DNA from: Perkinsus chesapeaki ATCC PRA-425
Lineage: Eukaryota; Protista; Perkinsozoa
Length of the DNA stretch: 64,000 bases
Assembly (NCBI GenBank): GCA_013115145.1
Contig: JAAPAO010000049.1
Coordinates: forward strand, 1-64,000
Direction of reading: 5' to 3'
The translations under genes and the position numbers were made by a program. Below, in pieces: positions 1 to 64,000 of the stretch; the stretch's first letter is position 1, and each line of letters starts with the position of its first letter. A model generated the notes under the pieces. The model saw nothing but the letters and a program-made list of their open reading frames with translations, ran no database searches and had not been told where the DNA came from.

Positions 1-250
1 CTTCCCCGTCCTCACGCTGTCCCTCTGACAAAGAGCTACAGAACACCGGAGCGAAGCGACGGGTTCTGCTAGTCAATATTATCCCTACATGACTCCCAGA
101 CATACCGTCACGTGGGACAGGAGAATTCCAAATCGATTAGAATGGCGCGCGCGATCGACATTGGTCTGTCAGCCTTGTTTTCGTATTGGTGGTGATGCTG
201 GTAGTGGCCCTCTATAATGGTGAGTTTTGTTAGGCCTTTTGCTTCAGCTA

Positions 251-2284
251 ATGGCAAGTGGTAGTGATATGGCCTCTACGTCATCACCTCATGAAACGAA
301 GCCTATCGTGGATCCCTCTGATCCCCTAGGAGAAGCCAATTTCGTTCCGCGGTATTTGGTGTGTGTTAATCCCTTATGTCGAAGGAAATGGAAGCAGCTG
401 ACACCGAAGAGTATCCCTATGTTTTGCCCAAGCTGTAAGAAGGCTGCTGAGCTCGCTTTACGGGACAAGTGGGGCGTTACCGATGATACTCTTTATTACA
501 ACTTATTAAAATATTGGCATTCTATTTACAAGGACATTGAAAACAGTTTGGGCTTCCCTAAATGCAGAGATCTTAACCTACCAAAAGATCCTGAAGAGGT
601 TACTATACTCAATGTTATGGACTACTATCAAAAAGCCTTCCCAGAAGGGCCCCATCCAGAGGATGTTAGGAATTGGAGCTCTATGGGTCAAAGGAAGAAG
701 CAAATGACCGGTACTATTATCCGACAGTGTGGCACGCTATTATGGGAACTAACAGTATTGGAGGATCTTCAGCATCAACATGGTACTATTGCTACGACAC
801 TTAGCCGACCGGTATCTCATCAGCGCACTTCCGCTCTTCAGGATCTCGAGTGCCTCCGTCCCAGCGTCATCACGACATGGTCGGCCATCGTTTCTATCTG
901 ATTGACTGGAGAGGTTCTCTCAAGATTGGTGATCACCTTCAGTTTGTTGCCTTCCCGAATCCATCTGTCGAAGAGCGCGGCCAGCTGCCCCACGTTTTGA
1001 AGGTATGTGGTGTGTGGGTTGTAGAGCCTAGCGTTGGCCGCTGCAGATCCTGGATGACCGAGTTAACCCTCCGCACCATCCATCAGAGAAGACCAAAGAC
1101 GAAGTTACCAATAATGCAGATCGTCAGCCTGCTGGCAAAGGAAAGTAAGTTGGTGGGAAGGTGTTCATACCGCTCTCTTCTCAAGTGTGTTATAATTTTA
1201 GGGGTACGTATTCTCGTACTCCCAACAACGCCTATTATGGAAGGCAGCAACAACAACAACCTTACAATGGTCAGTACCATCAGGATCGAAGCCAAGCTCG
1301 ATACCCTCAGCTACAACAACAACAGCAGACGGCCAGGCCGTCGAGCCCATTACAGCGTGCCGGGGCTAACAGCAACCAGCAGTCCTATGGCACCGGCCTA
1401 TGGCAACCCGCTGGCCAGTTCTCCTCCCGCCCATCGGCCGATAGCCCTCAGCGTGCTGGGCAAGATGTGCGGGAGCGCTGTTCCCCTCCCACCGGGACCG
1501 AGCGTCCACCTCAATCTGGTGAGATACAGTTGCTGCACTTTTCTGATGATTTACCTTAGGAAATGCCTCATCGCCCCACGAAAGTCGTCGACCGTCGGAC
1601 AACGCTTCCCCTATCCAAGAGAAGAAGTTCTCCCCGGAGGTCGGGTCATTAGTCGATTCTGCAGTGGCCCCTCCGCCTGGCTTTGAAGATCTTGCCGATG
1701 ACACCCACCTCGCTCTTGGTCAGTTAGCGCAGCTTCTATCGGCGGCTGCCAACAAGGAGGTGCCACCAACACCCCAGGCCCCCACTCTAGAGCCTCGAGT
1801 GCCAGAATCCTCTCAGCCCAGCCCGAGTCCAGCAGTCCCGGCCGCCAAGAGACCCGATTGGATCCCGGATACTCCGGCGAGTCCTCTCTATCTACATCGT
1901 GATATGAATTTTGGACAGACCCCGAATCCCTTGGTGCAGTTCCTGCAGATGCAGGCTGCGGCAGGGGCCGCTGGTCAGATACCCCCTGGAGCTCGAGTCG
2001 CGGGGGCGCCATATGGGGCTGCTGGCTCAGCTCCCACTATGGCCACACCTTTCATGCCGATGGGTTCGCAGTCTGCCGCGTCGGTAGGTCTTGACGGTGA
2101 ACTGGCTGGTCTAGCTGCATGGGGTGCCTCTTGGCCTTCTACAATGCCTTCTAGTATTAACAAGCGTCAGAGTAACAGTCAGCCCCCTACTCCTATACAG
2201 GAGGAGACTGTCAACGAGTATGGTGAAGTATGTGCAGCTACTGCCACAACAGCTGCACCCTCCCAAGGCCAACATCAGCAGTGA
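251..2284 (+). CDS. Multi-exon hypothetical protein: N-terminal CxxxxC...CxxC Zn ribbon, OB/cold-shock-like segment, Q/N/Y/P-rich low-complexity C-terminal half
   Basis: The overlapping ORFs 227-901, 850-1686, 1161-1559 and 1664-2284 join in frame through GT-AG introns (donors near 782, 993, 1145, 1519). Motifs CVNPLC/CPSC, GTIIRQCG...LKIGDHLQFVAF, QQQQQPYNGQY. Exact start uncertain. Confidence 0.5.
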
Positions 2285-2923
2285 AAGATATATGGAGGAG
2301 TAGCTCTCCCTCAACAACTACTACTGTTATCGTGACCGTATACAATTATACTTTAGGGGCCCTTCTTGTTCTTCTTCATGTCTACCCTTGGTGCCCCTCG
2401 AACGTTGCCCCCCCCCACGAAGTGGTTGTCCTTTGTTTTCGTATTATATGTCGGTGGCTTCTATGTTGAGAGGCCTGTGATGATGAAGCTCCATAATCGT
2501 GCTCCTTCCTTTCAGGGGGGCGAACACTGCTACAGCTGCTATACTTATTCATCGAATCGTTCACATTTTTGCCAATCGTCTTCTTCTCCTTCTGCTGATG
2601 TCCAGCATGTATCCCAATCGATCGGTCTCTGGTTCCCAAGGCAGGGGTGCCGAGTGCTGCTGCTGCTGCTGCTGCTCCACTGGTATACTAATTGGTTTAA
2701 TATGTGTTGGTATGCCATGATATTTCTGTAGACTCGGTGATGTTGGTATTATCACCACCGCTGCTATCTCTGCCCGCGACAGTTGTGCAAAAGTTGAGTT
2801 CAAATCGATCATCATCGTTCCCCTCTGTCGACTTACTGAAACATATTTTCACATTGTTGTTTGCCTTTTGTTGCTCGTCGGCTGCCTTTTCCTCATCTTG
2901 TTCATCTCTTCAGTTCTCTTGGT

Positions 2924-5230
2924 ATGGGCTCGCCCCGATCCCGGACAAGATCAAGATCCCCCGCGGGCAGTGGGAGCACCGTCGAGAGCACTGTCCCGCG
3001 AGGAGGCGAGGGTCGAGTCCGGGGATCCGATGCCACCGCCGCAGTCGCGACCGTTGTCCAGCCTCCCCGAGCATCGTCCCCCCACCAGCGGAGACGATCT
3101 AGAAGTCGTGACAGTGATGTGGTGCGCCGCCGTCGCCATCGCAGTTCGACGGACGAGGTGAGCTGCCACCGCAGCAACCGCCTTCCGTAGCGGTCCATGA
3201 ATGTATTCAGAACTACTACCGTGACGGAGGTAGCTCCCATCGTAGCCGATATGGCTCTAGGGAATCCCGAGGCCCCTCGCCATCGAGAGCGTATTCGTAT
3301 TACCCAGAGGACAGGCAAAGGCGGCGAACTGGAGGAGATGATTATCGTTCAGGGTAGGTCTATTCGGAGACCTTCTTACGGGTTAAACTCGCTTCTTTCC
3401 AGGCACCGTGATGAGAGAACCGACCGTCGTTCGGCCGGGGGTGGCTCCTACTACAGTGGTCGTCCTTCTCGAGATCAACCCAATGGCAGTTCCTCACTGC
3501 ACTATGTCAACAGCAGCAGCTCTCATAGAGGCGGCTCCTCCTGGTCTGGCAGCAAAACTGATGAATGGTTCTCCCACACCGATGATGCAGCACGACACGC
3601 TCGTGAGGGCAGTAGAACTCGCACACGAGAGTCTGTCCCTTCACGGCCGTCACCGAGACGAAGGTTGGTTCTTGACGACGACTCCCCGCCGCAGAGCACG
3701 CCCGAGGCCAAGGAGATGCCTCAGCCCCCGCCGTCCACACGAAGGTCGAAGGCTCAGGTCGAGTTCGGCAAGCCTATACGGCCCGATCCGCGAGATAATG
3801 CTCAGAAGGGCAACGTGCTGGTGCTAGCTTGTGACTGTCCCCGGAAGTATGTCCCTGATCCTGGTCCCCATCCCCTATCTGATCCAGCATGGCTACCAAC
3901 TATTCAGTGGGGACAGGCCACCTTCGAGGAGCGCATCCTGCTCAGGCGGGAGGTAGCCCCTCGAGCTGTAGCAAATGCCCGTGGCCAGTCGATCGCATCG
4001 CCGACGGTTTGCTATCCCACAGTCGAGGATTCCTCGTGGCATGAGACCTGGCCTAGCGATGTCGACTGCCGAATCGTCTGTGTGTTGCGGCTACCGGATT
4101 TGGTCACTTCGGATGATACCTTCCTGCGAGCCGTCCGAGGAGCGATCCCTCATAATTTACGGGCGCGTGACGGTCTCCAGAAGGCTGTTGTTATCAAGGC
4201 CTCTGGGCTCGGTGGATCTGTAGTCCAAGCCAGGTGCGGTTATCTGGCATTTCGTACTCGACGCGATGCTCATGAGTGTTGGTCTCTTCGGCACTTGAAG
4301 CTGTATGGTTATGTCTGCCCGCTTATCGCTGATCCCACTGCATTCCGAACACTCTGTCAAATTGCACTTGTTTTGAAACTTTATGAAGGCAATTCAATTG
4401 GCGCTACTACCTCTGGTCTCACTACACGTCCACATGTCTTGGAGTCCAGCAGCCAATCAGCTGCTGCCCCGGCTCCATCGTCCCAGCCTGGCATAACAGG
4501 GACCAAATTCGGTGGTGGCTTATCCTCGCGAAAACCTCTTCCCAGCGCGGTTCGCGGAGCCGACAGCAATGGTGGTGCCAGTAGCGCGACTTCTCGCGGT
4601 CGGTTTATCCTTCGTGGGCTGAAAGCAAGCTTGGAGCGGCTTAAAGGCCCTCCTGTTGAAGCCTGTGGTAACTTCACTGCGAGCGCTGTACGGTATAGTC
4701 GTCTTGATCAGCGTGATGGTGCTGTTATTGGGAGAACTGAGTACGTCCGCGCTGAGACTTCGTCTGATGGGCAAAGCCAGAAACTCCACATTGGTCTCAC
4801 GAAGGACAGAAGTGTAGTGGTTTTAGAGACCAACGACGACAATAAGCTTGCAGATTGGCGACCTGAATGGGTTTTCAGGGACTGGGCTTGGGGTTGCCGG
4901 CCTATGTCCGTAACACAGGCTGAGAAGAAGTCCGCTGATGAGGAGATAGATCCGGCGGAGCTATCAGATTACAGTACCTACAGCCTACCCGACATGAGCG
5001 TTTTCAAGCCTATACGACCGGTGGTCGCGGCACAGCCTATCGGCGGCGGCTCACCACAGAGCAAAGCCCGCTCTACTGGTACAAGTCGGAAGAGCAAGAA
5101 GTCCAAGAAAAAGGAGAAAAAGAAGCGACGTACAAGCCATGACCTCACAACGAAGCTCACTGGTACCGAAGTGAAGGCAGCAGCTGATGGTGCTGCTGTA
5201 AAAACTGAGGTGCAAGCCGGGGGCCGCTAG
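2924..5230 (+). CDS. RS-rich protein with a degenerate RRM-like domain and a lysine-rich C-terminus (putative RNA-binding/splicing factor)
   Basis: Exon 1 MGSPRSRTRSRSP...RRRSRSRDSD ends at a GTGAGC donor near 3158 and joins the 677-aa ORF 3197-5230, which contains IVCVLRLP...RCGYLAFRTRRDAHEC (RNP2/RNP1-like) and KSKKSKKKEKKKRR. Confidence 0.5.
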
Positions 5231-5505
5231 ACTTTATGATAGCATCTGCTGCTGCTGCTGCTGCCTTTGTATAAAATGTATTGTACCATATTGGACCATT
5301 GAACCTAAGCTACTACTGCATATAATAAGTGTTGCTTATTAGTTAACAAAGGGGTTCACAACATGTACTGCTGCTACTACTGGGTAGTTTACATTTCTAA
5401 TTGACACTGCTTTTGCCGTTAGTTCTGTGTTGAATTCCTTAAGTACACTCATAACGCAATCAAGGCATTAGACAACAGCATAATAGCATTATACGACGGA
5501 CAAGG

Positions 5506-8500
5506 TCAGCTATCGAGCTGGGTCAGCATGGCCACTCCTCGTTTGATCCAATGGGCTTCCGAAGTATTGCTTGGTAGCCGCATGTACATGACAAAGTTCG
5601 TGCCTGATAGACCAGCTCAATAATAGAGGGACACTGTGTGCTTTACTGTGGCCAGTGGTGGCGAGTACACCTCTTCGACTGCTTATTTTGTACCTGCAAT
5701 CACCCGTTGATGTTGTTGGACGCTAACTAACTCACAAAGGGCAGTTATAATGAGGATAGTCTAAATTCATGTCGGAGCCCACCATGGGTTTAAGCCACAG
5801 TCGTGGTGCTTCGACGAACAAGACCTGAAGAGGAAGAGACTTGAAGCTGTTAGTCGAACATGCCTACCTTGGGGTCACTCTCCGTCAAAGTCCACTCCTC
5901 TTCAGACCATCTGCAGCCTTCCAGGAAAAGGCCGTGTCTACGCAGGAGAACCCCCTCAAATCCTACGCAGTGCGGACACTTACATGTAGACCCCGTCCTC
6001 AGGAGCCTCGCTGGGCGTTCCCTTGACGACTTCGAAATCGAAGTCCACGGTATCGATCGGTATGGTGTATCTGTAAAGGTAGATTAACTAACGGAGTTGT
6101 TGCTGCCTCAGTCAAATCGGAGCTTTCGGGATCTCACTTTCTGGCGTAGTTTTGCAACGCTCCTGTGGTGAAGGCTTGCGTGAAGAAGAAGCCCGAGAAC
6201 CAGAACAAGTGTGGCGTCTTTCCTCCGTCTATCCACGATTGGAAGTTGCGTAACCTACTCCAGAATGGCCTGTCTATCTCCCTATTGGAAACTCACAACG
6301 TACCTTTCGATGAGGTCATTAGTATAGCTTCCTAGGGGCTTCAGCGAAGGGTACGATTTGGCCATCCACATCTCAGGGGTACCTGAAATTCACGAGTGCA
6401 GTCCCACGCCGAGACCCGAGACCTACGGCCGTCGTTGATGGAATGGAATGCTGCCTCCAGCTGGGGTGACATGAGTATGAGGCCCTTCACTGCCTTCTGT
6501 ATATCAGCCAGAGATTCTCGGATAACTTTAATAAGCCCATTATATCTTACAAGGTCTCATACACCGAGGGAATGCCCACCTTTCTCACCTGGTGAGCTCC
6601 TGGGCCAACACGGTGTTCATGCTCTCCGTGTACGTCATAGGGAATGCCTCTTGGACGTCTTCCACCTGAAAAGCCGGTTCGCTACTCGCCTCATGGTATT
6701 GCTTGCACTTACTCTCCACGGCATAGGCATGCGTTGGAGAATGTCAGCGCTGATTGCTCCAACTACTTCCTCGGGGCTCATGCTGCCACCGGCTGTGCCT
6801 CCACTTTGAGAGCCCTAAGAGATTCAGTGAAGAGCGCCACCTTATGATAGTGCGCACCATTTGCAGGACGGCCTTCATCAAATCGAAGGCTTCATTCTGC
6901 TCCTTGGTTAAGTTTGCATTGGGATGGAAACCAAAGACCCGGGGATCGGTTATGGCGGGCAGGCCCCGGATTGCCTCCAGGACTGACAACGAAGGCAATC
7001 AGCAGTGACAGTAGCTTTAGCTCTTACAGTCATCATAGCTCCCGTTGCCATCCGGCGGGCGGTACTGCGGGCATTCTGGAGTGTAGCAATATCTGAGGTC
7101 ACGGTAGAGCCCAGGAGTCTCAGGGATGCCTACTCATCATTGAAGACATCCTCGGTGAAGTAGTCAGCAAGAAGCGTCATGATCAAGCGTCGATCCTTAT
7201 CATCAGTCACTCTTCCTCCATAATTGCACTCCCCTAATAGATGACAGCTGATGATGCACAGAATATACGAGGTTACCTGTAAGATAGTTGAGGGCCTTGA
7301 AGGGCACCTCGCCTGAGGCGTACTCGTTGATAAACATCTGCAGTTGCAAGACCTGAGCAAGAATGCATTGCAGCAATGCGTCTGATCGGGCAGGTTCGCG
7401 CGGCGCCCTACCGATATCCGCATATCTGACTCTGTGAACTCGTAGGGAATGTTCCAACCTAGAGGACCGAAGAGACGTCGCTCTTGAATAACAGCGTGGA
7501 AGAAGCAGAGCGAGTAGAGGAGCTTCTTGAAGTGCCAGGGTTTCACGCCTGAAGGACCAGACTGGTGAGGCTCCCTTGCGGAGAGCCGTACATTTGTCGT
7601 TGAAGAATTCTGGGTCGCAGATAGGGTCGGTCAAAAAGGAGCCCATGAGGTTGGATCTCAGTCCCTTTGGGGGCTCGTTAGTCATTTTCACGCCGTTCTG
7701 AAGAATCGCTACTGGGAACTGTGGACTCGGATAGCTGGTCAGCCAGAGTCTGAAAGGAAATACTCGACCACAAGCGGAGCGAAGCTGACCTCGGAGCTAC
7801 CTGTAATTGCGATGCGTATGTTTAGGATCCATGGTCTCGAGTATCCTTTCGAGCTTGGGCATCCAAGAAGTACACAGGTGGCAGTTTTGCAGGACCACCC
7901 ACGATCCTGAACTTCACAGTGCAACAAACGACGCATTCGGTCAAGACTTACCTTCGCGCATGCCAGCTTCAATCATTTGCTCAGCTCGAGGGCCCTGCAA
8001 GAGAAAGCTAGACAGTTGGTATTGTTTCCGCATCTCACTTGTCCTTGGCCCAATGATATTGACTTGAACTCCACGTTTTGGTCACCCGCGAACTTCGAGA
8101 GGGCGGCGAAAGGGTCGGAACCAGGCGAGAGAACCTAGCAGGGACCGGAGCGGATCAGGGGTACAAAAGAGGCGCTGGTCCTACGAAGATCAAGGGAGTC
8201 ACGTTGGACGAATCTGCGTAGCTGCTGGAAAGGTCGAATGGTGGGGGTGTGACGAAAGATTCCCCTGCGATACATTTTTTATATTGAAGGCTGATCGATG
8301 TGGTCACCTAGGTTATTGGACACGAAGTCCATTATGGCGGGAACCAGCTTATCAGCCCGGAGGCATCTCAGAACCTACAGTAGAAATTCAGCTACTTCGA
8401 CATCGGGCAATCGCAGACCATCAAGCGCTGGAACTCCGTGAATCCTTCCACGGCCTTCAGGGCGCTACCCAACTCTAGGATACGTTTCAGTGGGTCACTG

Positions 8501-11500
8501 TGATCGTAGGCTGACTTCCACCTGTAACAATTAATACATGTAGCCGTACAGTTCTCATTGTCCCTACAGGTCCTGCTCCTGAGAGAAAGCTTCGAGAATG
8601 TTGGTGTAAGGGTCACCAAGACGGCTCATCTTGAAGAGTTCACCCCAGCATCTGTCTGGTATCCATCTGATCGAAAGGCTTAAACAATTTCGATCCCACT
8701 AGCGGCTATACGGGGCGGCCTTTGGCGGCGGGTCCTCCATGCTGACGCCTCCTGTAAGTAGGAATCTGTAGTCCCGCATCGGAAGCTCGTTGCGGCTTTC
8801 CTTCAGAGCGCAGCATAACTGAGGGTGCATATAATGAAAAGATTGCAGTGTGGTTGGTTTCACTTGGAATGACATTAGCAGTTTGTGCTTCTCGAAAAGA
8901 GAGCGGCAGATGTTGTTGTAGAGAGTTTGCATGAAGTAGTCGTTGAGGATTTCGATACGGTCCGCCAAGTTCTGTGCGTCGGGGGCCTTCCGGATGCACA
9001 TCTCCTGAAAGCGAGTTGTCGCCGAGCAAGCACCTCCAGACTCACATAGAGCGACACGAAGAAGGGCAGACTGTACTGGTACATGGGGTCGATTTGTGCA
9101 AGGTCTGCTATACAGAAGAAGAGGATGGAGGCCTGAGACCGGAGGTAGATCGGCACACCTTGACTTAACGGAAAGGCACCTGTTCGGCAACGGGTACGTA
9201 GCAGTTCCTCGCTTTATCGATTCGAAGTTCAGTCTGTTCTGCTTCGCTCTGCTTCTCCGCGATTTCATTAGAAAGCACCTGTTGGTGTAGAAGTATACGA
9301 GCACCTTCGAAGGCCTGTTATTTCACCTTGGATGCGCTGAGGACTTGGATTGCCGTCTCGTCTTCTAATATATTCCCTTGGCTGCTGCTCAACACCTTAG
9401 GAGTGCCGTGGGATACGTGATCTTTCTCTACAAGCGCTGCCCTACTTTAAGTATCTTGTCTTCTATTTCTTCCAGTTGTTTCTTATTCTCTGCTCCCTCC
9501 AAGATGACCCTAGCCTTCTCTGCGGCCAAATCGGGTTTTTCCATAGATACCACCTACACCACGCCAAACACTAACTTGGCATTTCATGAATCAAGAACAG
9601 TCTTACGAGATTCAGCAGTTGATCTTCTAACCCGACCGGTGTGATCATGAAGTTCAGCAGCGTCACCTTCACCGAAACTTCCGGCAAGTAGTGTGGATTG
9701 CGGAGCTTCGAAGTGAGGTAGAGCCTATGAGATGCGTTTGGGACAGCAAACCTTGCAGCGCGTCTTACCTGAACTTCTTGTTATATTCAATGGTCGCGTC
9801 TCCCAGCTTCATCATGGTCATTCCGCCTTTGGTGAACGTCTGCTTCAGCAATAAAGGCTCTATTGCGGGATCCATGTCCTCGAGAACATTCTCGATCAAG
9901 AAGGGATAGCCGAACTGAATACCTGTGAAAAGTAGATATTAGAGGAATCGCTTGCTATGGAGCTCAAGCGTACATCCCTCGAGCCGCCTAAGATAGTCTC
10001 CATCCGTAAACTTGCAGGTGACTAGTTTGTGGTCTTTCTCTGTGTTCTTTATCCACTTATTTGCCTGCCCCTGGGGATCGATGCAAAGTGGCCATCGTCG
10101 GGCCTTATCTACTATTATACCATTCTCGATACTGAAGGCATCATTAGGCAATCCCGCGATAGTCCAGCTTCGGATCTTCACTGGCTCTCCCAAGCATCTC
10201 TCAAGCGCGAACTCAGCCGAACCTGGTATCTCTTTGCTCTGACTGATTGAGCTCCAAGCGCTCACAGCATCACGACGGAACTCAGGTGTGAAAGCGCCCA
10301 GGTACGCTATGACACCGGAAGCAAGTATGACATCACCCGTGAGATTATCATAATCGTAACCAAGCTGCTCGGCCATGGCTGTCCAGCGCGTCTTCTCGCC
10401 ACCAAGTGACGTGATAAGTTGCTCTGCTCGCTCGAGCTTCCGGCTGCAATCTTCCACTTGGTTCTTCAAATTCATTTGTTCAGTCTCTAGAGCATCAAGT
10501 TTATCGTTAAGTGCCTGCAGCTCGTCCAGGACTTTTTGTAGCTCTGCTCGCTTCTCATTTAGCCCGACCATCACCGTAGCATACTCAGCTTCTGCTGCTG
10601 CCAAGGCCTCTCGTTTGGGAGCAACAATTTTCGCAACTCTATCGTAAGTCTCCATAGCTCTCACCCAGCAGCAGATGCCATAGGCCGCTTTAGAGACCTT
10701 GGCAACTCTGGCTGGCTGGAAGTCATCCTTCACCGTGTAATCCTTGATCTTATTGATGACAGCAGCCGGTATGTTATCTTTATCGTAGTCCTTAAGACTT
10801 TGCAAGAAACCCATTTCGCTGACCATCTTCTTGGCATTAGGCCAGTAGTCATCCACCTTCTTCCCAGTGTCTTTATCCTGCACCTTAACAGCGCCTATGC
10901 CCTTCATTATGCAAACCGCAGTTAGGACCAGACGAACAGGTTCCGGGGGATTCGTCATTGCCTTGATTTCAGCAATGTCCTTGCCGGTAAGGGTGTCCAA
11001 AGCGGACAGTGCCTCGTTGAGCTCTGGCATCGCTTCGCCCAGCTCCTTCTCACAATCTGTCTTGATAGCATTGGCCCTATCAGCGGCTTCTGACGCTATG
11101 GCCTCCTCGCCGGACACGACTTCCTTCACGGCATTAGTCTTCTCTGATTCTGCATTTACAACACTCATCATCTCTTCAACTTCCTTATTCTTCGCTACCA
11201 GCTGCGGTTGGAGGTCCGTAAGTTCCTTCTGCATACCCGCCACAGATTGCTCTGTATTGGCCAGCTTCTCGAGGCCAACCAAATACCGATCTCTCTTTGC
11301 GCTGACCTCCCCGCGTTTCTCGTCAAGTAGCGTCTTGAAGGTGTTGATGAGCTCCAAATAGCTTGTAGGCGTGGCATAATAATGACGTCGAAGCTCAAGC
11401 TTGAACCGCGTTGCCAGCTTGGTGCTCTCAACATGGAACAGTTGACACATTTCAACACACGATGCTCTCGTGGAGTCGGCCATCGGTACAGCTTCAAGGA

Positions 11501-14500
11501 ACTGCTCTGCTACAGACAGAAGGGCATCAGAAGGCCACTCACTGAACCAGTCGATGGTTGTACAATTGACCAGACTCGGGAATTGTCGGAGCCTCGATCT
11601 CCACCCATTGCCTATAGGGGAGAAGCACAGTACTATGTGCAGCATTCCTCTGATCCGTTCTAAGAAATAGGCAAACAGTGACGTTGGTGTCCCATCAGTT
11701 GCTTTCCCCTCGCTCTTAGCATATCCTCTCACGGATTCACAGCATTGCATCTTTTCGTCAGGAGCAAAGAGATTCGGCACTTCGCCAGTATTGAGCATGT
11801 TGTTGATATCTTCTACAAAACTCTCATCCTTAATCTGCGTATCCGTGAAAAGGAAAACCATCGGCTCCTGCCGTGATCCAGCGCCCATCAGCAACTTTTT
11901 CAGATCGTCGCGCCATGCCAGCTTATCGTAACCTTTGGCGATCTCGATTTGGAAAATAGTGTAGTCCGCCATAAAGGCCGCTAGCTTAGTGACGCTTTGG
12001 CGTCCTGAGCCCCCTACGCCGACCATCAAAGAATGCCCCCCAGGCTGCTTTAGGACCCTAGCTACTCTCGACAGATGTTCGATACAATATAAGAACAACA
12101 CCAAATTGAGGGGCGAAGTACTCATCATATTGTACTGTTCAAGATGACTAGTAACCTGCTTGGCGAGGCCGTTGAAGTCGGGGCACTCAGCGTAGGGACG
12201 TTTCGGGGCCGCCGGCGCAGACAAGAGATCGCCGAAGAATAGGAGGCGTATCTCGTCAAGAGTGTCAACTTTATTGTCACCATTAGAGTCCAAGTGTTTC
12301 ATGACCTCATCGAAGCTCACGCCCAGGTGGCTTCGCGTCACATCCCTCATTTGGTCCAAAAGCCACACTCTGTCTTTCTCGTCTACAAGACGGTCCCCGA
12401 AGACTCTGAAGACTTCATGGACCCATAACCGGACATGCCGATTGGTACCGTCACACTGGTCTTTCGGTAGGAGGAGAACGCCGAACATAACCTTTGCGAA
12501 ATCACGGAGATTGAAAGTGTAGTGCACTTTTAGAGGCGTTGGCAGCAGTTCGCTTGCTACTGCTTTGTATACTTCAAGCGTGGCGCTCACGAGCTTTTCT
12601 GAAAGTCCCTTCACCTCAGCGGGGTAACTCTGAGACTGGAATCGCCAATCGAGAATTGTACTGAAGATTCGCGTCATGTTGTCATCATCAAGGAGCGCAA
12701 ATCCTGTAAGCAGCATAAGCTGCGTGAAGCGTGGCGTGATGAATGTTCGCCCTCCTCCTGGTGGTCCCATAGCTGTCACCACCAACGTATCAATGACATG
12801 CCGGAACGGATGAGTACTGTCTTTTCTATCGAACCATCCGCCTTGATCGATCAGCTGCCTCATGATCTCAATCGGCGGCTGAGCACCGTAGGCTTCCTTG
12901 GAGGGCATGTTGAGGTCGTCCACCATGACGATACATAGCTTTCCTGTAGGTGGACCATAGGTGTCTTTGCGCCTTCTGTCTAGCTTGACGTCTACCTGGT
13001 CCTGCGTTTGTGCGCACTGCGTTTGGGCTGAAAAGCCTAAGAAGATTGGCACCGTGGTAGATTTGTCTCTTGATAAGATTGCGCCCTGCATGTAGGCAGT
13101 TTTCCCCGTCCCCGTGGGCCCGCAGAACAACAACGGGATCCTGTTGTCGATGCAGTGGTTCGCTATGAACGAGTATCGTATATTATCGAGAGTGCGCACA
13201 ATGATACTCTCAGGAGATGCCCCAGCTGGGAACTGCTGTTCGGCTGTGACCGTATCGCCCCATGGAAGCCATTTGCATTGTTTGACGTCAAAGAAGTAGT
13301 CATAAACCGAACCACGCTCGGGTAGCGTTGGTTCTATTTTCTTGAAATGCTCAATTTCCTCAACTTCGTGCTTGAGGAGCTTTCGCAGCTCAGCGTCGAA
13401 TATTTTTCGGCTTTCGGTAGTACCTACAAGAACGATACTAAAGACGACACCAGGCAGTCAAAACCCTGGCTCAACCAAGGCAGACTCTCAACGATGCCTT
13501 ACATGCAGCGCCAAGGCTCCAAATGATGGAAAATACTGTGAGGCAGTCAATGATGTTGGTCACTGTTGAAACGCCTTTCCCTTCGTATTCTTGGCTATCA
13601 TGGAGGGGCTTTAGCAACGTTGAAAAGAGTCTCTGAGAACGTACCCGTTGTTGCGCTATACTTTAATCATTAACACTTACCAAGTACGACTGCACCCAGT
13701 TTTGTTCCTGTGACGGACTGACCTCCGAGCACTCTCTCTTGAGAGTGTGGAGGAGAGGCGGCACGAGCCACTTTTGCATGCCGTCTGCTTCATCGACTTT
13801 TGTGCTGTCGAATGTCGGTGGCAAGTCCTCCTTGAAGGACTTCTTGATGAGATGCTCATACCCAAGTATATGGGGTTCGAAGTAGACCATACCGTTGCGA
13901 GAGATTGTAGCTGGCGATGCAACTTCAACGTCCATAGGCTCGAAGATCGTTCTCATATTGGAGCTCATTGCTATAATCTCGCCAGAGTTCAGGCACAACT
14001 TTTTGTTCTCGTCCATGACGGTGTTCATGTTCTCAATCCAGACTGCGTCAACCGGACCATCGAAGACAAGCCACTTCCTCTCGTCGGTTTGGTTCTTGGC
14101 GAAGTTACGGAACAGAACAGCAACGATACCGTCAGTCCACTCATGCGAGACTTCGTCGAAGTCACCGTAAAGACAACCAGCAGGGATCGACTTGGGGTTG
14201 AGTCGAGCTTGATGCACTATCTGTCCCTTGTGCATCTCCCCGCTCTCAGCCAAGTCAGTCAGAGCAGCTTGGAGGATATTAAGCGCGGTTGTTTTGCCAC
14301 TGAATGGCAGGCCCACGAGCATCACTGAATGTCTCACTATATGACACTCGTAAAACTGGATTATCTTATCTATCAAGTAATCTATCCACTCAAGGTTGTT
14401 TTTCTCAAAGTGCATCCTCAGCTTGCTAATCAAAGCTCTGTAGTCTGGTTGGGGCAGCTCAACTCCAGGGAACAAGTCAGATGTGATCCCTCGGAACAGA

Positions 14501-17500
14501 GGCACGTCGAAAGCCAAAAACTTGGCTAAGTTTACATCGTTGATGGCTCGAAGCATTAGAACCGATTCAGATTCCGTACCGTATTTCCGCTTCAAGTTGC
14601 CCGCAGCAACCAACACGGAGAAAACCGCACGCATACCGTAATCGTAATGGCTTTGCGATGATAGTTGCTCCGAGCACAGCTTGTAAGTCGTAACGATCTT
14701 TCGGGCTAAACTACGCGAATCTTCAAAGCCAAACGAATAGAGCTTTATCTCGGCAATCATAGCATAATCCGGAACCATCATTGCCACTGTTCTGAAGAGT
14801 GCCTTGAGATTATCAGGCAGATCAGACCTTCCAGCGTATCCAGGGTTCATAGTAATGAAGCTGTTACATGTCCACTTAATAGGCAGTATGCACCCCTCAA
14901 ACTCGAATTCAGTAAGTCTGGCCTTGATGGCTGTCTGGATGGTGAGGATCTGTTGCGCTACGACAGAAAGGACTTCAAGGTCTATTCGATTGAACTCATC
15001 GAAGCAACACCAGCCACCCGTAGCAGCAAGGCCCTTGAAGAACTTGCCCATCGCAATATAATCGAGACCGTCCGAACAGTTGAAAACTACACACATTCTC
15101 GCCAATGCCTTCGCCAGATCCTTCACAGTCTCGGTCTTGCCCGTTCCTGCTGGCCCTTCAGGAGCTCCACCGTATTGAAGATGAAGTGCACCGCACAATG
15201 TACGATAACATCTATCAGTCAATGGCGTGATAATCAGCCTAGATGAGTTTCCTAGAGCCTCGTAACCGTAGCCCAGATGGGAATTTGATATGCGGACGAA
15301 TACGTCATCGACATCGCCCTTCTTGTCTGCATTTTTCTCTACGAAATAACGCAACTGGACAAGCCAATCAAAGTCGTCTATCGAGGAAAGGCCCTTCCCG
15401 TGAAGTTCCTGTACGGTATCCTTGTTGTGGACGAAGATTACCACGAGTGCTTCAAGCGTGCAGCGCACAAGTCGTGGAATGTCGCCCCTCACTAGAGCTA
15501 CAATATCTTGTAGAAGGTTATCCATCTGTTGGAAGTACTTTCCAAGACCAACATTCCCTTCAGAGGTCAGCGCTGCCATGACCTCGCTCGTCCAGAATAT
15601 ATTGCCAACTGCTATGACAACTTGGCCTGGCCAGAGAGCAAGCCACTCAGCATACGACTTAGTCGGGTAGTCGGCTATGGAGTCGAATATGACCGCTCGG
15701 ATTGTTTCGAGCATCATCTCTTCCAACTCGACAAGCCAGAGCTCGACATTGCCTCGAGCAAGCATGGGATCCACTACTCGTTTGAGAGCAATACGCTCCT
15801 TTTCTACTGACAGCATTGCGGTGATCTTCTTGTCATCCTCGAAGTCTAAAGCCTGAATACCCTCGAAGGCCTTTCGCAAGTGAGGCTGCACTCTGACGGG
15901 ATCCTTGGTCTCCGATAGGATCTCCAAAAGTTCGTCGTTGGACAGGAAGAAGAATCTTGGGAACTTGAGCCTCTTGGACTCTAGGTAGTCATTAAGGCCT
16001 TTTTGAACTCTTTCGAGCTGCTCTTGAGACTTCTCCAGCATTTCCAAGATACCCTCCTGCTTGAACACTTCCAAGGCTGCTGGAGCCTCCTTAGACCGTT
16101 CCATCATATCTCGCCAAGCCGTATCAACCTCCTTGAACAGTGCGCCTTCAGTTGGTATCTGTTTCATTATATCTTCAGACCCGAAGATAGGCTCCAGATA
16201 TAGCCACACCCCCTGGACCTTGACCCACACCTCGATAACACTGGTAGCCTGCATTAGGAACTGCTCCCAGTCGGTAATCCTTTCGGCAAAAGGCTGAGCC
16301 GATGGACTCCCCTTCATTGTCTGAGTCTTGATGATATGATCGTCAATAAGGCCCTGGACCTCATCCACGGTTGCGCCAGATAGAATGAAGCTGCCAGTCT
16401 CCTTCCACGGCTTGAACTCGCAGGTGACGGGCTGCCATTCTGTCTGTTGCGATTCTAGTGAGCGCTCGATCTGGTATTCTTGAGAGGCTCTATCACTGAC
16501 ATCAGCCAGGTCCTTGGAGTAGGCGCCCATGTCAAGATCCAGCATCTTCTGTAATGTCGTGGTCTTGTCCTTAGCTATGGTGAATCCAACCACTGAGGAT
16601 ATTTCAGCCCAATGCCTCCCTCGCAGACCAGGATTGCATAGAGCCTGTAATAGCGGCAAATGCTTCTTAACTTCATCTAGGCCACTTTTAACGAAGGTCG
16701 CTGCCTGAAAGATATTCATGAGTTAATTAGGCGACAAAGGGTTAGAAGGTGTTCGTTGAAGCACCCTAGCGTGATAGCATACCTTCATAGGAACCTTCCT
16801 TCCATCTTGTTCGAACGTGGCTTGCAGTTTGTATGCACTCCGCCACATAGTCATAGTCTCCGTTTCGACTCCCTCAGCATCGAGCTGGAACATCGCCCCC
16901 TTATACCAAGCGTGCTTTTTCAGACCGTATTCTCTGACCAAGTTCCAAAGCTTGTCATACACTTCTAACTCAGCTTGGCACTCCTCCACGATCTCGAACT
17001 CCGTGATATCCATTCCCAGCAGGCCTTCTAGCGAGTTAATCTCCTCCCGCCGATCAACATACTTCTGCATTTTCGCCTTCAAAGTGTCTAACCGATCGCA
17101 ATTGTCGTCCGCAGTATTCACATCACCGTAGTCGGCGAACCGCGCGATAACGGTCTTGAACATCTCTAACTCGGCGACAGTCTTGTCCCGTCGCTCGCCC
17201 AAAGCCTGCTCGATGTCATCCCTGGTGAACTCAACTTGCTCAATGCGCTCCGGTATCATATCGGAGATGGCTGACAGGCGCACACCGGCCTCGTGGACCA
17301 ATCGCAAAGTCTCAGCAGAGGCGCTGTAGTCGCAATCGAAGAGCACGTTAAGCCAATGCCGAATGTCCTTATATTCATCCTCGTAGACTGCTTGACCGTT
17401 CTCGTCGAAGTCATCTAGCTCTTTCTCCAGATCAACCAGTGCTTGCTCCGTCTTGGGGACCTCCTTGAAGCGAGCCTCTAGCACCTCAACCGCGGAGGTG

Positions 17501-20500
17501 AACTTCCGGCTTCGGTCTTCAATCCGTTCTATCAAAGCTGACATCACAATATCAATACACTGCGAGGCTTGCTGACAAAGAAGCTCGTTAACCTGCATGC
17601 ATAGAGGCATTGAGACCAGGAAGCTGTTACAAGACATGCCAACCTCTGAACAGTCTGTCGCCATCAATGCTGTCCGAAGCATCGGGAGACAGTTGTCTAA
17701 GACATTCCGTTTGGCTTCCCTCAGCTTCCGTATGTACCTAGGACATAGCAGTATTTCGAGGGGGCCAGAAGAGTTAGTCTCCTCCTCACTCTATTATGGA
17801 ACTAGCATCCACCTTGGCTGAGGGCGTATTATCCTCCTCCTCGCCCAAGAGATCCGGGATCTGTTCCACTAGGGCAGCTGTTTTATGTGCGCGTCCAACC
17901 TCTGTAAGGAGGCTCAAGTGAGGCTTATACCTGATTGTGCTCGTCTTTGCAATTCCAAGTAGCCATACGGTGACGTACATGCCGAGTACTGTAGCAGCTG
18001 CATCTAGGCACTCCCGAACGACCGACTCCGCACGCTTTAACAACGAAGTTATGTGGGCTTCTCCAACAGCAACCTGGCTCCATGCATCGTGAGTCGGGAA
18101 CAGAGGCGCTCACCTACCTCGTAAAGGCTTGTTCTATGCTGGGCTGCCGCCTCTGCAGAGAGGGCCGATGCAGCTCCCTTCATGTCATTGAAGGCAATGA
18201 CGATATCCTTGAAAAGCCTAGTAAGGCGCTCCTGAGGTAGACTAGGGGACACGCCGCCCCTTATATGCTACTTACTTGACAATAGTCTGGAGAGTACTTC
18301 AACTTCACAGTGTTGCCGTCGACAAGCAACGTGTTGAGCAGAAGTGCCTGGGGCTCATCTGCCGCGTCGAGGGAGACCTCCGCGACTGCAGGATACCTGT
18401 GGAAATGGTGCCAACATTCCGGCCACGTTGCTACTACTCACCTCAAGGGCGCCTCATCGCCTCGACGGAAACTCTCGAAGAACGAAGTGAAGTCATCACA
18501 ACTGCGTTCTATTATCGACCGTAGCTACAATAACAGCACTGCCTAGTCTTCTGCCACAGGTCTGTGTGGTTACCATGAGGCTCATTAGGTGGTTGGATGC
18601 CTCTATTAGACGATCGGTATCATACGCCACCCACCCGGGCATATGCACTGGGAACCCTTCCGTAGCTGTAAGCGCTGCACCTACATCAGATATGCGACGC
18701 CGCTACATGAGCCAAACTTACCTGGGCTAGAAGGAGTAGGCGGAACGCCCGCGTCCTCAGCCGCAGGATCCTCCAGCGGACCTCTCGACGCTGCCAAAGC
18801 TGGCTCCTTGCTGATAAGCTCCGCTGCCCTTGTCTGCCACTCTTCTGACATGTACTTCACTTTCGCTTCCAAGTACCTTAAAGGCAACTGCACCCCATAC
18901 AGCAAAAGTGACATACTGGGACTGGAGGAACTGTGCTCTTTCGATGTCCACTAACTCATCTACTTCCCCCAAGCCGAACAAGGTAGTCTGGAAAGGCCCG
19001 CCTTACTAAACACGCCAGGTTTGCCTTTGAGACTAACCTTATTGTAGTTGCCCTCGAACCACAGCTTTATCATTTCTGTGCAGAGGGAACTCGACGACAC
19101 AAACCTGCCGTCACTCAGCAGGGCTCGAGAATGCTCCACGAGCCGACGCCAATGGTCCGTCGGCGGTCCTCCAAATGTCATAATGCCTCCCACCTGACGG
19201 GGCACGTGATAGGCAACTACTGTGTGTGTTCGTACCAAGAAGGCGTTGGCTCCAAAAGGTGCAGGAGCTAGAGATGGTGTGAAAGGAATGGATAGCCTCC
19301 GTCGATGGAAGAGGTAGCGGAGATTGTACTCCACTATGGCTCTCCTCAAGGCGGTGATGTAACCATTGAGGACCTGGTCAACCAAGCCTTCCGCAGAGTT
19401 GGCCAGGTGACTGACCTCTTCCTCCATCTCATGTATCCGCTGGGCATAATCGACGTTTTGCCACAAATGAGTCTGGCCATCCATCTTGGCCTCCACGCGA
19501 GTGAGAACTTCGCCTTCTATCGGGCAAAGGTCATCTAGCGGAACGCCCCAGCTCTTCGAAGGTGTGCTAATGTAGAAGTTGAACCTGAGTAAGGTATCGT
19601 CCGTAGACTCGAGAGCTTCATCCCAGATCCTATACCTCGCTAGAATGTTCTTGAAGGTGCAGTCGTCTACGCGCCATCTAGCTAGGGTCTTGCCAAGCCG
19701 TGAGTCATGAGCCACGGTTTTCAGCAGCTTAGAAGATTCCTCTAGATCGGAGGGCAAGTCAGGTGGCACTAAGGTGTTCCATAGCCGTTGTTGTAGGCGC
19801 CCTTGCATGCGAAGCTGAGCCTCCGTCGAATTCCAGGCCTCAGCCTTATGTTGAGACCAACTGAAAGGCCCGCCATTGCTAGCGTACGACTGACTCGAAG
19901 CTCACATGAGGCCGGCCTTCCCGGGCCGGGTATCCATCTCTAGGAGCATACTCCATGGAGGAGCGTGATAGGAGCCTATCTCAGCAACCAATGAGGGGCG
20001 GACAAGACAATCCTTGAGCCTGCGGTAGAAGGCCGGTTAGAAGATGCCTTCATCTTGGGGAGAAGCTGGCTTACGGTGCGGCGGGCGTCCTAGAGAAAAC
20101 GTCCAGTAGAGGTGGCATCTCCGAGACTCCAGGCGGGGACTTTCGCTGATCCACAGCAAAAGAGGTATTGAGCAGCGTTGCTCTCATAGCCTTCGGCAGC
20201 CTGCCTCGACCGACCACTGTACAAGCAGAACCAGACTCATCCGATAAACGTTCACCAGCGACTCACCTATAGCATTGAGCTTCCTCTCTCCACTCATTCC
20301 TGAGGCAAGTGAGAGGCCAGGAAGAGACATACTGGCCCGCAGGCTCCTCGAAGCTTGATGGTCCTCTAGTTTTTGGGCCAATCGACGGGCCTTCTCCTCG
20401 ACTAGGTGCCGTATTGTGAAAGTCTCCTGATGGGCGCTGGGATGATGGAGGCCTCTTTTGCGAGATGGAGACTCGGCCAAGCGGAAACTGACACCAACGC

Positions 20501-20638
20501 TCTTCGTATACTTCGTGAAGGCCGGAAAGGAACTCCAATAGTAGTTGCGAAAATCAAACGAAGGTTAGTAGGATCGGTAGGTTCTGGTGGAGACCGACCT
20601 GTCTCCGCGGCGCTCGGCCGCCTCTTGATTAGTGACAT
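5506..20638 (-). CDS. Axonemal dynein heavy chain, single-headed inner-arm class (DNAH3/7/12-like), multi-exon
   Basis: AAA1 [11 protein letters not shown]2 [11 protein letters not shown]3 [11 protein letters not shown]4 GVGGSGRQS, stalk/MTBD (DYWPNAKK), AAA6 [11 protein letters not shown] and [18 protein letters not shown], and C-terminus YNCPLYK...TTGHSTNFV...[15 protein letters not shown] (TGA at 5506-5508). Spliced reading can be followed upstream to ~20.5 kb; the true start is uncertain. Confidence 0.97.
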
Positions 20639-20649
20639 TCGCTAGGTCG

Positions 20650-22076
20650 TGCTCGATGCCCCGGAAGGAAATTTCACCCGAAGTAGTATCTGACAAGCGA
20701 GCGATGGATGAAAGGAAGATAATCCAGGACTTCCCTACCGATAGTGAGCCGGCCAACTGGCGTGAAGTCTATATCAACTGAATGCCCTTTGAGGACCGCT
20801 GTAAGTATGTACTCTGAAGCCTTGCCGAAGAAGCTAGTGACGAATTTGGATACCTAACGGTGACAACGCTGCGCCACTGCGGCAACACAAACCACTCCTC
20901 ACAAGCTCCGTTCCACCAAGAGCGGCGATGCTGTCAATGGCGTCTACGTTGAGCCCTCTATGTGGCCCCTTAGGTGGACCGAGGTGAACTCCGTCACCCA
21001 CATTCAAGCACCCCCCTCGAAGGGCCCCCTCGTCAATCCACAATATAGGTCTAGGACAGTTGGGGTCTCCGTCAGAGCCCAGGACCAGAGTCTGTGGGGA
21101 ATTCAAGGCTACGCTGTGCCCAGCCGATAGCTCCCTCGCTAGATATACGCAACTGGCCTGAAGGCATCGCACTGAAGGCCTCACTAGACTGCCCCATAGC
21201 CCTAGTCCACCTTGAACATCCGAAGGACCATGTCAGGGCCCTCGGATTCACCTTCATTTGGATCTGCCGAGTCTCGGCCTAGAGCCTTGTATCTGGCAAC
21301 GAGGACATCAGTTTCCTAAGTACCGATTGTGCTACGCATCATGAAGGATACGATCGGTATCGATGTGGCTGCGCCATCCACTAGAAGACGGCCGTCGACT
21401 GCTTGAGCGTTGCCTTTGGAGCTTATGTCGACTTCCCGGCACGGAATAGCTCACCGGCGTTGATGTCGGCGATGAAGAGGACATTCAAACGGTATGAAAG
21501 GTCCGTCACTGTTACGCACAATAAACCCTATCCGGAGCGCACAATCGTCCCGCTAGTCGATCATATACGTCAAACGCGACTCAGGGGTCGACTCTGTATC
21601 ATTGACTTCACAAACCGATTCATAGAGATTTTTCGATTGACCTTCCCCCCTCTAACACTCCTTTGGATGTAAGTGACTAACCAGTTGATTGACAACGCAA
21701 TGCAGACCTCATCAGGCTTGAAGAGACTCTAAACACCACTTTGTAGCCGCTTTTTGAACTTGTAAACATAAAGCAGCTCGCCACGCACTTGCCGTTTTCC
21801 AACACACTCTCCAGAGCAGTCTAGATCCTGGAACATTTGGCACACTTCGCTCGGACAGTTTTGCTTCTCCAATAGGAAGTACAGCACGGGCACGGTGGAC
21901 TCGTCTCTTGGTTGAAGCAGCTCGGCAAACACCGGAATCTGATTCATGTATGTAACTACTGGCAACCTTTTCTCAGGGATGCTCACCATCTTGTCGATGA
22001 CTTCTCGGCCCCTGTGACCGCCTGCCCAGCTCGCTTCAATGCCCGTAGAGTTGCACTCCTCAGGTGGCGATGGCAC
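20650..22076 (-). CDS. Unidentified multi-exon coding region directly upstream of dynein (separate gene or dynein N-terminal extension)
   Basis: ORF 21729-22076 plus further short exons bounded by GT-AG (e.g. VSKFVTSFFGKASEYILTAVLKGHSVDIDFTPVGRLT). No recognised motif. Confidence 0.35.
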
Positions 22077-22900
22077 CTGAAGCAGCAGCAGCAGCCTTAG
22101 TCAGCTTGAGGGCCGGGCTTGAGCCTTACGTATGGAGGATTGCAAATGATAATGTCCGGACGATACCGGAGCCATCGAGGACTCTGAATAAAGTCCCCTA
22201 CCATGACGTCTATCTGAGAACATTTGTTTGTGCCGCAACCCGAGGAGAGGGCTCACTTTTGGCCCGACGCCCACGGCACGCGCTGTCTTCATCGTGGCCT
22301 CGCAAGCTCGTATATTCACATCAAGTGCCACCGACACCGCAGAGATGCCAACTGACTGAAGCGCTCGAACCAAATAGGTTGAAAGGACCTGGCAGGCTGG
22401 TACGTCCACGAACAGGCCGTCTACCAGTGAAGGCTCACCCCGCTGCCGGGCCCCACTTCCAGGATGCATGCTCCGCTGCCACTGAGAGTGTCCATCGCCG
22501 ATGCTCTTTCTATCTCGTCGTGAAGCACGTCGAGGAACAAGTACCTTAGAGAGGAGCGGTAGGAATGAGCACGCTCACGTTACTCTGTTACGTGTCGTCG
22601 CTGGGCGGATAGAACGTAACACCACTTTCGGGATCGCCATCACCAATCTCAAAGAGCTCCGGAGATGTGGGCGAGTATACCGGCTGCTGCCGCCACCGAG
22701 ATGCCATGAATAACAGGCTGAATAACTGCACCCTCTGTGGTGGTGGAAGACTGTTCGGGCTCTACACCAAGCACTCCGCCTTGCACGGATTGGACGTCGC
22801 AGGCAACACACCGGAACACCATCCGGCTCCAGGAGCATGGCGTTCGGTTATGTTGTGTTCGAGCAGCTCTGGGAATCGGTAGCAACGCAAGACAGATGAG
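22070..22900 (+). CDS. Hypothetical multi-exon protein, divergent from the upstream minus-strand gene
   Basis: ATG near 22070 (MAPEAAAAALVSLRAGLEPYVWRIAND) followed by exon-like segments. Structure not resolved. Confidence 0.25.
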
Positions 22901-22939
22901 CTAGTACAACATTGTGTATACTTTCAACAACGATTATGT

Positions 22940-24960
22940 AGTCACATGTTTGACTCATTCGGCATTAGCCGACACTAAAGGTGATGTTGCCTTATCTACT
23001 GCTGCTTGCATTCCTGCCTGTAATATCAACTTCAAACACCCCCACAGCCACCGAGGGCAGTCCAGACTCTGCTATGTCAACGGTGGACAACATGTACCTG
23101 ACCTCTGCCCTCCAATAGCAGCTCAAAAGACTAACCTACCGTTGGGCAGGACCAAGGCACAGTATCAGCCTGTAGGGTTCGGTATCGCTGCCCAAGGCTG
23201 CATTCACCACTTCAACGCTGGGGACTGTGGCCTCTATTGTATACAGCCTCCAGTTGGAGAGAACACCGGACCGAGACTCTGGGTGGCTCGCGGAGGCTGA
23301 ATGGAGCGCAATGGCAAGAGGAACATCTGATAGCAGCCGAGCCTCTACTTGCTATTATTCTTCCTTCAACGCTTAGTCCACCATCCTTGCCGACCGCCTT
23401 GGAACCCTGATCGAAGATGGCAAAATGTAAGCAGCTGCTGCCACCGCGTACATCCCCATAGAGCTCCTCGTCACACACCAGCATCATGTTGAGCTTATCG
23501 GCAGAGTACTGAGGAGGCGACTGCGTGCTACTGAAATGGACAGTGTTAACTAATAAATCAAGTAATTGAGTAGTGACGTATAGACAAGAGAGTAAGATAT
23601 AATAATGGTGGAGTACGAAACAATTTCACAATCCACCAAGTGTAAACAACTCACTCCAGTAAAGTTTTGATCTCCGAGTTGCCAACGTTCTTAGGCTGGT
23701 GGATCTGATCGCACAACTATAGTGACCATTCACAAGTGTAGGAGGCCTTACCAGCACAGCACGCCAGCACTCAACGTTGCGTGCATTCCATATGTGCAAT
23801 ACCAGTTCGATATTTTCCCTCCCGCTCACCGACACCCGCCGAAGATCATCGGACATGTTGTCCAGCTCCAAGTTAGGACTGAGTAGCAGACATGTTACAG
23901 CTGGCACGATTGGGCCATCTTACCCTCGGCGGCCCAAGCCTGTATAGACCTTGAGGAGATCCTCTAGTTCCTTACCGGGCGGGGGAGGGAACAGGTGCAC
24001 CGTGCTGAGGAGGAAATAGTATGAAGGAAATGCCGACAGAGCCTGCCTACTCTTCGCTGATATAGGGCTCATGACAAGGCCGGAACACTCTTCTGTCCTC
24101 ACCGATGGTCTGGGCAATTGCCTCACACAGAAGTGGCTCCAGCTGACAGCGACAAAGCGATATATTTATCGAGGGTAACCAATCCTACCAAGCTCCGCTC
24201 CGTCTCGAGCCTGTCGGCGAGGCCTACCCGCTCCAGTGCCTCACGGGAGAGGCAGCATTTATGAGCTTTCCCCACTCCTCGGTGAGCACCAGTATCTTAG
24301 GTCGCCAACTGCATCGACACAAAATCTGTCCCCTCTCCCTTACAGACATCCCAAACTGTGTTCGGAAGGGCCCAATACGCCAGGTTGTGCTTCAGTGATG
24401 CTCTACAGAGGGATGAGCAGCTGTCCAGGCTCCAGTCACACTTGGACGAATACTTCACTGGCAAAGCCTGGTGAACCGTCGTTTGCAAGCCAGTAGTGAT
24501 CCATGGCAGGCTCACCGGTGTCGATTGGAGCGCCTCTCCACAGTCCTTCTGTGAGTTGCAGGAGCTGCAGAACTCCATAAGAAAGCCATACCTTACCTCA
24601 AAGCATGTGAAGGCCCAAGGATGGTGAAGGTCTTACCCAGTGCTCCCCTCCATTGCCCTAGGAATGCACGCACCAGACTGGGCCGAAATATGGCAGCTTG
24701 CCCGACACGATCGGGACACGCAAGGCAGGTACCTAGACAAGGCTGCCAGAGAGTCAGCGTTAAAGGAGAGGGCCACCTAGAGTCCAGGAAGGTGTCTGGT
24801 GGAAAGGTGCCATCGTGGCCATCTGGTACATCGGCGTCCTCGATTACCGTTACTGTATTGATGTGCACGTTAGTTGAACCAGCGGCATACAGGCTTTGGG
24901 TAGGCACCTCACAATAGGTATCTGAAAGATATGGGATAGCTGATAGGGAAAGTGCAAGGA
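22940..24960 (-). CDS. One or two hypothetical multi-exon proteins
   Basis: Chain of short ORFs (24593-24907, 24297-24578, 23920-24126, 23626-23907, 23212-23487) separated by GT-AG intron-like gaps. No family motif recognised; boundaries approximate. Confidence 0.3.
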
Positions 24961-25093
24961 AAGGTGGTAGGCTGCACTAGAAGAAGATCCCACCAAGTGG
25001 GAATATCAGAAATTATCAACTTGCTAATTTACACTTATACTATCAAGTGCCCTCACCAAGCCTACAGCAGAGTCTAATCATTATACAGAGCTA

Positions 25094-26097
25094 CTATAAT
25101 ACCACTTTAAGTGCTAGTACAGCAATGTCTATAGTACACAGTATGAGGAATGTAACTGATGACAGGTTCAGGAGAGTCCTCGGAAGACTGCCTTCCTCGC
25201 GCGCTGCGTTATTATGGACTTCTCTGTATGTTGAATGCAGCACGAAAGCCTGTTGAGATATACTCAACAGCGTCTTTGATTTCGTGGGACCATCGCGTGG
25301 GCCAATCCCAACATCCATACTACCACAGAAGGTGTCAATTTCATGACCCTTATCTATCCAGCCCGAACGGGCCTCCTCAAAGGCAAGATACAACAGCCTG
25401 CTAGTAGAGCATCGGGACGCCATCCCCTAACAACACAACTCTCCTGTCCCTTCCCATCCCACGCCTCACTTTGTGAACACCACTGACATCAGGCCCACAC
25501 AGCATTGGACAGAGCTTCTGTGGATGAGTCACTTCGCCTCTCTCAAGAAATCCAGCTGTCATCTCCGAGCCATTACGACCAGAGTGAGATGCCGACAATA
25601 GGCGATAGGCCTCAGGGTTAGATAGGGCTAGGGAGACCACACCCGCAACAGAGAAAGCCTACGAGAGTGAATGACAGAAAACAAGGAAGCGCAGTGCTAA
25701 CCCATCGAGAACGGTCCAATGCCTCCTGGGCCATATCGGCCAGCCTCGCCTGCCGCACTCCTGGCTTCATAAGAGCAATGCTACGCATGTCCAGAGGCCC
25801 CCAATACGCTGATACCGGCACGCTGACCTCTGTTGTGATATTCTCTAGTATATTCAATAACTACCACCAGAGTTCTAAGGTGACCATAACCAGGCGCTCT
25901 ACTACCGGGCTTTGCTGTCCCACAGTGACGTTACTGTGGCAGTCCTGATGAGCATCTGGTAACTCCCTCAATGCACTGCCTGCATCCTCCCCTATCAGCC
26001 CAGCTAGAATACCGTCACCTTTGCCTCTAGCAGAGCGCAGTTGTGATACCGTGAGGTCAATTGACGAAAGTGAAATGAGTAGCAGCAGTAGCAACAT
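25094..26097 (-). CDS. Hypothetical secreted/type I membrane protein
   Basis: Signal-peptide-like MLLLLLLISLSSIDLTVS, several spliced exons, and a hydrophobic C-terminus VTFLILCTIDIAVLALKVVL. Confidence 0.45.
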
Positions 26098-26199
26098 GGG
26101 AAACTAAGCCTATCCGAAGCCACTCCAGCCGATCCACACAAGACACCATGGCAGCAGCTAGGAAGCCTTCACATGCCCACATTACAGCCCATGAACCCC

Positions 26200-29100
26200 T
26201 TAGGGAAGAACGGCAAGGGAAATACAGCAGCAGCTGCTCCCCTCTGAGTCCCGAACCCTACCACCACTCCTCACTGTGTCATTACTACCTCTCCTTTAGC
26301 GCCAACCATCTCTGCGTGGTGTAGGGGCGTCGGTCCTATGCCGCATATTCTTACTGCACCTGCGTGGAGGCGTCCAATCCTCCTTGCGGCCTCGATGTCC
26401 TCGTTCGAAGTCCTCTACTTTAGTATAGTTCTATGTGAAACTGCTGGCCCTTCACTTTCCTAATTGCTCCCTGTATCGCCCTACTCGCTGATGAGTTTTC
26501 AGAGTCAAAATGAGCCCCAGCATATTGACAATTTACTTCTAAACCATAGTGCAGCATTTCCACCAAGAGTCCCTCTTAGTTTAGTGGCTTCAATCTATTG
26601 GAATCGCGACAATATCTTCCGCCCCAGCTCCCCGTGTCCCAGCCCTATACTACCCTCCGTTAAAGGTGCTACCACTCTTTCCACAAATCTTCGCTTGCAC
26701 TCCTCCAAGTCACCTATATGAGCTACAAAACAACACCTCAAAGCCAAACAGAAGAGTACTCTGATATTTCCCTTTCTCCCAATACCGTCCGCAATGGAAC
26801 TCCTCTACCGTCTCCTTCGCTCCCCTAATCGTCAACTGCATCACCTGCCACAGGCCTCTCATCGCCATCCACCGCACCCACACAGCTACTAATGAGGCAA
26901 AAAGCTCACACATGTTGTCCGCCAAATCAACAACAATAACTTCAGTAATAAGGTCACTGCACCGCACAAACACACCCGGAATGAACGCCTTCTCATTAGC
27001 CTGCTACAGGCAATACTCAACACCCACTGAAGAACCTGCCTACCCGGAAGCCTAAGGCATATCTATCATCATATGACCTCAACGGCAGCCACTTAATACG
27101 CCTTCCTAAAGCCCAACTACGCTATATAGATAATGTAAGCATTACCATCTACTCTAGGCCAGGCGACAGCTGAGCCATTCAGACCTCCGTCCTGGCCTCG
27201 ACTCATAACCCTAAGCAATACCTTCTGCACTGATCCCCTTAAAGTATGACCTTCCTAGCCACTTTAATAGTGATCCTTCTTTACTGTTGCTGCTACACGA
27301 CTGCATACTCAGCCAGGTGCCCTCTTCCACCTACAGCAGCAACCGCCCACTAATGACCTATCCGCCCTTTGCACAGTTATCCATGAGCCTCAGGTTAAGT
27401 AAAGAGAACTCTTCTAGTACCGTAATACACGTATCGGCAGTCATGATTCCCGGTGATAGAGCCCTTGTCAGTCGCACACGGATCGATTTCCTCCGTGTAC
27501 GGTAACATATCCAATGGTACAGAGGTATATGGAAATCGATGTGTTAATTATTTTTGTATTCGTAGTCCTTCATTAATATCCCACTCACTACCATAACAAG
27601 ACTCTCCTCTGCCGACATGCTGCCATCAGCTGCTAGATTAGCGTATCTACCCGACACCAATGGTGAGTGTCCATCATTTGGCTGCTGCCTCAACCAACTG
27701 AATGTATCCTCTCCCAACTGCCGCATACACCGTGCATGGTTATAGTTCAGCTTTGGATGACTTGGTACCTTTAAATGAACGCTACAGCGACATATCGAAC
27801 AAGACAAAATGAAAGTCCGCCTCCTCTTCTTCCTGCTTCAGGATTACTACTGACATGGTCTTCGTGTATTATTTTCCACTGCTCCCCATGCCCACAGAAT
27901 ACCTCTTCAAATCTATGCGCTCGCCTACGTGAGCCTTCGAGTTTCGCAAAGTCCCGATCTACACATTTGGTATCACTAACTAGTGTATTATATGTGACCA
28001 TTAGGCGAGAACATTGCAGTGCTGAGCTGGTCAGGTCCCCCGAGCACTTCTTGCACCTCAATGCCCGTGCATCAATACCATTTCCAGGCCTTCTGTAGTA
28101 TCCTGCATTGCCTCTTTGACCTTATCCATCCTCATGAAACATAGTGCTCTATTGCCTATTTAAAACACTGCACCACTACATCCCTTGTCACCCCTCACTC
28201 AGCAGCAAGGCTCGCTCGGCTTTATCGTTGACTGAGCCACATTCGTCCAGTAGCCTGGAGTACACCTCCACACAGTCGGAGATCCTAGGGGACAGGAAGG
28301 GTCTATTGAGCAGGAGCTCCGGGCCGCGGGCTACCGTCCCTCTTTCCAGTACTGTTTGGCAAGTTCTCTGGAGGGCGTCATTCACAAAGGCACTCGATTT
28401 AACCTCGAAAATATCTTGCGCCGGCAAAAGCGCGCGCCCTTGACGGTGCGGCTGGTGGGAATGAACCAGACAAGGTGATGGTAGAAACGAATGAACTATA
28501 AAGAGTCAAGCACTTGAAAGGCATCACGAACCACTCTAGCTGACGCGTCGCACAGCTGGCCGGCAGCAAGTATCTTATGTCGAAGCGCGGACTTGAGGTC
28601 GGCAGGATTGGACGTACCAGTGCAACGGAGCACTACCGAGCAACACGCCTCCGCTGATCCCTGAGCACGCATCATAAAGAAGAGGATATCAAGTTGACCT
28701 ACTTCGTATCTTTTTATATCCTCATCACCTATCATAGGCATGACATTTCGTACCAGAGCCATGCCCTCTAGACCACGCACTGTAGTGAAGTACCTGGCAG
28801 TCTGAGGATAACCAGTCGAAAGTCTCAAGAGTGATATCACTCAGCCGTATAGTGGCCCGGAGCGCTGTGCTGCGGTGTCTTATGCACCATCCGCTCCAGG
28901 AACGCTCCTATCTCCGGATGAGCCTCCCCCGGCTGCAGCTGGCGCAGGAGCCATCCAAAATGTGACCACGGATAGTAGGCGAAGTCATGCTTCAGTGCCT
29001 GCCAGGCATTCCTCGACACCACCAGCATCAGGAGGCCTACCACCGCCTCTATCAAGTCCAGCTCAGAGTGTATGTCCCACTCTTGCGTCGGTATCTCGTG

Positions 29101-30018
29101 CAACACCGACTCCCTGAATCCCCATGCATCACCGCCTGCCTTGGGGTGAGCCAACAGGGCCAACCGTGTCACTGTCAACAACTGCCAGGGCCACTCAGAC
29201 TATCTCTCAGACCAGCACCTTACCACAGGAACAGTACACGTTCCCTCACGCCGCCGCGCCTTTGCTAGCTCCGACCACGCGTCTGGATAGTCGGGGTACG
29301 TTAAAGCGGCTATGGCTGCGTACTGCTCTCCTTGCTGACTGTTCACCTTGGATGCCAGCAGCTGCCGACGGCAAAACCTTACAAGGTAGAAATGCCCCCC
29401 AGTTTTCAGCAGAATGCTTAATATTCCGATACCATTGAGGTTCTAGTGGCGAAGGAAGCTTCCAGGCAACCACTAAAATTAGCAAGTAGTCCCACAGCTA
29501 GGCCTAATGGAACCTACGAGATCACTCAGGAGGCACCGAAGATAAGCCTAGACCGATTGTGATGGCCAAATATGCTCCCTTCAAAACCGATGATTTAGTG
29601 CTCCTCGTATCAACAAGCATTGTAGCCTTCTTGATAGGGTACATGTCCCCAGCCAATCGTCACCCAAGCCTCTCACCTATGTAAAGGCACTACAGCCTTC
29701 ATTGACAATGCAACATGACCATCACAGCATAACATGCCAATATCAGCCTCATCCACACCACCAATGAGATACTCGTTCACAATAGGTAGTATAACAAACT
29801 GACACCCGCCCCCATAGTCTCCTCTGCCCCAAGGCCTCCCCTACCTCCTCAATACTACCGCCAGCTATCTGCTGCCATATCGTATCCACCATGCCCTGTA
29901 GCCGGTCCTCATCCATACCCACCATAGACAATTCTATACAGTAACCTCACCTCCCAACACTGGACAACACAACCCTTATGGACCTCCGAGACCACCAATA
30001 GTAACATGGGCATCACCA
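26200..30018 (-). CDS. Large unidentified multi-exon gene (or genes), with a possible TPR-like helical segment
   Basis: Series of minus-strand exon ORFs (29749-29931, 28837-29181, 28496-28840, 28188-28427, 27771-28061, 26710-26973). AALTYPDYPDAWSELAKARRREG is TPR-like. Boundaries approximate. Confidence 0.3.
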
Positions 30019-30041
30019 TGGTCGATAACTATGCTTCATTA

Positions 30042-32054
30042 TTAAAATTGAAACATCCTCTGGGCTTGCGCTCCAAAGAAAGCGCCGCTCCTAGGTTGGG
30101 CCGGCCCCCCTCGGCTCCGCGCCCCAATACTGGGCAATACACTATCAGCGCTGGGCAGTATTGCCGGTGAGAACGGCTGCTGCCCCCCCACTGGAGGGGT
30201 GTGCCCGGTCCTCCCGGTAGCTCCAGGCTGGTACCGAGACATTCTCATATACCGCTGACCTCCACTATTTCGAGCTCGCCATCGCGTCTGCGACCCTTGC
30301 TGCGTCGGCGGGTGGGGGTAGGCCCCATGGTAGCCTGAGAACCAGTTGACCAGCCCTTGGGCGGCAGTTCACCTCCTTGGCCCGGAGCAGCATACGGGTA
30401 CCCATGATAAGCTGTTGTAGATTGGCCAGCTGCCGGGGACGAGTCATCTCGATTGTCACCGAAGAAGCCCGTGAAGATAGGAGGCATCGCTGAAGAGGGC
30501 CACCAATGCACTAGCCCTCCAGACAGCCGGCCCCACCTGCTCCACCCCCTGCTCTATGAGCCCCACCTTTCCCGAATGATGGCCGCCTGTGGCTGTCTAT
30601 ATGAGGCAGCTGATGATGGTTATAGTGTCCGCCGCCATGGTACTGTGGCTGTTGCCCGTGATTGGGAGGCAGCCCTATGTTCACTGTGTGGAGCATGCCA
30701 CCAGCACTGCCGGCCTGTGGGGCATGTGGTACCTTCCCGACGGCATCCCGAGCCCCCCCAAAGCTTCCCTCACCACCCGCTCCGTTGGCGGTCTATGATG
30801 GCTCGGTCCCACCGGTAAGACAGTAGAAGGCATCGATGCTATGGCCGTGGCCACTTCCTTCTGCAGCACCGAAGTGTAGTTACCGAAGAAGGGATGCGAC
30901 AGGCATTGACGTGCTGTGTATCTGCAGACCTACATTGTGACATCTCAGCAGCCCAAGGGCCCTCACCGACGCCCAGGGTCCCAGGCCAGTACAGAGAGCA
31001 TGAAGTCTATACCGTCATTCGACGCTGGTGGGACCAACTCTGACAGGTCCACGGCCCCGCACTGTGGGAACCGATACCCTATCTGAGAGGCCAATCGACA
31101 GCCTTCCGGCCACACCTAAGAGCAGCAGCAGCAGCCATCGAGACTGATGCCTGTGGCACTGTGGCCGCCGCCCACTTCAGCCGTAGGTGTGCCGATGACG
31201 GTGCAGATCTTGTAGATCTCATCGCTCTCAGATGAGCCAGGGAACAGCGGCCGCCCTGCCACAGACGTTCCCATCACATGTGACGACGACGCTGAGCCCA
31301 CCCGTGTAAAGCTCAGCCATGATGCCCCCAACCGCCCAGAGGTCCACAGGGGAGTTGTATGAGGGGTTGCGCAACAGGACCTCCGGAGCCCGGTACCTAG
31401 CTCCGCCGCTTCACGGTGATTTCCAGGTCGCCTGCCTACCATCTGGTCGACACATAATCTGTGAACGGCGGACGGGACCGTATCTCTCGAGCCAAGCCAA
31501 AGTCAGCGAGCTTGAGCAGATCCCGAGTGACCTGTGTACCAGCAATAACACTGGTCATCACGGCCACCTCGTTACCAATAGATTCTCCGGTTTAAGATCC
31601 CTATGGAAGTAGCCATGCTTATGCATGTAATCCAAAGCCATTAGGGTTTGGAACATATACAGTCGCACTTTACTCTCTGGAAAGGCATTGTCCTTGTTCT
31701 TTAGCAGCTGGTAAAGGTTCAGTTCCATGAACTCGAAAACCTAAAGTCCCTGGGCCCCGGGCCATACTAGCAGCAGCCAAGCTACCAAGTGGAGCTCATC
31801 GCTCTCTCTAATGACCTCCTTGAGCTTCACTATATGGGCATGCGTTAGCTTTCGGAGGGACCTGACCTCCCTCAAGGCCATGCACTCGTCCCAAGAGAAA
31901 TATCTGTCGACCGATTATCTGATAATGGGTGATATTGCTACTTCTTCTTCATTTTCTTAATAGCCACAAGCTCCCCTGTTTGCCTATTCTGTGCCCTAAG
32001 TACACAGCCATAGGTACCATCTCCTAGCATCTTATGGACTTTATATCTATTCAT
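30042..32054 (-). CDS. MAK: MAK/ICK (RCK family) serine/threonine kinase with a low-complexity C-terminal tail
   Basis: Spliced translation [18 protein letters not shown]...AIKKMKKK|[19 protein letters not shown]...[10 protein letters not shown]|VT...[25 protein letters not shown]|YRAPE...[18 protein letters not shown]; TDY activation loop. Confidence 0.93.
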
Positions 32055-32309
32055 TAATGTACATTATATTAACTACTGCAACAACCGATACATGACTGGT
32101 CGATACCAAAGCTATTTGAGTGGTAGTTACCTCACTTAACGAACACAAGCCCTTACTGATGATAGCAAAAGGAATTTCCCTGCCGGGAAGAGATGACGGT
32201 ACCGGGGTTCGATCCTGCGCAGAGCTAGATCTAAATCGATCAGGTGATCGATAATAGTGTTTGAGTTGAAGAAGCGCGGCCTAACTCAGTGGAGTCTCAG
32301 CCTTAAACC

Positions 32310-32938
32310 ATGCCCCACTCCTTCGGTCTTAGAGCGCGTACCCGCGATAAGTTCTCCAAGGGCTTCAAGGAAAAGGGTCTTCCTAACCTTACCCGTTACT
32401 TGACCTCTTTCAAGCGTGGTGACTATGTGGATATCGTTGCCGATCCCTCCATCCAGAGGGGTATGCCCTACCAGTTCTACCACGGTCGTACTGGTGTTGT
32501 CTTCAACGTCACCCAAAAGGCCGTCGGTGTTGAGGTAATATATTATATCAACTTCACTCGAGTAGTTCCCTTTTCTTGCCGCTTTTAAACGTATCGCTTT
32601 TATTAACCTATTTGTTCAGGTCACCAAGGTCGTTGGAAACCGTCAGCTCCGTAAGCGTCTCCATGTCCGCATTGAGCACGTCCGCAAGTCCCGTTGCAAC
32701 GAGCACTTCCTCAACCGTGTGAAGACTAACGATGCCCTCAAGCATGACGCTAAGGTTAAGGGTGAGAAGGTCATCACTAAGCGTGAGACCCCTGGCATGC
32801 CCAAGCCCGGCAAGATTGTGAAGGTCGGCCGTAGCGGTGAGACTAAGGTAATATCAGCTAACCTGCTTTATCCTCATCATCTCTATTATCTAGGTTCACG
32901 TCTTGGAGGCTCTTCCTTATGTCGAGAACTATTTCTAA
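32310..32938 (+). CDS. RPL21: 60S ribosomal protein L21 (eL21), two introns
   Basis: MPHSFGLRARTRDKF...GDYVDIVADPSIQRGMPYQFYHGRTGVVFNVT|VTKVVGNRQLRKRLHVRIEHVRKSRC...|VHVLEALPYVENYF*. Confidence 0.98.
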
Positions 32939-33371
32939 GCTGCTTGTTGATGAAATGGGCGCGGGTCTCTGGCCGAGGAACTACTGGCTGATACTGTTTT
33001 GTTGAGTTAATATAAATAACTAAATGTTCAATTTGGTGGGGATAGGTCTCAATTGTTCATGAGGACCTTAAACTGCTGGGCATTGGAGCATTAGTTCGAC
33101 CAATAAGCCATTATACTTTCTGTTCAACTTGGCACATCCCTTTTGGATTGGTTATACTAGCACACCTCACTTTAGTGTAACACACACAACTGCATTCGTA
33201 AATGGTAAGAAAGGTACATTTGCTTATAGCAGCAGCATCAACGACAACGACTGCCGAAGTGTTGGTAAGGAACAACAGAATATATAGACGGCGCGTCCGG
33301 ATTGTCGGGACGCAATAAATGTATAATAATCGACGGTAGGACAAGTGTCATGCAGCAGCAAAAGGAGGACG

Positions 33372-34496
33372 CTAGAGGTCCTGTACGGAGATGCTCTCGC
33401 GAGGTAGGGACATAAGGTCCCGGATACCTAAAGAAGTAATCCATTGAACCCTTATAAGGTTGTTACGTGACAGTTCCTCAATAGTGTACTCAGCTAGGCT
33501 ACTAGTCTCCCATGATGCTCCATCGTCGTCATCATCACTTTCAACAGTCGATCGACTGTCATCATCATTTTCCATATCATCATCTTTATCCTTCTTATCC
33601 TCATCCACGTCCATAAGAGGCCCGTCCTCCTCCTCTACAAAGCCTATGTAGCTAGCCTGATGGCCAGACTGGCCGTCGAAATCTTTTATCTGATTTAACC
33701 TAAGATTCCTCACACGAATGCACCCCAGTACTACCTCGAGTGGAAGGTTTTTAATGTACGTGTCGGCCATGGACGCGGTCGAGTCGAAAAATCTGACCCG
33801 CCCTTGTTGGCTAAAACCAACTCTGCGGTTTGCACTGCTTGTCGCCGCCTTTTCCTCGTCTCTACTATCACTTGAATTACCCGGTTTCTGTGCTAATAAC
33901 TCCCTATTGACTTCAGTGTTATAAAAGGCATCCATGAGCTCCCTATTAAGGGAAAGCTCCTCTTGATCCCGAGCACTCCGTCCCAGCTCGAGAGCGGCCA
34001 GCGACCGGTGAACAAAGTCGGGACAATTGTCCACCTCCTCCTCCTCTTTATCGTATTCCAACTCTTCGTCTTCCTCGTCGACATCCTCGTCCATCGCTCC
34101 ATAAAGATCGTCATCGGTGGAATCATCCTCAATATCCGCCCATGAAGAGCACGTGTTCGGTACGTCCTTCGCAGCGGCATCCAAGTTAAGCTCGGCCGCC
34201 CGTGTTTGATTGGATTCTTCGAGGCAATCCTCACAGAGTCTAGTCCCAGTTGAAGGATCGAACTCGGCTACCCCGTCCCGACTACCACATACGTCACAAG
34301 CAACTGCATCATCTTCTTCTTCGTCGTCGTCATCATCGTAGTCCGCGATAAAGGTTTTGGAGGCTAGCGGCTTCGGGGACATTCTTGACACTGGCAGCAG
34401 TGCTGCACGCTTGACTAGAGTTCTATGGACGGCGTAGGGAGACCGAGTAGACGGCTGCGATGGCAGGGGGGAATGCGAAGTAGTGGGGGTTCGCAT
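33372..34496 (-). CDS. Acidic protein with a TFIIB-type Zn ribbon and tandem RVxF motifs
   Basis: Uninterrupted 374-aa ORF; CDVCGSRDGVAEFDPSTGTRLCEDC; several D/E-rich tracts; RRVGFSQQGRVRFFD. Confidence 0.6.
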   Translation of the reverse strand: MRTPTTSHSPLPSQPSTRSPYAVHRTLVKRAALLPVSRMSPKPLASKTFIADYDDDDDEEEDDAVACDVCGSRDGVAEFDPSTGTRLCEDCLEESNQTRAAELNLDAAAKDVPNTCSSWADIEDDSTDDDLYGAMDEDVDEEDEELEYDKEEEEVDNCPDFVHRSLAALELGRSARDQEELSLNRELMDAFYNTEVNRELLAQKPGNSSDSRDEEKAATSSANRRVGFSQQGRVRFFDSTASMADTYIKNLPLEVVLGCIRVRNLRLNQIKDFDGQSGHQASYIGFVEEEDGPLMDVDEDKKDKDDDMENDDDSRSTVESDDDDDGASWETSSLAEYTIEELSRNNLIRVQWITSLGIRDLMSLPRESISVQDL

Positions 34497-34520
34497 TAAA
34501 ACACTGAAGCGATAGTAAGG

Positions 34521-34785
34521 ATACCCTATTATAATACACTACCCTATTATAATACACTATACCCTATTATAATACACTATACCCTATTATAATACACTAT
34601 ACCCTATTATAATACANNNNNNNNNNNNNNNNNNNNNNNNNNNNNNNNNNNNNNNNNNNNNNNNNNNNNNNNNNNNNNNNNNNNNNNNNNNNNNNNNNNN
34701 NNNNNNNNNNNNACACTATACCCTATTATAATACACTATACCCTATTATAATACACTATACCCTATTATAATACACTATACCCTA
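34521..34785. repeat. 20-bp tandem repeat (ATACCCTATTATAATACACT)n spanning an assembly gap
   Basis: Near-perfect units on both sides of the N run (one 18-bp variant). The core TATTATAATA is a perfect palindrome. Followed by a poly-C tract. Confidence 0.95.
34617..34712. other. Assembly gap (96 N)
   Basis: N run inside the tandem array, so the true array length is unknown. Confidence 1.
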
Positions 34786-35057
34786 CCCCCCCCCAACATG
34801 GTGAAGGTCGCTTGAATCCAAGGCTCTCAGGTGCTCTAGCAACCCTAAGAAGATTCATTAGTGTAATCTTAACCCCAGAAGCGTGACATATCCTATCCGT
34901 CTCAGCTCCCCGACCACTCCTTTCCCGCTCAAATTGTGGCGCAACGGGACAGCCCTTCTTCTTCGCTCCGCTCTAGCGCAAGTATTTTACTAGCAGTGCT
35001 ACTACTACCTTTTGAATTAGCTTTTATAATACACCACTTTAAACAACTTTAACAATT

Positions 35058-36152
35058 ATGCCATACAACATGTTAACTTCTGCCATTAACACCTCGGCCT
35101 CCTGGTGCGATGCTCACCTTCCCGTCGAGGCTGCCAGGGAAAAGATACCTTTTCTGGACGCTGGTCTCAGACTGGCTGATACCTACGGCATGCCTGTCGT
35201 CGTTAAGATTGATTCTGCCATCGATGGTGCTCTCGATCAGGGAAATACAATGATATTGGTAAGTCCTGTTTGCCTTTAGTCCTACCAATGTTTTCTTCGT
35301 TCTGCTGTCTGGTACGACTTCCCTCCCTTCAGACCGTCCGTAACAAGACTTCTGATGCTCTTATAGCTGTTAGAGGCTACGGAGACTCCCTTAAGGCCAA
35401 GGAAGAAGATCTCGTTAACAAGGCTGGAGATGTTGTTACTGAAAAGAAGGGGCAGTTTGAAGATGCCAAGCAGGTTGTTGTGGCTAAGGCCAGTAACACC
35501 TACCAGGTATGCCTGGGGAGTCGAGATATATCGACGGTGGAAGCTGTTGTTAGGTGGTATCATCGACTATCCAGAACTTGCCCAAGTCCTTGGATATCGA
35601 TATGCATCTTACCTTCGATAAGGATAATAAGCTTGTCAGTGCCGTACTAGCCCTTCGTGACCGTGTTATGGCCATCACTGCCAAAGGTAAGGAGGAGGGG
35701 GCTGGGCTACTATCACCGTTAGCTTGGGCCGAGCTTTCTGTGCTATTATTACTCCTCGGGAATATGTAGCCATTGTTTGCTTCCGAAAATCCATCCGCTC
35801 CTCGGGTTTCTGTGGACCTTTTCTGCTCTTTTCCAATCGACGTGTTAGACCATTCTCATTTGGGCTTCTTACCTGTTGGACCTTTCAGCGCTTATCGGCC
35901 TTCTCTTGTTCAGGCCTTGATATGACCATTGGTAACGATAGACGTAATGCTCTATTCGAGCGTGGTGCCGCAGTAACTGCTAAGCTCTTTGGTGGTGATA
36001 CATCCTCAGCTGTCCCTACTACCCCTACAGAGCCGGCAGCTGTCATCACCGATAAGGCATCAGAGACCAGCACCGTCGAGCCTGTAAGCGATGTGGCCGC
36101 CGCCCATACTGGCAAAGAAGACTCGGGGGCTGAGGCCACTACCAAGGCATAA
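35058..36152 (+). CDS. Hypothetical multi-exon helical protein (weak perilipin/LEA-like amphipathic character)
   Basis: Exons MPYNMLTSA...KIDSAIDGALDQG|TVRNKTSDALIAVRGYGDSLKAKEEDLVNKAGDVVTEKKGQFEDAKQVVVAKASNTYQ|...SGAEATTKA* joined by GT-AG introns. Confidence 0.5.
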
Positions 36153-36635
36153 GGAATGTCGCCTTCTGTTCGCTGCCGTCACTCTACGATTTATACTAGC
36201 GGTCCTAGCCGTAGCGTTGGCCTCGCCAACGGTGTGATGGTGACCATGTCGACCTTGTCATCGTCGACCATTTTATTCTGGTTAATTATAATGGGTTCGC
36301 TTTGGCTCTAAAATGAGTCTATAGACTTCCGTCCACCGGCATTTACCTTCACCGCCGCCGCTGATGGTCTCCATCTCGCCGCTTGCTCGATTGTCCGACG
36401 TGCGGCTGCAGCGGCCGCTGCTTCCGATGCATATGTATCACTTGTGCATGCGTGCTGATTATTTGTGTGGTACTAAATCTAGTCCTTATTGCATTATTCC
36501 CTTATGGTAGTATTAAGCCTTTCCTATTCTACTTTCCTCTGAGCTGCCCTACCAGCAGCCTTATCAAGATTTTCCAAACTACCTCGGAGACTGTTGTGTT
36601 CGCTGTCTACTTTTCACTGAGATACCTTTCCTAGA

Positions 36636-38607
36636 ATGCTTGTAATAAATCACCTAGTAACCGTCCGATGCCGGGCGGCGGTAGTTGGGCATGCCGTGGT
36701 GGGGGCACAAAGGCGGTGGGTGAGGTCATCTGACTTGTCTCGGCTGCCGGCGGTGAAGGTGGAGGATGCCTTCAATGACTGGAACAAGGACTTCAGCCTA
36801 ACCCCAAAAGAGGCCAAAAGGAGGTACTGAAAGCCAGGGCCATGAAGCTTGGAGAGGGACAGGATGCTAGGTTATAGTAGCTCAGGTATGAGCTAGACGG
36901 TGTTAAGATTAAAGGGAAGTATAAAAGGCAGAAGAGGAAGTTGGTAATGAGACAGGTTGTAAAAGATATGATAGCAGTACATGGCAATAAATACGACTAC
37001 ACTCTGGTGGAGTACTAGCCTTGTCCCTCCTAGTCCTTCAGTGGCCATCCAGTTACCACGGGCTCCTTACGGACGTCACAATACGCTGTCCCGTTCATGG
37101 AAGGTTTAGGATGCCACCCCAGCTGCATATCTGTGAAAGGAGAGGTACTAGGGGTGGCAGAGCGCTGGATTGTCGTAGAAGCACGATGGCAGGGTGCCCA
37201 CTGTGTCAATTCCGGTTGGACAAGAGCCGGTACAGGATGCAGGCCAAGCTCGAGGGGGTTACCTACGATGAGATATTCAACCGTGGGAGGGCTCTGGCTG
37301 ATCCCACATCGCCGTATAATGTTGAGCGAGTTTCAAGGTGGTGCTGCGGCCAGCTCTGCAGCGGCTAGTATCGCCCCTTTAGGGCTGACACCAGGCTGCT
37401 TGAACGCATCATTGAACAAGTGAGGGGGAGGCAATTGTTGGTGCTGGTGGGTGATGGTGAAGAGCCGGACACCGCACGCATACTGGTCAAGATGACCCTA
37501 GAGGCATCACGACTCGGGATGGAGTGAGCCTGCTTTCGTTCTCGCTCACCACCATTGGTGCCCTCAGGCATGTGGTCGGGCTGTCTGTAGAGGACTTGGA
37601 GACCGCTGAGCACATAGCTCGGGCGGTGAGAGCTAGTGTGGTCCAGGCCGGCGTCAATTCGGACAGTGCAGCAAGTGTCCTGCCATACGAAGGAGCTATT
37701 CGGCAGGCGGGGCCCGACGATGCCCTTGTTATCTTTGCCACTGATATTGTAAGCCCCCTTTGTTGGTACCCGAGGCAGTTCGCGTCCTCAGCATGGAGTG
37801 TTGGCCGTGGCCAGCTCCCTCCTGCATAGGCCATGTCTGCCTATTGTGCTGTGTTACCCAGCTAAGATGCAGCTCAAGGAGCGTCTCATGGCCACACCGG
37901 CCACATCAGCCTCACTGGAGTTCAGCGAGGATGACCCGACTGCCTATGGCCGACTGGCGGTGCTCACACAAATGGGCTGGACGGCCGAGTCAGTTGTGGA
38001 GCCTCCAGTCGAGGAGGTTCCTCCCATTGAGGCCGGTGACGACGCAGAGCTGGAGCCCTCGGCCGCGGTGGCGGTGCAGGACAGAGGCGACTCGGGGATA
38101 GTGCCGGTGTGGCTCAGGAATGACACAAAGAAGAAGACAGGCGGCGTTCTGCTCGCGGTAGAACTACGTTGCTTGGCCTTGGTCGAACTTGCTGATCCTC
38201 TGTCAACAGGCCAGAGGATGGCAGAAGCCTGAGGCACCGGAGCCCTTCCATCCGCTATTCGATACAGTAGTGCTGCTTCACCCGCGTGAGTTGTCCACCG
38301 CCCTCGACCACGATGACCTGATGCTCACTGATGCCCTCCTTCGCATGTGCTTCGCAGATGAGCTTACTCGCAGTCGTCCAGTGGCCAAGTATGCCGGAAG
38401 GTAGCGTTGGCCCGCCAGGAGTGACAGCAGGGGATGTGTGTCATCATCAGGCTGTGGCCTTTAGCTGATATGCAAGAGGTCTTTGAAGGCATCGGCAAGG
38501 ACCCCAAGAGCCTACCTGGGGACTTAGCTCCGGATGATTGGGAACGGCTCATTGTTGGGCTCACAGCGTCCGAGAGAAAGCACGAGGAGGAGGAGGAGGG
38601 CGCATGA
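36636..38607 (+). CDS. Predicted mitochondrial protein: presequence + DUF723/CapR-like Zn ribbon + degenerate KsgA/Dim1/mtTFB-like domain
   Basis: Arg-rich presequence-like N-terminus. Spliced VHGNKYDYTLVDYHGLLTDVTIRCPVHGRFRMPPQLHICERRGCPLC. Later LLVLVGDGEEP, FDTVVLLHP and GIGKDPKSLPGDLAPDDWERL. One splice junction (~37330-37370) is uncertain. Confidence 0.5.
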
Positions 38608-38901
38608 CACAGCAGCGTGTTTCTGTTATTGATTGCAATAAGTCGTTTGGTTGCTGCTGATGATGGTGGAATACGGAACCAGCCAGCAGCAGGGTTATTT
38701 AATTTTACCCCACATGTCTCGTCGAGAACGCGGCGACTCTGACGACATAGCTCGTCCGTCGGATAGGAGGGCAAGACCATACGATGATGAAGGCAGGGGT
38801 GACAGCAGCAACCGTCGCAGGTAATACTAGCAGTAGGCTGGCGAGGGGGATGGGCAGCGGCAGCTTGGTGCCTGTCCAGGTCCGACTACCGGAGGCCACT
38901 T

Positions 38902-39629
38902 ATGCAGTCGGGCGGAGGGCCACTGAGAGGAGGACCAAGAGGCCCACCGCCTCAACGTAGGAGAGGCATCGCCATTGACAGGTATGGCTTATTAGTGGTT
39001 ACTAGCGTGAGCCCAGCTGATGACATGCCTCAGGGCCCAGACCTGCCCCTTCCTCCTTCGGGTTTTCTATCGCATGGGCTCGCATCATCACGACGATGAC
39101 TTTGCCCGCCAAGACCAGTTGCCCGTCGACGAGGAGCTGCAGGTCTACACATGGCCCGACGCCTCTCTTAGGGAGATCTCGGGTAGCAACAGACGTCATT
39201 GATATTGATCAACGGTAGAATTGGTTGATCAGATCTCATTGAGGACATCCTGCCCGAGTCCCGTAGCCGGACCAAGAAGCTCAGTTTCAGGCTGATCTAC
39301 CCAGACAGGAGTGGCCGCTTTGTGATGGCCAGAATAGGGGAGGTACTACTCGCTGGCCAGGATCCATTTTCCCACCAATTTCGTGGCGCGCGGTAAATAT
39401 ATTGAGTTAGGTTTACAACAGTCATGAGGCCTTCCCTGATGGCCGCACCCTAGCTGAGGTGAAGTTCCAGCCCGGTGACTTCTTGGACGTGGCGATACTT
39501 GACAATGAGAAGTTGACCGCACCACTACCGGAGAGGCCTACCAGGGGGCCACGGGGGGCCATGCAGAGGAATGGTGACAAGGAGGATGGAGGAGGAGAAG
39601 AAGAGAACAAGGCTGACGAGAAGGAATAG
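38902..39629 (+). CDS. SAP18: Sin3-associated polypeptide SAP18 (ASAP/EJC component), three introns
   Basis: AIDR|AQTCPFLLRVFY...ELQVYTWPDASLREIS|DLIEDILPE...KLSFRLIYPD...|GRTLAEVKFQPGDFLDVAI. Confidence 0.93.
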
Positions 39630-39772
39630 AACGATAAAACGCAATGACATTTCCTTCCTTTTTATCGGTATACGTGAGAGGTCTCATACCGCTCCTTCGT
39701 CTAGTGTTCCACCGCCACCGCCGGCAGTCAACTCCACCATATCACCGTTGCCACAGTTGCCATTTTTAAGCC

Positions 39773-41994
39773 ATGCCCCGTCTTATTTCTCTCGCACTAT
39801 TAGCGTCTATGTTGCTGGTGAACCCAGTCCCGGCGACTAAAGACCAACAGCAGCAGCAGCAGCAGCAGCAGAAAGAGGAGGCCGTCGCCCCAACACCGTT
39901 CCTGATCCACATATCCGACATACATGTCTCACAGTAGCCTTCCTACTTCCCTTGGTCGCTGAGGCCCTTTTCAGGTTCAACAACAAAACTTTAGATAAGC
40001 TGTCGACGTTCTGCACACAATTCTTGCCTCGAGTCAAGGACCAGGGAATGGTTGCAACAGGTTAGTTATCCATAAACCGCGCGCCGCGAAATTACCGTAG
40101 TTTCTTTTTGTCAGTTCTCGGCGGTGATCTTGTCGATTCCAATCCGCGAGTGTGGCGTGGCCAGCCTCTCGGGCCGATCCCAGAGGAGTGGGCCAAATTT
40201 AGAGAAGTTATAGATACCCAGTGCCGCCCCAACGGTCTTATCCTTCCTGTTCGGTACACAGCTAGAGGTGTCAGAATAAAGTTATCGTTTTCATTCTCAG
40301 AGGCAATCACGATGCCTTCACGGTTACCGACTACAATGACCAACGTAATGTTAACTACCGCTCCTTAGCTGATGAAGTGAGAACACCGATGCTTCCGTTT
40401 ATCATAAGATTTGTCTTTCATCAGTTGCTGTCCGATACTCCCGGACTGATACGGGACGCTGAGGGCAGTTGGATGCTGCCCGTCGCCAACGACTACCTCC
40501 TCATTGGCCTGGACCTTAACCCCTCTACTGGCTCCCCTCGGTACTTCTTCGGACAGTTCCACACGACCACAGAGGAATGGCTCAGACGGGAGTGGCTTGA
40601 GAAGCGCCCCGATAAAAAGGCTATTTTGATATCTCATTACAACTTTGGTGATATTGCCATTGCCAGCCCAGCTCCTTTGACTGTATTTGCCAGGCTCGCT
40701 CTACCCCGAGGATCGTCGCCGTTTCGTTGCCCTACTTCACGAAGCTCCACACTTCTATGTGTTGCTTAGTGGGCACACTCACACACTATTCGGTCATAGG
40801 ATGTACGCGGAGATGGAGGGGCTGCCGGAGATGGAGGTAAGCGGCTGGTCTCCTGGGCGCATGCAAAGCGACACATTGTGGAATCTCGTTCAACGTCATC
40901 ATCTAGAATGCTGCGCTCGTTCCTGTTCTGTGTGTTATTGGCGGTCTGGCCGTGATGAGATTTGAGGCCGATGTGGGCTGTCTACGCGCATTTCAGACAA
41001 CATCGGCTATACCATTCAGATACCAGACTTCAAGACCACGGGAACCGTCCGTTTACTCCAGTTGCCTTCAACCGATACTTCCCCGCGCGAATGGCGCTAC
41101 ACCGTACCAGCCAAAGGGGACCTCCCCCCCACTATCCTGCCCCCTATGGTCGGTGTCAACGGTGAGGTTGAGGTGACGGTTATCGGAGACTCTGTACGCA
41201 GTGTCGAGGTTGTCGCCAAGCACTCCCACACCACACTGCACACCAGAAACGGCAGGCTCTACTATGGCCGCATTGACCCGGTACAGCAGGGCCTCGACAG
41301 CAATGCAGTGGTCCGAGTAACCTACGGCAGCTCCGGCCAATCCGTCGACGCCTACCTCGTTCCCAAAGACCTTCGTAAGGAGTATTTGTCCCAGCCATTC
41401 CGCTGGGAGTTCACCCACCTTCACGCGTTCATGTTCCTCGGCTCTGCCGGTGTCTGGCTCGGCAACATCGCCCTCACTTGGTTGCTGCGCCATCAACTTG
41501 AGCGTTCAGGCAAGCTCCTGTGGTACCTTATGTGGACGGTCCTTCTCCTTCTCCCTTTTGCTCCCTGGGCATTTGGTACCGGTGTGAAGGGATGCCCCGC
41601 GGTGGTGCTGCCCTACGGCACCCTCTGCCTCTCCCACCTCACCTGTCGCCTACCCAACGATGTGTATGGAATAGCCTTTGTCATACTTAGCGTGAAATAC
41701 CAGTTGAGCCTTCTCGCAATACTGACACTTAGTCGTTGCAGCGGATGGTCCCTTGTTACCATTCCCCTTCTGCTCCGGTGGCAGCTGTACGCCACCAACT
41801 GGATGGCCATAACCTACGCCCCCTTGGCCTTGCTCTGCCCCATCTCCACGATCGTCTGGGACCTCACTTTCTGGTATGATGTTATGCGTCGTTACACTAA
41901 CCTCTTCGGCAAGAGAACGCCCCCGCTCGGTTACGAAGAGCTGCAGAAACCCCAACACACCTCGACCTCCATCGGGAGAGATTTGTCATCTTAA
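39773..41994 (+). CDS. TMEM62-like calcineurin-like metallophosphoesterase with C-terminal transmembrane helices, copy A
   Basis: Signal peptide and polyQ; FLIHISDIHVS, GDLVDS, ISHY, VLLSGHTH motifs; multi-TM C-terminal ORF 41062-41994. Confidence 0.8.
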
Positions 41995-42098
41995 CTCTTC
42001 AATTTCAAGTTATTTAGCTACCATCGCACACGCTTATGTGCTGCCACAAACACTACCGTTTCGGAGTACCGCTGTTGTCGAGTTGTCCAAACAGTGAG

Positions 42099-44226
42099 AT
42101 GGCTAGTGGTGTCAGAATATCTCGTCCAATGGCTCTTGCCCGACTACTCCTTTACACTGTAGCATCAATAGTAGCAGGCCAGACCACCGCCCCAATAGAG
42201 CGGGTGCCCTTTATAATACACATATCAGATATCCATGTGTCACAGTAACCCCCTCGCCGCCCGACTATCCTCGGCATCCCCTCCCAGGTTTAATAACATA
42301 ACTATCGATAAGCTTTCTACATTCTGTCGGGATTTCCTTCCACGGGTGAAGGGCTACGGCTTGGTCGCCACTGGTGAGTTGCCTCTTGCCTTGCCTCTTG
42401 CCTTGCACCAGGACTGTTGCTTTCAGTTCTCGGCGGGGATCTTGTGGACTCTAACGTGGCAGCCTGGAGTGGCCAATATCCGGGGCCTATTGAGGAGGAG
42501 TGGGCCAAGCTCAGTCACGTGCTCATCAATGAGTGTGCGCCCCACAGCCCCATTCTCACTGTTCGGTGAGCTCCTGTGCTTTTGCTGGTTTGCCATCGCT
42601 CCTCCAGGGGGAACCACGACTCGTTCGCCGTTGCTGGTTATGATGATGAGAAGAATCATTTTTACAGAGAGATGGTGGAGCAGGTGGGCGCGTCGCTGGC
42701 AGGGGTCAGTTTCCAGGTTGCCTTATTTCAGTTGTGGCCGAAGTCTGCCGACTTCATCAGAGGGCCGGGGGGAAGCTGGATGCTCCCGATGTCGGACTAC
42801 TTGCTCATCGGCCTCGATCTCACCCCATCTGCTGGCGCTAGCCGTCACTTCTTCGGTGTCTTCTCCAACGAGAATGAGGAATGGCTCAGAAGGGAATGGA
42901 TCGAAAAAAGGCGGAACATTAGAACCATCATTGTTACTCACTACAATTTCGGTACACAGCTTCCAGGGCCTTGAGGGCTGCATCTGCCTCATTAGGAACA
43001 CTTGAGCCGTCCGATCGCCGACGATTTGCCGATCTCTTGCATGAAGCCTCGGACGTTCATGTAGTTCTGTCGGGCCATACGCACACGGTGATGGGCCACT
43101 GGATGTATGCCCAGTTCGAGCGACTTCTCGAGATGGAGGTGAAGTTGCTTTAGCTTCGGCCGCCGAAGTTCGGCGTTCTCTGTACAGCGCTCGTCAGGTA
43201 CCCGACTTCAAGTTCGACGGCCTTGTTCGCCTTCTGCAACTACCGCCTGCCACATCGGAGAACAGCGACCCCCGAGAATGGCGGTATTCGATCCAGCCAG
43301 GTGAGGTCCCTCCCCCGACTATTCTGCCCCCCGTTCTCCACGCCGACGGTGAGATCTTCGTTACGGTGGTTGGGCCGAACAATATCGACAAGGTAGAGGC
43401 CATCTGGGATGACCACGCTGTGCAGTTGGCGTTGGATGGCTCCGAGGATCATCTTTATAAAGGCCTGTTGGACCCTGCGTCTTCACTTGACTCTGGTATC
43501 GTACGAGTCACTTACAACACCGGTGACTCTGTCGTAGAAACCAACATATCCCCTTTGAATCCACAGGCTCGGCTTATGGTATTCCCTCTGCAATGGGCGT
43601 TCACTAACATGCATTACGCTATGTTTCTTGGCTCGGTTGCAGCATGGATTGGTAACATACTCCTTGCCTGGTCGCTCCAGGAGACCCTCGTTCGTTCTGG
43701 TAAACTGCTACGGTATCTTCTACAAGGCATCGCCATCTTAATTCCCTTTTTGCCATGGAGCTTGGCTGTCGGATATCATAGTTGTCCGAGCATCGTGTTC
43801 TCCTTCGGAATATTCTGTTTGCGGACCCTCTCTTGGATGCCTAACGATACCTATGCAATTGCGTTCATTGGACTGAGTGTGAAGTTGGCCCTTTGCTTTG
43901 CGGTCGTGAAGTCGCTTGATGCTAAGAGTCGTTTGGCGCTTGTCACTATTCCTGTATTGCTATGGGGCCAATACTTCGCTCTGCGATGGACGGTGATGTC
44001 GTATGGACCCTACGCCCTCATCATTGCGCCCGCGACCACACTGTGGGACGTAGTTTTCTGGTTTGGTATACTTAGAAAGTATATGGGATGGTGTAAACCC
44101 AAGAGGTCGGTCACCGTTCCGTATACTCAGTTGAGATTGGATCATGCTGATTCCACCAGCTCATCAGACAGTTCAGATGTGATAAATGGTACGTCAAGGC
44201 GAGCACGTCGTCGTGCTTCGCCGTAA
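42099..44226 (+). CDS. TMEM62-like metallophosphoesterase, copy B (tandem paralog)
   Basis: FIIHISDIHVS, GDLVDS, RGNHDSF, VTHY, VLSGHTH motifs; exon pattern similar to copy A; multi-TM C-terminal ORF 43366-44226. Confidence 0.82.
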
Positions 44227-44385
44227 GGTCTTTGATGTTGCGTTCGAGATAAACGCAAAATGTATATAATGTTGAGATGAAATGAAATAATAGTCTGACC
44301 TATGCCGATGAGCAACAGGGCTATCGATAAGGTAGATGACAAGCTAAAATCCTTATAATAATCCATCATGCACCAGGCGCACTCT

Positions 44386-45615
44386 TCACAGAACCATTAT
44401 TGATCGGTAGACCCCAAAACAGGATCCGATAGCAGAGATAACCAGTAGCGCGCCAAGCCCGCCAACGACAGCCATCCTTTCGGCTGAACCGTCCAAACGT
44501 TCTCCTCGTAAGTAAGATATTCTAAGCCAAAAAATGGTAGGATAGAAGTTGTGAATAAGTGAAAAGCATACTGAGCCTAGAAGGCCTACAAGACCTTGGA
44601 AGCTAGGAATCAGTATAGGGACAAGTATAGTAAAGCCCACCATAATAGTTCGAACCAGGATTGACCATAATATATTCTTATCTTCGATTCTTAAAGCTTT
44701 CTCGACTATCCTGAATGATGGGTTCATAAGGACAACGTAATGTGTAGCACAGACAACCAGTATAGAGAAAATGGCAATATAAGCAATGACACTCAACTTA
44801 TGACCAGTGGGAGACATTGCATCAATAACTGTATCAAAAGTCAGCAACTCATGGCCCCATCCTGCATAACCGGCTGCAGCTATGAAGAAATAAAGTACTA
44901 TTAATATTGACATTGAAATGTTAATAACGCGACTGCGTTGCTCTGGGTACTTCATGTCATGCAATATTGTCGTCGATGTACATGACACGGCGTAACCAAA
45001 AGTCATACTGGCAAATGTAATGCCAAGACCAACAAAGGAGGCTGGCGTGGGATCATAAGTGGCGGAGGAGTCTCGATTTATAGCCTTGAAGATTCCTCCA
45101 ACCACAATGGAGACAAGTAGAACAAACACGGCAGCAACTCCGACAGTTCCACTCACATACCCCACATGCTTCATTGTTCGTAGCCAGGAAAAAGGTAACA
45201 TAATTCCGCCCCAGATAAGTATCCAATACCTCTGATCTATCTGAGGAGCAAGCTTTACCGAGTTGGAGCCGAGTAAGAGCATCAATAGGCAGCTAGTTCC
45301 AATCAAGGCTGCATTAAGGGCTACCGTAACGCTTATCATACCAATTCGGCCGAAAGCTGCGCGGCCTATATCCTCATAGTTGTGAGTTTCAGAAGTCATA
45401 CATAGTCTAAGAAGTTGGATGTAAAGAATACCAAGTGCACCGCAGAGGATGAGGAGGACAAAGCCAAAGACATAGCCAGCCTCTGCAACGGCCCGAGGGA
45501 TACTTAACATTCCAACACCGACACCGGTGAGGAGCATGTTGGTAACCGCCGACCTCGAAGTCTGCTTACCGGCCTCGATCTTGATGGATGATGTCGACTC
45601 TAGAGTCATTGCCAT
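44386..45615 (-). CDS. Amino acid transporter, AAAP/Aa_trans family (copy 1), intronless
   Basis: ~11 hydrophobic segments; NMLLTGVGVGMLSIPRAVAEAG, HNYEDIG..AFG, DMKYP, GLVGLLGS signatures. Confidence 0.93.
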   Translation of the reverse strand: MAMTLESTSSIKIEAGKQTSRSAVTNMLLTGVGVGMLSIPRAVAEAGYVFGFVLLILCGALGILYIQLLRLCMTSETHNYEDIGRAAFGRIGMISVTVALNAALIGTSCLLMLLLGSNSVKLAPQIDQRYWILIWGGIMLPFSWLRTMKHVGYVSGTVGVAAVFVLLVSIVVGGIFKAINRDSSATYDPTPASFVGLGITFASMTFGYAVSCTSTTILHDMKYPEQRSRVINISMSILIVLYFFIAAAGYAGWGHELLTFDTVIDAMSPTGHKLSVIAYIAIFSILVVCATHYVVLMNPSFRIVEKALRIEDKNILWSILVRTIMVGFTILVPILIPSFQGLVGLLGSVCFSLIHNFYPTIFWLRISYLRGERLDGSAERMAVVGGLGALLVISAIGSCFGVYRSIMVL

Positions 45616-45851
45616 AAGATAACTCAATAATGAGGCTACTCAGGTCCTGAGGCATCCAGGTTCACGCACTGCTACCCTACGCCCCAGAGCTATACCGATA
45701 TACCCACGCGTGCGATAACTCAGAACTTTTTGATCAGAGGAAATCCATAGGTGATATGAGAAGTGTAGTCATTGGCATGCTCATCATCCATGGTGTTGCT
45801 GGCGCGATCATCACAATTTCCAACACCACCATAAGTACCAGGGCACAGGGA

Positions 45852-47675
45852 TTAAACCTGAGCCTGGAACTCCGAACTCTGCTCGATCTTGAACCAAACT
45901 AGCAATGCTTCGTACCATTCTTCATTCGTAAATGGAGGGTTCATGAAACTAGCAACCCACATTAAAGGATATGCTACTCTTTGTATTGTTGACTGTGATA
46001 CTGCCCAGGCGACACTCTCACTTAGGGCATAACTAAACACAGGAGAGAACAGACAGACGCAGCAGCCACACTAACCTCGACACAAAGACCCCATCAACAA
46101 CAAGCTCCCCTGTATCGGTGAGTGGGGCGAAAACTCCTTGCACGTCCCGAACTATGGCGATATCAACTAAGAGACTGCCACTCATCAATTTTTCAACATG
46201 CTCACCGTTCTTACCTATCCGTGACAGAGAGGGCCGCGTTAATGCCCTAATCACCACGGAATCCCCAATAGCAAGATCTCCAGCTCGGCGGAAATCATCT
46301 TTGCCGAAATCAACGCGTACAAGGTGGTCAACCGAGGCACGCAGCGCTCGGCCGTCGGCCATGCGAAGGGAGAGCTGAAGTAACGCACTGCTTCAAGTCG
46401 TTCAAGAGGATACCGCAAGATAGAAGAGGTAGTAGCTTAGAGCTGACGACACAACTAACCGGAGACCTTTGTATCAGAAGTACCTACGTAATGCATCTTC
46501 CGAGAAGTATCTTTGTGGATCCAGCCAACCACTGTAGTCGGGACTCCTTCAATTCCCGACACAATCCTGTCCCCAATTGTGATCTCCGACATATACTTCA
46601 TGGAGGAGGCTACAAGAAATAGTCAGCATTTAGATAACCAGCATTTCCTTCGATGCAGGCAGCTGATGCTACTCAACCTTGAGGCGACTTATCGAAGGGG
46701 CAACCTGCCTTGGCCTCGTGATATCTCCACCAGTGCATTGCCAGGGAAGCATGCCGGTCGACACAGCGACGTATACTCTTCGACCTGATAGGAAGGCCGG
46801 AGAAACGAGTGGGCGACGAGCATACCATGAGTTTACCAAGAGTATTAAGAAGATGGGCACCTTGCTTCGAGCGCGCCTTAAACCTCCGTTCCCTGCAAAG
46901 CACTAAGGCATTGATCTCGTCCCGGCATTCACGAGAACCTGCGAAGCGTACCGCTGTCCCCGATAAACGCGGAATTACAGAACTTCTTGTGATCTTTGGG
47001 CAAGTATGTGCTATGATGAAGCTCGCCACACTTATTGAGCTGAATAAGGCTGCACAAGCAATATGACAGAAATGGGTCGACGTTGCGGTATGCCGATGCC
47101 TGCAGATTGAGGTCTGCCTCACAATAGATGTCAACAGTATCTGAGCGAGAAGAGCGGAACTGAGCTTTCGCCGCATATCACTAGTGTGTACGATACCCAA
47201 CTGAAACAGGTCTAACCAGTAAGTAGGAACCATTAGCACGTGTTATACTGGCGTCCCTCTTTACCTAGAGCCTCCCTACGAAGGGAACGAGTGTATCTCA
47301 CGCTACTAAGTAGGCTCGGCTAGCTATCGAAGCCTTTACACTAAACACCTACCTTTATACTGCCCGATACTCGCGGTGCCCCATGAGGTACCTGGTATCT
47401 GAAACAGATCACGTTCGGGATGCTCTAGGGACACACAGTCGGCCACAAAGCGAAAGCTCACTTGGGTCTTGGTTAGGCCATTACCAAGCGAATGCACCGT
47501 GCCTAAGAACCTTTTCAAGTCAGTTACCCACTTTCGACACCTTACTGGTTTCCGATAACAGGGGAATGCAACACCAGACCAGAGCCCATAAGAGCCCTCC
47601 AGGAAGACGAATCCGCTGCAGTCGGTAAATGGCAAGACCTGAAGGATCCCAGTATCCCGGAGACGCGCAGTCCAT
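45852..47675 (-). CDS. Secreted Hog-domain (Hedgehog Hint + sterol-recognition-like) autoprocessing protein with a Cys-rich N-terminal domain
   Basis: Spliced CFPGNALVEISRG (Cys codon 46749-46751)...MSEITIGDRIVS...VVGWIHKD...LRASVDHLV...AGDLAIGD...GVFAPLTDTGELVVDGVFVS|SYA...IQRVAYPL...WYEALL. Hydrophobic N-terminus LLWALVWCCIPLL. The 5' exon structure is tentative. Confidence 0.85.
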
Positions 47676-47849
47676 GGTAGAAAATGCAGCTGAACTCGCG
47701 GAAATGATACTTCACAAGATTCCTAGGAAAACCGCATCCGAGAACAAGAACGAGAAGAAGACACTGTAGTGTAGATCCGGCGTCGGGACTTGTTCCAGAG
47801 AGAACTCGAGGGGAGCATCCATATCACACGGCTGTTCTTAATGCACTCG

Positions 47850-49223
47850 TTAATGCAATGCAGATCTACGTATATCGACAGAACGCAACAGAGACCAAGG
47901 AATAGACGAAGCGCAGATGGCTAACGTGATGACTGCATCATATATCCCACAGACAGAACCGACCAATGATATCAACAGCAAAAGGCAAAGAAGGACTATT
48001 TGAAGAATTGCCCGCTTAGATCCTGCTCTGAACTCACTCCAGAGAAAAAGGCTAATAAAAAATATAGGCGGATAGAAATTATGAATCAGAGAATAACAAA
48101 CGGAGCCCAAAAGGCCGATAAGACCCTGGAAATTAGGTACAAATATTGCAACAATAACGGTAAAGGCGACTAAAGTGCTTCTTATAGCACAAGATTTGAC
48201 AAACTGGCCTTCCTTGACATTAAAGGCATGTTCAAGTATACGACTCGATGGATTCAGCATGACAGCATAATGAGTAATACATAACAACAGAATACTACAT
48301 ATACTAATATAAGAGACTACATCATGACCAGAACCACTTCCAGTAACAGCATCAATAATATTCTGAAATTTAAGAAGAGAGTTTCCCCAACCAATATAAC
48401 CAGACAATGACACAAGGAAGTAGACAATAGCAATAATGCAAAGTCCCCAATAGACAACTCGTCGACGGGCTTGTGGATATTTCATATCATGTAACACGGT
48501 CGTACTGGCACATGTTACGGCAAAAGCAAGCGTCATACTTGCGAAAGACATACCCAGCCCAATAGCTGTGACAGGGTACGGGTCATGAGATATATCGTCA
48601 TGAATCTCAGGATTCAACGCTCGAGCGAACCCCGCATAAATGAGCACCAACAAAAGACATATAACCGAAGACACTCCTACTGTACCACTTATATAACCGA
48701 TATGCTTCATATTAGGCAACCATGAGAGCGGTAAGAGGATGCAAGTCCATATGAGTATCCAGTAGGGCTGCGGGATTGCTGGATAAAGCTTATATGAGTT
48801 TTGGCCAAGGAGTAGCATAAGCAAACAACATGTACCAATTAAAGCACCATTGACTCCAAATGTAACAGCAAATAATCCCCATCGACCAAAGACATCCATA
48901 CCGATATCTTCATAACTACGCGTTTCTGGTTTCATACAGGCACGTAGAAGTTGAGTATAGAGGATTCCGACAACAGCACTAAATACCATAAGAATAAATC
49001 CAAATGCATATCCAGCTTGAGCTATTGCCCTTGGTAGACTGAGCATTCCGACACCAATACCAGTGAGGGCAATGTTGGCCACGGCCGACATGTTCGACTG
49101 ACCATGCGATGGAGTGACACCTGACTTTATGCTGTCGATTGTATCAGATGCCTCTACGACTGGCATTGTGAATAAATCAAGATCGTATTCCCCTGAATCG
49201 CCAAACGCGCCATCTAGATGCAC
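47850..49223 (-). CDS. Amino acid transporter, AAAP family (copy 2), intronless
   Basis: GIGVGMLSLPRAIAQAG, RSYEDIG, DMKYP motifs; multi-TM. Confidence 0.93.
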   Translation of the reverse strand: MHLDGAFGDSGEYDLDLFTMPVVEASDTIDSIKSGVTPSHGQSNMSAVANIALTGIGVGMLSLPRAIAQAGYAFGFILMVFSAVVGILYTQLLRACMKPETRSYEDIGMDVFGRWGLFAVTFGVNGALIGTCCLLMLLLGQNSYKLYPAIPQPYWILIWTCILLPLSWLPNMKHIGYISGTVGVSSVICLLLVLIYAGFARALNPEIHDDISHDPYPVTAIGLGMSFASMTLAFAVTCASTTVLHDMKYPQARRRVVYWGLCIIAIVYFLVSLSGYIGWGNSLLKFQNIIDAVTGSGSGHDVVSYISICSILLLCITHYAVMLNPSSRILEHAFNVKEGQFVKSCAIRSTLVAFTVIVAIFVPNFQGLIGLLGSVCYSLIHNFYPPIFFISLFLWSEFRAGSKRAILQIVLLCLLLLISLVGSVCGIYDAVITLAICASSIPWSLLRSVDIRRSALH

Positions 49224-49386
49224 ACTGTGAAGAACGCAAATACTTCCGGTGATATGTGTTATTAAATGACTGCAACGATAGCATGACGGCTTCTCTTTTC
49301 AATGATGATATAAAGTATGGGAAGCGATCCAGAATAACTATGGCGGGAAGCCACCACTCAACTACAAGGATCATCTGCTGGCACAC

Positions 49387-50640
49387 TCAAGACACAAGCG
49401 TCAGAACAGAGTCGTAGATACCACAGATAGAGCCCGCAAGGGATATAAAGAGTAGAATAGTTAGTCCTACGAATTGCATAATATGGTATTTCGACCCGCT
49501 CCTCACTTTTTCCCAGATAAACAGACGAATGTAGAAGATCGACGGATAGAAGTTATGGATCAAGGAAAAACAAACAGAGCCTAGGAGACCTATAAGACCC
49601 TGGAAGTTGGGGACAAATATTGCAACAATAACGGTGAAGGCGACTAAAGTGCTTCTTATAGCACAAGATTTGACAAACTGGCCTTCCTTGACATTAAAGG
49701 CATGTTCAAGTATACGGCTTGATGGATTCAGTAAAACCGCATAATGCGTTACAGACAATAACAGAATACTACATATACTAATATAAGAGACTACATCATG
49801 ACCAGAACCACTTCCAGTAACAGCATCAATAATATTCTGAAATTTAAGAAGAGAGTTTCCCCAACCAATATAACCAGACAATGACACAAGAAAGTAGACA
49901 ATAGCAATAATGCAAAGTCCCCAATACACAACTCGTCGACGGGCTTGTGGATATTTCATATCATGTAACACGGTCGTACTGGCACATGTTCCAGCAAAAG
50001 CAAGCGTCATACTTGCGAAAGACATACCCAGCCCAATAGCTGTGACAGGGTACGGGTCATAAGATATATCGTCATGGATCTCAGGATTTAGATCTCGAGC
50101 GAACCCAGCATAAATGAGCACCAACAAAAGACATATAACCGAAGCCACTCCTACTGTACCACTTATATAACCGATATGCTTCATATTAGGCAACCATGAG
50201 ACCGGTAAGAGGATGCAAGTCCATATGAGTATCCAGTAGGGCTGCGCGATTCCTGGATAAAGCTTATATGAGTTTTGGCCAAGGAGTAGCATGAGCAAAC
50301 AACATGTACCAATTAAAGCACCATTGACTCCAAATGTAACAGCAAATAATCCCCATCGACCAAAGACATCCATACCGATATCTTCATAACTACGCGTTTC
50401 TGGTTTCATACAGGCACGTAGAAGTTGAGTATAGAGGATTCCGACAACAGCACTAAATACCATAAGAATAAATCCAAATGCATATCCAGCTTGAGCTATT
50501 GCCCTTGGTAGACTCAATATCCCGACACCGATTGTGGCGAGTACCATGTTAACCACCGCTGAGAAGTTAGACTGGCCATGACAGGGTGTGAGCTCAAGCT
50601 TAATGCTCTCAAGTGTTTGACTTGACTCTGGGATTGTCAT
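49387..50640 (-). CDS. Amino acid transporter, AAAP family (copy 3), intronless CDS, recent duplicate of copy 2
   Basis: Core nearly identical to copy 2. Likely start MTIPESS at 50640; the upstream ORF extension reads like a 5'UTR intron ending ATTTCAG. Confidence 0.93.
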   Translation of the reverse strand: MTIPESSQTLESIKLELTPCHGQSNFSAVVNMVLATIGVGILSLPRAIAQAGYAFGFILMVFSAVVGILYTQLLRACMKPETRSYEDIGMDVFGRWGLFAVTFGVNGALIGTCCLLMLLLGQNSYKLYPGIAQPYWILIWTCILLPVSWLPNMKHIGYISGTVGVASVICLLLVLIYAGFARDLNPEIHDDISYDPYPVTAIGLGMSFASMTLAFAGTCASTTVLHDMKYPQARRRVVYWGLCIIAIVYFLVSLSGYIGWGNSLLKFQNIIDAVTGSGSGHDVVSYISICSILLLSVTHYAVLLNPSSRILEHAFNVKEGQFVKSCAIRSTLVAFTVIVAIFVPNFQGLIGLLGSVCFSLIHNFYPSIFYIRLFIWEKVRSGSKYHIMQFVGLTILLFISLAGSICGIYDSVLTLVS

Positions 50641-51767
50641 TGATTTCGAACTGAAATTAACCTGAAATATGCTATACTTAAAACAAAGCACGCTTATAGA
50701 GATAAGACAAGCATCTCCTTTCCCTAGGTTCAATCCGATCTCATCACTCAAAAAGCAAAGATGGCAATAACGGGGCTAGAAAAGCAACGATAGTCTACAC
50801 TTAGGTAATACCGCCCGATTCACCTAGAGCAATTCGAGAAGCGCAGCTTGGAGGCTCCGAATCAACTACCATATAGCCTGTGTAGGAGGGTGGAAAATCC
50901 CCAAGAAGAGCTCACTCTTCGCCAAGCAAGGGCTGCGAAGATCGCCCTAGTGTACGCGTGCTGTACCCCACATCCACGCGCACAACAATCTGTACAGTAA
51001 TGGTTTGACTAAAAACATAGATAATTAATGATGTACGAGTGATCACTACCGACTACAACGAGATGTGTGCCTTAAAGTATTGCCCAGGATTACTCCTAGT
51101 AACTGCTCATTCTATCGTAATGTTTGGGGTTTGGATGCGTCACGGACTAACGCATGCGTGCAAATACCGTTGTGACAGCAAAAGCGGTCTACTTCTTGGG
51201 TACTAGTACTGATCTTATATCAGCGCGAAAATGCGTGTTCTTGGCTAATACAATCAGACGAGGAAGTAATATTCTTAGTCACAGAAGTGTTCCAAATACA
51301 ATATACCACCGAAACGGTAATCACGGCAATAGCTCAACTAAAGGGTATTCTCGAGGCCAATACTCTAGGCTGAGCCCTGGGATTTCTCCAACCCAACCAC
51401 CTGTGGAAGACTAACTCAAGAGGACTTTAGTAAGGAACACAGTAGATGAAACAGTTAAGCAGTAACAACAGTAGTAGGATATTCTACAACTGATGAATCA
51501 GCAAATAGCCCCCCATGACCCTAGGCCAAAAGAGGGCATTGTTGTGCTGGCTTTCCATAGGAAAAGTGTTTACCATCATACAGCGACGGCAGCGCTCTTT
51601 GTAGCATCGGTACAGGTACATGACGGACGAGCAGAACTCCGAACGTCAAAGACCGGTGCTACTGGGGATAGACAAAACGAGACCGAACCAGAAACGAATC
51701 AGGATCGACAATTTTGTGAATTGATTGAAAAGATGCTGTAAAATGTTAATGGTGGTTGTGGATTTAG

Positions 51768-53000
51768 TTACGCGCACAGCTCCTTTATAGCCGCATACAC
51801 ACCGAATCCAGAACCTATTACAGAGATGAACATCAGAAAACAAAGGAAAAGCGTAAATGCAATCCATTTAGGAGATCCAAAAATCTTCTCGCCTTTCAAA
51901 TGAGAAAGGCGTAGATAGAAAACTGATGGATAAATATTGTGGATTAGCGAGAAACAAATAGACCCAAGTAGATTGATAAGAGCTGAGAAGCTTGGAACAA
52001 ATATCGCTACCAGAACGGTAACGGCGACTAGGCAACTTCTAAGCAAGACCGATCTCACAATCTGATTACTCTTGATACCAACCCATTCCTCAAATATTCT
52101 GCACGCCGGATTCATCATAACAACATAATGTGTGGCACAGACTATAAGTATACCGACAATGCAAGTTGTAGCAACTGCAGAGTTATTACCAGGGACTGGT
52201 GCCATAGCAGTAATGATAGTATCAAAATGCAATAGCTCTTGTCCCCAACCAATATACCCTGCTAATGATGCTAATAAGAATAGCATGATTAGACAGATAA
52301 AAGATACCAAAAGGACCTTCGATTGTGCTTCAGGATGTTGCATATCCTTTAGAATAGTAGTGGTAGTACTCGTTACCGCATAAGAAAACGTCAACGTAGA
52401 AAACGTTGTACCGAGCCCAACTATCGAAATTGGAGCTGCCCGGTACGGTACGGCTTCTGTAGTCTCGACTCGCTCCTGGACACCCGCAATTATAATCATG
52501 ATCAAGACCACGACAACCGCCGCCACGCCCACAGTACCACTGAAATAACCAACTTGTTTCATAGTCCGCAGACAAGCTAATGGTAGCATTATAGCCGTCC
52601 ATATCAGTATCCAATACGTTTGGCTTATCTCTGGGGCTAGGAGAACAGAGTTCTGTCCCAATAGTAACATGAGTAGGCATCCAGTGCCCACAAGGGCAAC
52701 ATTTAATGCGATAGTAACCGCCATCATTCCCGGATATCCGAACGCATCCCGTCCAATATCCTCATAATTACGAGTACAGGGGTTCATACATTTCCGAAGC
52801 AAATGGGCGTCCAGTAGACCCTCCGCCCCACATGCTACCAGAAGGATAAACCCTAGAACGTACCCGGCTTGAGCTATCGCTCCTGGGAGACCAAGCAGAC
52901 CAACACCGATACCGGTGAGAATTATATTCACTATGGCCGAAAAATTCGACTGACCGGTTTCTTCTACCGAAATCTTACTGGTTTCCGATGATATTGACAT
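51768..53000 (-). CDS. Amino acid transporter, AAAP family (copy 4), intronless
   Basis: MSISSET...GIGVGLLGLPGAIAQAG...RNYEDIG...KDMQHP; multi-TM. Confidence 0.93.
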   Translation of the reverse strand: MSISSETSKISVEETGQSNFSAIVNIILTGIGVGLLGLPGAIAQAGYVLGFILLVACGAEGLLDAHLLRKCMNPCTRNYEDIGRDAFGYPGMMAVTIALNVALVGTGCLLMLLLGQNSVLLAPEISQTYWILIWTAIMLPLACLRTMKQVGYFSGTVGVAAVVVVLIMIIIAGVQERVETTEAVPYRAAPISIVGLGTTFSTLTFSYAVTSTTTTILKDMQHPEAQSKVLLVSFICLIMLFLLASLAGYIGWGQELLHFDTIITAMAPVPGNNSAVATTCIVGILIVCATHYVVMMNPACRIFEEWVGIKSNQIVRSVLLRSCLVAVTVLVAIFVPSFSALINLLGSICFSLIHNIYPSVFYLRLSHLKGEKIFGSPKWIAFTLFLCFLMFISVIGSGFGVYAAIKELCA

Positions 53001-53444
53001 AATAAAGGAAGTAACGTAACTGAATCTAGAAGAGGTGCAAATGTGTAAACGCCCAGCAAAAGTAATGCGGCAAATGCAATGGAACGCCATCACACAAACG
53101 ACAACGAATAAGCCCGCAGCCTAGTGTTCAAATGTGTACAAGGCTTTTAGCTAAGGAAAATCCATTGTATTCTCAGGACACAAATATATGAGCTGGCAAG
53201 GCAGCTCTCCGAAACCTGATGGTCTTCGAAGGATCTAGACAAACACCTGGTAATATTTAACGCGAACACGGGTTCCCACCAGCCCCAATGCTACTGGCAC
53301 TGCAAACGGAACCGCATTGGAAGAGGAGCGTCACCGTGCAACTCACACGTCAATCTCGCGCGCCTCGAATATAGGATTTAACAGCGCTACTTCCATCTCG
53401 CTCGCCTGAAACTATCATATGTATTGTCACGGAAATCTTAAGGA

Positions 53445-53693
53445 TGATGGGATTCGCCATAACTGGTAACTCAATGCCGCTAGGCGCAAGTAAAACTAGC
53501 TACAAATGATCTTATACTCAACTATCTTCAGATCTATATCATCTAGATACCCATTATCGAAGGCCACGGTTACAATATTGGGCGAGCGAGATCTAATAAT
53601 AGTCCCAGGAAACCAATGCCGACGGTTGACACCGTTTAGCATAATATAAGCGACCGATATCCGCTGGCCAATCATGAGACTGGGAGTCTCATC
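53445..53693 (-). repeat. 3' LTR (249 bp)
   Basis: Direct repeat of 60150-60398; overlaps the last ~200 nt of the integrase ORF. Confidence 0.95.
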
Positions 53694-55409
53694 GCGCCCC
53701 CCTTGTGGGCCTCCACAAGCATCAGACGGGATCTTCCATTGCACCGCATCCAAGCGTATCATAACAGGGGTATTGTCATTACCATCCAAGAACCATACCC
53801 ATAGTTTATTGGAATAATCGCAAGGATCGTATGTCACTCTAGCGGATCGCCAAGCGGAAGTGGAGTCCATTTTAACATCAATATACATACCTTCTCGAGA
53901 AACAACAGCAGAACCATCGCACGGATAAGGGTACAACATAACAATATTGTAAAGGTTCTCGGTAGTGACCAAGCCATTTGCCAACCTTACTTTGACACGC
54001 CGTCCCGAGATGCACTCGATGATATGGCCCATCCGAAAACTCATACCGAGCTTACGGCCTCCCATATAGACCAAAACACAATCTCCAGGACGAAAGGTGC
54101 CTCGGACTTTACCGTCGCAAGCAGTAGATCGGCATTTCTGAGCAACAGCGGTGAGGGAACGGTCTTTGAGATCACGCCACAGCCACTGCATAAAACAGTT
54201 CCTAACCGCGCGAACGCGATTGGGACACAACGACTCGTGACCATTAGCAGATTCTTGGACCGCCTCGACACAGCCCCGCGACCGAGTACGGCCACAGTGC
54301 AAACTATCTGGAGTGATGATATCGGCGCCTTCCTCAGAAACATAGAAGCTGCCCAGAGGGCGAGTGTTCAGCAGTAACATTACCTCCTCCAGTAGCTCAT
54401 CCTGCGCGTCCGCATTCTCCGGCCAACGCCCCGCAGTATGGCGCAACATCACTCGCAAACGGTCACTAGCAATGCCGTGAAGCTTCTCGGATCCGAGCTC
54501 CCAAGGCGCCCGGCTGGAAATCAGCTCGACCCGAGCATTGATCTCAGAGCTGACTTTAGAGACAAAATTCTCCTCAGTCCGGAAATAACTAGCACGATCA
54601 CACACCACGATAGCAACGGAACCAGTGCGTAACTTGAGCAATCGAAGAACACGGAGAGCTTCACGAGCGGTCTCGCTAGAGACTCTAAAAAGGCTTATGT
54701 GCTTACTATACAAACAGCAAGCCGACATAACTTTCCATTTATCCCCCACCGAGTAGAAGTCTATAGCAACCTTATAGTAAGTAGGCATCCTCGCCAGGAA
54801 TGTTTCATCGGAGTGACCAACAGAAGGAAGCTGTGTCCAATCCCGTCTCGCACGCAGGATCTTACAAACGTGGCACTGAGCCACTAGGTCCTTCATTTGC
54901 CGGCCACAACCATCCATATGAAACATAGTACACCGCGACAAAGAATCTCGCACCCCAGCATGTCGACAAGCTCGATGGCCATCAAGAAGAATCTTTCGCC
55001 TCACAGAATCTGCTGCCCTAGGTATAACATAACGGAGGACTTGAGTACCATAGGGACTACCCGAGCGAAAGACAACTAAACCATCAGCATCGCACAATAA
55101 GGGGCCACACGCGGGACCTTTGCCAGCTCGAATCTCCTGACATCGCACATCATCAGCTTGAGCATTTGCCACTACAACTTTACGATCGTCATCACTAAAC
55201 ATATGGGGGTATTCCAGACCATTGGCCTCTCCGCCCCCCTTGACATTCCACTTTAATAGGTGAATGACAAAACGTAAGGCTTTAAACGAATGACAAATAG
55301 CATCAAAGCTGAACGACTGCTTAGCCACACGATTAGACAGACTTGTCGTCTCATCAGACCGATCAGTCTCAGCAAACCGAATGTAGTCCTCGACCAGTTG
55401 GTCAACCAA
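53496..55409 (-). CDS. Integrase region: HHCC, DDE core, SH3-like (DUF5641-type) domain, two Tudor-like domains
   Basis: GHRACRHAG...CHVC; AIDFY / VCDRASYF / APWELGSEKL; FRPGDCVLVY; GMYIDV...WRSARV...WVWFLDG; GQRISV...WFPGTII...VAFDNG. No ATG start; overlaps pol in the -1 frame. Confidence 0.9.
   Translation of the reverse strand: MVDQLVEDYIRFAETDRSDETTSLSNRVAKQSFSFDAICHSFKALRFVIHLLKWNVKGGGEANGLEYPHMFSDDDRKVVVANAQADDVRCQEIRAGKGPACGPLLCDADGLVVFRSGSPYGTQVLRYVIPRAADSVRRKILLDGHRACRHAGVRDSLSRCTMFHMDGCGRQMKDLVAQCHVCKILRARRDWTQLPSVGHSDETFLARMPTYYKVAIDFYSVGDKWKVMSACCLYSKHISLFRVSSETAREALRVLRLLKLRTGSVAIVVCDRASYFRTEENFVSKVSSEINARVELISSRAPWELGSEKLHGIASDRLRVMLRHTAGRWPENADAQDELLEEVMLLLNTRPLGSFYVSEEGADIITPDSLHCGRTRSRGCVEAVQESANGHESLCPNRVRAVRNCFMQWLWRDLKDRSLTAVAQKCRSTACDGKVRGTFRPGDCVLVYMGGRKLGMSFRMGHIIECISGRRVKVRLANGLVTTENLYNIVMLYPYPCDGSAVVSREGMYIDVKMDSTSAWRSARVTYDPCDYSNKLWVWFLDGNDNTPVMIRLDAVQWKIPSDACGGPQGGRDETPSLMIGQRISVAYIMLNGVNRRHWFPGTIIRSRSPNIVTVAFDNGYLDDIDLKIVEYKIICS
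53697..53704 (-). promoter_or_regulatory. Polypurine tract (AAGGGGGG)
   Basis: Purine run 3 nt before the 3' LTR on the element strand. Confidence 0.7.
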
Positions 55410-58177
55410 GGGCTACATTCGGTTTCATGACCAACTTGGTCATGAACCTCATCGTTCACAGAAACTAGATATGAGACTTTATCAACAAGTGGCTGCTCAT
55501 AATGGGGTTGCCACTCAGAGTCTAGAGGATCTTCTGTGTGGTCGAAGATTGCCCAGGCATTGCTGCCTCGCATAGGATCACGAGCAACCTCTTCGTCAAG
55601 ACCACCTTCGTCACACAAACACTGATGTAACGATAATCCAGACGCAACCAATCGCGCCTCAAAGACTCTTGAAAGTAAGTCTGCCTCGTCGTTGCGGGAA
55701 CCCTCGATGTGATGAACAGAGACATCTGAGAGCTCACGCATTCGTGATAACTCAGCCAGTAATCCACTCACTAACCTGGATAATACTCGGCGCTCGACCC
55801 CCCGAGACTCTTTGAGGAGATCAGCGCTATCGCAGGAAGTGGCCCACCGGACACATGACAGATTATCACAATAGATCTCAACCTTGATGCGACCCTCAAC
55901 ACTTGTGGTAGATGAGACTCCAGTAACACTTTGCCTGTACTCGAGGAAGTCGACAATCATCTGAGTCATCCTTAAAAGGACAACCAACTCGCGACGATTC
56001 GAGTGCCAGTTTACCTCGCTCTTCTTAAATCGGTAGACTTCACTGAAGAGACGAGTGGCGTCAGCAAAGGCTACAATACCACCACCAGATGAAGACGCAT
56101 CGCAGTAGCAACGGAGAACGATCGGGCTGGCTTCGATTGGCCTAACCTCGGAAGTGTGCCGGCAGGTTTCCCTAACCAGCTCTTCCATCCAATCTAGCAT
56201 ACACCGGAAAGCCGCATAAGCATTGTCGGTCAGACGAGAAAGATCAATCTGGGTGTCCCAAGGCTCTCTGTGAAAACATCGAGCAATAAGCGACCGGATA
56301 GCATCGCCACAACCCCTAGCATATGGGTGTTGCTTCCCAGGGTCGTAGCTTAGACACCCACCGGCCTTGAAAACATCAATCTTGCTGACCTGAGCTGTCG
56401 TGCGACAACGCTCAATGAACGAAACCACCACAGCCAATCGTTTCTCTCGTTGACATGTCAATACTATTAAACTGCTCTCGTAACGGACTCGCATGCCGAG
56501 GAAGGAACCCTCGCTAGCAACAGCGATCTCGACACCGCATTCAGAGAGCAACGAAAGTAGTTGATGCTGTTTGTCTTCTGTAACCATTATGAACACTTTC
56601 CGCATCTGTACATCAAACCCCGCCCGAAGGAGGAGACATAACAGCAACTTGAACATAAAGACGACCACGCGGATGGTTCCGGAGATGGCCATATCATCCA
56701 CAAACAACATCAACATCAACGTCCAGAGCTGTTGCAAAAGCAAAGCACACAGCTGCTGGATTCGGTGAAAATCTATAGACCGGGCAGAGCATACCAACCG
56801 ACCAAGAGAGCCAGAGAGCCCACAGGGCCCAAAGACCACTCCGAAACATAAACGGCATGAGGCAAACAATTCACCGGTCCCTGACCGAAGGTGTAAAACG
56901 TTGTTCACACATCGGCATTTGTAAAAGGCTGCCCGAGCATCCAGAAGGAAGGTACACTCTCTGGACTCTGCTCGCAGTAATGCGATAGGGTGAAATAACA
57001 ATGGCACATCACTGCTAGCGGGCGGTAACGCCTTATTTACACAACGGAAATCCACGACCAAACGGCTTTTGCGAGAGGTAGTTGGTGGTATGAGAAAAAC
57101 CTGAGCGGCTGCTGCCGACTCGCCGACCCCCTTCACGGAGCACTCAGTACTCGAGGTCGGGATCCACCAACGAGAAAGGACATACTCTTGAACTAGCCGG
57201 CGATACTCGCTTTTTAAAGGATCACTCAAGCGAGAATATAACGACGCCGCATAGGAACGACCTTTCTCCTGTACCGTCTTGGGTGTTGGAACCCAGATCT
57301 CACAAACATGAGTCTGCTCCACGACATCCGTCGTTTCACAAGGAGCGAGCTCACGAACCCTGCTCTTGTAAGCACCGTTGGTCTTAGGGATAACCTTCCA
57401 CCCTTCATGGACAACTTGGCTCAGGATTTCATCGACAATACCTGACTCGTGCGGTTGAAGATCGGCACGAAGAACTCGGTCAGGCTTGCTCGGAACGGTC
57501 GATGATGAATCCACACAACCATGAGTGGTAGAAATAAAACCTTCATCCTTGTAGTCACCGATGTTATTTAGGACATCTATATCTAGCTCTACGACTTGTG
57601 CTACTGAGCCTAGACCACCGAATTCTTCGGGAGAGTCACTCTGACGGTAAACACACTCCCCACCGACATGCATATAGGTCGCTCCTCGAGACTCTAACCC
57701 CCACTCTTCGATAAGCTGTCGGCCAGCAAGGACCAATAACTCATCGTTAGGAACAACACCAGGAGATGGGAGTATACGGAGCTCACAGTCGACGAATTCG
57801 GATACCAAGGTTCTAGACTCAAAGCCGTAGACAGCTATTTTACAATCAATCTGATGCTGGATGGCCACTCTCTGACCGTTCGCCATGGCAACGAGGGTGC
57901 TACCCCCGGTACCATTAACCGAACAGCCAATAGCATCAAGAGCCACTATGGCTTTATCTACACTTGATACTAATAAATAAGGCCGGCCAGCACCGGAATC
58001 TACTACGCATCGTGCCTCCAAGAATGGAGAATCAGATGCAAAACGTGCAGGACTAATTCGCACCCTCAAAGACATCTCGGGTGGTACAGGAGTTAAAAGG
58101 GAAATAACATCAAAAATAGAAGAAGTCGGATGTCCGAGAGCTAATGTATCACTAGGCACATCGCCCTCATCATTCAT
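55253..58177 (-). CDS. Pol: aspartic protease, reverse transcriptase, RNase H
   Basis: VVDSGAG (PR); RLVVDFRCVN, LLDARAAFY, RLCFGV, LFVDD (RT); YCDASS, RRELVV, YCDN, HIEGSRNDEADLLSR (RH). Confidence 0.93.
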   Translation of the reverse strand: MNDEGDVPSDTLALGHPTSSIFDVISLLTPVPPEMSLRVRISPARFASDSPFLEARCVVDSGAGRPYLLVSSVDKAIVALDAIGCSVNGTGGSTLVAMANGQRVAIQHQIDCKIAVYGFESRTLVSEFVDCELRILPSPGVVPNDELLVLAGRQLIEEWGLESRGATYMHVGGECVYRQSDSPEEFGGLGSVAQVVELDIDVLNNIGDYKDEGFISTTHGCVDSSSTVPSKPDRVLRADLQPHESGIVDEILSQVVHEGWKVIPKTNGAYKSRVRELAPCETTDVVEQTHVCEIWVPTPKTVQEKGRSYAASLYSRLSDPLKSEYRRLVQEYVLSRWWIPTSSTECSVKGVGESAAAAQVFLIPPTTSRKSRLVVDFRCVNKALPPASSDVPLLFHPIALLRAESRECTFLLDARAAFYKCRCVNNVLHLRSGTGELFASCRLCFGVVFGPCGLSGSLGRLVCSARSIDFHRIQQLCALLLQQLWTLMLMLFVDDMAISGTIRVVVFMFKLLLCLLLRAGFDVQMRKVFIMVTEDKQHQLLSLLSECGVEIAVASEGSFLGMRVRYESSLIVLTCQREKRLAVVVSFIERCRTTAQVSKIDVFKAGGCLSYDPGKQHPYARGCGDAIRSLIARCFHREPWDTQIDLSRLTDNAYAAFRCMLDWMEELVRETCRHTSEVRPIEASPIVLRCYCDASSSGGGIVAFADATRLFSEVYRFKKSEVNWHSNRRELVVLLRMTQMIVDFLEYRQSVTGVSSTTSVEGRIKVEIYCDNLSCVRWATSCDSADLLKESRGVERRVLSRLVSGLLAELSRMRELSDVSVHHIEGSRNDEADLLSRVFEARLVASGLSLHQCLCDEGGLDEEVARDPMRGSNAWAIFDHTEDPLDSEWQPHYEQPLVDKVSYLVSVNDEVHDQVGHETECSPWLTNWSRTTFGLLRLIGLMRRQVCLIVWLSSRSALMLFVIRLKPYVLSFTY

Positions 58178-58192
58178 CCCTTCTAGTTTCCC
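58128..58192 (-). promoter_or_regulatory. Programmed -1 ribosomal frameshift signal (G GGA AAC + 6-nt spacer + hairpin)
   Basis: The heptamer immediately precedes the gag TAG; a -1 shift reads GGG AAA CTA GAA GGG ATG into pol. Downstream stems GGATG/CATCC, GAGGGC/GCTCTC, ATGTG/TACAT. Confidence 0.8.
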
Positions 58193-60165
58193 GAACCAGA
58201 CTTCTCGCCGCTCTTAACCATTGGGTCGCTCTTGTGGTTACCACTTTCGTCATCTTTCTTGACAAGGTCTTCTATTTCCCATACTCGGAATTTTCCAGAT
58301 GGGAGAGAGGATACACTAGATAACCCGCCCTCTCGGTTGTGATAACCAACGATATAATAAGTACGACCGTAACGGTTATGACGAGAAAGAACGCCATCTG
58401 GTTTACACATAGATATCATCTCCTGCTTATTCCTGCAACCATAACCAGTCACGCCAAACGCCGCTGCGTACCGACCACAAAACTCTCTGAAGGCTGACCT
58501 CGATTTTCCACCTTGGTCGCTAGATTGGTTTTGCTTATCGGTGCCGGGGACACCATGAATGGCCCCGACAGAGTCATTGATTGGCGGTGACCTTTGAGGA
58601 ATAATGCTGTTTGTCTCTTCCATAAGTCTGGCCTCGCTGCGGATGTACTCCACGATAGTGTCCTGAACAAATGGACCAGTGCAATGAAGAGGGACAGCAC
58701 TTTCCCAATCGCTGTCTGATGATGCTTTTTGTTTACAGCGACGGATCACACCCTGGACCATATCTCTCGGCAACTTGGATAGAATTTGCCTCACGAACTG
58801 GATCAACTGGGCATCGGTGGATCCTGCGCTATAAACCACGCGATAAATCTCGCAAGCCGCAACCACTTCCTTCAAATATGAATCGATGTCCCTGGCGGAC
58901 TTGAACTTGAGTCCAGAGACAATGGAAGTGAGTTTCTCCACGAGAACACTCCTGCGAGCATGAACAGCCATACATGCCTGCTTTATAGCAGTCCAATCAT
59001 TCCCATTGGTATTGTAAGTCCTCTTGGCAGTATCAAGAACATCAGGACACTTCTCTAAAGTGTTGAGGAATTTTTGGACACAGGCATGCTTTAGACCAAA
59101 ATGGGGTTGAAAGTTACCGTTCTCGTCATAAAAACCACCACCAGCCTCATATAAAACTTCTTCAATCCTCAGCGCATGCTGGGCAAACTCATGGCTCTTG
59201 CCCAACGATTGAGTAGCAATTTTTCCAACATCTGCAGATTCGCACTTCTTGGGAAGATTCTGAACATTCACTCTTGGAGCTTCGACATTGGACGCTGAGT
59301 CGCCCGGGTACACATCACGCTGATGATCAGGGGAAGCTGATAACATAAGAGCCCTTGAAGCTTGGCTAGACTGGTGATAACTCATTGCCGATGCCCCAAC
59401 TGCTATTACCGGAGATCCGCTAGGATCTATTGGTAAAGCTACTGGTTGCAAGGAACCCGGTAGAGGGACACCTTGCTGAATAGGAGCTTGATGAGGAACA
59501 GCTGGTCTATGAAACACTTGTTGGGGAACACTTTGTTGAAGAGCAGCTTGTTGATAAACAGCTTGTTGATGAAAGACTTGTTGTGCCGGAAGACTGTAAC
59601 GATCCTGTTGTGACACTGCTGAACGTGCTTGAAGTTCTCCACTTCGTCTCGATAAGGTAGAATGAACACTATCAATACGACCTTGATTGAGCACTTGTTG
59701 AGTAGCACTGCTCGGGGCAGGTGGTGTAACGTATTGACGAATTATACCAGAGTTCGAAGAGGAAACTCTAGAGGCATTTGACCGTCCCAATGCTTGGGAA
59801 TTTAACTCGGTCAACTGATCATGCCTCAACTCCAAGGCTATCACGTATGCGCCAGCTTCTTCTAGAACAGCTCGGAGATCAGCTTCTTGCTCTGCGAGAG
59901 TATCACAAACCCTCTCATCATCTTCACTCACAATAATAATGTTATTAAGTCTCTCAACAACATCACGCAACTTCGATCGAATCTTGCCTCTGTGAATCCT
60001 TGCCTTCTTAAGTTCTTCTCGCAAAGATTCTGGGGAGTCGAATAAGGCGGCTGACTCGATGAACGACGGCCTTCGAATAAGAACAGACGGGCGTTCTTGT
60101 ACGCCAGCCGCAGACCCTTCTATCGGGTTCGGATGTGTAGGTGTCGCCATGATGGGATTCGCCAT
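58183..60165 (-). CDS. Gag-like protein of the retrotransposon (660 aa)
   Basis: First ORF after the 5' LTR, with its ATG inside the LTR end. N-terminal coiled coil, Q-rich repeats, helical capsid-like middle; no CCHC knuckle seen. Confidence 0.8.
   Translation of the reverse strand: MANPIMATPTHPNPIEGSAAGVQERPSVLIRRPSFIESAALFDSPESLREELKKARIHRGKIRSKLRDVVERLNNIIIVSEDDERVCDTLAEQEADLRAVLEEAGAYVIALELRHDQLTELNSQALGRSNASRVSSSNSGIIRQYVTPPAPSSATQQVLNQGRIDSVHSTLSRRSGELQARSAVSQQDRYSLPAQQVFHQQAVYQQAALQQSVPQQVFHRPAVPHQAPIQQGVPLPGSLQPVALPIDPSGSPVIAVGASAMSYHQSSQASRALMLSASPDHQRDVYPGDSASNVEAPRVNVQNLPKKCESADVGKIATQSLGKSHEFAQHALRIEEVLYEAGGGFYDENGNFQPHFGLKHACVQKFLNTLEKCPDVLDTAKRTYNTNGNDWTAIKQACMAVHARRSVLVEKLTSIVSGLKFKSARDIDSYLKEVVAACEIYRVVYSAGSTDAQLIQFVRQILSKLPRDMVQGVIRRCKQKASSDSDWESAVPLHCTGPFVQDTIVEYIRSEARLMEETNSIIPQRSPPINDSVGAIHGVPGTDKQNQSSDQGGKSRSAFREFCGRYAAAFGVTGYGCRNKQEMISMCKPDGVLSRHNRYGRTYYIVGYHNREGGLSSVSSLPSGKFRVWEIEDLVKKDDESGNHKSDPMVKSGEKSGSGN
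60132..60149 (-). promoter_or_regulatory. Putative primer-binding site (TGGCGACACC...)
   Basis: TGG starts immediately after the LTR-terminal CA; implies a primer tRNA ending GUGUCGCCA (G73). Cognate tRNA not identified. Confidence 0.55.
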
Positions 60166-60398
60166 AACTGGTAACTCAATGCCGTTAGGCGCAAGTAAAA
60201 CTAACTACAAATGATCTTATACTCAACTATCTTCAGATCTATATCATCTAGATACCCATTATCGAAGGCCACGGTTACAATATTGGGCGAGCGAGATCTA
60301 ATAATAGTCCCAGGAAACCAATGCCGACGGTTGACACCGTTTAGCATAATATAAGCGACCGATATCCGCTGGCCAATCATGAGACTAGGAGTCTCATC
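60150..60398 (-). repeat. 5' LTR (249 bp)
   Basis: Direct repeat of 53445-53693. Confidence 0.95.
60201..60380 (-). CDS. LTR-internal 59-aa ORF encoding a single Tudor-like domain (uORF of gag)
   Basis: ATG at 60380 to TAG at 60201-60203: MIGQRISVAYIMLNGVNRRHWFPGTIIRSRSPNIVTVAFDNGYLDDIDLKIVEYKIICS*. Translation is unproven. Confidence 0.45.
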   Translation of the reverse strand: MIGQRISVAYIMLNGVNRRHWFPGTIIRSRSPNIVTVAFDNGYLDDIDLKIVEYKIICS

Positions 60399-60733
60399 AG
60401 GACAAGCGACTCCGAGATTCCAAGAGGCCGAGTATCCTTTGTCGTTTCCTTATTAGTGAAACGGTCAGCACGGATTTCTGAATTAAGACAACTTAAATGA
60501 TTAGTAGTAAATTACACGTGATGATATAGCGCATGTTTATACCGACATTGCTAGCTCTCAGCTTGCTTCTCCCCGACGGCGGTTGCGTAGACACAAATCC
60601 ATCAACTTGAAGGCATCAAGCTCTAATATGTGACAACAAATACCAACAAACTAGGACGGTTTCTTTATTTACCGCTGAGAGTCGCCACGAATAAGAAATC
60701 GCCACAGCCAGCGATCTGACCGTCAAAACCAGA

Positions 60734-60806
60734 GCGGCTTTGGCGCAGTAGGTAGCGCGTAGGTCTCATAATCCTAAGGTCGCGAGTTCGATCCTCGCAG
60801 GCCGCA
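60734..60806 (+). tRNA. tRNA-Met (CAU), elongator type
   Basis: Cloverleaf GCGGCTT/AGGCCGC, GCGC/GCGC, TAGG/CCTA with a T31-T39 mismatch (typical of eukaryotic elongator Met), loop CTCATAA, GCGAG-TTCGATC-CTCGC; 73 nt. Confidence 0.97.
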
Positions 60807-60811
60807 TTTTT
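60807..60811 (+). terminator. RNA polymerase III terminator (T5)
   Basis: TTTTT directly after the tRNA discriminator base. Confidence 0.8.
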
Positions 60812-60860
60812 AAAGGCATCGTGGCCTCAAAAGTTCCCGATCAGTTTGCTATTCGTCCAG

Positions 60861-61120
60861 GGCCGGTATGCGGATCCTGATCCACACGTGATCCTGAGAA
60901 AAAGATCACAGAAAAAGATCAACGCACTGATTTTCTGCCGTGAACCTGATTTTTTGGCTCAGATCAATAAATTCGGGATCACGCAGCAGGATCATAGCTC
61001 AGTCGGATGATCTGTGGATCACAGCACCTGTGATCCTGCTAGTTTTGGATCAGGATCGTAGATCATGGATCAACGACACATAATATCTGGATCATTCAAG
61101 ATCCGATGACTGAGAGATCG
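60861..61120. repeat. Left GATC-rich subterminal array of the Harbinger
   Basis: About 18 GATC by manual count in ~260 bp, mostly as (G/A)GATCA or TGATCC. Confidence 0.9.
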
Positions 61121-61219
61121 TGCACCGCGAAACTGCTATTGCTCATTTTGGCGGAGCGATGCTGCTTCGCTCCGTCTTCTGCGCATATCCGATAACGAAT
61201 TGGCTTGAATAGTTTTTAA

Positions 61220-61841
61220 ATGTCAGAAGTTTCGAGCGAGATAAAAATATACTTCGCGTCTTTATTCTTCGACGATAACAACGAAGTTCAGAAGATACTG
61301 CGAGGAAACATTGGTGGCAATGACGTTGCGAGGCGACAGCGTGAGCAATGGGAAAAGCTCGCATGCGACATCAACTCTTTGTTTGGGGTAAATTACACCT
61401 CTAAAAATCTTAAGCAGATGAAGGAGGATATGACACGCGGTAGTAATGTAGGGTGAAAATAAGTGACTTGCTTTCGTCTCAGTTGTTGGTCGGGTAGCTA
61501 CAGCGCACAGACAAAGGTTATGCGCCGTGAAAACGGGTGGTGGTGAACCTTCGGAGGATCCTGAGCCATGCACCGAGCCGTGGTTGAAAGCGATTGAGCA
61601 CCATATCTTCAGCACTCCAAGATTCGTGGGGTTGGGGGACTTGGAAGCGGGGGTACAAATTCAAGACGGCATAGGTGCACCATTATCATACAAGCAGTTA
61701 ACGCGTCTCAGTAGGGGATGTTCTGCGAAGCGCCAGAGGGAGGACAGCGGAAATGGAGATGCGGGAAAGTACAGAGCAACTGTTCAAGCTATGGATAGGA
61801 TTGGGAAGGCTTTTAGAGGCTTGAACGCGGTTCAAAAGTGA
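61220..61841 (+). CDS. Myb/SANT-like (trihelix, MSANTD/NAIF1-type) protein of the Harbinger, one intron
   Basis: KILRGNIGGNDVARRQREQWEKLACDINSLFGVNYTSKNLKQMKED, spliced to ...AVKTGGGEP (the KTGGG motif typical of this family). Confidence 0.75.
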
Positions 61842-61980
61842 CGTCTCGGCAAGGTGACCCTGCGAGCATGGTGAGCATGTTTCTAGGTTCCTTTTGGCAA
61901 TTGTCACTCTTGTTGGGTTGTTGGTGGTTATTCCGTTCTCATTCAAGTTAGTGTTGTTATTGTTACAAAACTCTTACTGC

Positions 61981-62643
61981 ATGCCAGCGAAAAAGGCGGA
62001 ATTTCAGCCTCAAGAGAAGTTCGACCTCATCAATACTTTCACTAATTGGCTTGAGGATACAAAAGACATGGAGAAAAGATTCACAACGATGAAGGCATAT
62101 GTTGATCACGTCAGAGTAGTATGGCTTTATATCGGTATAATATGAATATAGAGAATATACATATAGGTGCTTCAATCACAGGATAAAATAACGTTGCGTG
62201 ATTGTTTCGACGATCAGCAAATCTCCAACTATGTGAAAAATTGGAAAAACCGCAATGGAAGGCCCGCTGAGGAGGTCCGAGCAAAAGCGGAGAGTGATTT
62301 GCTTGCAAAAACAAAGAGAATAAAGAAGGAAAACAAGTCCACAGGCGCCCTCAAAGCACCGGTCGCGGTTTCTTCTGCTTCCAGTGCAGTCGAGAGAGCT
62401 GCCGAGGCGATGGAGGAAGCCGATCGCTTGGCTACCGAAGTCAGCGACGAGATTATCACCGATTGCCCGCCACCACTTGCCAGACGAAAGCGCACGTACG
62501 CCGAAGCGATCGATATGGTGGCGTCTGCGGCTGAGGCTGTAGAAACATACTTCAGATTTATGTACAGAAAAGCCAAAGTGGAGAAGCTAGATCGGGCAAC
62601 GACAACTGACAACGATGGCGATGATGAAGGATGGACCAAATGA
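61981..62643 (+). CDS. Second Myb-like helical protein inside the Harbinger, one intron
   Basis: MPAKKAEFQPQEKFDLINTF...|VLQSQDK...FDDQQISNYVKNWKNR...ARRKRTYAEAI; phase-0 GT-AG intron near 62117-62166. Confidence 0.55.
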
Positions 62644-62897
62644 GGATGCTGTCCTCAGGACTAGCACGAGCGCTGCTGCAGCATTGCTCCATCGTTTCTG
62701 TGGTACGTACTGTGTTTCCGTATTTATAGCCTTTATCATGATAGATGTTATCCGAGCATGACATTACTAGACTAGTAGTACTAGTTCGGTTTCCCTAAGT
62801 GGTCAGTTGTTTCGTTTAGCTAAGTTAATAATGCCGTAACAATTACTGTGAGAAAATGAATTGAAAAATTTATGAAATCGTCTACAGCGGAGTTTTT

Positions 62898-63155
62898 ATG
62901 ATAAACAGGAATAATAATGAAAAACTACTGGGCAGCTACGTTTCCGACAAACTACTACTCCAAATGCCTCTCATCGACCCTACTGCCGGTGTGCCGGATG
63001 ACGAGCTCCGTCTGCGATATCGTTTCTGCAGGCAGTCTTTATTTAATTTGCTGGACATACTTCAACTTCGCGATAATGGTAAAAGGCACCACGTAATAAA
63101 GAAATTACTCGTAGCGGATTGTGGATTAGTACGTAAAGTGCCACTGATCCGCTGA
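62898..63155 (+). pseudogene. Truncated Harbinger transposase N-terminus (no DDE domain)
   Basis: PDDELRLRYRFCRQSLFNLLDIL resembles the HARBI1/PIF transposase N-terminal helix motif; the ORF runs straight into the right subterminal array. Confidence 0.65.
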
Positions 63156-63560
63156 CTGATCCTTGAGATGGATCAGGAGCTTGATCCAATGGTTGATCTG
63201 GATCAGAGGATGATCTGCCAAGGTAAAATGGATCACGGATCAACGAAATTTCTCAAAGCCCTTGAGAAATTCTCAGCCCCTTGATCTATGGATCATGGAT
63301 CAGATTTTTTCTCAAGGATCACGGATCAGGATCAAAAACGAGGATCACACAAGATCCAGATCACAGGTCAGAGATCAGTATCGAAGTTCACGGTTCGAGA
63401 TCAAGAGTCAAGGATCAGGATCAAAGATCACGGATCGAGATCAAGGATCATGGATCTAGCTCAAGCATTCCGGATCACGATTGATTTGGCTCAGACAAGA
63501 AGATCACTGGGTGATCTGGGTCATCGGCTTGATCCATGGATCAGGATCCGCATACCGGCC
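63140..63560. repeat. Right GATC-rich subterminal array of the Harbinger
   Basis: Roughly 30+ GATC by manual count in ~420 bp (GGATCA/AGATCA units). Confidence 0.92.
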
Positions 63561-64000
63561 CAGCTGGGGTATGCCCGACCCACAAGCATGGACGATTTGC
63601 CGAAAACTGAAGAGGGCAGCGGCCGAAATGTCGCCCTATTCAGAGCGCAAGACTGTAAGGATAGAAAGAAAGTGATTCTGCCCGGCAAGACGTCACCACG
63701 AAACTCAACTCGAATCATTCTTCAGAGTGTGACGAGTATTTTATGTATCCTTCTTCTAGCTGCCGACTTCAAACTTCAGACACTTTCAGAACGAAGCAAC
63801 ATAAGGCAACTGAGCAAATCTAATGGTATTGGTAGCAGCAGAGCTAGGATAGCTTAGTTAGAAGGATAGCAATCATCTGGAACATCTGCGGATACCGGCT
63901 GATGTCGCGTATCGGACTCATGCCAGCCGAAATCCACAAGATAAACGAATGGTTTAGCAGTGAGGTTCAGCAAGCAACAGTGTAGGTCGATATGATTGTA

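What the first reader, a model, noticed from the sequence alone, without database searches (positions are those of the whole stretch)
60150..60398. The LTR itself encodes a complete 59-aa Tudor-like microprotein
Seen: about 200 of the 249 LTR bases are integrase coding sequence. An in-frame ATG near the LTR start makes the last Tudor domain a self-contained ORF (ATG 60380 to TAG 60201) in each LTR, ending 35 nt before the gag ATG. Both LTR differences in the integrase-coding part are synonymous. Inference: the 5' LTR or solo LTRs could express a free Tudor protein (a competitor or anti-silencing factor), or the ORF could be a uORF controlling Gag. An almost fully protein-coding LTR is unusual.
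Basis: partly seen in the sequence, partly recalled or inferred. Interest (0 to 1): 0.78.

Follow-up and report, generated by a model that had tools for sequence, protein, structure and literature searches.

The report
Integrase Tudor domain encoded inside LTR
In a jumping gene of the clam parasite Perkinsus, the integrase gene runs on into the short end repeat, so both repeats carry the code for its last domain, predicted to be Tudor-shaped; the stand-alone 59-amino-acid frame is likely a by-product of this layout, already known from plant centromeric retrotransposons, and not a separate protein.

Summary
A 6.95-kb LTR retrotransposon of Perkinsus chesapeaki (likely BEL/Pao-related) has 249-nt LTRs that are 86% coding: 198 nt of integrase, a 35-nt spacer and 16 nt of gag. 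The 59-aa ORF is predicted to fold as a Tudor barrel closest to RDM15, with the three aromatic cage positions kept.

The free-microprotein or uORF reading is weakly supported. Two P. marinus relatives (one cluster; 80% and 73% identical) keep this domain after the polypurine-tract motif but have no methionine in it. Two P. chesapeaki relatives have one at other positions. No RNA data were available.

Best reading: the integrase frame reads through the polypurine tract, its terminal reader domain lies in U3, and reverse transcription copies it into both LTRs. This layout is published for plant CRM group A elements, and a Tudor on a retrotransposon is published for Ectocarpus Gypsy-10. This scan already noted Tudor-bearing BEL/Pao integrases on other DNA.

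New here: the CRM-like layout in an apparently unrelated lineage, a nearly all-coding LTR, and a first Tudor lacking a cage residue while the LTR-encoded one keeps it. This copy's integrase is out of frame with Pol. Interest moderate.

The parts
60150..60398 (-). 5' LTR (249 nt; probably 250 nt from 60399, TGATG...CATCA)
53445..53693 (-). 3' LTR; 3 differences from the 5' LTR; its first 198 nt end the integrase ORF
60201..60380 (-). 59-aa ORF in the 5' LTR = copy of the integrase's terminal Tudor-like domain (Tudor 2)
60166..60200 (-). 35-nt spacer, the only non-coding part of the LTR; ends in a GTTATGGCG motif shared with the LTR of relative L001
58183..60165 (-). gag-like ORF, 660 aa; first ATG inside the LTR, second in-frame ATG (60150) at the LTR/PBS junction
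   Evidence: no Pfam gag family matched, so 'gag' rests on position
60139..60149 (-). primer-binding-site-like TGGCGACACCT directly after the 5' LTR; not complementary to the neighbouring tRNA-Met; primer tRNA unknown
58186..58192 (-). G GGA AAC slippery heptamer just before the gag stop; the -1 frame runs into pol (programmed frameshift inferred)
   Evidence: stable fold over and after the site, z -2.99
55253..58177 (-). protease-RT-RNase H ORF, 974 aa
   Evidence: motifs read from the sequence; family profile hits solved RTs; no Pfam hit of its own
53496..55202 (-). integrase ORF, 568 aa: zinc-binding part, core, SH3-like C-terminal domain, Tudor 1, PPT-coded linker, Tudor 2; out of frame with RT-RNase H in this copy
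53730..53903 (-). Tudor 1 (before the PPT); Arg at the position of RDM15 Tyr623
   Evidence: sequence-based only, no structure model obtained
53694..53704 (-). polypurine-tract-like AAGGGGGGCGC abutting the 3' LTR, translated as part of Gln-Gly-Gly-Arg
53496..53675 (-). Tudor 2 as the last 59 residues of integrase, wholly inside the 3' LTR
60734..60806 (+). host tRNA-Met(CAT) gene, divergent, 334 nt from the LTR start

Best explanation
The 59-aa frame is the last domain of the element's integrase, encoded just past the polypurine-tract-like motif inside the LTR; it is likely copied into the 5' LTR simply because reverse transcription duplicates U3, and it likely works only as the integrase's fused, predicted methyl-mark reader that would steer insertion. 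Shown: the reading frame, the LTR layout, synonymous-only listed divergence, and the domain kept in P. marinus relatives with no methionine. Predicted: the Tudor fold and its aromatic cage. Inferred: that the G-rich motif is the working PPT, so the domain lies in U3; that the element's RNA starts downstream of ATG 60380, or that this part is lost as an outron; that the domain binds methylated histone tails; and that Tudor 2 took over reading from a Tudor 1 that lost a cage residue. In this copy the integrase is out of frame with Pol, so it is likely defective.
For: (1) The ORF is the integrase C-terminus letter for letter. (2) P0152 (80% identical) and P0004 (73%) from P. marinus keep Tudor 2 after GGRD, 68% identical to this one in P0152, with no Met from there to the stop. 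(3) Reading through a PPT-like Gly-Gly motif near the end of Pol is a family habit: 15 of the first 60 proteins, against 49 of 2325 background windows (motif chosen after seeing the data). (4) Relative L001 has an LTR of about 110 nt with the same GTTATGGCG motif and no Tudor code, so the Tudor code is an addition to a minimal LTR. (5) Model pLDDT 91, five strands; best match the RDM15 Tudor 7DE9, Z 8.8, rmsd 1.6, 52 aligned, the only one of 48,161 chains at Z 8 or more; also first by Foldseek and by family profile, E 1.4e-4. (6) The Tyr623-equivalent site is aromatic in 3 of 3 Tudor 2 and 15 of 16 single-Tudor relatives, but Arg or Gly in 5 of 5 Tudor 1 of this clade. (7) The same layout is published for CRM group A.
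Against: No transcript data, so use of ATG 60380 is untested. All 3 P. chesapeaki clade members have a Met near the domain start: here, 3 codons further in (P0002), and about 3 codons earlier (P0003, if its domain starts where I assume). 2 of 6 linkers hold a Met against 0.79 expected. P0152 and P0004 are one 90% cluster, so they are not independent. Pfam Tudor hits are all below the curated cut-offs, Foldseek gave no match at E 0.001 or better, and the foamy-virus integrase ranked second. RDM15's two acidic H3K4me1 contacts are Asn and Tyr here, so the ligand is unknown. No binding or insertion bias was shown.
Confidence: 0.8

Rival explanations
1. Dual use: besides ending the integrase, the ORF in 5' or solo LTRs is transcribed (for example by read-through from flanking host DNA, then trans-spliced at the AG 4 nt before the ATG) and makes a free Tudor protein that competes with integrase or host readers for the same mark.
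For: The ORF covers the whole predicted fold. An AG lies at LTR positions 13-14 in both LTRs. Related LTR copies without integrase upstream exist, and no change at the ATG is listed for them (table cut by 4 rows). Perkinsozoa trans-splice (PMC9399869, abstract start and passages). The element lies head-on to a tRNA gene and on the same strand as the transporter genes behind it. 3 of 3 P. chesapeaki clade members have a Met near the domain start.
Against: No Met at all in P0152 and P0004, and none up to the end of the partial P0023. The Met position differs in every member that has one. An ATG this early is expected 14-28% of the time by chance. AG dinucleotides are common: 14 in the LTR.
Confidence: 0.1
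2. The ORF is an upstream ORF on the element's genomic RNA that limits Gag translation by reinitiation across the 35-nt spacer.
For: It ends 35 nt before an in-frame gag ATG. The U3/R border is unmapped, so an RNA start in the first 18 nt is formally possible.
Against: It would need a U3 of at most 18 nt. Relatives with the same layout lack the ATG. L001 keeps the gag-start motif without any Tudor code. By general knowledge, a 59-codon uORF allows little reinitiation.
Confidence: 0.05
3. The domain is not a methyl-mark reader but a second SH3-like integrase C-terminal domain that binds DNA or helps the intasome assemble.
For: The foamy-virus integrase is second in Foldseek (TM 0.67). Small beta-barrels give middling Z-scores to many folds. 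Pfam Tudor scores are below cut-off.
Against: The profile search ranks RDM15, Agenet and KDM4 Tudors first. The three cage positions are aromatic. The ordinary integrase C-terminal domain is already present upstream.
Confidence: 0.05

Closest known systems
Plant CRM-clade group A centromeric retrotransposons (Neumann et al. 2011, PMC3059260; Weber et al. 2013, PMC3605345; passages read)
   Same: [quoted passage not shown] LTR ends TGATG...CATCA.
   Different: CRM elements are Ty3/gypsy chromoviruses of plants with a CR motif, LTRs of 299-1,225 bp, a tRNA-Met primer site and a 5-bp target duplication. Here: a protist host, a Tudor-like domain, a 249-250-nt LTR that is 86% coding and also holds a gag start, a primer site unlike the local tRNA-Met, a 3-4-bp duplication, and likely a BEL/Pao-related lineage. 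It works like CRM in layout; it is not a member.
Gypsy-10_Ec32 of Ectocarpus (PMC12477816; passage read), called there the first reported TE with a Tudor domain
   Same: C-terminal Tudor domain on the polyprotein of an LTR retrotransposon.
   Different: That one is a Gypsy in stramenopiles. The passage read says nothing of the domain lying in the LTR or of two Tudors.
Arabidopsis RDM15 Tudor domain, PDB 7DE9 (PMC8184781; passages read)
   Same: Best structural and profile match; the cage W616/Y623/Y641 corresponds to Y10/F22/F39 here (my count on the alignment).
   Different: D643 and D645, which give H3K4me1 specificity, are N41 and Y43 here; about 20% identity; host protein, not a TE.
BEL/Pao retrotransposons (Belpaoviridae)
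   Same: Order protease-RT-RNase H-integrase. 12 of 22 long relatives scanned carry the Pao peptidase family.
   Different: This element's own proteins match none of PF05380, PF03564, PF18701. Gag and Pol are joined by an inferred -1 frameshift. No RT tree with named references was built.
HIV nef, MMTV sag, Ty1 gag start in the LTR, Ty1 p22 (all recalled, no call)
   Same: Coding sequence in U3 or across the PPT; a gag start inside the LTR; a truncated self-protein as a restriction factor is the model for the free-Tudor idea.
   Different: Nef and Sag are separate genes with their own mRNAs; here the LTR code is the tail of integrase.

Membership tests
LTR retrotransposon | Two LTRs with inverted ends, PBS, PPT, target duplication | tested here: met
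   duplication length (3 or 4 bp) unresolved; primer tRNA not found
LTR retrotransposon | RT, RNase H and DDE integrase | tested here: met
   family profile hits solved RTs and foamy-virus integrase; weak rve and Integrase_H2C2 hits
BEL/Pao | Pao peptidase (PF05380), DUF1759 and DUF5641 domains | tested here: inconclusive
   no hit on this element at E up to 1; PF05380 in 12 of 22 long relatives, which are distant
BEL/Pao | RT groups with named BEL/Pao references in a tree | not tested
   no named reference set was fetched
CRM group A | Integrase targeting domain coded downstream of the PPT, inside the 3' LTR | tested here: met
   against PMC3059260 and PMC3605345
CRM group A | CR motif as the targeting domain; primer site for tRNA-Met; plant host | tested here: not met
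   Tudor-like fold; PBS unlike the local tRNA-Met; host Perkinsus
CRM group A | Centromeric localisation | not testable with these tools
   no genome held
Tudor / Royal-family reader | Five-stranded beta-barrel of Tudor type | tested here: met
   (predicted model)
Tudor / Royal-family reader | Pfam Tudor family above curated cut-off | tested here: not met
   Tudor_3 15.6 bits against 25.8; Agenet 15.2 against 27
Tudor / Royal-family reader | Aromatic cage | tested here: met
   Y10, F22, F39 by alignment to RDM15; sequence position only
Tudor / Royal-family reader | Binds methyl-lysine or methyl-arginine | not testable with these tools
   needs a binding assay
Independent LTR-encoded protein (Sag or Nef type) or uORF | Start codon conserved among relatives with the same layout | tested here: not met
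   none in P0152 and P0004; other positions in P0002 and P0003
Independent LTR-encoded protein (Sag or Nef type) or uORF | Transcript containing the ATG, and its translation | not testable with these tools
   only contigs were available

The most novel reading that the evidence does not exclude
This lineage has emptied its LTR of promoter DNA, relies on host read-through transcription and trans-splicing, and uses the freed U3 twice: as the integrase's methyl-mark reader at the 3' end, and as a free 59-aa Tudor made from 5' and solo LTRs that competes for the same mark, so that every leftover LTR becomes a brake on further insertion.
Probability: 0.1. Interest if true: 0.78.

Novelty: new variant of a known kind. 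Interest (0 to 1): 0.42.

Why it matters
It appears to be an independent arrival at the CRM design (integrase targeting domain coded inside the LTR), in a protist lineage and with a different reader. With only 35 non-coding bases, it is a small natural test of how little dedicated regulatory DNA an LTR needs in a trans-splicing organism. Tudor-bearing retrotransposons were first reported only in 2025 (PMC12477816), and Perkinsus keeps ordinary nucleosomes next to the histone-poor dinoflagellates (PMC6723414), so the bound mark would be informative. If the free protein were real, solo LTRs would be protein-coding regulators, which would be a surprise; the evidence gathered leans against it.

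Tried and rejected
No whole genome was held, so solo LTRs and insertion sites could not be counted. No RNA holder was listed, and two guessed RNA runs laid 0 contigs; this is no evidence on expression. A search for stand-alone 32-104-aa relatives of the ORF found no candidate, which the tool says is no evidence either way. The Atlas gave only leads under 0.9, several of them Tudor or Agenet clusters. Viral-contig scans with P0005, P0011 and a 22-nt LTR pattern found nothing. The metagenome scan gave one locus, L001. Tudor 1 and Tudor 2 of this element do not align by BLASTP and the 24-domain tree was too weak to place them (2 starred of 21 branches), so a simple recent duplication of Tudor 1 is not supported and the origin of Tudor 2 is open. 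The 121-row integrase tree did not finish; one search used the 48 top-scoring of 121. Base composition before the ATGs did not separate the Tudor ATG in its 5' context from host or gag starts. The bacterial promoter scan does not apply to this organism. An assembly error at the Pol/integrase frame break was rejected as far as contigs allow: a 6,527-nt contig crosses it with 0 differences in 4 of 4 runs from 2 samples, which may be the source of the window. Literature searches for a Ty3 precedent and for BEL/Pao in protists gave nothing usable.

Full report
Observation. The window holds one LTR element on the minus strand, 60398 to 53445. Its two repeats are 249 nt long and differ at three positions. 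The 568-aa integrase ORF runs through a G-rich tract that abuts the 3' repeat and ends 198 nt inside it. ATG 60380 opens a 59-aa ORF in each repeat, ending 35 nt before ATG 60165. Both coding differences are synonymous. ATG 60165 is also inside the repeat, so 214 of 249 nt code for protein. The repeat is probably one base longer, TGATG...CATCA, because a related LTR contig aligns up to 60399; the target duplication is then TCC, and TCCT on the shorter reading.

Host and element. The C-terminal region is identical to the Perkinsus chesapeaki gene model FOL47_007938. No genome was held. The order is gag-like ORF, protease, RT, RNase H, integrase. A slippery heptamer before the gag stop leads into pol in the -1 frame. 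The integrase found 173 relatives at E up to 0.001, of which the best 150 were listed. The named close ones are from P. chesapeaki, P. marinus and P. olseni; others are unnamed metagenome proteins. Of 22 long relatives scanned, 12 carry the Pao peptidase family, but this element matches none of the BEL/Pao Pfam families itself. 'BEL/Pao-related' is therefore likely, not shown. The internal region is covered by one 6,527-nt contig with no differences in the parts laid. It crosses the frame break between RNase H and integrase, while relatives read through in one frame. This copy is likely defective.

The domain. Pfam gives only sub-threshold Tudor and Agenet hits. With 16 relatives' domains as alignment, the model has pLDDT 91 and five strands. 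Its best match is the RDM15 Tudor, PDB 7DE9: Z 8.8, rmsd 1.6, the only one of 48,161 chains at Z 8 or more. It is also first in Foldseek, though no match there reaches E 0.001 and a foamy-virus integrase is second, and first in a profile search. RDM15's cage is W616, Y623, Y641, with D643 and D645 selecting H3K4me1 (PMC8184781, passages). By my count on the alignment these are Y10, F22, F39, N41 and Y43 here. A methyl-mark pocket is predicted; its ligand is not. A profile built from 24 domains hits 35 of 167 fetched proteins, seeds included. Most have one Tudor-like domain, placed before the Gly-Gly motif that the PPT encodes where that motif can be seen. This element, P0002 and the P. marinus pair P0152/P0004 have two, the second after the motif. 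This element, P0002 and P0152 form a clade with P0003 (support 100; 48 top-scoring of 121 rows). In this group the first Tudor has Arg or Gly at the Y623 site (5 of 5, counting the partial P0023), while the second has an aromatic (3 of 3), as do 15 of 16 single-Tudor relatives. So the LTR-coded domain is the one likely to read marks.

Is the ORF a protein of its own? Against: P0152 (80% identical) and P0004 keep the domain, 68% identical in P0152 against 83% for the core, with no methionine between the PPT motif and the stop. They are one cluster, and their LTR border is inferred from the protein. An ATG this early is expected 14-28% of the time. Pol reading through a PPT-like motif is a family habit: 15 of 60 proteins against 49 of 2,325 background windows (motif chosen after the fact, one of the 15 is a fused model, many of the 60 are partial). 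Relative L001 has an LTR of about 110 nt with the same gag-start motif and no Tudor code, so the working LTR core is small and the Tudor code sits in front of it. For: the ORF spans the whole fold; an AG precedes the ATG; P0002 and P0003 have a Met near the domain start, at other positions; 2 of 6 linkers hold one against 0.79 expected. At least two further LTR contigs, 8 differences in 92 and in 123 nt, stop at the LTR start with no integrase behind them, so 5' or solo LTRs exist. All 7 listed changes inside the ORF are synonymous, and none is listed at the ATG, but 4 rows were not shown. That pattern shows selection on the domain, which the integrase role explains alone. Expression could not be tested.

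Mechanism. Shown: frame, layout, constraint, and loss of the Met across species. Inferred from standard LTR biology: DNA past the PPT is U3, and U3 is copied to the 5' end at each cycle, so an integrase tail coded there appears in both LTRs and in solo LTRs whether or not it is used there. Predicted: a methyl-mark reader that would tether the integrase to chromatin (Perkinsus keeps ordinary nucleosomes; PMC6723414, passages). The element's RNA must include the integrase stop at LTR position 198 at its 3' end and a gag start at its 5' end. The simplest arrangement puts the R region in or near the 35-nt spacer, leaving ATG 60380 untranscribed or in an outron. I give this 0.8, the free protein 0.1, the uORF 0.05 and a non-reader barrel 0.05.

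What is known. [quoted passage not shown] Ectocarpus Gypsy-10_Ec32 is called the first TE with a Tudor domain (PMC12477816, passage). HIV nef, MMTV sag and Ty1 p22 are recalled, not checked. I found no paper on Perkinsus LTR elements: one search listed 14 papers holding both terms, none with such a title, and I read passages of one (PMC3706591, on DNA transposons); searches added none. Repbase, subscription papers and supplements were not seen and may describe these elements. Other passages read: PMC9399869, PMC7175516, bioRxiv 10.1101/2021.11.30.470311, PMC5371799 (nothing relevant). Two earlier notes of this scan describe Tudor-bearing BEL/Pao integrases on other DNA; they agree with my reading but are not independent evidence. 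Two others describe genes in LTRs of other families, untested here.

Verdict. A real and well-observed feature, with an ordinary explanation for the stand-alone ORF. It is a new variant of a known kind: CRM-like layout, Tudor reader, very compact LTR. Interest 0.42. The open points worth a test are where transcription starts in an LTR with 35 non-coding bases, what Tudor 2 binds, and whether the position next to a tRNA gene is a habit of the family.

Noticed in passing
window 60399-60806: The element's 5' end lies 334 nt upstream of the only tRNA gene that ARAGORN finds in the 64 kb, head to head, as yeast Ty1 does (PMC7175516, passages). One insertion cannot show targeting, and this tRNA sequence is on many contigs.
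   Followed up: partly
window 60150-60139; proteins: The primer-binding site doubles as the first gag codons (last LTR A + TGGCGAC = Met-Ala-Thr). 10 of 24 fetched proteins of 1,600 aa or more start with MAT, four of them from one cluster.
   Followed up: partly
window 58186-58192: Canonical -1 slippery heptamer right before the gag stop, with a stable fold around it. The public gene model FOL47_007938 appears to bridge the frame changes with introns instead.
   Followed up: partly
window about 55250-55450: Frame break in the linker between RNase H and integrase; relatives P0156, P0181 and P0182 read through in one frame, so this copy is likely defective unless a second recoding site exists.
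   Followed up: partly
L001 1-1038: Short element-like contig: LTR end, primer site, then straight into mid-integrase, Tudor, PPT and an LTR of about 110 nt. It may be an internally deleted non-autonomous copy or a misassembly.
   Followed up: partly
window 53685-54659 (contig in runs X2, X3, X5): A roughly 82% identical relative of the integrase occurs in one sample only; its alignment stops 9 nt into the LTR at 80% likeness.
   Followed up: no
window 60858-61130 and 60531-60605: Multi-copy sequence with a sharp boundary just after the tRNA gene, and a short shared motif upstream of it (loose ends).
   Followed up: no
window 44386-53090: Tandem cluster of at least four intron-poor amino-acid transporter ORFs on the element's strand (2 of the 4 were scanned by Pfam).
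   Followed up: no
window 34500-34805: 20-nt tandem repeat around an assembly gap, just before an ORF with a weak primase zinc-ribbon hit.
   Followed up: no
window 9939-17682: Dynein heavy chain exons; ordinary host gene.
   Followed up: yes
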